Shown: positions 1 through 64,000 of the stretch, in pieces | Layout: every line of letters begins with the position of its first letter | How positions within the stretch are numbered: the first letter of the stretch is position 1 | Source: Basidiobolus meristosporus CBS 931.73 | Taxonomy: Eukaryota; Fungi; Basidiobolomycota | Reading direction: 5' to 3' | DNA length: 64,000 nucleotides | Assembly (NCBI GenBank): GCA_002104905.1 | Contig: MCFE01000265.1 | Location: 43,915-107,914 of the forward strand | Program-made: the position numbers and the translations under genes | The notes under the pieces: model-generated | Database searches by the model: none | Told to the model about the DNA's origin: nothing | What the model saw: the letters and a program-made list of their open reading frames with translations, nothing else

Positions 1-634
1 TGTGCAATTCGCACTATCAATTCCGAAAATCACCGTACTTGGAATATCTGGTACTACTTGTATTGCGCGCATTCGCTCCTCAAGTATCGTTCAATTTTTA
101 TTTCCCTTTGCTTGCAAATACTGCGAACATGCTACGCGTGTTCAATGGTATCTTACTGAGTGGGATAATGGAATTAGAAAGTAGCGGACATTGAGACAAT
201 AGCAAAGAAGGGTTTTGAAGTATGGATTTTCAATTACTATGAAGACCTTTTACATCATTAACCTTACTGTGGAGTTTAGGCAAATTTATTAACAGTGATC
301 GCTTACATTGTGACGCAAATGCCGTTTTGATAACAACCGTAATTTGTTTGTACAAATGACCAAAATAATAATCGGACGCGAATCCAAATTGTTCAAAATT
401 GAATTCAGCTGGTCCGTTAATCCTGCCGAAATTCAAAGTACTTTCAACTCCAATAAGCCTTTAGGAATATCAGAGATACATATCGCTCCTGATAGCTGGT
501 TTCTTGAGTGCGACTGGTTGCCATCGACACCTCGTAAGTAATATCTTTACTAGAACTAAAATAGAATGTGTATGTATATATCTAAAGCTCATTGGGGTCA
601 CTATGCTATTAATCAGGGTATGAAATTAATTCTT

Positions 635-3412
635 TTAAACATCGGGCGATCGCTTGTGATGTTGATAAGAGACACGAGCAAGTTCCATCATCAGGTCCTC
701 CATTTTTCTGTTCTTCTTCTTCATCGACTTGCCATGAGCAAGTCTATCAAAGGCCTCAGAGTTCGACAGGATCATGTACACCATGGCCATGACAACAAAC
801 ACTCCGAACGAGAACAGCCAGATACGGACGACCGCAACAATACTGGTATGCTCGCCAGTGAACCATCCCCAAATTGCAAAGCACGAGGCAAGGATATCAA
901 CGGCAAACACAGCATCAGCCAATTGCCAGGATGGGAGACTCTCGAAGAATGATTTGTTCAGACGAGTGATGAAAATCAACCAATTCTCAGTCAAGGCAAC
1001 TTCAAGGAACATCACTTCTTGCGCTCCACCGAAGTTCTCAATGATGCCGTGACCAGGGACAAAGGTGGTGGTGAATACGATCCAGGTACCGACAGTGAGA
1101 ATGATCGACATGACCAACGAGAGTGCCCACAGCTTGGGTAGGTTCCACTTGACTGGGGTAGCCGAGTAAGGAGCATTATCGTAGGCAACCATGAGAGTGG
1201 CTACATCGGCAAAGATGGCAAGGAACACAACGAGTTCGACATTGATTGTTTCGTTGAGAATGACAATCGAGGTGGTCAAGAAGATCTCCAAGTGAAGGGA
1301 CAGAGCAATACGGTACACGATGTAGGCGTACATACGATGGAAAATCTGGCGAGAAGTCTTGATAGCATCGATGATCACTCCCAGTCCGGGGGCCAAGAAC
1401 ACAATATCGGCAGCGCTACGAGCAGCATCACTAGCTCCTTCCACAGCAATACCGGTATCGGCCTTCTTGAGGGATGGTGCATCATTCACACCATCACCGG
1501 TCATGGCAACAAGGTAGCCACGCTTCTGGAGAATGTCAACGGCATGATACTTGTGCTCAGGGAACACCTCGGCAAATCCATCAGCTGCCTCAACAAAGTC
1601 GTACAACTCTGCTCCAGTCATACCACCCTTTCCCGATGCTCCTCCACCGCCCATACCAAGTTCTTCGGCATTATAGATGTTAGTACCCATTCGAAGTTGT
1701 CTTGCGGTTTCCTTGGCAATACCAACAGCATCGCCGGTAAGCATCTTCACTTTGAGTCCGAGTTCCTGAGCAGTAGCAATAGTCTTTCCGGTATCATAAC
1801 GAGGAGGATCGAACAGTGACAGGACACCAAGAATCTGCCATCCGTTGGCTGGAGTGTACCAAGCAATACCCAAACTTCTGAAACCACGATCGGCAAACTC
1901 AGCAACAACCTCGTTGTACTTCTTAGCAAGATCAGGGTCCAGAGTACCTTCCCTTTGAACCATGCGAAGCACAAATGGTGGGGCACCCTTGACTGCGACA
2001 CACTTGTTACCCTCAGGATCGACAACCTTGGCAACCACCATCTTGGACACAGGATCGAATGGCTGGAACTCAGTCATGCGGTACTCTCTCATTCTTCTCT
2101 TGGCGTTGGGGTACTTTCCGAGTGCCTTCACAACAGCCTTGTCAATGGCGTCCATGCCCTTCTTCTTACGCGAGGCAGCCAAAGCGGAGACAAACAGCAG
2201 CATCTCCTCATCCACTCCATCCACACAGTAAGGATCGTGGAGGGTGAGCTTGTTCTGAGTCAGGGTGCCAGTCTTATCCGAGCACAAGATCTCCACACCA
2301 GCAAGTGATTCGATGGCAGTCAGCTTCTGAACAATAGCCTGCTTCTTAGCCAAGAAGGCAGCTCCAACAGCCATAGTGGTTGTGACCACTGCGGGAAGTC
2401 CGACTGGGACACCAACAACAGTGATGACCAAAGCATACTCCAAGAGCTTGACAATTCCCAGCGAGCGATAGAATCCAGCACTCCAAATGATCAGAAGCCA
2501 GATGACCACAAGCACCAGCAAAACAGTTCCGATGTTGTTGATGACCTCAGTAAAGTGGCCGACTCCATTGGACTTTCCAGCAAGGGCAGCGGCTCTTCCT
2601 ACGAAGGTATGTTTGCCAGTGGCAGTGACAACAGCATAACAGCTACCACGCTTGATGGCTGAGCTACTGAACAACTCATCACCAGGTCCCTTGGAGGCTG
2701 CCAATGACTCGCCAGTCAGCGCTGCTTGATCGACCTGGAGACGTGAGTCCTCACCAAGAATACGAGCATCAGCTGGAACAATCGCACCATCCTCCACGAG
2801 AATGATGTCACCTGGAACGAGCGATGTAGCCTCCACCTGGCCTTCCTTTCCATCTCTGACCGCGATGGCGGAGAGTGCCAATGTCTGCTTCAGCTGGTCA
2901 ATGATGTTGCCAGCCTGGTATTCCTGGATGAACCCGACGAATGCATTCAGTGCCAGCAACCCAATGATCACACCAAGATCGACCCAATCTCTGAGACCTC
3001 CGGAAAGGCCCACAGCAGCCCACATCACATACTGAATGGGGCCGCAGAAGAACATGAAGAACTTGAGGATCTTGCTCTCACTCTCGATGTCGAGCTGGTT
3101 GAGCCCATACTTCTTACGACGGGTGTCAACCTCAGCCGAGGTCAATCCGACCCTTGGATCAGTCTGGAGTAGCTCTTCAGGCACAGCAAGCTCGACGACT
3201 TGGCCATCTTCATCGATTTCCTCCAGTACTTCACCATCATCACTCCATCCGTAGTCACTTAGGATGGAAATAGCTGCTGCAGACTGCTGTGTATCTTTCT
3301 TTGATAGCGGAGTTGTAGCTAATAAATTTCTCGGCGTATTTTCAGGCACCCGCTCTGCGGTAAACTGGACGGAAGTGTTTCTCTCATTTTTTGTGTCTTC
3401 GTTTTCCGGCAT
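635..3412 (-). CDS. PMA1: Plasma-membrane P3A-type H+-ATPase, copy 1 (925 aa, intronless)
   Basis: Complete ORF with [68 protein letters not shown] (M4), [10 protein letters not shown] (M5), AIFADVA (M6); collinear with S. cerevisiae Pma1. The symbol is family-level. Confidence 0.97.
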
Positions 3413-3484
3413 CCTTTTGGAGGCAGTGAATTCAAATTACCTAGATGATGAACTTGATTACTGGTGCGTGTGGTAAGCGCAAGG

Positions 3485-3491
3485 TTTTATA
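3485..3491 (-). promoter_or_regulatory. Putative TATA box of PMA copy 1
   Basis: TATAAAA on the minus strand ~73 nt upstream of the ATG; similar spacing in copies 2 and 3. Confidence 0.45.
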
Positions 3492-4777
3492 ATTATTATA
3501 TCATGCATGGTAACTCTCATACCCGCCGTTGGTCGTTCCATGGAAATTCCAAATCCAATTATCCTTGTTCATTCAAGCACTGACACTTACAAATCCAGCC
3601 ATTGATTGGAATGATGATCTAGGAATGGATATCGTCTGGACAATTTCTCTGCGTTTGCTATGATGCAACCTCAGAGGATATACTCAACAGTAAACGTGAA
3701 TTGTTCTACTTCAGGGCACACGCCTTTATTTCAGATATTTCGAGGCATTTCAGGCATCAGGGGAAAATCCCCATTACTCTCCAACATACTATCATTTGGC
3801 AAGCATCTGCTTTCAGTATCGAGCGCTATGGGTGGATCATAATAAGCTAAACTTGTTTATGCATATCTATGCTGTCACAATCAACTAGAATCCCCCAATT
3901 TGTACATGGTTTACTATATAATCCCGATGGGAATAAAATAATAATGATCAAGCGATATTAGCACAAACCAAAGATTCATTCCATGTGCCTATATAGCTTC
4001 AAAATATCCAAGTGTTACTATGATATAATGTAGACTTTGAAAGTCAATGGAGCGTCTTAATGAACAGTAGTCATCATTAACAGATAGCGAGCATATCACC
4101 AGATAGGATAAGTATAATCCGTTGTTGTGGCTCAGTTGATTAAGTAAGCGGCTTTTACTAGTGATTAGTTATTGCTTGATAGCCAATGTGGGTTGCGCAC
4201 GGGAAATTCGAGATTCCATTCCGTTGCAAAAAAATCACCTACCTCATCGATAACATCTCCCTGAAATCAGCAATGAGAAGTCTTTATATGGTAGCTCAAC
4301 CTCCTCATCCATTGGTCTTGGTAAACTGTTCACCATATCGGATCATTATTTCACCAGCGATCCCATCGTGATGCCATAACCGTATAAGCAGTCCCATCAC
4401 CAAAACTTATTGGATCAGCGAGTACACACCATGTGTATTCACGACAGTTCCTGCTGCCTTTTTCAGTACTCTACCATGGGCATAAACGCTAAAAATGAAA
4501 CTTGAACACGTGGCTTGATGGAGCGGATACCAGGGGCCAACGTTAACATACAAACAATATTTCAGATATGGGTGAGGTTTTGTCCGAGGATATAATACGA
4601 TTGTTGATGATAGCGATATCTTTTATTAAAATGAATTAAGATGGGTTTGGCAATAGCCAACACCCACCATTTACACCGGACAACTTGGATGTCTATAATC
4701 TATTTGGGTATAATCTATGTAAGGTGTCCGGAATATTAGGACAAGTATGAATTTGAAATCTAAGGTGAACCAGTGAA

Positions 4778-7573
4778 TTAGTGGCTTTCTTCTGAGTCTT
4801 CTTCAGCCAACATAGGTTGCTGCTCATGCTTGACAGAAAGACGGGCCATCTCAACCATGAAGTCCTCCATGCTTCTGTTCTTCTTCTTCATCGACTTGCC
4901 GTGAGCAAGTCTATCGAAGGCCTCGGAGTTCGACAGGATCATGTACACCATGGCCATGACAACAAACACTCCGAACGAGAACAGCCAGATACGAAGAACC
5001 GCAACAATACTGGTATGCTCGCCAGTGAACCATCCCCAGAGTGCAAAGCACGAGGCAAGGACATCAACTGCAAACACAGCACCAGCCAATTGCCAGGATG
5101 GGAGACTCTCGAAGAAGGAAGTGTTCAGACGAGTGATGAAGATCAACCAATTCTCAGTCAACGCAACTTCAAGGAACATCACTTCTTGCGCTCCACCGAA
5201 GTTCTCAATGATACCGTGACCAGGGACAAAAGTGGTGGTGAAGGTGATCCAAGTACCAACGGTAAGGATAATGGCCATAACAAGTGAGAGTGCCCACAAC
5301 TTGGGAAGGTTCCACTTGACTGGGACAGCGGAGTAAGGAGCATTATCGTAAGCAACCATAAGAGTAGCAACATCAGCGAAAATGGCAATGAACACAACCA
5401 GTTCAATGTTCATTGACTCGTTCAGAATGACAGTACTGGTAGTCAAGAAGATTTCCATATGGAGAGAAAGAGCAATACGGTACACGATATAGGCGTACAT
5501 ACGGTGGAAAATCTGGCGAGAAGTCTTGATTGCATCGATGATCACTCCCAGTCCTGGGGCCAAGAACACAATATCAGCAGCACTACGAGCAGCATCACTA
5601 GCTCCTTCTACAGCAATACCGGTATCAGCCTTCTTGAGGGATGGTGCATCGTTCACACCATCACCGGTCATGGCAACAAGGTAGCCACGCTTCTGGAGAA
5701 TGTCGACAGCATGATACTTGTGTTCAGGGAACACCTCAGCAAATCCATCAGCTGCCTCAACGAAGTCGTAGAGTGCTGCTCCAGATAAACCACCTTTATG
5801 CGAACTACCGCCACCGCCCATACCAAGTTCATCAGCGTTGTAGATATTGGTGCCCATTCTGAGTTGTCGTGCGGTTTCCTTGGCAATACCAACAGCATCA
5901 CCGGTAAGCATCTTGACCTTGAGTCCGAGTTCCTGAGCAGTAGCAATAGTCTTTCCAGTATCAAACCGAGGAGGATCGAACAGCGACAAGACACCAAGAA
6001 TCTGCCATCCGTTAGCTGGGGTGTACCAAGCAATACCCAAACTTCTGAAACCACGATCGGCGAACTCAGAGACAACCTCGTTATACTTCTTAGCAAGTGC
6101 AGGGTCCAGATTACCTTCCCTTTGAACCATACGAAGCACAAATGGTGGGGCACCCTTGACTGCGACACACTTGTTGCCCTCAGGATCGACAACCTTGGCA
6201 ACCACCATCTTGGACACAGGATCGAATGGCTGGAACTCAGTCATGCGGTACTCTCTCATTCTTCTCTTAGCGTTGGGGTACTTTCCGAGTGCCTTCACAA
6301 CAGCCTTGTCAATGGCGTCCATGCCCTTCTTCTTACGCGAGGCAGCCAAAGCGGAGACAAACAGCAGCATCTCCTCATCCACTCCATCCACACAGTAAGG
6401 ATCGTGGAGGGTGAGCTTGTTCTGAGTCAGGGTGCCAGTCTTATCCGAGCACAGGATCTCCACACCAGCAAGTGATTCGATGGCAGTCAGCTTCTGAACA
6501 ATAGCCTTCTTCTTAGCCAAGAAGGCAGCTCCAACAGCCATAGTGGTTGTGACCACAGCGGGAAGACCGACTGGAACACCAACGACAGTGATGGCCAAGG
6601 CATACTCCAAAAGGGTGACAATGCTGAGAGAACGATAGAAACCAGCACTCCAGATAATCAATAACCACAGGATCACAAGCACTAGCAGAACAGTACCAAT
6701 GTTGTTGATGACCTCAGTGAAATGTCCCACTCCGTTAGATTTTCCAGCAAGGGTAGCGGCTCTTCCTACGAAGGTATGTTTACCGGTGGCAGTAACTACA
6801 GCGTAACAGCTACCACGCTTGATACCAGAACTACTGAACAACTCGTCACCAGGTCCCTTGGAGGCTGCCAATGACTCACCAGTAAGAGCGGATTGATCGA
6901 CCTGGAGGCGGGAGTCTTCACCAAGAACGCGACAATCAGCGGGGACAATTGCACCATCTTCAACGAGAATGATATCTCCGGGAACAAGCGAGGTAGCCTC
7001 AACTTGTCCCTCCTTTCCATCTCTCACTGCGATAGCCGATAGGGCCAATGTCTGCTTCAGTTGATCAATGATGTTACCAGCTTGGTATTCCTGAAGGAAA
7101 CCAACGAATGCGTTCAACGTAAGCAAACCAATAATGACACCAAGATCAACCCAATCTCTGAGACCTCCGGAAAGACCAACGGCGGCCCACATCACATACT
7201 GAATGGGGCCACAGAAGAACATGAAGAACTTGAGCAGTTTGCTCTCACTCTCGATATCGAGCTGGTTGAGGCCATACTTCTTACGACGATTTTCGACTTC
7301 AGCGGATGACAATCCAGTGCTAGGATCAGTTTGGAGTAACTCCTCTGGAGTAGCCGTCTCCACCACCTCACCATCCTCATCAACCTCTTCCGCCGCTTCA
7401 CCATCATCACTCCAACCGTAGTCACTAAGGATAGAAATGGCGGCTGCAGATTGTTGAGTATCTTTCTTCGATAGTGGGGAAGTTGCAGTCAAGTTCCTTC
7501 CACCCTCTGGGGCGGCCTGTTCAGAATCAAACTGAACTGTGGCGTTGTTCATGTTTGTGCCTTCGTCTGACAT
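4778..7573 (-). CDS. PMA1: Plasma-membrane P3A-type H+-ATPase, copy 2 (931 aa, intronless)
   Basis: Complete ORF, same catalytic and membrane motifs as copy 1. Confidence 0.97.
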
Positions 7574-7651
7574 ACTTGAAAGCTTCTTAGTACTTTGGAT
7601 ACTAAGAGGTGTGTAAGTAGAGAATTGATGTTATACTCCTATCTCTGCTCC

Positions 7652-7659
7652 TTTATATA
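7652..7659 (-). promoter_or_regulatory. Putative TATA box of PMA copy 2
   Basis: TATATAAA on the minus strand ~79 nt upstream of the ATG. Confidence 0.55.
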
Positions 7660-9128
7660 CTGTTTGGATGTACGTCTCTTTACCCGTATCTTGATAATTC
7701 GGAAATGACACGATATGTTCCTCGCGAGTCTGTCCCAAAATGGGAATCGATTGGAAGATTATGGACTAGAGTCTCCATGCGGCGAATGATATGGTGGTAC
7801 CAGATATATCGGTAATAGGTTTTTCAGTGGCATCGATCTTTTGGGAAGATATTTCTGTTGATACCTACAAATCAGCTGCTTGATAGTGGTCTACTTTCGA
7901 AATGCGCGATTTAGAGACATCTCGGTAACCAATATTGTCTCATCATCAGTTGGAATAAATTTTATTAAACTTTTTACTTATGTCACCAAAACTTTATAAT
8001 ATCAGATAATCGGTATGTTGGGTCTTCTTTTGGATGAGATTTGCTTATACTATGCAATAGGGTACTGGCCTATACAGGTCCCTAAAGCTAGGTGTTTACG
8101 GACTGATAGTGCTCATTAAGCGGGATTTACCTAAGATACAGCAAAACATGGCTGCGAAATGGGAATATTCAGTTTATGCTTTGTGTACGCTAATCAGTAA
8201 GATTTGTTTTCCGATGATCGTTAATGGATAATAGGGTAAATGGATTATCGCACGCATTGATTTAAATTGTATCCTATCTTATTTATCGGGATCATCTCGC
8301 AGTTGTTGAAATCTTGGTGGGAGTACACGCTCAAGAGCATGATATTGAGGCTTTGGGATTAGCGACATTGAAATACAGTACAGTGAATCCCACGGGTTAC
8401 CTACCGCTAGAATGTATTTTAAGTACCTATCTTGCCTCCTATAGGCGATACCCAATGCAACTGCCAAACACGATAGCGATGGAACCAATAGTGACAATGC
8501 TATGCACTTACTCACGCTGTCATCTTTATTCTAATATATCGTGTTATACATATTCATGTATTTCTTGTATCTGTTCAGGCTAAATAATCAGGAGTCCATA
8601 ATAGCCAATAGGTAGCCAGATCGCAAAAAACGTTGATCCACTTTTATATACCATATATAGTTAATCGCCTCTGCAAACACCTATTATACCAGCATGCCAT
8701 ATTTGTCGCACAAAAATGAGCAACTTGTGCTACATATTCCGTATCCAACGATTCCTATTATGAAACCTAAGATCTATCAATACGGCCGCTTACTCATTGA
8801 CAAATGGGATAATATTTACGCACCAAAAATCGTGATAAAGACTGCGTAATTTTGACGGGACATTAGATCGATGAATCACATACCCTAATAATTCCCCCAG
8901 TCCAAATATGGCAAATGGTCACCTGGATTTTTCACCAAATTTCTTCACCGTTGCTTCAAGCATAACTAACGTCAGATAGTAAGGGATTCATTCCAGAATG
9001 ATTGGAACATACAGTAAATTTTTATTAATGACTTGATTTATAATTCTATGGAGTAAAAATGCAGGTACGGCTGAAGTAAGGTAAAATACTACGGCAACAA
9101 TTCTAAATGTAAATTACAATGGTAAAGG

Positions 9129-11906
9129 TTAATGGCCCTCCTTGCCCTTCTTGCCCTCCTCTTCTTCGAGCATAGGTTGCTCTTCATGACGAAGGGAAAG
9201 ACGTGCCATCTCAACCATGAAGTCCTCCATGCTTCTGTTCTTCTTCTTCAACGACTTACCATGAGCAAGTCTATCGAAGGCCTCAGAGTTTGACAGAATC
9301 ATATAAACAAGTGCCAACACCACGAATACTCCGAACGAGAACAACCAGATACGAAGAACCGCAACAATACTGGTATGCTCGCCAGTGAACCATCCCCAGA
9401 GTGCAAAGCACGAGGCAAGGACATCAACTGCAAACACAGCACCAGCCAATTGCCAGGATGGGATACTTTCAAAGAAGGAAGTGTTCAGACGAGTGATGAA
9501 AATCAACCAATTCTCAGTCAAGGCAACTTCAAGGAACATCACTTCTTGTGGTCCACCAAAGTTCTCAATGATACCGTGACCAGGGACAAAAGTGGTGGTG
9601 TAGGTGACCCAAGTACCAACGGTAAGAATGATGGCCATAACAAGTGAGAGTGCCCACAACTTGGGAAGGTTCCACTTGACTGGTACGGCGGAGTAAGGGG
9701 CATTATCGTAGGCAACCATAAGAGTAGCAACATCAGCGAAAATGGCAATGAACACAACCAGTTCAATGTTCATTGACTCGTTCAGAATGACAGTACTGGT
9801 AGTCAAGAAGATTTCCATATGGAGAGAAAGAGCAATACGGTACACGATATAGGCGTACATACGGTGGAAAATCTGGCGAGAAGTCTTGATTGCATCGATG
9901 ATCACTCCCAGTCCTGGGGCCAAGAACACAATATCAGCAGCACTACGAGCAGCATCACTAGCTCCTTCTACAGCAATACCGGTATCGGCCTTCTTAAGGG
10001 ATGGTGCATCGTTCACACCATCACCGGTCATGGCAACAAGGTAGCCACGCTTCTGGAGGATGTCGACAGCATGATACTTGTGCTCAGGGAACACCTCAGC
10101 GAATCCATCAGCTGCCTCAACGAAGTCGTAGAGTGCTGCTCCGGATAAACCACCCTTACCAGATGCTCCACCACCGCCCATACCAAGTTCATCAGCGTTG
10201 TAGATATTGGTGCCCATTCTGAGTTGTCTTGCGGTTTCCTTGGCAATACCAACAGCATCACCGGTAAGCATCTTGACCTTGAGGCCGAGTTCCTGGGCGG
10301 TAGCGATAGTCTTTCCAGTATCAAACCGAGGAGGATCGAACAGTGACAGGACACCAAGAATCTGCCATCCGTTGGCTGGGGTGTACCAAGCAATACCCAA
10401 ACTTCTGAAACCACGGTCGGCGAACTCAGCAACAACCTCGTTGTACTTCTTAGCAAGTGCAGGGTCCAGATTGCCTTCCCTTTGAACCATGCGAAGCACA
10501 AACGGTGGAGCACCCTTGACTGCGACACACTTGTTGCCCTCAGGATCGACAACCTTGGCAACTACCATCTTGGACACAGGATCGAACGGCTGGAATTCCA
10601 ACATGCGATACTCTCTCATTCTTCTCTTAGCGTTAGGATACTTTCCGAGTGCCTTCACAACAGCCTTGTCAATGGCGTCCATACCCTTCTTCTTACGCGA
10701 GGCAGCCAAAGCGGAGACAAACAGCAGCATCTCCTCATCCACTCCATCCACACAGTAAGGATCGTGGAGGGTGAGCTTGTTCTGAGTCAGGGTACCAGTC
10801 TTATCCGAGCACAGGATCTCCACACCAGCAAGTGATTCGATAGCAGTCAGCTTCTGAACAATAGCCTTCTTCTTAGCCAAGAAGGCAGCTCCAACAGCCA
10901 TAGTGGTTGTGACCACAGCGGGAAGACCGACTGGAACACCAACGACAGTGATGGCCAAGGCATACTCCAAAAGGGTGACAATGCTGAGAGAGCGATAGAA
11001 ACCAGCACCCCAGATGATCAACAGCCAAAAGATAACAAGAACCAGCAGAACAGTACCAATGTTGTTGATGACCTCAGTGAAATGACCAACTCCGTTAGAT
11101 TTTCCAGCAAGGGTAGCGGCTCTTCCTACGAAGGTTTGTTTACCAGTGGCAGTAACAACAGCGTAACAGCTACCACGCTTGATACCAGAACTACTGAACA
11201 ACTCGTCACCAGGTCCCTTGGAGGCTGCCAATGACTCGCCAGTAAGAGCGGATTGATCGACCTGGAGGCGGGAGTCTTCACCAAGAACGCGACAATCAGC
11301 GGGGACAATTGCACCATCTTCAACGAGAATGATATCTCCGGGAACAAGCGAGGTAGCCTCAACTTGTCCCTCCTTTCCATCTCTCACTGCGATAGCCGAT
11401 AGGGCCAATGTCTGCTTCAGTTGATCAATGATGTTACCAGCTTGGTATTCCTGAAGGAAACCAACGAATGCGTTCAACGTAAGCAAACCAATAATGACAC
11501 CAAGATCAACCCAATCTCTGAGACCTCCGGAAAGACCAACGGCGGCCCACATCACATACTGAATGGGGCCACAGAAGAACATGAAGAACTTGAGCAGTTT
11601 GCTCTCACTCTCGATATCGAGCTGATTGAGGCCATACTTCTTGCGACGATTTTCGACCTCAGCGGATGACAATCCTACTCTCGGATCCGTCTGGAGAAGT
11701 TCTTCGGGAACCTGGGATTCCACAACTTGTCCATCCTCATCCACTTCTTCGGCCGCTTCACCTTCTTCACTCCATCCGTAGTCACTAAGGATAGAAATGG
11801 CAGCAGCGGATTGTTGTGTTTCCTTTTTGGTCAAACCAGAAGTAGGCGTCAGAAGAGTGGATTCATTATTTTCGCCCCCATTTCCAGCATTTGCATTTTC
11901 CGACAT
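9129..11906 (-). CDS. PMA1: Plasma-membrane P3A-type H+-ATPase, copy 3 (925 aa from the second in-frame ATG)
   Basis: All P3A motifs present. Start placed at 11906 (MSENANAG...) rather than 12047 because the 47-aa extension has no paralog counterpart and contains the TATA-like box at the conserved spacing. Confidence 0.95.
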
Positions 11907-11986
11907 CTCTATTAGTTTAGTTTCACTGCGACCTCCACTGTTCGGAATAAGCAATGATCTGAATTTCGAATGGAAGTGCCCCACGG

Positions 11987-11993
11987 TTATATA
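11987..11993 (-). promoter_or_regulatory. Putative TATA box of PMA copy 3
   Basis: TATATAA on the minus strand ~81 nt upstream of ATG 11906. Confidence 0.55.
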
Positions 11994-12949
11994 CCCCCTT
12001 GAGACTGGAATTTTTGGCGCTAGTCTTCTCCCTTGACGCGACGCCATTGGTCCATGATCGGCTAAGTATTTTTACGTGATTGGTGAATTCATATTGATGG
12101 TTATATCTTATGCCATCGCTATTCAATTCTTCCGCCTGGTGTGAGGTTAATGTTGGCATAAGCACCTTATTCTACACACTAGTCCAAGTTAGTATAGTGT
12201 ACTACACGGGATGATGTAATCTTCGGCCATGCTCGATTCTTATTTGCGGCCCAGTCTAAGTGGTAGCAGTTACGCATTCGGTTAGAGCATCTCAATCCGG
12301 CATCTCCAGAATGATTTTCATCGGGATTGATACAGCAGAAGCAATCTTATCACTCGATAATGAATCAGCACTGTTAATACTTTAACCATCACATTGTTGG
12401 ACTACTCCCTTGGTTGACCTCAAACAATGATTGTTTATGAGTGACCCTTACACGAAAAATATCACCAAGGCTCATATGGACTGTTTACCACGGACGCGAG
12501 ATATGATCTATTCTCTCACGGTGCAAAATTCCTCGGTGGATGCTGAGGACCTCGCTATTACGTAGTCGGTAGAAATATTTTGCTTAGACATGGACCAAAT
12601 CGTTTAGACGCCAATTTAAGCAGATGGTTAATATTGGTACCTTCGATGCTATCTTTAACTGCGAAATAATCCATTGTTGGCGGGATGCCGTCATGAGCCT
12701 CAACTTATTTCCGCTAAACTATGTTTATGCAACAATCGGCGTTATCAGTTTAATCAACATGTGTAGGTAGCGAAGTTTACGAATCAGTATGGTGATGAGG
12801 ATGCGGATTCGATGGGTGATTCAGTGCTCAATACTCACAAGTCCTTTCCAAAAGGAGAATAAAACATACAGATCTGCCCAATGAACCTCGAGGGATGGGA
12901 ATGATTACATTCCTTCTGGACGTCAAATAATTTTGGCGGTTGCTTGGTG

Positions 12950-13850
12950 TCCAGAGTCGAATCATGAGTCATGCCAACTCTCTAAACTTCCATACCTCTT
13001 CCTCCTTTTTTCATGTAAAGAGTGGCTTGGATTTGACCAAGATCACCAATGGCCACGAGGGAATACTGCGAGATGGGATAAAACCCGCAGAATACTAGTG
13101 TCATGGCCGATCAATCATCCGAAAGTAACAAAGGCCAGCACAGGTACATCAGAAGCAAACATGGTCCGAGCCAACTGCTGAGATGCCCAGCTCTTGATAA
13201 GTGTTATGTTCAGACGAGATGACGACCGACCAACTTTCAGTCAAAGCGACCTCAACCACCAAATTTCTTGGCGGCATTCATGCTAGTGATACATACAGTC
13301 CAAATACCGACGATATGACTGAACCTCACGACAGGTGAAAATGACCACAGAAATGGTGGCTGAGTATGTGGTATGATCCGCGCGAAGTATAATATGTTGG
13401 CATATATACGATAGGGAAGCTGGCGAAAAGTCTCAATAACATCGATCCTCACACTCACTCCTGGAGCCAAGAATCCGAGATCAGCAGTGCTGCGAACCAC
13501 GTGCAACCAAACTAGCTGGGATGATCCACGCAATCGGTTTTCTAATGTGAACGAAGGAATGCAATGCAGATTGAATTCAATCGTGTTCTCTGTGCTGGCG
13601 ATTCTGTTGACACCGAGAATTTCCATCCTGGGTAATGAGGTCTCTATTGCCCACCAAATCATGAAATACTTTTAACCAATCTTTCCGCCCCTATCGTCTG
13701 ATCGCTGACGGGTGGCAAAACCTACACCAGGATTCGACATCGGTGTCTTGTTTGGCGGCTAATCCATGGTTCTCGAAGTTACATTCGGATTTCATGTCGT
13801 GACAACCACGCGAAACCTCCTTTACCTTAGGAAAATGGTCACGGTGCAGC
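12950..13850 (-). pseudogene. Decayed PMA H+-ATPase relic (P-domain and C-terminal membrane region)
   Basis: VVRSTADLGFLAPGVSVRIDVIETFRQLPYRIYANILY matches [38 protein letters not shown]; AIETSLPRME matches [11 protein letters not shown]; 13208-13257 reads EVALTESWSVVISSE vs [15 protein letters not shown]. Deletions and frameshifts; ends approximate. Confidence 0.85.
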
Positions 13851-15401
13851 TCTACCCAAGTATAACTCAAACCATGGTGGAAGGAAACCTGAATTCAAAT
13901 CATATCGGATTGTTTCAAGAACCATTTCCACCTTAAATTCATATTAACCATTTGAAGTGGGTTCTGCGCATTTACGATCGTCTTGCCTATTTGCTCAATC
14001 TCCACAGAGTGGATGCCAAGGATGTTGGGTTAAGGTTAATTGTGGCAAGTTGCTCAAGGTTTGTTGGTTACAATTTGGTTTAGGGTTAGGGTTGTATGGC
14101 TAATTATCGAACGAGTGGAATTCGCCAGTTTTCTTAAGCATAGACACCACATTACTAGCATTACATATATAGTATGTATGCTCCACACCGCACAAACGAA
14201 CTTATATAGCCAGCAGCCGCATTTCGGAATACGCGGAGACTTCGTGCTTTTGGCTATATCCCGATTTCCTAATTCATCTTGAACATCAGGAAAGCACTAC
14301 TTCGAGTTTCGCATAGATGCGGAGAGAAATCCATGCTCTGTACCCGAATGCTAAAGCCCGTTAACTTGGAACGTCTAACATCACTGCAACCGATACAATC
14401 ATTTTCGGCCCCGTCGGTAGAGGATCCGGAGACTTAACATCATCTTCCAAACGCCCCAAACTGTTATGCAACGATCCATACCGGTATAGTTGAGTATTTT
14501 AGGCAGAACAGTGCCGTCTCTGATTTACTGCGAAATACCCTTGATTCTGGACTGAAGGGTGATTTAAATAGCCGATCGCCAGTTACTTGGGAATCTAGGC
14601 TAGTTCCGCAATACATTCCATCAACTGAATCTATTCCAGGTCCTGATAGAGCATCACCGTATATTCTGTATCATAGTATGCTGGCTGATATCAGACATAC
14701 TATATTCAGACGAACCGTTCCGAAAAGATCATGAAGCCTGATTTCAATGGCACATTGATGGCTTGTCGTGGTCGTAGGGGCGAGGGTGATGCTAGTGATT
14801 ACTAATGCGCGAAGGTCTGTAGCCGTCCATGCTGTGATGTCACTGATAAAGCTGCATGTGGTAAGGATTCAGTAGATCCCCAGTTGGGAAATAGGGATGG
14901 GATCGCGCAGAGCCAAGGTGTGGTGTCAATTCCGCTAGGCGCACTACAATAATATGAGCATTTCCTTCCGTAAAAGGCATTCAGTGTTGATCTCTTTGTT
15001 ACTACAAGTAAGCATGGATTGTATAGAACCAAAAATATTGGGGAGCCGGTTATATATTCATACTGGCTGTGAGCTACGTATACCGATCCGAATTTCGCCA
15101 CCAAAGTATATGGTCAGTGTGCATTTGCTACTGGGCTTTGGCCTATCCTTATTACTATATCGCATGGGACCACAGTGAAACAGTGACAAGCCTCGAGTGA
15201 ATTGATTTTCATCTACTTGAATTCCGAGTGAAATCATGATTAGAATATGGCGTTAGGTCACTATCCAATCAAACACCCAACTGGGTATCAAATAGAGACA
15301 TGAGCTCCATGGGAGATATATTCAAGGTAGTGAACTTCGTTCATGCTCTCCACGTTTTGGAAGATACAGTGTACCCTACTCAGGGTTGTTAGCATGCTAC
15401 T

Positions 15402-15744
15402 TGTTGTAAGTCTTGTAATTACACCTAAACATTCACTTTAGTCACTCAGATCATTGTCTACAGATCTTGGTGAATTCTGCACAAACTCCTTGTTGGGATT
15501 TACCTGGAATATTTTCACCAAAACATCAGGTACCCAGATGATGAAAATCGCAGAGCTGCTTGAACAGCCACAAACGCTGCACACATGCTCTTTGGCCCTC
15601 CTTGAATATATTTAACATGTTTGTTTTGCCAAGACCATGTAAAAGTATAAACACTACTTTTACACTCAATATATCACTAAGTGAAAGCCACATAACCTGG
15701 TTGCACTCCCAACCACTTCCAATATCTTTGAAACTTGTACAACA
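15402..15744 (+). mobile_element. Ty1/copia LTR (family B), isolated copy
   Basis: TGTTG...CAACA, 343 bp, homologous to the PPT-preceded LTRs at 16894-17239 and 17461-17809; flanks CTACT/AATAT show no TSD. Confidence 0.8.
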
Positions 15745-15749
15745 AATAT

Positions 15750-15890
15750 GTCTGCAGTCAATTCATCTTCAGGACAGTAAGCTCAGTGATCTAAGGTATT
15801 ATTTACACCTTCTCAGATGAAATGATATAAGTTATATTGTACATATTTCTAGCATGAAATGTTGGGTTTCTACCTAACTGTATACACCCT
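15750..15890 (-). mobile_element. Copia RNase H fragment
   Basis: Nucleotide similarity to 17890-18040 (NPTFHARTKHIDI...YCPTDEMIAD region). Confidence 0.65.
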
Positions 15891-16269
15891 TACCCCAGGG
15901 GAAAAATTGCAAAAGGCCAGCAGAATAAGATTATGGTATTAGCTATACCCTATGTCTCTCTAAACTTAGAACTCCAAAAATCTTAGGAATTAGCCATTTT
16001 GTAAACCAGCAGACATATTAACTAGGTGGAGACTATGCAATATAGTTTTCATATCAGTAATAAGATAATTCCTACTTCCATGAAGAAATACCACTAAGAA
16101 ATTAAACAAAAACCACCAGCAACAGACCATTAGAGTACCAGTAGAGCATAAATAGACTTTCAAATGAATTTTAACTACAGAATATCTCAAATGGCTGATT
16201 AGCTCAAAAAATGGTGGTAGAGTATCTTTTGTTTTAATTATTGAGTTGTCACCTAGATATTCATGCTAG

Positions 16270-16890
16270 CTTAGTCACATAGATCCTACTCTTTGATTAG
16301 CATTCTGTCCTGAACAAATATCTTGTTGGGATTTACTGGAAATATTTTTACAAAATCATCAGGTACCCAGATTATGATCTTTCTCCAAGTTGTCCTATAG
16401 CTACCAAAGTTTGCACACATATTCTTGAGACCTACCTTAACAAGCTCTACATGCTTGTTTGCTCTACTCTATCAAAAGTTAAATACCATACTTTTTGATC
16501 AATGTTACTACAAGTGAATAACAGGTAAATCCTCTAGTTCTCCATATCACTTCCAATGATCCTCAGAATATTGCAATATCTTTGACATAAACCTTAACTG
16601 TTGAAGGGCTTTCCTAGCCACATTGCCCCTTTTTGATCTCACAGGCTTCCATATACTGTGCCTTTATTGTGAAAAATACTTCAGTTGGCTGCTTCCTTGA
16701 ATTCCATAAGATTGTGCCTTTACAGTCAAGAAAGGTGTAACCTGCAGGAGATTGTCTGCATACTAAATATTGCTCACAATCTGCAGTAAAGTATCCCAAA
16801 AGTTCCTACTCTATTGTAAACATTTATAAATCCACCTAAGTATTCACCAAGCTTAGTCACTTAAATCATTACCTGCAAACTTTTGAGAAT
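16270..16890. mobile_element. Related copia LTR piece (family B2), RNase H fragment and partial LTR start
   Basis: 16270-16600 shares LTR core motifs (ttgttgggattta, aggtacccag, tttgcacacat); 16614-16799 minus reads GYTFLDCKGTILWNSRKQPT; 16823-16890 is an LTR 5' end inverted relative to the next LTR. Confidence 0.65.
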
Positions 16891-16893
16891 ACT

Positions 16894-17460
16894 TGCTGTA
16901 AGAGTTTTGGAAATATTGAAAGTGACTGAAGGACAAGTAGATTATGTGACTTTCACTTGATGATTTATTGAATGTAAAAGTAGTATTTATACTTTTACAT
17001 AGTCTTGGCATAAAAACAAGTGAATAGGTGTAAGAATGGCTCAAGAACATGTGTGCAAGGTTTGGAGCTCTTTGGACAACTTTGAGAATTTTCATGTTCT
17101 GGGTACCTGATATTTTGATGAAAATATTCTAAGTAAATCCCAACAAGAAGTTTGGTCAGTGTTCTCTAAGACCTGTAGGTAATGATCTAAGTGACTAAGT
17201 TAGGAAAGTATTTAGGTGGAATTACAAACTTTTACAACACTCCCACCCTATTAAATGTGTATGCTGACTAGTCCTAATTTTAACCCAAGAAATCCAAACT
17301 TCTCTCTGGCTAATGGTTTAGTAAACATGTCTGCAATCATTTCATTTCTAGGACAGTAAACTAAGTTAACTAGGTTGCTATCCATAGCTTCACATATGAA
17401 GTAATGCTGATATCTATGTGCTCAGTTCTAGCATGAAAAGTTAGATCTTTACCTATTTTA
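16894..17460 (-). mobile_element. 3' end of a copia-B element: RNase H tail, PPT and 346-bp LTR
   Basis: Minus strand TFHARTEHIDI..., PPT tagggtgggag at 17240-17250, then LTR TGTTG(17239)...CA(16894). Confidence 0.8.
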
Positions 17461-18800
17461 TGCTGTAAGAGTCTTGGAGATATTGGAAGTGATTGGGAGG
17501 ACAAGTAGACTATGTGGTTTTCACTTAATGATTTATTAAATGTAAAAGTAGTATTTATACTTTTACATGGTCTTGGCATAACAAACACATAGAATAGGCT
17601 AAGGAAGGTCCCAAGAGCATGTGTGCAAAGTTTGGGGCTGCTTGGACAACTTTGAGAATTTGTATGTTTTGGATACCTGGTATTTTGGTGAAAATATCCC
17701 AAGTAAATCCCAACAAGGAATTTGGTCAGTATTCTCTAGGATATAAAGGTAATGATCTAAGTGACTAAGTTAGGTGAATTTTTAGGTGGAAATACAAATT
17801 TTTACAACACTCCCACTCAGCAAAATGTTCATACCAGCTAGTCCTAATTTTGACCTAAGATATTCAAACTTGTCTCTAACTAATGGTTTGGTAAATATGT
17901 CTGCAATCATTTCATCTGTAGGACAGTAAGCTAAGCTAACTAAGTTATTCTCTATAGCTTCACGTATGAAATGATGTCTAATATCTATATGCTTAGTTCT
18001 AGCATGAAAAGTTGGATTTCTACCTAATTGTATACATCTTTGATTATCTTGAAATAAAGTAATAGGTGTTTTTGACATAGGCCTAAATCTGTAAAAAGTT
18101 TTCTTAACCACATTGCTTCTTTTGTAGCTCCACAGGCTGCCATATACTCTGCCTCTGTGGTGGAAAGTGCTATAGTTGGTTGCATTCTTGAATTCCATGA
18201 AATTGCTCCTTTACAATAAAGAAAGGTGTATCTGGTGGTGGATCTTCTGTCTTCTGAATTTTGTCCCCAATCAGCATCAGAGTATCCCACAAGATCCTGT
18301 TCTGAGTACTTATAAGTGTATCTTAAGCAGATATCAGCAGTTCCTTTTAGGTATCTAAAAATCCGCTTAACTGCTGCAATATGATCAGATCCATAGTTCT
18401 GATTATGTTGGCTGACAACTCCCACTGAATACAAGATATCTGGATGTGTTCCAAGCATGATATACATCAGACTGCCAGCCATAGATTGATAAGGAAAGTC
18501 AGGGCTTCTAGATGGCACCAAGCTCTCTTGATTTGGTTGAGTTTTGACTAAGTTAAGGTTTGTCTCCATTGGGGTAGCTGCCGGTTTACAGTCTTCCATT
18601 TTGAGCTTCTTTGGTATATCTTGAATATACTTGGACTGGCTTAGGGTAATAGTCTGGGTACTTCTGTCTGTGGAGAACTTAATCCCTAAATAGTAACCTA
18701 GTTCTCCTAGATTGGACATCTTGAACTCCATAGATAGGCTGGATTTTCTCTCTTCCAATGTTTCTAGGTTACTGGCAGCTATAATAAGATCATCCACAAA
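17461..18800 (-). mobile_element. 5'-truncated Ty1/copia element B: RT C-terminus, RNase H, PPT and 349-bp 3' LTR
   Basis: LFVDDLII, YSDADW, STTEAEY, DNQ, HARTKHIDIRHHFIRE, ADIFTKPL (one frameshift near 18050); PPT gagtgggag precedes LTR 17809-17461. Confidence 0.9.
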
Positions 18801-21390
18801 CAGTTTGACTTTTAACAATGTAACACTATTATATCATGTTTTGGTCAATACTCATATGAACTTAAGACAGTCTTGTATTTGAGATATTACACCTACCTGA
18901 ATGTAAGATTCAATGATGACCTGCCATAGTAAGCATTATAAATAAAGTTGTGGCACCACATACACAGGTATATGTACCACTATTTCCCCTTTGGTTTGAC
19001 TCACTTCCATATATATGCCGCCAAAAAATAAAGCTAAGTTGTCTGGTTCTCAACCAAACCCCACCACTGATGGCAACAGAAGAACAGTTGGACAACAGCT
19101 TGCTTTGACATTCAGTGCAACAAGTGGGGCTACATTCAAAAAAGGCCCTGTGGACAGTGTTCCCATTGAAGGTAATAATGTGGACTCCTCAGGCTCTCAG
19201 TCAAGTAGGCAATTGAGAACCTCTGCAGAGCCACAAGCTGACTGTTATGCTCAGGCAGATGAGAATGTAGCAAACATAGTACCCTCAGTTGAAGATCAGC
19301 ATGTGGCCATGATAACATCACCACCACCCATATTAGCAAGTATGTTGTCAGCTCATACTAAAGCATTAATGAAGCAATTAGGTGCGGTGGCTGATTGGAT
19401 AGATGCAATGGCCCAGAGAAGTCAGGAAATAGTCCAGAAACAGGATGAGCAGATAATACTTGTGGAGCAATCAATATCCTATGTAGAGAAAGCAGTATCT
19501 CTGCTGCAAAGAAGGAACTCAGGCAGCTCAATGTCACAGCCAAGAATTGAGCCATTTCCCAATGTAACAGCAGAGGAACACTGTACAGTCCTTGAAGCAC
19601 AACAATAGTGCCCAAAGATAAAGCCCACAGAAATACCTATCACAGCGTGGGAGGGTGACAATGTGGTGTTTATACCAAGGCCCAAAAATCAAAACACATT
19701 GAAGATCTGTGAAGCCTTTGAGTGCAATAATGAAGAGTGGGCTAATATACAATAGGCTGTTAGAAGTCTAGCATGCCATCACCTTAAGGCTGGCATACCA
19801 TGGGACCATCAGGAACTCAAGGCCAAGCAGTATGCAATTGACTGGTTCCATGAGCATTATCCTGGATTCAAATGGGCAATGGATTTTGGGCCAGCATTGG
19901 TATGCTAAGAAAGTATCTCAAGAATAGCAGAAACTATCAAAGGCAGAAGAACAAGGGTGCCATGGCTAAAAACCAGCAATTTCCTCAAGAGCCCATTACA
20001 AGCAGGGCCAAAAGCTCCAGACAAGCATCTAAGAGATGTCAGGCAGCTGGAAGAGAGCCAATTAGGGACAAGCAGGCAGAAATGGATGCACCCGCACAAC
20101 ATATATCAAGGAAAGAGCATAGTACCATTCAAGAAGCACCCAGTCAAAGTAGCAGTGAAGGACCTGGCAGTGATACAAGCCAGCCACTTTTACAGGAGCC
20201 AACCACAATTACAGTTGAGAGCTCAAAGCAAGCTGAAAAGAAATATCAGGTTGCCAGAAGAGTGCCTGTAAGGGACAAGCAGGCCAAAACAGATGCATCA
20301 GAGTGGAATTTATCCAGGAAAAAATGTAGTTCTTTACAAGAAGCACTCAGACAAAGTAGCAGTGAAAGACCTGGCAGTGATAAAGAAAAAGGTAAAGGGA
20401 AAAATATCTACCCAAGCCTGAGACAGGGAGGCAAGCAAAAAAAACTACAGTTCTTGCCAATTAACACCGCAAGCTAGGAACAGACTGAATCCCATCATAG
20501 CCAAGAAGAATTACCAACAAGAAAATAGCTGTTTACACAAGAGTTGTAAGCGCAGCCAGTTGAGCTACACTCCAGCAAGGTAGAAGAGTTTGCTGAAAAA
20601 AACAATTTGTCTACCACAGCCTCCACAGCCTCTATTGTTGACAGAGTGGAGATCCCACTGACAGACAAGGCTACAATGTCAAGAGCTTGAAAGATTATCA
20701 CAGTGCCTTCAGTGGAGTTTTGAAACATCAATATGCACACCAAGAGGTTGCAGCACTTCTTCAAGAGCAGTGCTCAAGAAAATGCACTGGAACACTTCAA
20801 GGATTTATTGCAAAGACTGGCAGATGAGGAGCTAGACCATGCAATGCCAGCTGAAGACCAGGATGTGTGGGAACCAGTGAATGAATAGTGGCATAAAGCC
20901 GTTAAATTCCTGCTCAAGTTGTGGAACCAGAGTGTTACAGCAGAACTATTTATTGAGTGGAGGATTTTAATGGAGTTACTTGTTGGGGGTGGGGTTGGGC
21001 TTAATGTTAGTGTAGGGTATAGGGACCTGTATAGGTCAATACAATTGGCAATTGAGGTACAACTGAGGTTTCAACATAAATAAGTCAATTTGTACACATG
21101 AAAAGTAAGAGAAACAGTTGAGTCAGGAAGTAAGGAGTCTGAAAAAGAGGCAATAGCCAATCAATTCACACAAACATAGGTGGCAATAGAGTGTCTGGGA
21201 TCAGAGAGTGAGCAAATTGGCAAGGAGCAAATCAAAAGCCACTTATACATTGTTGTGATGAAAAATTTTGACTAAGTTTTTTGTAAAATGTGGACAGTGT
21301 CTTGACAAGATCAGTACCTCTTAGTCATGGGACTTTCACTTTGTGATAGCCTTTTGATGGGATCATCTCAATAATTTTTCATAGGGAGCA
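18797..21390 (+). mobile_element. Repeat family X copy 1: probable second gene and right end of a CACTA/CMC element
   Basis: Homologous to 38613-39290, 40530-43005, 43015-43599 and 47001-47975. Broken ORF from 19015 (MPPKNKAK...WDHQELKAKQYAIDWFHEHYPGFKW..WASIGMLRKYLKNSRNY). Ends in TTTTTCATAGGGAGCA, the near-inverse of CACTCCCTATAAAAAA at 29281. Confidence 0.6.
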
Positions 21391-22238
21391 GACATTAAGA
21401 CTTCTGCATTAAATAATCTGCTATGATATATACTACAGTATCAACAGATCCTGTTGAAATTTCAAGGCTCTTTGGGGGTGTTTAGCTTAAGAACTTTGTA
21501 CAAGAGGCTTCATAGAACATATCTGCATTGCCAGATAGTACAAATATAGCCTACATAGGTTTTGGCTCCATTTAGGAAGTACCCAATTTGTGGTAGTAGT
21601 ATTTTCCCATTTTTCTTCTTTTTCTTTTTCTGCTAATGATCTAAGGGAAGTTCCTTTTGAGGGATGGTTCTTGATTTCCTTACAGATGGGACCACAGTGT
21701 GCTTATGCATAGATGACCTCATGGCATCATTTGTCCAGAATTTTTGACTATCTAAGAGTAATTTAGTCAAAATCAGCATCCTTGTAGATCAATTGTAACT
21801 TTTGATAGAGTTTTCCAAATTTGATCAAATAAACCTCATTTGAAAGTTAGTTTTCTCAGTGCTTTGGTATCAGACTCCAATATATAAGCCTTTTGAGTTG
21901 CAATGCTTGGCAGTGACTCAATCAACTAAAAGTTCTGATCTGATCCAGAGAATCAATTATCACCAGGTGTTTTCTCCCACCGTAATAAGTGATAAATATA
22001 TAGCAGGTATAGATTGCTATGTTATCTTCTGAGTGGCCTGCAGTTGTATACTGGTCCACTGTTGCTTGGTTATTTACTCCAATCAGACTTACAATCATTT
22101 GCTTCACTCTCTCTGGCTGGCAGTAGAATCTTCTTGAGTTGATTTTGCTAAATTTGTACAATACTTTCTCCCACTGTTTTTAGACTTAAACAGAGTGATA
22201 GCACATCTGACAGCTCCATATCTGGGTACTGGTACATT

Positions 22239-22449
22239 AGACTTGTTCCATTGTGCCTTCAATCATAGTGACAGAAAGTGCTGTATATTTTGTTATTAAT
22301 TTGATATTTTAGGGTCATATGCATGTCAATTTTGATCCCAAATTGGCACTGTATGGCACCATCTGGCACTCTGTGGCATGATCAGGCACCATCTGGCATG
22401 CTATGGCACTATTGGGCACTATGATCAGCTGGAATGATGGAACAAATCC
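22239..22449. mobile_element. 211-bp MITE of the Pangu-like PHIS family
   Basis: ATT|AGACTTGTTCCATTG...ATGGAACAAATCC|ATT; internal ~10-bp-spaced GGCAC motifs. Confidence 0.8.
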
Positions 22450-23129
22450 ATTGTTTCATTATCAAACCACTTGATACAAATGTGGCATTCTTCCATTGGA
22501 TTTTGTAGTCTTAATCTGTACTCCAGGTGGATATATGTATTATGTTTTATCAGGATCCTTACAACTTTGGGAAATTGTTTCTGAGATCTTTTCCCATTAA
22601 TAGGTAGTCCAAAATGGTAGTTAGCAGCTCCAGTATTTGCATTCTCAGCCTTATTTTGAGCAGCAGCAGTTTTTGTAAAATCCTCCTCAGGCAATCATTC
22701 AATGATGATCTATATATTTTTTTGCAATTCAGGACAATATCCTATCCAAAGTCTTGTCTAACAGTCAATTGAGCTTATATGAATATATATAGCAATATAT
22801 TTCATTGTAGATCTGGACCCTCAATTGCTGGAATTATGCAGTTTTCTTCAGCAGTGTTATAGCACAAACATACTATACTTCTTGACATGTTTACATGTCA
22901 ACTTGATAGCCTCTCCTTCATAACCAGCTTGAGTAGTTACTGAATGAGTCTTTTGAAGGCAAGGCCTTCTTCTCTACAGCAATATCCTCATGAGCATAGT
23001 CCTTTTAGCAGCGGTAGTCATCTTTAACTTTGACAGGGCAATAGTGTGGAAAGTCTTTCTCCAGACTGGCAGAAAAGGATCCAAGGCAAAGTAGACACCA
23101 AGCAGACAGCAAGCTTGGGGCTCATAACC

Positions 23130-23476
23130 TGTTGCAATATTTGAGGAGTATTGAAAGTGATGTGAAGAACTAGTGGATTTACATATCGTTCACTTATATA
23201 TTTTTTGATCAAAGTATGGTACTTATACTTTTGATAAAGTAGCGCAAAAAAAGGTCTAGAGTTTGCTAAGGAAGGTCCCAAGAATATGTGTGCAAAGTTT
23301 GGGGGCTTTTGGACAACTTTGACAAAGATCATAATCTGGGCACCTGAAAATCAGGTGAATATATTCTAAGTAAGTCCCAATAAGAAATTTGGTCAGGACG
23401 CAATGCTAATTAAAGAATAAGATCTATGTTACTAAGTTAGCATGAATGTTTTGGTGATAACTTAATAATTACAACA
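23130..23476 (-). mobile_element. Copia LTR, family B2
   Basis: Inverse of 16270-16600, similar to 24060-24345; begins TGTTG at 23476 on minus. Confidence 0.65.
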
Positions 23477-23496
23477 TCTATCAGATTAACATCAAC

Positions 23497-23880
23497 TATT
23501 GCAACCAAGTATAAGTTTGTTGTACATCAGGTGGATGTAAAAACTGCATATTGAATGGAAACCTTGATGAGGACCTGTTTGTGGACCAGCCTGATGGGTT
23601 TGCTGACAAAGATAGCCCCCATTTGGTCTGCAAGCTTAAAAAGTCTCCATATGGACTCAAACAATTGCCAAGAGCCTAGAATTACAAAATAAATTCTTAT
23701 TTAGTATCTTTGAGCTTCAAAAGGAGTAATGCTGACTATAGTATATACTATAAGCCAGATAGAGCAATTCCTATTATATTAATACTATATGTGGATGACC
23801 TTATCACAGGTCCCATTATCCAAGAATCCTTGGAAGAGTCCAAATACAGTCTATCTATGGAGTTCAATATGTCCTATCTA
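23497..23880 (+). mobile_element. Copia reverse transcriptase fragment
   Basis: HQVDVKTA, QPDGF, VCKLKKSPYGLKQLPRA, ILYVDDLI. Confidence 0.85.
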
Positions 23881-24059
23881 CAGGGAGAGTTGGTACTCAA
23901 GTATATCCCAGTAGTGATTACTATAGTATTACATAGCAGGAGATCCAACTAGACTAAGCATAACTCTAATAATATATCACTGAGGTTACAGACCTAGCCT
24001 ATGTTTGTTCAGTCCATGTTAATGAACCCCACACTGTAACAAAGGCTCTCCATAGCCCT

Positions 24060-24345
24060 CAGACAAAGCTTTGGAGTGTTGCAATATTCTGAGGAATTTT
24101 GGAAGTGATGCGGTGAACCAGAGTATTAACCTGTTATTCACTTGTAGATTCAGTGATCAAAAGCATGGTGTTTATACTTTTGACAAAGTAGAGCAAACAA
24201 ACAGGTAGAGTTTGCCAAGGAAGGTCTCAGGAATATGTGTGCAAAGTTGGTGGCTTTTGGACAGCTTTGACAAAGATCATAATCTGGGTACCTGATAATT
24301 TGATAACAATATTTTAAGTGAATCCCAACAAGAAATTTGATCAGT
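24060..24345 (-). mobile_element. Partial copia LTR, family B2
   Basis: Similar to 23130-23400. Confidence 0.6.
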
Positions 24346-24764
24346 TCCTGTGAGCTGGTTAGCAATACAATTAACTTTTACTTGATCTGTTGGGAACCAA
24401 CTGGGTTTTAGCCACAAGTGGTGTCTGACTGTGTTGATAAAGCCTTGGAATTCTTTCAGGGAGCCAATATACTTAGTAGTGGTAACAATCTTGGGATTGT
24501 GGTAGGAGAGAGTTGAAATAGGCTGCTAAGAATTGTGGCTCTGAAGTTGTGCAACAGAGTTTCTGAGGCCTGCATTGTCTTGTTGCAGCTGGGCAAATGC
24601 AGCCATGTGGCTTGCAAAGTTGTACTCTAGACTTGACATGTCAAGGTAGCAGGACAGAGGGAGGTTTCTTGAGCTGGATCAGGAGTACTGGATACTACTA
24701 GGTAATATGTGGGTCATAAAGCTATTAGTTTGTCAACTATACAATTATTGAGCCACAATCCCCA
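24345..24764 (-). mobile_element. Ty3/gypsy gag 5' fragment with PBS-like motif
   Basis: From ATG 24639: MSSLEYNF...EFQGFINTVRHHLWLKPSWFPTDQVKVNCIANQLTG, resembling the fungal gypsy gag N-terminus; upstream TGGGGATTGTGGCTCAA (24764-24748). Confidence 0.55.
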
Positions 24765-25439
24765 ACTTTGAAAAAATAAGCATCACTTCAGATGGTACAT
24801 GCTTTAATGTCCTTTGATATAGTATTATATAAAGGCTTCCAATACAGTAACAATTGTGAACTACACCAGCAGGAAATAAAGTGAATGTAGCTTTGGCCAA
24901 ATATTTTACAAACATAAGGTATCTTTGCCTTTAGAGGATAAGACTAGGGAAAGATTCATACTGATATTAATGGTTGGTATTTCTTTTGAAGTTCATCTTA
25001 AGAACTTTGGGTAGAAGGCAGAGATCCACAGGTGAGCCAAGAGCAGCCTGAAAAAGTTGTTATGAATATGTGCAAGGCAGGAGAGTAGAGCTAGGCAAGG
25101 AAGCGCCAGAAAAGGACTTAGATATGGATCAACAAGCCAAAGTTGATTCCAAGGCAAGGATGTTTATTCAAGACCTATCTTTGTTAGACCAAGGAATATG
25201 TAGGGGGGAATAGGACTACATATACTCTTGGCAATATGGGTACGATGTGACATTGACTAGTAGTAATGGGGTTCTGGGGTGAGGCACAGTAAGTGTGCCA
25301 AGATAGAAATATACTAAAGAACAGACTAAAGTGTCACATGGGATATGCAAGGGGTCAGCTGATCATATGAATAGGTCATGTGAGATATGAATACCATGCA
25401 TGGTATGGAACAATATGAACTCTGATGGGAAGCTCCAAA

Positions 25440-28300
25440 GAATGTTCTATTTTGCAATGAATCTGTTCCCTCTGCTGAAAAGCTGAAGGGATCCAACTAC
25501 CAAATGTTAAAGGTGAAGAGGAAGATGCTGCTGCAGGAAAGAGTCCTTTGTGGTATTATTATAGGAAAGAATGCTCTCTGCATAATCTAGGAGAGGGGGC
25601 CTTAAAGTATTAGAAGAAAGAACAAGGTGCCTTGAACCACATATGCCTTAATGTCAAAGACAAAATGCTAACTCAATGCTCAAGAGAGAAAATTGCAAAC
25701 AATGCCTGGAAGGTATTAAAAGATACCTACCAGTCATGTTCAGCTGCCAAGAAAATGTATCATAGACAAAATCCATTACTTGAAAGATATTACCAGCCAA
25801 AGAACTGATAGATCTAATTGAAAGTGTTATCCTGTTAATTGATGAGATGGAATCAGTGGGTGTAGCAGCTACTGCTAAAAATGTGATAGTTACCATGCAG
25901 AATAGCATGAAAGACACATTTCAAGGCCTTGTAACAGCCCTGGACTTCAGAACTGAAGATTTAATCTTCTATACATATATGAAAGGCTCTTGGACAAAGA
26001 ATATAGAGAATTTAGTGCCAAAAAGAAGGAAGAAGAAAGTGTTTTGATTAGTTATGATAACCAACAAAGGATGCACTTGAGACCCTTTAAAGGCAACAGC
26101 AACCTGTTTTGTACCTATTGCAAAAGCAAAGGACACATCAGACTGGTGCCTTAAAAAGAGAGATAATCAGCAACAAAGGCCTGAACAAGGAAATGCTGCA
26201 ACAACTGAGATTGAAATACACAAATCTGCAATAAATATGGCCACAAGCAATAATTCTCAGATGTGGTATATTGATTGTGGAGCATTCCAACACCTGATAC
26301 ACCAAAAAGAACTTTTACCCAATATTAAGATATTTTAATCAAAAAGGTTTTCATGTGTAACAATAGAATACAGCATGCTGTTGGAAAAGGAACTATCCAA
26401 GTTAACCTCAGAAGCTGGAGCACTGTGAAATCTGCAAATATAGCATATAAGCCAGACTACTGTTGAATGGCTCTGGGGTAGTCAAAACTAAGAAAAAATT
26501 AGATCTAATTTGTGCAGGTATATGAGAACATATGAAATATTCCTACTTAGAAGGACTGAAATAGTTGACTATATTTGCTGATAAATAAGTAAGACACACA
26601 TGGATCTACTTCATGTAAAGAAAGGACAAAGCCCTTTCAAAGTTAGGCAGCCCAAAGTCCTAGTGGAGAAAGAAACTGGTGAAAAAATCAGGAAACTATG
26701 ATTGGCCAATGGTGGAGAACATACCTCAAACATCTTCATCCACATCTGCAAAGTTCATGGCACAAAGTAAGAGACTACTGTAGTATACTCTCCACAGCAA
26801 AATGAAGTATCCCAATGTGCTAACAGTCCAATAATATTCACAGCAAGATCTATGATCAATGATCAAAAATTATCCAATAATTCTGCAATGGAATCAGTCA
26901 CTACTAATGCATTTCTCAAAAATAGGAGTTATAGCAGAATAATCTGTGATTTTACCCATCTGAGGTATGGTATGAATATAGACCAGTGGCAGAACATCTA
27001 AGAATACTTGGGTGCACAGAATATGCCAAGAAACTGCCTGGAACTCAGTAAAAATTTGAGAAAAAGAGTGTGAGGTGGATATTGTTGGGCTACTCCAATG
27101 AGTGTAAAGCACACAGACTCTAAAATACCAAAGCAAATTAGCTGATCAAGTCCAGGGATGTGTTGTTTGATGAAAACTCAAGATTTCACAAAAAAATGAC
27201 ATCAGATGATGACAAGGATCTTATCTCAAATCCACCAATAGTCAGGTTCAAATCAGAACAAAACAATAAAGATATTTTCATTCCAGAGTACTCTACCACT
27301 GTGGCTCAGCCTAAATTGGTGCCCAGCTATATCCCAGAAGTGTCTATTATAGTATTACGTGGCAGAGGACCTAACCAGATGAAGCATAGCCCAAATTATT
27401 ATATCAATGATGGTACAAACATAGCCTATGCTTATTCAGTCCATGCTACTGAGCCCCAGACTGTGGCAAAGGCCGTAGATAGCACTTGGACAAAGCTTTG
27501 GAGATCAGCAAAGTCTGTGGGGTATCAGGCCCTGATAGAAAATTAAACTTGGGACTTGGTCAAATTACCTTTTAACCAAAAATCAATTTGATGAAGATGA
27601 GACTTTGAGACCAAGTACAAGACAGATGGCACAATTGAAAGATACAAAGCAAGGCTTGTGGCCAAAGAATACTCTCAGACAAAAGGACAGGACAATACTA
27701 AAATCTTTGCACTTGTAGCCAAGTTTATTTCCACCTGACTAATATTGATTTAAGCAGGTAAATAAAGGTTTTTATTCATCCATCAGTTGTAAATACAGCA
27801 TTTTGGAATGGAGAACATCATGGCAATGTTGACATGTGCCAGCCTAATGGGCTTATTGATTTTGATAACCCTCACTTAGTCTGCAAGCTAAAAAGTATAT
27901 ATATAGTCTTATACAACCACTGAGAGCCTGGAGTTGCAATATAGAAGATTTTTGGAATCTTTGTATGTTCAGAGAGGTACTGCAGACTATAGTGTCTAAT
28001 GTAAGCAAGATGGAGCAAAGTGTGTGCTATAAGCTCTAAATAGCAATGATCTTACTATAACAACCATTAACCACAAAACCTTAGAAGAGACTAAGAATAG
28101 CCTACCTCAGAAGTTAAAGATGTCCCATTTATGAGCACTCAGTTATCACTTGGGGATAAAGTGCTCCATAGACAGAAGTACTCAGACTTTCATCCTATGT
28201 CAGTTCAAGTATATTTGGGATATACTTTGGAAGTACAATTTGAAAGAATGAAAATCTACAAACATCCTCATCAAGCTCTGCATTCAAAAAAGCAGTTTAT
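25440..28300 (+). mobile_element. Heavily degenerate Ty1/copia element C (gag-PR-IN-RT)
   Basis: Zinc knuckle YCKSKGH (~26110), WYIDCGAFQHL (~26265), SPQQNEVSQCAN (~26790), ERYKARLVAKEYSQ (~27640); many stops and frameshifts. Confidence 0.8.
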
Positions 28301-28309
28301 ACATTCAAT

Positions 28310-28600
28310 TGACAAATAAAAAATTTTATTTTGCTACAATAGTCCATATTAGTCTGATAGATTTATACTTGGCCACTAGTGCAAAGGTCCCAGTGTAGCT
28401 CAGTCCTTTAGTTTGAGAGTATTCTTTGGCCTTAGGTCTTACTGAGTTTCTTTCAACTGTAACATCAGCCTAGTATTCTGCATTGAGGACCTATCTGCAT
28501 CCAATTGGTTTTTGGTTAGTTGATAATTTGACTAAGTCCTAAATTTGATTTTCAATCAGGGACTGATACACTGCATTATTTTTTGGCAGCATATATATGG
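28310..28600 (-). mobile_element. Copia RT N-terminal fragment, inverted relative to element C
   Basis: Minus strand YQSLIENQI*DLVKLSTNQKPIGCR...KAKEYSQTKG. Confidence 0.7.
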
Positions 28601-28754
28601 TAGTGAGTCAAACCAGTGGGGAGGTAATGTTACATATACATATACCAGTAATACCCCCTCTGAAGAAGCTTGTACAGTCCAACAAATGTTGTGAAGCTAT
28701 AGAGTACTGCTCTCAGTATCAATACGGTGAAAATATTTCCAATATGCCTGATGG

Positions 28755-29103
28755 TGTTGTAAAAATTTGTAATTCCACCCAAATATTCACCTAACTTAGT
28801 CACTTAGATCATTACCCTCAAATCCTAGAGAATACTGACCAAATTCCTTGTTGGGATTTACTTCAAGTATTTTCACCAAAATACCAGGTACCCAGAACAT
28901 GAAAATTCTCAAAGTTGTCCAAGCAGCCCCAAACTTTGCACACATATTCTTGGGACCTTCCTTAACCTATTCTACGTGTTTGTAATGCCAAGACCATGTA
29001 AAAGTATAAATACTACTTTTACACTCAATAAATCATTAAGTAAAAACCACATTATCTACTTGTCCTCCCAATCACTTCCAATATCTCCAAGACTCTTACA
29101 ACA
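28755..29103 (+). mobile_element. Solo LTR of copia family B with near-perfect TSD
   Basis: TGTTG...CAACA, 349 bp, flanked by GATGG/GATAG (one G>A difference). Confidence 0.85.
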
Positions 29104-29280
29104 GATAGCACACATTACAAACAACTAAGAAACATGGGCTACTTTCAAGGCATGTATGACCATACCTTTGCCTTGCACTTGATAGGTTCTCATTAAGCAA
29201 GTAGTCTACCTGCAAATCTGGCTGGCCACTGGTTCTCATCAACTTTAATCCACCATGTATTTTCTAGTACCAGAGCAGAA

Positions 29281-29380
29281 CACTCCCTATAAAAAATCTC
29301 AGACTTGAAATTCATCTAATTTTTAGCTGGTATTTTGCTGGTATTCTGATGGTGTTTTGCTGGTATTCAGCTGGTGTTTT
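29281..29380 (+). repeat. Putative CACTA/CMC left terminus with 5 x 11-bp subterminal repeats
   Basis: CACTCCCTATAAAAAATC at 29281, then GCTGGTATTTT-type units at 29326-29380; inverted counterpart at ~51335-51428. Confidence 0.55.
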
Positions 29381-29619
29381 AGGTTCATAATCTCAAATGC
29401 AATTTCTGATTGAAGTAGTGGGCAACTAATTACCAAATATGGCAAGGATGCTGGTTTGTCTAGTCTCCTCCTGGAGAACTTGTTTGCTTGCCTGCCCATC
29501 AGCTCAAAACAGAGATATTGAGAGTTGTCAATTTTGAGAAACTTAGAATTCAGCTGATACTATGATGGTGTTTTGCTTGCCTTCTCTCAATTTTTTTTCT
29601 TAGAGGCTGATGTAAGTCT

Positions 29620-31340
29620 CACTGGTATCAGGGCCTAAATCATTGTCCAACCTTGACAGCTACCTGTATCCTTTTCTAGGTGAGCTTTGTAGGCTTTCAA
29701 GTACAATATTACTAAGTTGTCATCATATCATAGTGCATATTATTGTCTGCATTGGAGATACCCCAGCCATCAGCAAGATAGCGGGCTTTTCTGGCACAAT
29801 GGATGGTATTTCTGGAGAATATGTGAGATCCAAGGGATTTATCAATAACTCAAATACATTATTATTATGCAAACACCAGTACCAAGATTATCATCATTTC
29901 ACAGAGGGAACATACAGAAGTTGGCATGCAATTACAACAGAGTTGGCAAGCTTTAAGCCATCAGGCAGAATACAGAATTAATTCAAAACCAAGATATTTA
30001 AGATAGCAGGTATCTGCTAGAGCAAAAGCTCTCCACCGGGAGCATTTTATTTACTTTTCAACAATATCCATATACTAATGACCAAGCTATCCATGGGGCA
30101 TTTAAGCTGGATAAGCCCACTAAGATACTGGAGAAACTTGAAAGAGTTAGCAAGATATCACAGAGTATCTGCTACCCAAAATATTTCTTATGGGCTTCAA
30201 TTAAGATTCATACACAAATGCAGCTTTAAAATTTGTAATTCCACCTAAATATTCACCCAACTTAGTCACTTAGATAATCACCTGTAAATCCTAGAGAATA
30301 CAGACCAAACTCCTTGTTGGGATTTACTTGGAATTTTTACCAAAATACCAGGTACCCCAAACATGAGAATTCTTAAAGTTGTCCAAACAGCCCCAAACTT
30401 TGCTCACATGTTCTTGGGACCTTCCTTAATCTATTCTATGTGCTTATTATGCCAAGACCAGTTAAAAATATATATACTCATCAAGTGAGAACCACATAAT
30501 CTACATGTCCTCCCAATCACTTCCAATATCTCCAAGACTCATTCAATAAATCATTAAGTGAAACCACATAGTCTACTTGTCCGCCCAATCACTTCCAATA
30601 TCTCCAAAACTCTTAGAACATATGCAACAATACAAACCAAGATACTTAAGATAGCAGGTATCTGCTATAGCAAAAGCTCTCCACTGGGAGGAATGCATTT
30701 GTTTTTTAACAGTATCCCTATACTGATGACCAAGTTGTACATGGGGCATTTCAGCCTAAATGAGCCACTTGATATGCCAGAGAAATTTTTAAGAATTGGC
30801 AAGACATCAAAGTGTATCTGCTACTCAAAATATTTCTCATGGACTACAATTAATAATCATATGCATAGACAACAACACAAGTGCAAGGACTGGATGAACT
30901 GGATATGTATGTATTCAAGTGTGCTTCTGAAGCCATTTCTACCAAGAGTAAATTGGAAGCATCAGGAGTCATATAGTGAAATTGTTGGAATATTTCTCTG
31001 TAAGTAGATCACCAATGCCAACTTAGAACATCTACAGCTTTTATGCAAGAAGATTGCAATGGGACTTGAGTGGCTATGCTACAAGCATAAAGCCAAACAT
31101 GTAGATCTATGATGCCACTGTTTCCATTCTCTACTGCATCTTGCTTGGTTGGTGGAAAATATTAGGCCTTGCTTCACCATTTGGGAGTTTCCTACAGAGC
31201 AGCTGTGTGGGGAGATAGGAAGACTAGTCAAGTTGCAGGTACAATCATATGCCAATCTCATCAGCAATGATACCATCTAGTCTGTCATGGGTGTATTGAG
31301 TTGGCACATGGAGACACCTATGGCTTTGGCATCAAGAAGC
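29620..31340 (+). pseudogene. CACTA/EnSpm (CMC) transposase remnant, interrupted by an LTR
   Basis: GP..NLDSYLYPFLGEL, IGDTPAISKIAGFSG, MHLFFN, KCKDWMNWICMYSSVLLKPFLP, HSLLHL...WEFPTEQLCG...YANL match the TNP2/DUF4218 layout. Confidence 0.8.
30226..30620 (+). mobile_element. Copia family B LTR with ~70-bp internal tandem duplication
   Basis: Similar to 28755-29103; the 3' block (accacata.tctac.tgtc...ccaatatctccaa) occurs twice. Confidence 0.75.
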
Positions 31341-31789
31341 TAAGCAGCCATAATGCATGGGTAAGAAGTGAAGTAATTCAGGGTCAGGTTGGGCTCAACA
31401 GGCCGCTAATTTTTATTATGACAACTTAATCAAAGTATGCCTGGTTTCTCCTGTTCACAAGCCAATCTTTACATCATTCAATACAGAACTCACACAAACA
31501 AGAGCCAGAGCACACCTATAAGGGGAACTAGAACTCTACACAACAGGGAGAAGGAATGTACTGGTTGAATATCAAGAAGTTCTTTCCTGATGTCCAGGAG
31601 GTATATAGGGCAAAAGTGGCCGCAACCAAGCACATGGTTGCAAGATATATATGCTACCAGCAAAACAAGGTATATTGGAATTTTGCAAGTATCATTTCAA
31701 AGCCCTGAAGTTGAGGTGATAAACAAGTGTCCATTGCAGAGGGTGTGAGTCTATGTAGTAGTCAGTAAGCAGGAGGTAATAGTTTGTTT

Positions 31790-33800
31790 TGAGTCAAAGT
31801 ATATGTGGAATAGCCCAGTTAGTATTAGGTGAGCAAATAAAGATGGGTAACTCTACCATGGAATATATGAATGGTGCAACAGGAGGTAGAAAGAGAACAC
31901 CATTTCTAAATTGGTATGGCTGCATTATATAGAACTATCTGTAGGCTGCCATGCAACCATATTGATTCTAGCAGAGGTGAGCAATGAGGCTGTCAGAACT
32001 ACATCAAGTTTGCTGCCATATAAGGTAGTTAGATGTATTGACTGGCTAGGCTGGCTCAAATAAATCAAGAGTGCATTAAGACTGATGAAATTCCAGGCAA
32101 TTGTTGTCCAAAGATTGCAAAAACACTGTCATGTTCTTTACAATATGATAGTAAAATTAGCAAGACACCATTACAATCCCATCATAAGGTTTGACAGGGG
32201 GTTAGTAATGTCAAGCTGCTGGTATTATGATGGACCCTTACAGGATCTGACTGACTGATCTGGATTGGATCCACCAACAGGAACATATTATATTCATACA
32301 GAAATGTGGCATAGGGCCACACAGAACTGAGTGTGAAGCATAGCTCCTCATCTTTATGCAAAGCAGCCTCTGTATTTCACCCATTGTGCTGGGAAAATTC
32401 ATTTTTTGACCTTTTTTTTGGATCAATGTTGTGCAGAAGGTGTAAGAGCACAAAAAGATTGAAATCATGCATCTGGTACTTAATACCCAGGGCACATTGA
32501 ACAAGCTAGTACCATAGGGTTCAAGGCTCTGAGCTTGGTGGTTATATGGTGAGTTGTCATCAATTTACCAATATGTCATACTTTCACTTGCTTCACAAAG
32601 CTACTTTTGACTCTGGAATACAATGCTCTGGCTTTCTGAAAGCTTTAGGTTCCTTTATCTTAAAAATGGCAAAGATCTCTAGGTCAACCCACCCAGTGAG
32701 TTAAGGCTGCCCACACTGATCTATGCACTATATGATATTGTGTAACCTGTTCTGTTGCTGATAGAGCATCAGACAACTTGCTGTTTTCCCAGAGCAGTAA
32801 GTACTCTCCAAGTCAAACTCTGAAAGTATTTACTCTATCTATCATACACCTAGGTGGCTCCTTCTGAGTAAGTGGTACTCAACTGAGAGATGGTTAGTCC
32901 CTAACTATCTCAGGCTCATTAAGTGTTGCAGTTCCATACTATTAAATAATCTTGGGAGGTCACTATTTTCTTCTTATGTGCAGGGTTGCTTGATCCTACT
33001 GATCTTATTTTCATATGTTTAATTGTGACTGGGCATTGATTTTTATTGTTGACCAAATACTTCATCATTTGCATAGTTCTTGTTTCTTGGCAATAAGTAT
33101 GCTCTTGACCTGAAGTTGACTGTTGCTTAGCTTAATAGCACTTAGAAACAGCAAGCATCAAGAGTGCTGCAATGCCCCAGAGATATCAGGAAACTGAACA
33201 GAGATCAGAGGAGAAAGAAATATGCATAGAGCAATCACTGTTTCAGGTGTAGAATGCTTTCACTTTATTTCATATAGGGGGATCAAGGAGCTTGACATGT
33301 TGGACCAGAATTATGTCATTTCTCAGCATAACAATCAACAAAGATTGTACAATGCCTGCAGCAAAACACAGTACTTAAGAATACAGTTGACCTTATGAAT
33401 GTTTGCTGAGTCCTATATATGGGTTTCAGTTGAGTGAATTATCAGGGCTTCACAACAAGGCTGGAACAGTGCCAATAACTTAGAGCTCTTCACCTTACTG
33501 AGATCATGGAGGTGGGACTGTGGTATACTTAAGTGCTATGACAGCAAATATAGCATCAAGCTTGGTAACTTTTTGTTGTCTTAATAGTCTGGTTTGCATA
33601 GCATTGAAATAGTCCTAGTACTAGCAACCCATTCTGATAGGACCTGACATGTATGCGTCTGCAGTTGCCCAACATGCAAAAATCCAGAGAGTGTTTTAGT
33701 GGCATTGATGTGGATTGTGGTGAACTTTGTCATGTCATTATGGCACTCTCAAGCAGGTCTAGTGTAATGCTACTATGCCTATATACCAAAAGGCTACTAA
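31790..33800 (-). mobile_element. Degenerate Ty3/gypsy integrase region
   Basis: 31790-32270 is a diverged inverted copy of 39318-39810; 32900-33800 has weak integrase-like words (SLVVKP**FTQLKPI). Stop-ridden. Confidence 0.35.
32330..32500 (+). mobile_element. Arm fragment of the Pangu-like MITE family
   Basis: Matches 59990-60130 (tttcacccattgtgctgg.aaaat...tgtaagagcaca). Confidence 0.7.
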
Positions 33801-33925
33801 CTTCTCTGTCTCCCCTTGTCATATTAAAATAGCATACTAAAGAATCTCGCCTGTTATTGCCTACACAGTTATCATATGTACTTGACATATAGGAATTGTC
33901 TTGTTTGATATTGTCACATGGTATC

Positions 33926-36900
33926 TGTTGAAATATTGGACTATTTGGTATCATTCAGCCGCTAAAAATTTACTTAACAATTCTAAACTAGTCTTATACA
34001 CTGTAGGACTCATTTACTGCCTTAACTTTGCCACTTTCTCCAGATATATGATCCTATGATTATTCCCCTATAGTCAGGATCAAATTAACACTATTACCAA
34101 ACATTATATACTAACCCTGAAACTGTTACAGAATGCTCCTGAATATTGAGAAACCCTCCCTACTTAGTGTTGCAGCTGTATTACTTCTACAAAGGTATAA
34201 ATACTGAGCTTCTTTATGAATAAACAACAGTTTATCTATTATCACTATTTCCTGATAAGTTCCTTATATCCAAATCACTTCTTAAATTGCAACAGGTTAT
34301 GAGCCCCAATTGCCTTAATCTATTCTAAAGATGACTTCTACCAGCAAACAAAGCAATACCAACATCTTCCCTTTAAAGGAGAGGTTTGATGGGAAGAACT
34401 ACAGACTCTGGAGAATCAAGATGCAGATCCACCTTGAGAAAAGAAAGCTTTGGAACATAGTAACAGGAAAGGAAATTGAGCCCAAAGGAACAGCAGAAGA
34501 TGTGGAGAAGTTTCAAGAGAAGGAAAGATAGGCCTTCAATGCCATATGCATCAATGTGCAAGACTCCTTCATTGGACAAATCCATGCCTCAAGTACTGCC
34601 AAAGCAGCATGGGAATCCTTAGAGAAGATCTTTAGAGCAAAGTCAGTATCAAGCAAGCTTTATTTGACGCAAGAGTTCTTCAACATTAGGAAGAAGCCAG
34701 ATGATGACATGCTACAACTCATTACCAGAATGGCAACACTTGCAGAAGAACTTTACAGTATTAATGCTGGTGTAGATGATGAAGAGAAGATACTATGTCT
34801 GCTTTGCAGCTTACCAGACAAGTATGAGCCACTCATACTTTCTTTTGAAAGCAGAGAAGACAACTTGACTTTAGACTATGTCAAAGGAACACTTCTCCAT
34901 GAAGAACTCAGACGTAATGATCAAGCAGAGAAAATTGAAGATAATGCTTTATTCAGTTCAGAAAGGCATACAGAAAAGAAGGGAAAGCAACAAAACCAAA
35001 GAAAACCTGGCTGCTGTAACTACTGTAAGAAGCCAGGACACTGGGCAAGAGAATGCAAGAAGAAACAAGCAGACAAAAAACAGAAACTGGAGCAGGCAAA
35101 CTATATAAATACTGATGAACAGTTATTTGTAACTGTACAAGAGAGTGCAAGTAACCAAACTAATGAATGGTATATTGATTCTGGAGCATCACAGCATATT
35201 TGTGGTATAAAGGAGTGGTTCAGCAACTTAAAGACTTTTGCCGTAAGAAAGGTTTTTCTGGGAGATAACTCTGCATTGGAAGCTACTGCCAGTGGGTCTA
35301 AACAACTAAATATGAGTGATAACTCAGGGGCAACAACAGCAAAACTGACTGACATACTCTATGTACCTGGAATAGCTAAGAACCTACTCCCAGTCAGTAA
35401 AGCAACTACTCAGGGACTGAAATTTGTTTTTACTAAGCTGGGCTGATCAATATTGAGTGAAAATGGACAAAAATTAGCTTCGGGAATCAGAGATCACAAT
35501 ATATACAAGTTACAATGCGAGATCATTGTACCTGGGTATGTCAACATTGCTGAAACTGATAAAACCAGCTGGGAGACGTGGCATAGGAGGCTAGGACACA
35601 TAGGGGATCAGAAAATGAGCCAATTGGTGAAAAATCGTCTTGTTTTGGGCCCAAAATACTCAATTCTGAACAAATTGAATGTTTGTAAGGGATGTTCACA
35701 CGGCAAACAAGCTAGGCAACATTTCAAGAGCTTGGAAGGCATCAATACCACCAAAATATTGGCTATTGTACACTCAGACATATGTGGACCCATGAGAACA
35801 CTCTGTTTTGGAGCCAAGAGATACTCTATGACGTTTATTGATGACAAGACAAGATATACATAGGTGTACTTCCTCAAAACAAAGGATGAAGCTTTAGGGA
35901 CGTTTAAGCACTTCAATAACATGGCAGAGACACAAACTGGGTGTAAATTGAAGGTACTACAAAGTGACAATGGAGGAGAATACTGCTCAAAGGAGTTTGC
36001 AAAATACTGCTTGTCTACTGGTATACTTCAACAGACCACAGTTCCTCATACTCCACAGCAAAATGGAGTAGCAGAACGTGCAAATAGAACAATAGTAGAG
36101 ATGGGAAGATCTATGCTACATGATAAGGGAATGGACTACAGGTTTTGGGCTGAATCTGTTGCTACCGCTGTATACATCAAGAGCAGATGCCCAACAACAG
36201 CACTACGTGATTCTACACTCTTTGAAGCATATACAGGCAAAAAACCAGGTCTCCAGCACCTCAGGATCTTTGGCAGCGATGATTTTTATCACATCCCTGA
36301 CAAAAAACGCTCAAAGTTGGAACCAAAGAGTAGGAAAGGGATCTTTCTTGGGTATTGTGAAGATACTAAAGGGTATAGAGTGTATGATGGCAAAGTTCAG
36401 AAGCTGATCAAGAGCAGGAACGTTGTATTTGAGGAGAATTCAGATCAGAAAGCCACAGAAATCATTGGCCAGCTGCCTGATGATGCAATCAACACAAATG
36501 AAGAAGATACATACCAAATCCAGCCAGAGATGGAAGATACCTCTACCAGTTCCAGATCAGAACAGATTATCCCAGTTAGGAGATCAACCAGAATAAGAAA
36601 TGCCCCTGGATCCTGGTGGCAAACATCCAATGATCAGGAAGAAGCTTATCTTGCCTTATGTGCCAAACCTCAGAATCTGGAACAGGCAATGCAAGGTCCA
36701 GATGCTACTAAGTAGCAACAAGCCATGCAGGAGAAGTACTAATTACTGATCAAGGCAAAAATGTGGGAACTGGTAGATTTACCAAATGGGAGAAAGCCAA
36801 TAGGATGTAGATGGGTCTACAAGATCAAGATAACCTCAAATGGTGCCGTTGATAGGTACAACGCTAGATTGGTTGCTAAAGGCTATTCCCAGATCCAGCA

Positions 36901-38612
36901 ACTAGACTTTACAGAAACATTTGCTCCGGTTGCCAAGTTTAACTCTATTAGGACAGTTCTAGCCCTGGCAGCTGTACACAGTCTAGATCTACACCAAATG
37001 GACGTCAGAACAGCCTTTCTAAATGGTGATTTGCAAGAAACTATATATGTGGAGCAACCAGAAGGTTTTACCGATCCAAAAGGCCCCCATAAGTTGTGCA
37101 AACTTAGAAAATTGTGGTATGGGCTTAAGCAGGCACCCAGAGCATGGTATAACAAGATTGACACATATCTAGAGGAAATTGGGTTCTCTTGTAGCACTGC
37201 AGATCACAGTATATATGTGAACCAGCTCAAAAAGGGTGTGATCATCCTAGTTCTTTATGTGAACAACCTAATTATAGCTATAAGTGATCAAGAGGCACTT
37301 AAACAGGATAAATCAGATCTCTTCAGCAAGCTTGAGATGAAAGATCTTGGAAAATTGAGCTATTTTCTTGGAATTGAGGTCAAATTTGACATACCTATGC
37401 AGAGAATTGTGCTTAGTCAGTCTCAGTACATCAGGGACATTCTTAGATGCTTCAAAATGGAAAATTGCAAACCTGCAGCAACCCCTATGGACAATACCTT
37501 GAAATTAAGCAAATCTCAGCCAGTTATAACTGAAAACGGCTCAAATATGGACCAAAATTTTTCCCCATCAATCAATGGTTGGTAGCCAAATGTACCTGAT
37601 GGTGTCTACACGTCCAGATATTGCAGTAGCAGTTGGAATAGTCAGTCAATTCATGCAGAATTATGGATCAGATCAAATGGCAACAGTTAAGCGGATTTTC
37701 AGATATCTACAAGGTACCATAAATATGTTACTGGAATACTCTGGAGCAGCTAATAGGCAAAAATTTGATGGTTATAGTGATTCAGATTGGGGTAGGGATC
37801 TGATTGACAGATGCTCTTCCACAGGCTATGTATCTCTTTATGCTGGTGCAGCTATTACTTGGAATTGCAAGAAACAACCAACTGTGGAACTATCTACAAC
37901 TGAAGCCAAATATATGGCTGCATGTCAAGCAACTAAGGAGGCTATATGGCTACAAAAATTATTCAAAGACTTAGGTTTTATTTCAGGTGAACCAACATGT
38001 ATTCACAAGGATAATCAAAGTTGTATTTCATTAGCTAGAAATCCTACTAATCATGCCAGAACTAAGCACATTGATATACAGCATCATTTTGTGAGGGAAG
38101 CTGTAGAAAATAACTTAGTGGAGTTAACTTATTGCCCAACTGACAAAATGGTGGCAGATATATTGACAAAACCACTAGCTAGGCCACAGTTTGAGATCCT
38201 TAGAGAGAAATTGGGATTAAGAAATTATTTAGTTGAGGGGGAGTGTTGAAATATTGGACTATTTGGTATCATTCAGCAGCTAAAAATTTACTTAACAATT
38301 CTAGACTAGTCTTAGTTACTGTAGGACTCATTTATTGCCTTAACTTTGCCACTTTCTCCAGATATATGATCCTATGATTATTCCCCTATAGTCAGGATCA
38401 AATTAACACTATTACCAAACATTATGTACTAACCCTGAAACTGTTACAGAATGCTCCTGAATATTGAGAAACCCTCCTTACTTAGTGTTACAGCTGTATT
38501 ACTTCTACAAAGGTATAAATACTGAGCTTCTTTATGAATAAACAACAGTTCAACAATTATCACTATTTCTTGATAAGTTCCTTATATCCAAATCTCTTCT
38601 TAGATTGCAACA
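33926..38612 (+). mobile_element. Full-length but inactivated Ty1/copia element A (4687 bp)
   Basis: Two 369-bp LTRs (33926-34294, 38244-38612; TGTTG...CAACA; ~15 differences), PBS GGTTATGAGCCC at 34295 (internal tRNA-iMet type), PPT GAGGGGGAG at 38235-38243. No TSD (GTATC/TCTCT). Confidence 0.95.
34331..38249 (+). pseudogene. Copia gag-pol polyprotein with five in-frame stops and one +1 frameshift
   Basis: CNYCKKPGHWAREC, WYIDSGAS, HSDICGP/DNGGEY/NGVAERANR, RT with YVNN, YSDSDW. Stops at 34529, 35444, 35861, 36713, 36740; extra T near 37560. Confidence 0.93.
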
Positions 38613-39290
38613 TCTCTTTGGTATGACTAGCTTCCATATGTGTGCCACTAAAATAAAGCAAAGTTTTCTGGTTCCCTACCAAACCCACTACCAACGGCAG
38701 CATATAATTGATTGGACAACAGCTTGTGTTGACATTCAGTGCAAAAAGCAGGGCAACATCCAAAAAAGGCTATATTAACAGTGTGCCCACTCAGGGTAAT
38801 AATGTGAACTCCTCAAGCTCTCAGTCAAGTAGGCAATTGAGAATATCTGTGAAGCTGCAAGCTGACTGTAATGCTCAGGCACATGAGAATGCCGCAACAC
38901 AGTACCTCTAGTTGAAGACCTGCAAATGGCTATAATAACATTGCCTCCACCCTTATTTGCATGCATGTTGTCAGCTCATACCAAAGTATCAATGTGTCAT
39001 TTAGATGCAGTGACCCAGAGAAATCTGGAAGCTCTCCAGAAACAGAATAAGCAGGTAGTACAAGTAGCACTATCAATATCCTGGCAGAGAATGCAATATT
39101 GTTGCTGCAAAGAAGCAACTTGAGTAGCTCAATGACACAGCCAAGAATTGAGCCATTTTCTAATGAAACAGCAGAGGAGCATTGTAAAATCTTTGAAGCA
39201 CTATAACTGTACCCAAAAATAATCCCCCAGAAAAACCCAACTCAGCATAGGAGGGGAGACTCTGGTGCATATATCAAAGCCTAGAAATCA
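38613..39290 (+). mobile_element. Repeat family X, partial copy
   Basis: Aligns to 18985-19650. Confidence 0.75.
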
Positions 39291-39317
39291 CCCTATGAAA
39301 AAGAACTTGGCCCAGCA

Positions 39318-39810
39318 GTTGGATCCAATCCAGATCAGCTGTCTGGATCCCATTAGGAGACTGTCATAGTACTGGCAGCTTAAAATAATGACCCTGTACA
39401 CAATCTGATGACAGGACCACAATAGCATCTGGCTAATTTATTATCAAATAATGTTGAAAAACATGATGATATTTGTATGGTGTTTTGCCAAGGTTTGCAT
39501 GGAACAATTGAGGTATGAATGTGCTCTACAACTATTTGGGTGGATATAAGAACCCAGTTCATCCAATTGTCTTATATGTCAAAAAAACTTGATGGGGTTT
39601 TGATGGCCTCATTGCATGCATATAATGGCAATAGCACAACAGTATGGCAGCCTACAGCTTGTTCTGGGTAATGCTACAGTACCATTTTACCAAGTAGTAC
39701 TTCCTTTTTCAACCTCCCCTTGCGCAATTCATATATTCCACTGTAGAATCACCCCTCTTTCTTGACTTACCCAGTACTATCTTGGATATTCTACATATGA
39801 TTTTAATCAG
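39318..39810 (+). mobile_element. Gypsy integrase C-terminal remnant
   Basis: IWVDIRTQFIQLSYMSKKLDG resembles the VWL...RPSKKLD motif; inverted homolog at 31790-32270. Confidence 0.4.
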
Positions 39811-39849
39811 AACAACTATGGCCTCCTACTTTCTAAACTCTTCAAAGCA

Positions 39850-40088
39850 CACACATCGTCAGTCCTTCTGTGCTCTTATACCATACCCAAAATATTGATC
39901 CCAAAAAAAGGCCAAAAAATGAGTTTTCCTCAGCACAATAGGTGAAACACTGGGACTGCTTTGCATACAGATAAAGAGCTAAGTTTCACATTCTGTGGCT
40001 ATGTATAGGTCTGCCATTCCTCTCTGGCATAAAATGTCACTATTTGGCTCCATTGGCTCAATGTGGCACTATTCAATGGAACAAGTCT
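39850..40088 (+). mobile_element. Right arm of a Pangu-like MITE
   Basis: Matches 60290-60523; ends ATGGAACAAGTCT|AGT. Confidence 0.8.
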
Positions 40089-43005
40089 AGTATCATAGGC
40101 ATGTTTTCTGCAGGTGTTATCTCATTGCATATTGGTATTTTGCAGTACTCATGCAGAGTACTCTTGTTATGAGCTACAGGCTTGAAACTTATCAGTGAGC
40201 CTTCTTCTTCAGAGCTACCACTCTGCATGCCATGCTCAGATGACTGGGGTGAGCCTAAAGGTGTCACAAACTCACCTGACTCAGTTTGTGCAAAGTGACA
40301 AGTATGGCCAGGTGCCATTGTAGAAATATCAAGTTGCCAACAAGATATTGTTTGTAGTGTGGTGACTGATGAATGGTAGCATATGACTTGTGTTGCAAAA
40401 CACTTGCTGTGATCCTTGTAATACTTCTTATGCTGACTGTATGCTCTATGACTGAGAGGCTTGCCACAATAGCCACATGGTCTTTGTTCTCTTTTCTTAC
40501 AGCATTGAATTCAAGTAGTCTTGTCCACAGGGCAAACAGCTTGACATTCAACAATGTAACACTATTATACCACTTTTTAGTCAATACTCATGTGACCTTA
40601 AGACAGTTTTGTATTTGATACATTGCACCTACACAAATGTAAGATTCAATGGTGACCTGCCATAGTAAGCAATATAAATAAAGTTGCGGCTCCACATACA
40701 CACATGTATGTAAAGTCATTCTCCCTTTGGTTTAACTCACTTTTATATATATGTCACTCAAAATAAAGTAAAGTAGTCAGGTTCCCAACCAAACCTCACT
40801 GCTGATAGCAGCAGAAAAACTATTGGGCAATACCTTGCTTTGACATTCAGTGCAACAGGCAGAGCTACAACCAAAAAAGGCTATATTGAAAATGTGCCCA
40901 TCAAAGGTAATAAAACTGACTCCTCAGGCTCTCAGTCAAATAGCCCACTCAAAACCTCTGTGGAGCTGAAAGCCAACCATAATCCTTTGGCAGATGAGAA
41001 TGTACCAAAAGCAGTACCTTCAGCTGAAGACCTGCAAATGGCTATCATAACAACAATGCTGCCCATGTTAACAAGTATGGTGTCAGCTCATACCAAATCA
41101 TTAGGAAGGCAATTAGGTGCAGTGACTGATAGGATTGATGCAATGGCCCAGAGAAGTCAGAAAATAGTCCTAAAACAGCATGGGCAGATAATTGGTGCAG
41201 AGCAAGCAATATCCCAGGTGAAGAGAGTTGTATATTTAATGTCAAGAAGGAACTCAAGTAACTTGATGTCACAGACAAGAATTGAGCCATTTCCCAATGT
41301 AACATCAGAGGAATACCATACAGTCTTTGAAGCACAACAACAGTGCCCAATGATTGAGCCCACAGTAAAGCCTATGACAGCAGGGGAGGGGAAAGCTGCA
41401 GTGATTGTACCATTGCCTAAAAATCAAAAGGCATTGAAGAACCATGAAGCAGTTGAACTAAATGATGAAGAATTGGCTAATATTAAAGAGGTCATCAGAA
41501 GTCCAGCACACTGACACCTTAAGGCTTGCAAACCATAAAACCATCAAGAACTCAAGGCAAAGCAGAATGTACTTGTCCTATTCCATGAGCATTATTCTGG
41601 ATTCAAACAAGCAAATGGATCTTGGGCCAGCATTGGTAAGCTAAGAATGAATATCAAGAATTGCAGAAACTATTAAAGGCAGTAGAACAGGGGTGCAATG
41701 GCTAAAAAGCAGTAGCTTTTTCTGGAGCCTATTAGAAGTAGGGCTGAAAGCTCCAAACAAATGTCCAAAAGACATCAGGTAGCTGGGAGAGTGCCAATAA
41801 GGGATAAGCAGGAATACACAAGTGTACCAGCACAACATTTGTCAGCAAAAAGGAATAGTTCCACTCAAGAAGCACTCAGTCATATTATCAGTAAATGACC
41901 TGGAAGTAATGTATGTAGTGGCTACCTCAGGAGCCTGTCAGAATTTGAGCAAGGAGCTCAAGATAAGCAGGAAAGAAGTGTCTAGTTGCCCATAGGAAGC
42001 CTGTAAAGGACAAACAGGCCAAAACAGATGCATCAGAGCAGCATTTATCAGGGCAATAATGTAGTTCAAATCAAGAATCACTCATGCAAAGTAGCAATAA
42101 AAGACCTGGCAGTGATAAAGGAAAGGATAAAAGGAAGAAGCTGGCTGAAGCCAGAGATTGGGAAGCATAATAAACAAGCTGCAGCCCTGGCTAATCAATG
42201 CCATAAGCCAGGAGCAAAATGAATCCCATTATAGCCAAGAGGAATTACCAACATGAAAACAGCTGTTTACACAAGAGTGGAAGTGCAGCCAGTTTGGCTG
42301 CAAAAGTTGATCACAATGCCTTCAGTAGAATTGTGCAACATTAATAGGCTCACCAAGAGGCTGTAGCACTTTTTCAGGAGCAGTGCTCAAGAAAATCACT
42401 TGAATATTACAAGGATTTATTGCAAGCACTGGCAGAAGAGGTGCTAGACCTTGCAGTGCTGGCTGAAGACCAGGATGTATGGGAACTAGTGAATAGCAGT
42501 AGCATAATGCCATGGAACTCTTGCCAAAGTCATGGAAACAGAGCATCAGAGCAGATATGTAGATTAAATGGTGGATTTTAATGGAGTTACATGTTGAGTG
42601 TGGGGTTAGGCTTACGTTGAAGTAAGGTATAGGGACTTGTATAGGTCCATATAGTAAGCAATTGAAGTACAACTGAGGTTTCAACAAAACTAAATCAACT
42701 TGTATGCATGAAAAGCAGGAGAAACAGTTGAGTCAGGAAGTAAGGAGTATAAAAGAGAGGCAACAGCCAATCAATGTACCCATATGTATGCAGTGATAGA
42801 GTGTCCAGGATCAAAAGTGCAAGAGTTGGCAGAGTGCCAATCCAATGCCACTTATGTATTATTGTGAAGAAAAATTTTGACCAAGTTTTCTGTGAAATAT
42901 AGGGTGCAATTACTTTCTGATGGTGTTTGTGCCATGTCCTGATAAGATCAATACCTCTTAGTCACAGGACTTAGAGTTTGTGACAGGATCATTGCATTTA
43001 TTTCT
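40089..43005 (+). mobile_element. Family X copy 2 with upstream possible CACTA transposase C-terminus
   Basis: 40530-43005 aligns to 18797-21385; ORF 40840-41514 is homologous to 19015-19608; 40089-40650 weakly resembles a CACTA transposase tail. Confidence 0.6.
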
Positions 43006-43781
43006 CATAGGGTCATAATGCACTGAGGATCTATAAAGCTATGAGTGCTATGATGAACAATGGGCTAATATTCAGGAGGCTGTAAGATGACAGGCATGCC
43101 ATTACCTTTAGGCCAGTATACCATGGGACTATCAGCAAGTTAAGACCAAACAGAATGTGCTTGACCTATTACATAAGTAGTAATCTGAGTTCAAACTAGC
43201 CAACAGGTTTTGGGCCAATATTAGTATGCTACAATGGTATCTTGAGAATAGCAGAAGCTCTCAAAGGCAGCAGAATAATGGTGCCATGGTTGAAAACCAG
43301 TGGCTTCCTCAAGAGCCTGTTATACAAAGGGCCAAAGCTCTAAGCAAGCAGCAAAGAAACATCAGGTAGCTAGAAGATTGCTGGTAAGGGACAAGCAGGC
43401 AGATTAAGAAGCACCAGCGCAACATTTATGAAGGAAGAAGTGCAGTTCCATTCAAGAAGCACTCACTCTGTGTAGGAGTGAAAGACTTGGCAGTGATGAA
43501 AACCAGCAGCTTCCTAAGGAGTTCTTCACATCCATGGCTGAAAGCTAAAAACAAGCAGCTATAACACCTCAGATTGCCAAAAGTTTGCCAGTAAGGAATA
43601 GACTTGTTCCGTTGGATAGTGCCACATAGTGCCAGCTGTTTATGGTGCCAGATTGATCTGGCACTCTACGGCACCATCTGGCACTATAATTTCTACCATG
43701 ATGCCAGTGGTATGATACAGTTACTGGTAATTTTACTCAATCTTACTTATGTTGCTCAGAATAGTGCTTTCCTTGCTTTAT

Positions 43782-44666
43782 TTACTCTTCATAATGCTCC
43801 AGACACATTTCTCTCAGTGGATGTCTTCTTGTATGAACATACTGTGCATTAATAAGTATCTTAACTATTTTACCTATTCTGCTGTTTTCTCCTATATATG
43901 ACTTTCCTCTGTATTTACCAGCCAATATGCTGAATCTCTTCAGATATCCAAATGTGTGCTCTACCCTCACTCTGAAATGATTAAATATCTCATTGTAGAG
44001 CTTCTGCTTCCTGCTAAGCACACCATTTCTTGGCTTCCTATCAGCTGTAATACATCCTAATCTCTAACAATCCTCTCCTATATAGGCTAAGTCTGCCATA
44101 CATTTCTCCCCTCTACTGAATTCAGGATGATTCTCTACCCAGAGTGCTTTGTCATGCCTACTTCCAGCAAATGGCCCACTAAACCAGATGATGTTACCCT
44201 CAATGTCAGATAGTGCTTGAAACTTCACACAGTGTGCCTTGTACTTGCCAGAATAAAAGTGCCTCTGCCCTCTAGATGGTCTGTTAATCCTCACTGGGAA
44301 GGTATCCAAGATACTCCTGATATGGAACCTGTTGCTGAACACTCTGGGATATGGAAGTCTATTGGAGCTTCTGAACCTAGTATTCCAAGCTTGCTCTAAG
44401 TCATTCATACCCTCTGCAAGGTGGTTCTCCATTGCTGTCAGCTGGGAATGAAAGCTTCTAGGACTTTTGTTGCCATGGATGGTGGGATGAAACCTTGTAG
44501 GGCAATAGTTCTTGTAATAGCAGAGAAGATTAACAAGGGATCTCCTTGAGTAGATTGGGGTTGATGGTCCACAGTACTTGGAGTATATCTCCTCTAGTGT
44601 GTCAAAAGGAAATCCAGTGGTAGTGATGGGATTGATGAGAAAAGACCATTCAGATGAATAAGTCAT
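43782..44666 (-). pseudogene. DDE_Tnp_4-type (IS5/PHIS) transposase, 294 codons with one internal TAG
   Basis: ILDTFPVRINRP..QRHFYSGKYKAHCVKFQ...GSRHD...ADLAYIG...RKP...LYN...RVRVEHTFGYLKRFSIL; one frame across the stop at 44064-44066. Confidence 0.9.
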
Positions 44667-44985
44667 ATTAAAATTGATGGATGATTGTATAAAGGCGGTT
44701 TGAATTGATTTGGCGCAATCTACGTTATTTATCTGATTTTTAATACATTATGGTTAAATCTCCATCAATTGCCATGTATCCCATCATTATGTTGCAAAAA
44801 TCATCCGCAAACAATGCCTTGGTACTTTTATTGATGCTTTACTCATAGGTCTATAATCAAATAGGAAATCTGCAATTGATGTGATCTGATCCGTGTCAAC
44901 GCAATCCAAGATGCATCATGCATAATATAAGGAAAATTCAACAATCACATTAGTTTTCATATATATTTCATATAAGACCAGGTAG

Positions 44986-46257
44986 ATGCCAATATACTGC
45001 TGTATAAGTATCCAAATCCGTTGCTATGGTCCCCGTACCAAGCCTCAACTCATCTTTAGTACAACCCAGACAAAACCCATCCCCAGCTCACAGGCGCAGT
45101 CTGGACCGGAGAAGTTGATGTTGGATCCGTTTGAGTTCTTGCCAAATGATTTTAGTATGGCCCAAGTGTCTATGATGAGCCTTCATACAGATATTTGGGC
45201 ACTACTGATTAATCTAGCAGAGCTAGATACCTCAGAGAGTCAACAAAGACGGAAGAATTTGAGTAGAAAGCTGTGGCATGAGTTCTACATCAAGATACCA
45301 GCCAATGTATGTAAAAAAATATAAAACAAGACAAGTATTGAAATCAAGAATGAGCTGAGAGTGAGGGGATTTGACAAAGAAGCTGCGCGGGAATGATTTT
45401 GCTCGCAATTTGCACAGTACGGGCCGGATGCGTCCGTTTGTGCCTCAACTTTGGGAACCAAATAGATTTTGAATGAGTTTTTGCCTCAAATGACAAATGT
45501 ACTACGTGATATATTAGTAGAGCTAAGTGGCTTCTGAGAGCAATATACACAGGACTCATCCAGGCAACAGCTCCAAAGTATCAGACAGAGGGTAAGTGAA
45601 TACCTTGAGGAATCAGATGGTGAGCTTCAGGAGGAAGAATACAGACCGCAAGCAACATTGTCCAGATTGCGCCAGCACGCCTTGCTGGATTCCCTACCAT
45701 CTCTTGCAACCACAGCGTGCTGGCGCACGTCAGTCCAGACCATGCCAACACCCTTTACCAGAACGCCCTGCGTCGAGTCAACGCGCGCGCTTCAGAGCAA
45801 AACTACAAGAACTCGCCAAACTGCTCATTTAGGCACAAGTCCATTGGAGCGGACCAAGTTGCGTCAACATGCGGCATCACATTGAACTCAGCCAAGGGCC
45901 ATCTCAATGCGTCAAGGCACGCCTGCACATGCTGTTTTGCCTGACCATCAGCAAGTTACCTCTGGTGAACTGACTGATGATGACCAACATGAAGTGCCTC
46001 AACCACCGGAGCCCTTGGCAAGTAAAAGAATGGGTCAGCGCGTGGCACTACAGGCCAGTTCAGTTAGTTCAGTTGGAGCAATTCAGCACGGCCAAGCTGC
46101 AGCATTGCACTCATCAACTAGGAGGCAAAATACTGCCTACAAATACACAAGTAGCCACGATGATAGTCAGCCAGGAAGTAGTATAGGTGTGCAAAGTGAG
46201 TCACTACCAAATGCTTCAGTAGTAATCCCTGTGAGAAAAAAACCCAGGAGAAGATGA
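44986..46257 (+). pseudogene. Second ORF of the Pangu-like element (~424 codons, five in-frame stops)
   Basis: ORF-track pieces 44986, 45658 and 45907 share one frame; stops at 45322, 45394, 45463, 45535, 45883; ends RKKPRRR. Start codon uncertain. Confidence 0.7.
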
Positions 46258-48680
46258 TGCAATCACTTTGAATTGCTTACATTTGTAATGATCCCGACAA
46301 CCCTTTTTTTTTGCGATCCAAATTGAGCCATTGCAAATCAGTGATCATCAAATTTTTGATATAAGTAATATCAAGGTCATCTCACATATGAGACAGAACC
46401 CCTATAAATAAACACCCTGCATATATATACGTCATCTGCAATACCAGTGCAGCTATTGGATCTGTTTTGCACCTACACAATTGCTTGTGTGCTAGCTATG
46501 ACACCTTGTCCAGTCACTTGGATCAGGGATTTACTTGCTCAATGGGCAAAATGGGATATTTGATGGCAAATCAGGTAGCTTTTTCAGTAGTCAATGAGCC
46601 AATTGGGGGCTGCCAGCTTCAGGATACTTTTGGACCAATTAACTACTGAGATACTGTCCAATTGGAGTGAGGGTAACCAAAATGGTAAGTATCAGTGTAG
46701 TTTATAGTGTGATACACATTTATTTCCATTTACATTAAAGAAACATATCCAAATACCGGATTTTACCTGCCTTTATAGTGGTATCCAATCACGCACGTGA
46801 TGCAAACATTACAAGTTGGCGCAATCATCCATGCCAACCTCATTGTGTCAGATTGTGCCATAGTGTGCAAGATTGTCCCGCATAGTGCGAAATTGTCCAA
46901 GAACAATCTTGCCTTCTGGTAGCTATGATATTGCGCCCAATTGTTCTTTACAACCGCGGATCGCGCCGCGCGCCCTGGCACGTTACAATGGAACAAGTCT
47001 AATAAGCAGGCAGAAAGGGATGCATAAGTGTGGCACTTGTCAAGGCAAAATGTAGTACAATACAAGAGGTACTTAGACAAGTTAGCAGTGATAAATCAAG
47101 CAGTAATGAAGAAAAGTTAAACAGAACAATTTCTACCCAAGCCAGATACATGGAAGCATGAATAAAAAGCTGGAGTTCTCTCCAATCTACCCAATAAGCC
47201 TGGAATAAGCTGAATCTCATGATAGCCAAGAGGAATAAATAACAAGAAAACAGCTGTTTTCTCAATAGTCGGAAGTGTAGCCCATTGAGCTATTCCACAG
47301 TGAGGTAGTTGAGCTGGCAGAGAAAGGCAATTTGTCTACCACAGCCCCTGTGTCCTTCATTGAAGAAAGAGTGGAGACCCCATTTACAGACAAAGCAGCA
47401 ATGTTGAGAGCTTACATGACTACTGCAAAGCCTACAGTGGAATTTAAGGGCAATAATAGCTACTGCAAAAGGTTGCAGTACTTCTTTGAGAGCATTGCTC
47501 AAGAGAACTTGCCTGACTATTGGAAGGATTCCGGTAAAGACTGGCAGATGAAGTGCTTGACCTTGCAGATGAAGTGCTTGACCTTGCAGTGCCAGTCAAA
47601 GACCAGGATGTATGGACCCAGTGTGTAAACAATGATATAAAGCCATGGGGCACTTGCCAAAGTCATGTAAAAAGGGTGCTTCTTCAGAAATACTTATTAA
47701 ATGGTAGATCTTAATGGAGGTACTTGTTGAGCTTGAGGTTGGGCTTAATGTTACTGTGGGGTATAAGGGCCTGCATGGGTCAGTAAAATTGGTAATTATA
47801 AGAAAAGGAAATAAATCAGTTTGTATGCATGAAAAGTAAGAGCTTCATTTGCATCAGGAAGTCAGGAGTGTACAAAAGAAGCAATAGACAAACAATGAAA
47901 GCAAATATAGGAGGTGATTGAGTGTCTGGGATCAGAAAGTGAGAGAATTGGCAGACAAAAAATCAAAAGCCATATTACTTTGCTTAGGGGTATGTGGTGT
48001 GGTGGTGTATAAGTCCAAAGGGCAAAATATAGCCAACACTTCTCTAGTGTGAATGTGTGTGGGGTGTTCACTGGGTGCAATAACCTCTGGCAAAAGCTTG
48101 CTAGGAATACTGGGTCTTTTGTCTAATCTAATGTGAAGGGGGATAAAGCCTCAAGCTTGTCAAGGGAAAACTATTGAGCTACAATCCCCAACTTAGTTGG
48201 CATCTTAACAAAAGTTTATAATGGCTTCAACATCCTTTGAGATGACTGTGTACTAAAGCTTCCAAAGTCAAAACAACTTTAAGCTCCACCAGCAGGGACT
48301 TGATAAGAATGCAGCTGTTGCCAATAGTTACAAAGACTGAAAAGTATCTTTGCCTGTATAAGAACAAATTTGGGAAAACAATCAAATATAATAAAGTATA
48401 CCTACTCTGAGTATTCCTCATAAGTAGTGCCACCAAGGTCAGTTGGCTGTCAGCGTAGTTCCCTGGGAGTATTGTCAGGTCTGAGTCAGAAAGTAGTGGT
48501 AAATAGGTAGTGGTGATCTCACTAATCTATAAGCCAGAATATTGGAAGAGGGATGATTTATTTCAAGGGATAGCCTCCCTTATATACTTTTTTGCTGCTC
48601 AAATTCTTGCTAAAAAATACTTTCTGGAAGTTTCCAGAAGGTAGTAGACAGTCAATCATGTCATTGTGTGCTAAAAATAG

Positions 48681-49670
48681 CGCAAAATCTTGGCTGATTA
48701 TGTATCCATCCAAGCTCCTACCATCATGATCAATCCCATTCCTCACCATAAATTATCTGATCTTATGAACGTTTTAGAAAAAATCTTTCCAGAACCCAAA
48801 CTTTTAGATTTTTTTCTCATGATGTGTGCTTCTTTCTTAGAGGGCTACAATACACACAAAATCTTTTACATTTGGTGGGGCAAAGGTAATAATGCCAAAA
48901 CTGCTATTCAAACCTTATTAGCAAAAACTTTTGGTGAATACTGTGCCACTCTACCTACAACTTTAATTACTTGAAGCAGAGGCTCCTCTTCTAACGCCAC
49001 TCCTGATATGTGCCACTTAAAAGGCAAGCTTATTATGTTTTTATAAGAGCCCAACCCCAAAGAAAAAATCAAGGGTGGTATTGTTAAGGAATTAACTGGT
49101 AACAATAGTATTTATATAAGAGAACTTTACAAACAGCCTTGCTCCATTAAGATTAAAGGTAAGCTCATACTTGTTTGTAACAACTTATTAGATATTCCTG
49201 ATATAGATGCAGCACATAAACATCGTACTATTGTTCTTCCTTTCTTAAGTACTTTCTTACCCCAACGCAAGTTTGATTCTCCAGAGAACAAAAATAAAAA
49301 ATATACTTATTTGGTTGAACCAAATGCAGAAAAAATATTAGAAAACTCCTGTGATGTTTTTATGTCGTTATTGTTACGGGGGTATCCTAGATATCTCAAA
49401 AATGGCCTCCAAGTACCCCAAATTATTTCTGATACTATAGATGATTATTTGGTTGCTCACAACTTTCCAGTTGTATTTAAACGTAAATATTTCAAGAATC
49501 AACCTGGTACTAATATGGAAGTTTGTGAAATTTATAACCATTTCAAGTCTTGGTTTAAAGATGTGCATCCAAGCCACAAAATTCCAACATTGGAAAAGTT
49601 TGCAAATGCTCTTAACTTAAACTGGGATGGTATATTAGAGGACATATTTGTTTCTTATAAAGAGATGTAA
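48681..49670 (+). pseudogene. Virus-type D5-like SF3 helicase domain, two in-frame stops
   Basis: Single frame: DYVS, KIFYIWWGKGNNAKT (Walker A variant), MFL*EP (Walker B), KELTGNNSIYIRELY, LILVCN (motif C), R-x-IVLPF-x-S-x-F; TGA at 48972, TAA at 49044; AT-rich. Confidence 0.88.
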
Positions 49671-50030
49671 TTGTGTTTAATTTTTTTATAGATATGTAGT
49701 TTATCTTAACTTTACTTTTGTAAACTATATTTTTTTTAAAAAGCTTTTAATCATACTTGTTAATTACTTTTGTAAACAATATTTTTAACTCTGAGTAAAC
49801 TTTTTTTAAAAAGGTTTTTTCTCAGATACTAATATGGTTTAAATTTTTTATAAACCATACTTTAAGTTTTAAATTAAACGTTCATGATTTAAAAAGTTTT
49901 TTACAAATTTGATATTTGATGTTTGAAATTTGATATTTAAATTTAAACTTGGTTTCGAAAAGTTTTTACAAAATTATTTAAATCAACTCAAACCATTTGG
50001 TTTAAACTTTTGAAACGACTTTTGTATAAT
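49670..50030. other. Very AT-rich spacer with T/A tracts and short repeats
   Basis: Runs such as ttttttttaaaaagctttt, aaaagtttttacaaa twice, tttgatattt units at 49907-49940. Confidence 0.7.
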
Positions 50031-50890
50031 ATCAGCGTTTGTTTCTTAAGAAATTCCCTAATGCGGTAACTATGAATAATATTTGCATTTTTAAAATACA
50101 ATTATTTGCTTCTTGTTAGCAAATTTGTATAGTGTCGCCGCATTTGTATCTTAATAAATTCCCTAATCTGGTAACTATGATCCAACTTTGTAAATATTAA
50201 AGATGCAAAAATTTACACTTTGTTACTTATTTTGTATAGTGTCAGCGTATTTGTATCTTAATAAATTTCCTAATCCAGTAACTACGAGTTGAATTTGTAA
50301 ATTTATAAAGATACAAAAATTTGCTTCTTGTTACTGATTTTGTATAGTGCTAGAGCATTTGTATCTATATAAATTCCCTAATTTGGTATTTACGACCCAA
50401 CTTTGTAAATTGTTAAAGATACAATAATTTACACCCTGTTACCAAATTTGTATAGTGCCACTGCATTTGTATCTTTAAAAAATACCTAATCCGGTATTTA
50501 CGACTTAACTTTGTAAATATTAAAGATGCAAAAAATTGTTCCCTGTTACCGAATTTGTATAGTGTCACTGCATTTGTATCTTTATAAATTCCTTAATCCG
50601 GTATTTACAATTCAACTTTGTAAAATATTAAAGAAGCAAATTTTTTTTCCTTGTCACCAAATTTGTATAGTGTCACCGCATTTGTATCTCAAGAAATTCC
50701 CTAATACAGTAACTACAAGTCGGATTTGTAAATTGTTAAAGATACAATTATTTACACCTTGTTGCTGAATTTGTATAGTGTCAGCGTATTTGTATCTTAA
50801 GAAATTTCCCAATCCAGTAACTACGACCCAACTTTGTAAAATATTAAAGATGCAATAATTTACTCCTTGTTGCTTATTTTGTATAATGCC
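50030..50890. repeat. Tandem array of ~8 x 107-108-bp units
   Basis: TTTGTATA(G/A)TG recurs at 50124, 50231, 50339, 50447, 50554, 50662, 50770, 50878; each unit has inverted arms TTTGTATCTT...AAGAT(A/G)CAA. Confidence 0.95.
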
Positions 50891-51334
50891 ATAGCACTTT
50901 CATTCAGGTGTTTAAAGGTCAGCGTAACTTGGAACTATAAGGAACTGCTGTCCTGGCAGAGTATGCATGACATTTTCATCAACAACTTCTTGAACTTAAG
51001 TAAGCCAATGGAGTTTGACCCATCATTGATATGCCATGACATCTAACATGTAGCAGAAGCTGCCAAAGGCAAACAAGGAAGGGTCACACAGTAAAAGACC
51101 AATAGCTTCCTCCAGATCCCAAAGTAAAAAATTAGCAGAAGGCCAGTAGAGTACATTCATAAAATCAGCTGAATTCCAGCTTTTCCAAAAGTGGCAACTC
51201 TCACTGTCTAATGTACTAGCATAACAGCAGTCAAGTAGACATCCTTTGTGCAGGAATACAAGGTCAACTAGCATTCATACCAGATTTGGTAATTGGTTGC
51301 TCATTACTTCCATCAAATTACAACTGAAAATTTG

Positions 51335-51428
51335 CAGCAGAAACACCAACTGAATACCAGCAAAATGCCAGCAGAATACCAGCCAAAAGTCCAATGAATT
51401 CCAAATCTGGGATTTTTCATAAGGAATT
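51335..51428 (-). repeat. Inverted copy of the putative CACTA terminus and 11-bp subterminal repeats
   Basis: Reverse complement aligns with 29285-29380; GATTTTTCATAAGGAATT vs expected GATTTTTTATAGGGAGTG. Confidence 0.55.
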
Positions 51429-52009
51429 ATATTTTATGCAAGGCTGAGAGCTCTAAAGATTTGGTAAAGGAAAGTCAGGTAGTTGGAAGAGTTCAAGAAT
51501 AAAGCCCACTCAAGCCAGAGAGAGGAGCATGAGATTTTCATGGTTGGCAGTAATTCATGTGCAATCACTTAGCTTAGGCTTTACTAGCATATTCCATAGA
51601 TTGATTTACATAGTAGACTATACAGGAGTGTCCAGGAGAAGCAACAGCATCCAGAATCCACCAATCATCTTGCTGGTAAAGCAGTAAGTATGAATATATT
51701 AGCAGTTTGAGTATTTTAATATCTTACTAAAGGAGCACCATTGAGTAAGAAAGTACAGTGGTGAAAATACCTAGATATAACTGTTAACTTGAGCAAAATG
51801 ACCAGTATATGTCAATCAATACCAACATGAAATATTGTATTAGTTCTGTTGGAGGACATGGACTTGGAATTGTGAAAAGGAGATTCTCTATGGATGTAGG
51901 GAGCACACAGGAATTGAGGTAATTTTCGCGATATTAAATGTTCCTATTGGTTGCTTAACAATTAGCCAAAATGATGAAATGCTATGGAAAGTACATCGAG
52001 TGTGATGTG

Positions 52010-52620
52010 GTCGAAAGCACTGTTGTCATTGGGAGGTCAACGAGATTACCTCGGAAATTTCGGCATTCCAAAACAAAAATCACCAGGAAATACAACAGTT
52101 GTCCGCCCATGGTTGTGTAATGGGACAGAGGCCGATCTGTACTCCCAAACAATAAATTGATTATGAGGTGTGCTACGCTGCTTTCATCACCCTTCTACTA
52201 CTACCAACAACAATACATCTCGAATACCCCGATCATCGATTACAAAAGATTTGGAAGGATTGGATGCATATCTGTCGAATCAATCACCCAAATCAATTTG
52301 AGGTACCGCTACATTCCCTTTCCAGTAATTTCCCGGGAGAGCAGAAGTCACTACTCAAGAACATGTCATAAAGCCGTATACCGGAAATCTGAGTCGATGC
52401 CTACAGCTCATAGCCTGCACATGGTGGTTACTTGGAGACAGCTGGTGGAGAGGTTGGGTAAAACCCCCCAAGAAGGCCCCAAAATCTACGTAATCCTTAC
52501 CCAAATCCACCACCAGTCTATGATTTCATGGTAATTCACCGAATGCTCCAAAAACGTCACCCAAGCGCCAAATCATCCCATCAATGAAGGCCCCTCGTCT
52601 CCTGACCACCAATGATCGTC
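52010..52620 (+). pseudogene. Probable heavily decayed PMA relic upstream of copy 4
   Basis: Collinear short matches to PMA: ESTVVI/EYTLVI, PMVV/TMAV, tgtgctacg/tgtgctccg, EGLDAY/KGMDAI, ctcaagaacatgtcataaag/ctcaagaacttggtcttaag, YTGN/LTGD, KIY/NIY, PSMK/PSLK. Requires several deletions. Confidence 0.45.
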
Positions 52621-54008
52621 AGGATGGTGAGAAATCAAGAAATCCATTTATCAGCGCATAAATAAATAACCCATGGACTCAGACCTATAGCTCATCTCCC
52701 AAATATGGCAGGATGATGGGATCTGTTTAGCAAGAATTCTGCCAAATCGGGTAGTGCGTTTTAACACTGTCAGGACCAGATATGGTGCGGCCGGCCAAAT
52801 CCGTGAATACCATAACAGCAGCACTGACCTCTGAACGGAGGAAACGGAGGTGCTAATGGAGATTCACCGAGATGCTTTCTGCGAATCGCGAGGGGCTGGG
52901 TGGGAGCATCGTGAAAATGGGCTCTTTTGACATGTTTGACTTGGTTGTTCCTGGAGCTAAATCCCTTTTGGCAATCATGAGAATGATCCGTGTCTGGATT
53001 GCCAGCTACTTAATTGGTCTCTTTATTCTCGAATAGCCATGGGAATCGGTCTTGACAGCCAAGCTGTTAATAGGACGAATCCGCTTTTATTGGCTCATCC
53101 AGTCAGATTGTTGTTGTGATAAGAGGGAGGGAGAGAGGGAGAGGAAGACCGCCACAGAGAGCCCCTGCAACAATGGCCAGCCAACCTCATTATCAAGTAG
53201 GCCTTGCTTGTGGTGGGCCAGGGAGCAGTGGTGGATGAGGGCCGAGGATGTAATTTTGCGGGATGGCTAAAATATCACCCAACGGCTAAATGGAATGTCG
53301 ATGATAAAGTTGAAGTGCATTAGTCAGGCAACCACATGGAGATTCTTAAAGCTTCCTTAAACTAACCTTAACTTTAACATATTTCTTATAGAATCACCTT
53401 AATCCTGCGAAGAATGGATGGGATTTGGTCGGAAAGTGTCATATGTGGCAGATGGTTCCAAAAATGACATTTCGAAGATTCATATACCATATGCGTGGTC
53501 AGCAATTCGAATTAAGGTGGGACAAGGGCCAAATTTGGGAATGATGCCATGGGCATTACGCAGTTACACCTCCAAATTTATTACAAACATGCGTCTCCTT
53601 TTGTTCGGTGGCATCCAAGAAAAGGTCGGCACGAGGGAATTGAATCCATCCACCACTGTAATCGATTTTCCCCGAAGAGGGCGGATGGCCATCTCGCTTC
53701 GACCCCCCCCTGCCATGGGTGGAACCGAAAATACCCATTGCCCTTCCGAATTCATGAGGCTTACCAGCGAAATGGATAAACCCTCAGATATTATGGATGG
53801 ATTGGGAGCATTGATTTTGCTCTAGTACAGTTACACAGCGTCGCACAGGTATCATCCATGATCCGCCGAGTATGGCGGCTGAAATTTTAGCAGGCTCTCT
53901 CCACTCATGTTACAGATCACCAATATGGCAGATTCAAGATCAGTTCAATACTGGATGCTGCCCTGAAAGGACATCCATGTTTTCTAACGTCATTCGCACC
54001 CAAACCCT

Positions 54009-54015
54009 TATATAA
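54009..54015 (+). promoter_or_regulatory. Putative TATA box of PMA copy 4
   Basis: TATATAA ~132 nt upstream of ATG 54147, followed by a pyrimidine-rich leader. Confidence 0.5.
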
Positions 54016-54146
54016 GCGAAATCCCTGGCCGTTCAAATGTCATCTGCAATTGTTATCTCATATCCATAGAGTTGCCATCCCTTTCCACCCCCAACTCATC
54101 CCCCTGCTATTACTCATAGAAATCTCTCTTGTCGAAGAGCAAGAAA

Positions 54147-57014
54147 ATGTCTGAGAAACAAGACACTGCTGCCCCAGCAAACCAAGGGTCCGTTCAGTTT
54201 CAGGCTGATCAGCCAGTTCCCGATCGCCAGGTCAACCGTGAAAGCTTGGCGGGAACCGATTCCACATTCGCTGACAACGAAAATGGCAACAGACACCTTA
54301 ACGCCGCCACTCCCCTAAGCAAGAAAGACACCCAGCAATCCGCCGCTGCCATCTCGATCATGAGCGACTACGACTGGAGTGACGAAGAAGAGATCCCTGA
54401 AGAGGACGAAGACAGCGACGAGCCCAGAGAATATGTGATTCCCGAGGAGCTGTTGCAAACCGATCCCACCAAGGGACTGACTTCCGCTGAAGTTGAGACC
54501 CGTAGAAAGAAGTACGGCCTTAACCAGCTCTCCATTGAGAGCGAGAACAAAATCGTCAAGTTTTTCATGTTCTTCTGCGGCCCCATTCAGTATGTGATGT
54601 GGGTTGCCGCCTGTCTTGCCGGTGGTCTCCAAGACTGGGTTGATCTTGGTGTGATCATCGGTCTGCTTTTGCTTAACGCCTTCGTCGGATTCATCCAAGA
54701 ATACCAAGCCGGAAATATCATCGATCAATTGAAGCAAACCTTGGCTCTCACCGCTGTTGCTGTAAGAGACGGTCAAGAGAAAGACGTTGAGGCCAACACC
54801 CTAGTTCCTGGAGATATCATTCTTGTCGAAGATGGTACCATTGTTCCCGCTGATGCTCGTGTGCTCGGGGAGGATTCCCGGTTGCAAGTAGACCAATCTG
54901 CTCTTACTGGTGAATCATTGGCCGCTTCCAAGGGACCCGGAGATGAGCTTTTCAGTAGTTCTGCCATCAAACGTGGTAGAGCCTACGCTGTTGTCACTGC
55001 TATTGGTGAGAAGACTTTCGTTGGCCGTGCTGCTACTCTGGCTGGTAAAGCTAGCGGAGGTGGTCACTTCACTGAAGTCATCAACGGCATCGGAACTGTT
55101 CTTCTTGTCTTGGTCGTCATCTGGTTGTTGATTATCTGGATCTCCGGCTTCTACCGTTCCACCGGCATCGTTAAACTTCTTGAGTATACTCTTGTCATCA
55201 CCGTTGTCGGTGTGCCTGTAGGTCTTCCCGCTGTGGTCACCACCACCATGGCTGTAGGTGCCGCTTTCCTAGCCAAGAAAAAGGCCATTGTTCAAAAGTT
55301 GACCGCCATTGAATCCCTTGCCGGTGTTGAAATCCTGTGCTCCGACAAGACCGGTACCCTTACCCAAAACAAGCTTACCCTTCACGACCCTTACTGTGTC
55401 GAAGGTGTTGACGACGAGATGCTGATCTTCGTGTCTGCCTTGGCCGCTTCCCGTAAGAAGAAGGGTATGGATGCCATCGATAAAGCCGTTATCAAGGCCC
55501 TAGGCAAATACCCACAGGCCCGCATGAAGATGAGAGAATACCGTATCCAAGAGTTCCAACCCTTCGATCCCGTTTCCAAGAAGGTTGTCGCCAAGGTTAT
55601 CGATCCCGAGGGCAACAAGTGCATTGCTGTCAAGGGTGCCCCACCATTCGTTCTTCGCATGGTCCAAGAGGAGAGCAACCTTGATCCTGCCATTGCCCAG
55701 AAGTACGAAGAGGTGGTTGCTGAATTCGCTGACCGTGGCTTCAGAGGCTTGGGTATTGCCTGGTATACACCCGCTAACGGTTGGCAGATTCTTGGCATCT
55801 TGCCCCTCTTCGATCCCCCTCGTTATGATACTGGTAAAACCATTGCTGAGGCTCAAGAACTTGGTCTTAAGGTGAAGATGCTTACTGGTGATGCCGTTGG
55901 CATTGCCAAGGAAACTGCTCGCCAGCTGAGAATGGGCACCAACATCTACAATGCGGACAAACTCGGTATGACCCAAGGTGGTGCCTCCGGCTCTGGTGAA
56001 ATGACTGGCTCTGAGCTATACGATTTCGTCGAGGCCGCTGATGGATTTGCCGAGGTGTTCCCCGAACACAAGTATCATGCAGTCGACATCCTCCAAAAGC
56101 GTGGCTACCTTGTTGCTATGACTGGTGATGGTGTCAACGACGCCCCATCATTGAAGAAGGCTGATACCGGTATTGCTGTGGAAGGCTCTAGCGATGCTGC
56201 TCGCAGTGCCGCCGATATCGTGTTCTTGGCCCCTGGTTTGGGAGTGATCATCGATGCTATCAAGACTTCTCGCCAGATTTTCCACCGTATGTACGCCTAC
56301 ATCATCTACCGTATCGCCTTATCCCTACATCTTGAGATCTTTTTGACCACCGCCATGGTCATCCTTGATGAAACCATCAACGTCGAGCTTGTTGTATTCA
56401 TTGCCATTTTCGCCGATATTGCCACCCTGATGGTTGCTTACGATAACGCTCCCTTCTCCGCAACCCCCGTCAAATGGAATCTTCCCAAACTCTGGGGTCT
56501 TTCGGTCATCATGGCCATTATCCTGGCCGCCGGTACCTGGATCATCTACACCACCACCATGGTCCCCGGACAAGGTGTCATCCAGAACTGGGGTGGTGCA
56601 CAGCAGGTCATGTTCCTTGAAGTCGTTCTCACTGAGAATTGGTTGATTTTCATCACTCGATTGAATACCTCTTTCTTCGACAGCTTGCCTTCCTGGCAGT
56701 TGGCCGGTGCGGTATTCGTGGTCGACATCCTCGCCTCCATCTTCGCCATCTTCGGTTGGTTCACTGGCGTTGACACCGACATCGTTACCGTCGTCCGTAT
56801 CTGGCTCTTCTCGTTCGGAGTGTTCTGCGTGATGGCATTGGTCTACATGATCCTCTCCAACTCGGTTCCCTTCGACCGTATTGTGCACGGCAAGTCCCCC
56901 AAGGCAAAGAAGAATAGAAGCCTCGAGGACTTCATGCTGGAGATGGCTCGAGTTTCCAATAGACATGAATACCAACGAGTGCCCAAGCACGAGTCTCTCA
57001 CCCCAAGCGACTAA
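54147..57014 (+). CDS. PMA1: Plasma-membrane P3A-type H+-ATPase, copy 4 (955 aa, intronless)
   Basis: All P3A motifs; first ATG is 54147 (the track start 54129 is TTG); longer N-terminus; many C-ending codons. Confidence 0.97.
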
Positions 57015-57850
57015 TCCCCGCTCGCCGAACCCTCTATATCGCATTAATCTTTTTGTTTTTGCATTCCCACGCAGCCCCCACCAGTATGCACTAATCTTCC
57101 TATTCTATATATCGCCATCTCCTACATGTGTATCGTTATGGTTCCCTTCTTAATAAAGCACTCGCTTATAATTCAATGGTGTTTGCATCGGATCGTTAAC
57201 CTCATCGCTTGGACAGCTCATGGCGATCAGTACCATGTGTGCGGGGAGCATCCCTCCCGAATATCCGTCCCCCATCTCACCCGCGTGTTGTCAAGACCAA
57301 CATAGCAATCCATGGGTCATCCGTCGTCCACCGGCATCCTGATCAAGTCAAAAAGTGAGTCGAGGGATACGGCCACTCGCAATGAGTCAACGGCGGCAAC
57401 ATACGGTTACTCTGGAACCGAAACTACAGAACGCCAAATCGATTCATACCGGTTCCCCCTTTTTCTGACATCCCATCCCAATGTCACGTTCTAGGTGGTA
57501 ACACAGCTCGCTAGGGCGAACGGTTTTGGTATTTCCAGTCAGATCGCATGATGCCATCCGAAAAGCTGACCCTCGACACCCTTCCCAAATCCGGATCCCC
57601 CTCCACGTGTCCAATACAGTGAATTTAATGGTTGAGGCCTCAAGGGAACTGGGATCCCATGACCATAATCATGACGATCCTCAAATCGGTCATTATTTGG
57701 GCATGAAATAGGCGGCATCTCCTTACAAATCACCTGTGAAATGAGAATGGGGGATTTCTTGGATCGCGAATGGGAGCAACTGGGTAGATTGAGCATAGGG
57801 CTAGGGTTAGGGATGGTCACTGATACGATCATGGGATGGTGGGTGCATTC

Positions 57851-57883
57851 CAGTGATTTCGCAGTGATTTCGCAGTGATTTCG
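57851..57883. repeat. 3 x 11-bp perfect tandem repeat CAGTGATTTCG
   Basis: Read directly. Confidence 0.95.
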
Positions 57884-59886
57884 GGAAAACCAGTTCCAGT
57901 GATTGATCGGAAAATGTCCTCCAGAATAGGTGGCACAATGTGATGGAGATGGGTGATACAGAGATGGAATCCTCTGGAGTAAGAGTTGCTGCGATTTTCC
58001 CAAAGATAAGAACCTCCTCAACGATTACCATCCGCTTAGCGCCTATCAAGCTGTTTACAATAGCAATGGCGAATTCGAGTGTAGCGCGGTGTCTATTTAG
58101 GAAGGCGGCCAGGTGCTCCCAAATCAACCCTCCTTTCCTTGCAGTTGTTTTCGGGAATGGCGGTCGCTGAACTTCCGGCAGCAAATTGGATTGCATTATC
58201 AATCGCCGTCAGCATGTTGCTAAGTAAGGTGTAGGATAAAGCTTGTTTTCTGGTCTGCTTCGTGTCCTATCGCCGCATACCATCCTTGCACAACAGCGCA
58301 TTGGTCCGTGGGGTGTCTTGAGCCGCCCCTTTCTCTTTTATTTTTGATCTCTAATGAGCGTGATCGTTATCAGCCGCGTTTGGTGTCGCACACTTCTAGG
58401 TCCACAGTGTATCAGCTACTTTACGGGCGAACACTGGCCGATGCTCACTAATTAGTGCACACGCCGTGAGTAGAAGATTAGGTTTGATATCGGCCTCGAT
58501 ATGTGCATATGGATGTGTAATTCAACGTTAAGCCTTAATGTGAGCACAATAAAGTATTAGCAAGGATCTGTATAGTATCTTAATCCACCTTCTCTACTGA
58601 CATCATCCAAGGGAGACTTGAGACGACGGTCGGAACTTGGGTAAACCTTACTACGGTTTAGCTGCGTAGAAATGGTTCCGGCTCCGTGGAAAAGAGCATC
58701 CCACTCTATCGAATGCTACCCCACACGCCCAGTGGCGAAACTTTAATGATCGTGGCGTGTAAAAATAAGGTTGCTGTGGTTGCTTGGTCATGGCATTGTA
58801 TCTACCTTATGGTCATTACGCCAAATCAATACTATGATATTCCTCGTTCACCGTGTACCGCAGTGGTAGCAGCTGACATCAACATCCCATATACACATAT
58901 TACGCCAGCGTTGTCTTATAATGGTGAAGTGCTATATTCTATTATATGGGGACAACTATATGACTATGAAGAGGGATGCACCTCCTGTAAGAACATGTGG
59001 GATTCCCTCACCATGGACGAAATATCGGAGCTCTGGTGTGATGCGCAACTAGCGGGATTTTCCTGGCTTTTTAGCATCTGAGTATTCCGAAACAACAAAG
59101 TCGATGTAATAATAATTCGTCGTATGCAGCAACATAGCCTTGCTAGTGTATCACTTTAATGGCAAGGACTGAATCCTCACCATTAGGAGAGGTTGGCTTT
59201 ATCCATTGTTAGCAGTTTCGAAACGCACCATTGAGTGGTGTTCCAAATTCCTAAATTACCGTGGAAATTTCCGCAGGCATCCATGTACCCCCCAAATCAG
59301 GCGCACTCTGGTTTGGTGGGTAATATCAGCTTGAACCACATCTATTAACCCTGATTATCTCCCCAGCAGCACTTACTATTCAATTTTCTCCTAGCGCTTT
59401 GGATTCACTTGATATGACTACCCTCAGTTGATATGAATACCTTTTGCAATTGTTGACAGTATAATTCAGATTGCCTAACCCAGTATTATTACTACTCGCG
59501 ATATTTCTTACCCTTGGAGCACATAATCCTTATACATGATGCAAGGTTGTTTGCAATTTCAAAGGGGCAAGCTATATATTTCACATTTTGTGGATCAATT
59601 TTAAAATGAGGATATCACAATGATTGGAAGCTCTTGGAGTGGCCTAAATTCTCCCTAAACCTGCTTATAGTCTAATGTAGATATCAAAGAAGGCATAAAC
59701 TCACAAGCATAAAGCCATTCAATATATATGGGCTATATACTTTAGTAAGCTCATGCAAATATGCTCATTACTTGTATTTGCAACATTCACCCAGCTTTAT
59801 CTTGCCTCATCCACCTAAATTAGAGTTTCCCACTCATTCTGGCCACTAAAACCAGCTTCCCATCAGACAAACTGGGGGAATACATT

Positions 59887-60523
59887 AGACTTGTTCCATT
59901 GGATAGTACCACATTGAGCCATGAGTGCCAATTGATACCATGGTGTGCCAGGGAGGCCAAATGGACCTATACTTGGCCACAGAGTGTGAAACATAGTTAT
60001 ACATTGTCATGCAAAGCAGCCCCTGTGTTTCACCCATTGTGCTGGAGAAAATCCATTTTTTAATCTTTTTTTTGGGATGGATGTTGCACATGATGTGTAA
60101 GAGCACAGAAGGACTGAAGACATTCATCTGGTACTCAATACATATAGCACTCTGAATCCAGCTCCTGTGGCTTATAACATATCACAAAAATGCATGGCAC
60201 TATCTGGCACAATATTTCAATATTAACCTTAAAGTAAGATCTATACAAAGCACTTATAGTGCCAGATAGCTCCAGTGGACCAAGATAGTGTTTACTCCTT
60301 CTGTCCTCTTACACATCATACACAACATTCATCCCAAAAAAAAGGTTAAAAAATGGATTTTCTCCAGCACAATGGGTGAAACACAGGGGCTGCTTTGCAT
60401 GACAATGTATAACTATGCTTCACACTCTGTGGCCAAGTATAAGTCCACATTGGCCTCCCTGGCACACTATGGTATCATTTGGCACTCATGGCTCAATGTG
60501 GCACTATCCAACAGAACAAGTCT
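59887..60523. mobile_element. 637-bp fold-back MITE of the Pangu-like family
   Basis: ATT|AGACTTGTTC...GAACAAGTCT|ATT; ~235-bp inverted arms, roughly 90-95% identical. Confidence 0.92.
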
Positions 60524-61449
60524 ATTGTAAGCACTGTTGAACAGCCACTGCAGTCTACTCCAAGGGAGATCCCTGGTCAAGCTGCTCTGCTAATGTAATA
60601 GCTACTTCACAGCAAGCTGAATCAAGCTTGGAAGCAAGGCTACATGCACACCAATGTTCAGTAACAGGATCTATCTTACATATACTCCTAATATCTCTTT
60701 AGCATGAGCTTGAATACCATTAAGGGGAAATGACACACTGATCCATACAGCAACATAGCTGACTGACTGAGGCTACAGACAAAGCTGGATATAGAGGACT
60801 ATATGATATGCTTAACTTAGGGCAGTCATCCAGAATTCCCTTTGGAACTCAGCCAGTTAGTTCCAGGTAGTTCTTGGAAATCTATTTGTTATCTACCTGA
60901 TATCAATCTTCCAACCCCACAATAGGAGCCCACCTTAAGCACTGAGATAAGTGGCTAATATTACAGTGGTGCTGGATTAATCACTGATGCATTCTCCACT
61001 GTGCATTCACAGTAATGGTATGCAGGATGTTGGGGAAGAAATGGTAATGCGCAAAAGCTGACAGATAGAACACACCAATAGATTGCAAGTTCATCTCCAC
61101 TGAGCACCTCATCTCAAGGCCACCACCTCTAGGAGTCTGCCAGAGAATTGACATTTCCTCATTATCAAGCAGTGGAGTATAAATTGCAGTTAATCTCTGT
61201 TGGGGCCAGTCATATTAAAAATTGTGACAATTTGCTGGGGCAAAAGCTTCCCATTGTACATGCTGCATTTGCACTTCAGCAGTGTCCCAGTGATGATTCC
61301 AAGTAACTATGAGGCATCTCAAGCTCTAAGAGCCCCTTGAAATACCTGATATATCCAAAGATTTGGCAAAACATGCCTTAGTACCAATATCTGTAATAGT
61401 GTTTACAAGTGCTGACCATAATCATTATGGACATGAAATACTGTCAGTG

Positions 61450-62330
61450 CTAGGACTGGATTACCAAGATGCATACCTACTCAGGCTCATTATGAAGAAA
61501 TGCAAGCTTGGAACTCATTTGATAATTTGCTGGTTTTTTAATCATAACTAACTGGTATTCAGCAGTTGCTTCCCCTTCATATTTCTGGTTATAATATCTG
61601 GCAAAAGTAGTTTGCAGCTGTGTACCAAGCCTACTATGACTGCAAGTTGGCCCAGTATCCTCCTGCAACATCTTTCTTCTTATTGATACAATATCTAGAA
61701 CATGATATACTTAGTATTGTGAGCTTAGAGAAACCTTGAATCCAGCTGGCTTTGTGGTGGTTTTCAATTGGTATTTTCCTTGTTATTCTTCTAAGGGGTG
61801 GTGTTGAGCTAGAGCAGTGGGAAGCATTGCTGCCATAGGCTGACATTGCAGAATGTTTCATCCAGTAGTGATATGATGGTGCTTGAGCCCAAAAGGGAAA
61901 TATGTCCAGTACTCCTGATGTTGGTAGAGTATAAGTTCTCAAAGAAGAAATTTATAAAAGGGCAGCAGAATACTGCCTTAATATATGCTGTTTTTCAGAT
62001 TTCTCAGCACTACCAACTTTCTGTGACTCAGGTGCTATTCATTGTATGCAAGCAGCATAGGTTTTAAGAGCAGACTAGGCCAGCTAGCACTTAGATTAAC
62101 TTTGTAATGAACTACTTGTCACCTTGACAAAAATGCAAGCAAGAACTTGAAGGAAAAGCACCAGCTGAATGCTAGCAGAGTACTGGGAAAATAACTGCTC
62201 CCCACACATCTGCTCAATGGGAGACTCCCTAATGATGAAGTAAGGTACAATATGTGGGTTATTACTGACTGTACTTGGTGAGTGGGAGAGCTTGTAGGTC
62301 AAGTCAGTACCACTTGGTTCAGAATAGCTT
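61450..62330 (-). mobile_element. Possible degenerate gypsy integrase remnant in a CpG-poor patch
   Basis: Weak words only (ARYYNQK...YQLVMIKK...SSKLA; HHITTG). Confidence 0.3.
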
Positions 62331-62467
62331 CCAATAGAAGGTAGCAAGGTAATAAAGACTTCTGTTTATTTTGTCCAAATCTCGTTGTTCTTCCTGGTTC
62401 AATTGGGTAGATATATATATCACTTGGGGGGGGCTTAGACAATAGACAATGTGTTATAAAATAGGGG

Positions 62468-62640
62468 TGTGAACCCATTCCTGTTATGGTAAGTGTTCTA
62501 ACTAGATAAGGGCAGGGATAGGAGGGGAGGACGCGTGGGGGAATCATAGGGAGGGTACTGGAGGACTTCGGGTAGGACTCTGGAGGGAACTCTTGGGAGA
62601 ACTCTTGGGCGAAGAGTGGGTACTACATTGAGTACTCACA
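62468..62640. mobile_element. LTR-like 173-bp segment
   Basis: TGTGA...TCACA ends, preceded by purine-rich AAATAGGGG, G-rich interior with GAACTCTTGGG twice; no partner LTR in the window. Confidence 0.4.
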
Positions 62641-62684
62641 TATCCCGGGGGTTAAGTGGGAGCTTTGTCCTTGAAGTTCTTTGA

Positions 62685-63854
62685 CTAACTTGCTTCTCCA
62701 GGATCAATTTTGTTTACGGAGCATGGGGAGTCACCGTAGTACCATTGCTGGTTGTCACTCGCAAGGGGATCGCAGGCAAGTACCTGATACCATTTGGCGG
62801 CAGAGTGGGGTGCGGCCTGTGTTGCTTGAGGGATGTTTTCCACAGAGCCAAATAGCTGGCAAACCATAGGGTTCTGGGTAAGTTCCTTGGGAGGGTCGGA
62901 GAACGAGAAAAGGTGCAATAGCGCGATAAAGTCTTGCTTCTTTATCTTGCAAACGTAATCGGGGCTTGTCCTTTTTGTGTTCAATATGACGGTGGGGGAC
63001 CTTTTGAAGAGGGCGTACACTTGGTCGGCAGTCACCCGTTGTTGATAACAAGTTTTTGCTTCTTCCGAGACGTATTGTAGTTCTTCCGTAGAAACTGTGG
63101 CGCAATCGAGGCGCTTTTGTACTCGCCTCATGGTTTCTACAGAATCCGCGGCGGTTTCTTCGGCTTCTTGGAGTTGGACTTTGTACTGATTCCTGAGTTG
63201 TCCTATGGTAAACCACTGTAATAGTTGTAACACAGCAACTTGGTGGATCGCATGGGTTAACTGGCTGGTGTATTTAATCCGTTCACGAATCTTCTCTAAG
63301 ATGGTTCCTTCTTGGAAATGTGGTTTGAGATGTTCGCAAATTTCTTGGAGGAGTCCTTCGATCGGGAGTTCTACTTCTGGTGCTCTTGCAGCTTGTACCA
63401 GGTCTGCGTATACCTCAACAACTGTGGTACCTATTAATGGCAAGTATGCAACAAAACAAGGGGGCTCTCGAGGTCTCATGAGGGCGCAACAGTTGATTCC
63501 TTGTGTCTTCTGTCTGACTGTGTCCAGTATGGATACGGGAATCAGCGCGGCGTCCTTCTCCTTAATGATCAAGGAACCTCCTCTTAGGTGGTACACGGTC
63601 TTCTTGGGTAGTATCTCCATGCTTCGTATCAGCGTGGGTAACTTGTCTCGTCCCTCTCTGATTGTGTCTTGTATTAGCGTGACTGCTCCGGCAAACAACT
63701 CTTCATAGGTGGCTCTCGTCGTACGTAACGCTCGTACCATATCTCTTAGCACTTGCAGGTTGGTTTCGTTTTTGATATCATCTTGGTTCTTGCTAGTGGG
63801 AGGGGTATCGCCAGTTTTGGGTGAACTGTTTCCTTTGGCGCTTTCCATATGCAT
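62685..63854 (-). CDS. Hypothetical 389-aa protein, no recognised domain
   Basis: Uninterrupted 1170-nt ORF with CpG retained; predicted coiled-coil stretch LRNQYKVQLQEAEETAADSVETMRRVQKRLD. Confidence 0.6.
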   Translation of the reverse strand: MHMESAKGNSSPKTGDTPPTSKNQDDIKNETNLQVLRDMVRALRTTRATYEELFAGAVTLIQDTIREGRDKLPTLIRSMEILPKKTVYHLRGGSLIIKEKDAALIPVSILDTVRQKTQGINCCALMRPREPPCFVAYLPLIGTTVVEVYADLVQAARAPEVELPIEGLLQEICEHLKPHFQEGTILEKIRERIKYTSQLTHAIHQVAVLQLLQWFTIGQLRNQYKVQLQEAEETAADSVETMRRVQKRLDCATVSTEELQYVSEEAKTCYQQRVTADQVYALFKRSPTVILNTKRTSPDYVCKIKKQDFIALLHLFSFSDPPKELTQNPMVCQLFGSVENIPQATQAAPHSAAKWYQVLACDPLASDNQQWYYGDSPCSVNKIDPGEAS

Positions 63855-64000
63855 TCTTTTGTTCTCCCCTTTGGGCGAACTCCCTCGCGCATATTATTTG
63901 TACCTATATTGACTAAAATCTCCTCTAATAAACTTTGTATGTATCCTGTGTCTTCCTCTATCCCTGTCCTGATAATTGTTTAATCACACTTTGGTTTCAG

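What the first reader, a model, noticed from the sequence alone, without database searches (positions are those of the whole stretch)
48681..50890. Endogenous virus-like module: D5-type helicase buried in the transposon island
Seen: ~330 codons in one frame with only two C>T-type stops, SF3 motifs in the arrangement typical of large-DNA-virus D5 proteins, AT-rich composition and some retained CpG. Known: D5 primase-helicases are core genes of Nucleocytoviricota and occur in Polinton-like viruses and phages; they are not normal fungal nuclear genes. Inference: a relatively recent fragment of a DNA virus or virus-like replicon of this fungus.
Basis: partly seen in the sequence, partly recalled or inferred. 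Interest (0 to 1): 0.78.

Follow-up and report, generated by a model that had tools for sequence, protein, structure and literature searches.

The report
Fossil of a capsid-less fungal virus
A broken piece of a viral DNA helicase gene and a tandem-repeat array lie among transposons in this fungal genome; they likely come from a known group of small giant-virus relatives whose members show no recognisable capsid gene and would persist inside fungi like plasmids.

Summary
Observation confirmed. Window 48696-49670 is the 3' part of a D5-type SF3 helicase gene: 324 codons with two stops, cut at its 5' end against a repeat. An AT-rich spacer and eight 108-bp repeats follow. No other viral gene lies in the window. 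The best homologue is an uninterrupted Basidiobolus ranarum protein (84% identical). It belongs to a clade of short D5 proteins whose contigs carry the gene set of the 'fundsalphaviruses' already reported as endogenous in Basidiobolus (Gong 2020) and of the moss elements (Maumus 2014). The locus is therefore a decaying fossil of a known kind. The follow-up adds two things. First, one relative is a 51.7-kb contig with a 151-nt direct terminal repeat and a full replication and transcription set, but no detectable capsid, packaging ATPase or VLTF3; a second 37-kb contig agrees. Second, two runs from another sample hold a D5 variant on contigs about 170 to 230 times deeper than a host contig. Together these point to a capsid-less, multi-copy replicon alive in fungal cultures. 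That is inferred, not shown, and directly testable.

The parts
48696..49670 (+). 3' part of a D5-like SF3 helicase gene (helicase and C-terminal domains; about 45% of a 620-720 aa protein), broken by two in-frame stops
48879..48902 (+). Walker A motif, in the variant shared by 35 of 51 aligned clade members
   Evidence: motif name from own knowledge
48972..48974 (+). first in-frame stop (codon 98 of the frame)
49029..49049 (+). Walker B motif, interrupted by the second stop at 49044-49046
   Evidence: motif name from own knowledge
49164..49184 (+). SF3 motif C
   Evidence: motif name from own knowledge
49671..50020 (.). very AT-rich spacer (19% GC); its first 64 nt are conserved behind the D5 stop in another sample, so it belongs to the element
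   Evidence: (X5 record 27)
50021..50891 (.). non-coding tandem array, 108-bp unit x 8.1, units 70-85% alike, imperfect inverted repeat within the unit, higher period near 323 bp; candidate origin-like region (inferred)
47004..48699 (.). CpG-depleted repeat DNA on the left; the part next to the junction is highly repeated in the genome, and other copies continue differently after 48699
50892..51425 (.). CpG-depleted right flank; 51126-51425 is a repeat also present at 29284-29596

Best explanation
This is a broken 3' piece of a D5-type helicase gene with its downstream spacer and repeat array, likely captured into the chromosome of a Basidiobolus-like fungus from a fundsalphavirus, a small relative of giant viruses that likely persists without a capsid as a multi-copy replicon. 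Shown: the fragment, its breaks, its clade, the gene set of its relatives, and the lack of detectable virion genes on two relatives read whole. Inferred, about 0.9: integration among retrotransposons, loss of the 5' half by deletion or recombination (the repeat on the left is also cut), silencing by CpG methylation, and decay by deamination. The copy cannot give a working helicase. Inferred, about 0.5: the source is a circle of about 50 kb that replicates and transcribes in the cytoplasm with its own PolB, this helicase, a separately encoded AEP primase, FEN1, UDG, RNA polymerase, capping enzyme and early transcription factor, and is passed on through hyphae and spores rather than virions. Inferred, about 0.35: the palindromic array is an origin-like region.
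For: Closest homologue P0041, 274 of 325 identical, is an uninterrupted NCBI protein of Basidiobolus ranarum on a 1514-bp contig. Tree: query + P0041 0.994, with P0002 and P0003 0.999, inside a clade of short D5s that holds proteins named from Linnemannia, Podila, Ramaria and Spirogloea. Contigs with these D5s carry PolB, RPB2, RPB5, split RPB1, capping methyltransferase, SNF2 helicase, TFIIS, UDG and FEN1, and some carry HET genes. This matches the shared fundsalphavirus set and the Mortierella verticillata locus in Gong 2020 and the moss set in Maumus 2014. Gong lists Basidiobolus copies lying among Ty1/Ty3 elements. The 51,666-nt IMG/VR contig has a 151-nt direct terminal repeat with an ORF running across it; 0 of 41 ORFs match capsid, A32 or VLTF3 at E<=0.05. 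The 37-kb contig G001:C3 carries the same core set without stops in PolB and no MCP, A32 or VLTF3, while control genome G003 gave MCP and VLTF3 over cut-off. A stand-alone AEP primase is encoded separately. Weak hint: X4 and X5 hold D5 contigs at depth 5358-7275 beside copies at 10-27 and a host contig at 32.
Against: The host genus is inferred from one homologue. Only two relatives were read whole, and only one is closed; a 151-nt terminal repeat can also arise from a duplicated gene. Other D5-bearing contigs reach 69-93 kb and were seen only 10 kb either side of D5 or not at all. Pfam misses very divergent capsids, and some giant viruses build particles without a classical capsid (own knowledge). 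Contig depth is no copy number; the deep contigs are only 199-353 nt and could be an amplified chromosomal repeat. A long array directly behind D5 occurs in only 1 of 23 in-clade loci with at least 700 nt held downstream, and shares no sequence with this one. Only 2 of 8 repeat units fold better than 97% of their shuffles.
Confidence: 0.75

Rival explanations
1. Same clade, but an ordinary particle-forming virus: its structural genes are too divergent to detect or lie on another segment or helper, and the window holds a relic of a past infection.
For: Gong 2020 reports some fungal MCP and A32 hits grouping with NCLDVs, without tying them to this clade. Maumus 2014 offers a helper virus or a larger genome as options. 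Several conserved ORF families of the relatives have no Pfam match. Contigs up to 93 kb exist.
Against: No MCP, A32 or VLTF3 on the closed 51.7-kb contig, on the 37-kb contig, or among 73 further ORFs from the other loci. The unassigned ORFs of the closed contig shared with four or more other loci are 143-226 aa, short for a double jelly-roll capsid (size from own knowledge). One capsid-sized orphan (493 aa) resembles Evf/Cyt-like proteins instead.
Confidence: 0.3
2. The D5 piece was picked up by a host transposon and spread as its passenger, which would also explain the deep contigs in X4/X5.
For: The locus sits in a transposon island, and X1 holds other diverged D5 and array pieces (tables 5 and 8).
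Against: In X4/X5 the D5 homologue continues 5' of 48696 instead of joining this repeat. The deep variant differs by a net in-frame gap and reads a sense codon where this copy has its second stop. In X1 D5 depth stays near single copy.
Confidence: 0.1
3. A Polinton-like virus, virophage, phage or plasmid D5, as the first reader also allowed.
For: Profile hits to phage/plasmid P4 primases; JGI labels such proteins 'P4 family'.
Against: The nearest proteins (42-84% identical) sit beside an NCLDV-type PolB and a multi-subunit RNA polymerase. The top named fold matches of a full-length homologue are giant-virus D5s, among them Pithovirus, Solumvirus and Solivirus.
Confidence: 0.03
4. Assembly artefact or contaminant joined into the fungal contig.
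For: The exact contig over the D5 has depth 60-66 against 100-127 for unique host contigs; no listed contig bridges the array to the right flank; X1/X2 may be the source sample of the window.
Against: A 797-nt contig spans the repeat/D5 junction with 0 differences in both runs. The gene shows stops and CpG decay that a free element would not. Homologous low-depth copies exist in a second study.
Confidence: 0.04

Closest known systems
Fundsalphaviruses (Gong, Zhang and Han 2020, PMC7017919): endogenous Pithovirus-related NCLDV sequences in six fungal phyla, including Basidiobolus meristosporus and B. heterosporus
   Same: Likely the same host genus; broken genes among retrotransposons; relatives carry the same D5, SNF2 helicase, methyltransferase, RPB2, RPB5 and split RPB1, and HET cargo as in the Mortierella verticillata locus.
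   Different: Gong's loci were found by DNA polymerase; this one has only D5 plus a 108-bp array. In their D5 tree the only Basidiobolus row is B. heterosporus. In the parts I read, Gong describes no closed genome, repeat array or multi-copy form.
NCLDV-like regions of the moss Physcomitrella patens (Maumus et al. 2014, PMC4083422)
   Same: Same twelve named gene families; methylated and silent; no capsid or packaging ATPase found.
   Different: Plant host; only integrated pieces up to 13 kb. The authors left open whether the source was a very small virus, helper-dependent or a fragment of a larger genome. The moss D5 is similar by eye but more distant (not placed in my tree).
Fungal virus-like elements and killer plasmids (PMC13348850)
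   Same: Capsid-less cytosolic dsDNA elements of Zoopagomycota and Mucoromycota with their own DNA and RNA polymerase, found by high read coverage; some carry toxin cargo. This is what the source element would work like.
   Different: They are linear with terminal inverted repeats and use protein-primed polymerases (recalled). The clade here has a D5 helicase, an AEP primase, an NCLDV-type PolB and, in one case, a direct terminal repeat.
Mycodnaviridae (PMC13533422)
   Same: Nucleocytoviricota persisting in fungi, with D5 and PolB.
   Different: Found by their major capsid protein, contigs up to about 350 kb, near Algavirales/Imitervirales; no MCP in non-zoosporic fungi except Dimargaris; Basidiobolus is not mentioned in the main text.
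African swine fever virus C962R and other D5 primase-helicases
   Same: Same helicase fold and domain order.
   Different: Clade members are 250-350 residues shorter, show no conserved acidic motif in the first 240 residues, and the element encodes a separate AEP.

Membership tests
D5-like SF3 helicase | Walker A, Walker B and motif C in SF3 spacing; match to the P4/D5 C-terminal profile | tested here: met
   (E 1e-25, under the curated cut-off); Walker B is broken by a stop
D5-like SF3 helicase | N-terminal AEP primase domain on the same protein | tested here: inconclusive
   absent from the window, which lacks the 5' half; full-length relatives have a shorter N-terminal region with no conserved acidic motif and a separate AEP gene
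Fundsalphavirus | DNA polymerase groups with the published fundsalphavirus clade near Pithovirus | not testable with these tools
   no PolB in the window; published sequences could not be brought into the tools; PolBs of the relatives form one clade at support 1.0, apart from other NCLDV contigs
Fundsalphavirus | shared gene set: D5, SNF2 helicase, SAM methyltransferase, RPB2, RPB5, split RPB1 | tested here: met
   met on relatives of the same D5 clade, not in the window itself
Fundsalphavirus | endogenous in early-diverging fungi (Basidiobolus, Mortierellaceae and others), with stops and retrotransposon neighbours | tested here: met
   host genus inferred
Nucleocytoviricota (virion-forming) | major capsid protein, A32 packaging ATPase, VLTF3 | tested here: not met
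   none in the window or on two relatives read whole; profile level only
Mycodnaviridae | NCLDV major capsid protein on genomes of several hundred kb | tested here: not met
Polinton-like virus / virophage / Polinton | capsid and packaging ATPase, with protein-primed PolB or integrase, and no multi-subunit RNA polymerase (features recalled) | tested here: not met
   relatives carry RPB1, RPB2, RPB5 and a PolB with exonuclease domain, and no capsid
Fungal virus-like elements (killer plasmids) | linear genome with terminal inverted repeats | tested here: not met
   direct terminal repeat on the closed relative; no end similarity on the 37-kb contig
Origin-like homologous repeat region | supports replication in cis | not testable with these tools
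   only architecture was examined

The most novel reading that the evidence does not exclude
Fundsalphaviruses are not extinct giant viruses. They are a living lineage of Nucleocytoviricota that gave up the virion: circular replicons of about 50 kb, kept at hundreds of copies in fungi such as Basidiobolus and Mortierellaceae, carrying HET, lectin and toxin-like cargo. The helicase-plus-array piece in this window is a chromosomal fossil of one, including its origin region, and a live relative is present in the culture behind runs X4/X5.
Probability: 0.35. Interest if true: 0.85.

Novelty: new member of a known kind. Interest (0 to 1): 0.55.

Why it matters
The locus alone is one more broken copy of a virus group already reported in this fungal genus. 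Its value is as an entry point. Maumus 2014 left open whether the source of the moss elements was an extraordinarily small virus, helper-dependent or a fragment, and a 2026 paper still cites the fungal sequences only as pseudogenes of past infections. A closed 51.7-kb relative without recognisable virion genes, and a very deep D5 variant in public runs of a related culture, make that question testable from existing reads and a culturable fungus. If true, a giant-virus lineage has become a plasmid-like resident of terrestrial fungi, in parallel with the killer plasmids but of separate descent.

Tried and rejected
No whole genome is held for the window, so intact copies and linked genes elsewhere in it could not be searched. 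No RNA holder listed. Array as a 36-residue protein repeat: rejected; all six frames are interrupted, column variation is flat by codon position (0.135, 0.171, 0.125), two units share a one-base deletion, and the two longest array ORFs gave only one sub-threshold Pfam hit. Array motif in IMG/VR and in 33 loci: 0 matches; blastn of the array against those loci gave no hit. Rfam on 48000-52000: none. A single-sequence locus scan with P0002 found nothing. The 5' half of the helicase was sought in the window and not found. Earlier scan notes: nothing for this locus; one unrelated giant-virus note. Whole records behind L001, L002, L003 and L025 were not held as genomes. Literature searches for Basidiobolus or Entomophthora with Nucleocytoviricota gave 0 papers. 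'Fundsalphavirus' occurs in one paper. Searches listed no paper whose title or abstract start describes a closed or capsid-less genome of this clade; the library holds only open-licence PMC papers and bioRxiv, and one search listed 30 of 199. One search fetched an unrelated paper. My notebook count '1 of 22' should read 1 of 23.

Full report
Observation. The frame 48681-49667 holds 329 codons with stops at 48972 and 49044. Shuffles give a mean of 22.8 stops and never two or fewer in 2000 trials. Read with X at the stops, it matches TIGR01613, D5/P4 primase PHROGs and ASFV C962R. Walker A, Walker B and motif C are in place (names from own knowledge); the second stop falls in Walker B. Homology begins at 48696. 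Other copies of the left repeat run to 48699 and then diverge, while homologous D5 contigs in X4/X5 continue upstream, so both the repeat and the gene are cut at this joint. A 350-nt spacer of 19% GC follows, then 8.1 copies of a 108-bp unit. The array is non-coding. Each unit has an imperfect inverted repeat, but only 2 of 8 fold clearly better than shuffles. None of 424 ORFs from related contigs hits anything else in the window.

Host and state. The window carries four intronless fungal Pma1 genes around a CpG-depleted island of Ty1/copia-type and other repeats. CpG observed/expected is 0.06 in the island, 0.26 in the D5 piece and 0.45-1.34 in 15 related loci. All five arginines lost relative to the closest homologue sit on deamination-type codons. 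The piece is therefore younger than its neighbours and decaying under CpG methylation (inferred). A 797-nt contig spans the left junction without mismatch in X1 and X2, which may be the window's own sample. Its depth is about half that of unique host contigs, and no listed contig bridges the right junction.

Relatives. The closest protein is P0041, 84% identical and uninterrupted over 385 aa, annotated in Basidiobolus ranarum; P0002 and P0003 follow at 55% and 49%. The tree used 105 rows: 229 hits, 219 covering at least 200 residues, dereplicated at 70%, with 25 long D5s sampled as outgroup, midpoint-rooted. The query joins P0041 (0.994) and P0002/P0003 (0.999) within a clade of mostly 600-720 aa D5s (nested supports 0.83-0.97). 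That clade includes proteins from Linnemannia, Podila, Ramaria and Spirogloea. No named reference viruses were in the tree; a model of P0003 (pLDDT 89.6) has giant-virus D5s as its top named fold matches. Thirty-three loci from IMG/VR and metagenomes show these D5s beside PolB, RPB2, RPB5, split RPB1, capping enzyme, SNF2 helicase, TFIIS, UDG, FEN1 and a separate AEP primase.

What is known. Gong 2020 (PMC7017919; main text parts 1-2 of 3, supplement parts 1, 2 and 5 of 7 and a term search) reports fundsalphaviruses in 14 fungi, including two Basidiobolus species, with this gene set and with retrotransposon neighbours. Maumus 2014 (PMC4083422; abstract, passages, passages of one supplementary alignment) found the same set in moss, without capsid or packaging ATPase, and left the nature of the source open. 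Mycodnaviridae (PMC13533422; passages and section 6) are capsid-bearing and not reported from Basidiobolus. PMC5294986 and PMC12142844 (passages) place the moss genes with Pithoviridae/Pimascovirales. PMC13348850 (passages) describes capsid-less killer-plasmid-type elements in the same fungal phyla. The locus is thus a new member of a known kind. The defining PolB tree could not be run on it.

What the follow-up adds. One IMG/VR contig, read whole, is 51,666 nt with a 151-nt direct terminal repeat crossed by an ORF. None of 41 ORFs matches capsid, A32 or VLTF3. Of 238 ORFs in the other in-clade loci, 165 are homologous to its ORFs and the remaining 73 gave no such match. A 37-kb contig binned with a Mycoavidus MAG has 31 ORFs, 13 of them matching the closed contig, and no virion gene, while a control bin gave MCP and VLTF3 over cut-off. 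Its ends do not overlap. In X4/X5, from another study, contigs about 82-85% identical to the D5 piece have depth 5358-7275, against 10-27 for other D5 copies and 32 for a host contig; they read a sense codon at the second stop. Depth is no copy number and these contigs are short, so this is a hint only. One relative has a 126-bp array right behind D5, 1 of 23 loci with enough DNA held.

Mechanism. Shown: a broken helicase fragment with spacer and array; its clade; the relatives' gene content. Inferred: capture of a piece of the element, loss of its 5' half, methylation and decay (0.9). Inferred: the source lives as a cytoplasmic multi-copy circle with split primase and helicase and no virion (0.5). 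Inferred: the array is origin-like (0.35). The main rival is a particle-forming virus with unrecognised or separately encoded structural genes (0.3). Transposon passenger, Polinton-like or phage origin, and artefact are minor.

Verdict. Real, correctly read by the first stage, and of a kind reported in 2020. I found no description of a closed or capsid-less genome for this clade in searches of an incomplete library. Interest 0.55; 0.85 if the live capsid-less replicon is confirmed (probability 0.35).

Noticed in passing
IMG/VR contig held as L035, L001, L034, L036, L037 (1-51666): Closed by a 151-nt direct repeat; 40 ORFs; NCLDV replication and transcription core, ligase, MutS-HNH, phage-type lysozyme, B-lectin and Evf/Cyt-like cargo; no capsid, A32 or VLTF3 by Pfam.
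   Followed up: yes
G001:C3 (L038, L043, L044), 1-37136: A contig of this clade with the core genes is binned inside a MAG titled Mycoavidus cysteinexigens, an endofungal bacterium (recalled). A second such MAG holds an interrupted D5 (L041). Both point to fungal cultures as the source.
   Followed up: partly
runs X4 and X5 laid on window 48770-49576: D5-homologous contigs at depth 5358-7275 beside copies at 10-27; candidate multi-copy element.
   Followed up: partly
run X3 laid on window 49291-49343 and 48831-48913: Short matches on a 30,149-nt and a 678-nt contig at depth about 99, suggesting another D5 homologue in a run that holds none of the window's exact words.
   Followed up: no
proteins P0051, P0038, P0225, P0178: Clade D5s annotated in Ramaria rubella (71-kb contig), the alga Spirogloea muscicola, Umbelopsis (1-Mb contig) and a Phenylobacterium MAG; the first two extend the host list given in Gong's table.
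   Followed up: no
L002:11926-13276: 126-bp tandem array with a three-unit higher period and an inverted block directly behind the D5 stop; same layout as the window, unrelated sequence.
   Followed up: partly
window 50021-50891: The array keeps its CpG (15 sites, o/e 0.87) while the adjoining gene is depleted (0.26); unexplained.
   Followed up: no
L021, L024, L025, L029: One to three HET-domain genes per locus, interspersed with core genes.
   Followed up: no
window 635-12071 (-) and 54120-57014 (+): Four intronless Pma1-type H+-ATPase genes, three in tandem and one facing away, around a CpG-depleted transposon island of about 36 kb.
   Followed up: partly
window 43782-47000: DDE_Tnp_4 (PIF/Harbinger-type) element in two ORF pieces, very highly repeated in X1/X2, with CpG partly retained at 45000-47000, so probably a young family.
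   Followed up: no
window 62685-63893 (-): 402-codon open frame with no Pfam match, in CpG-rich DNA.
   Followed up: no
L008:17696-19948: A second, unrelated Prim-Pol plus SF3 helicase gene on a clade contig.
   Followed up: no
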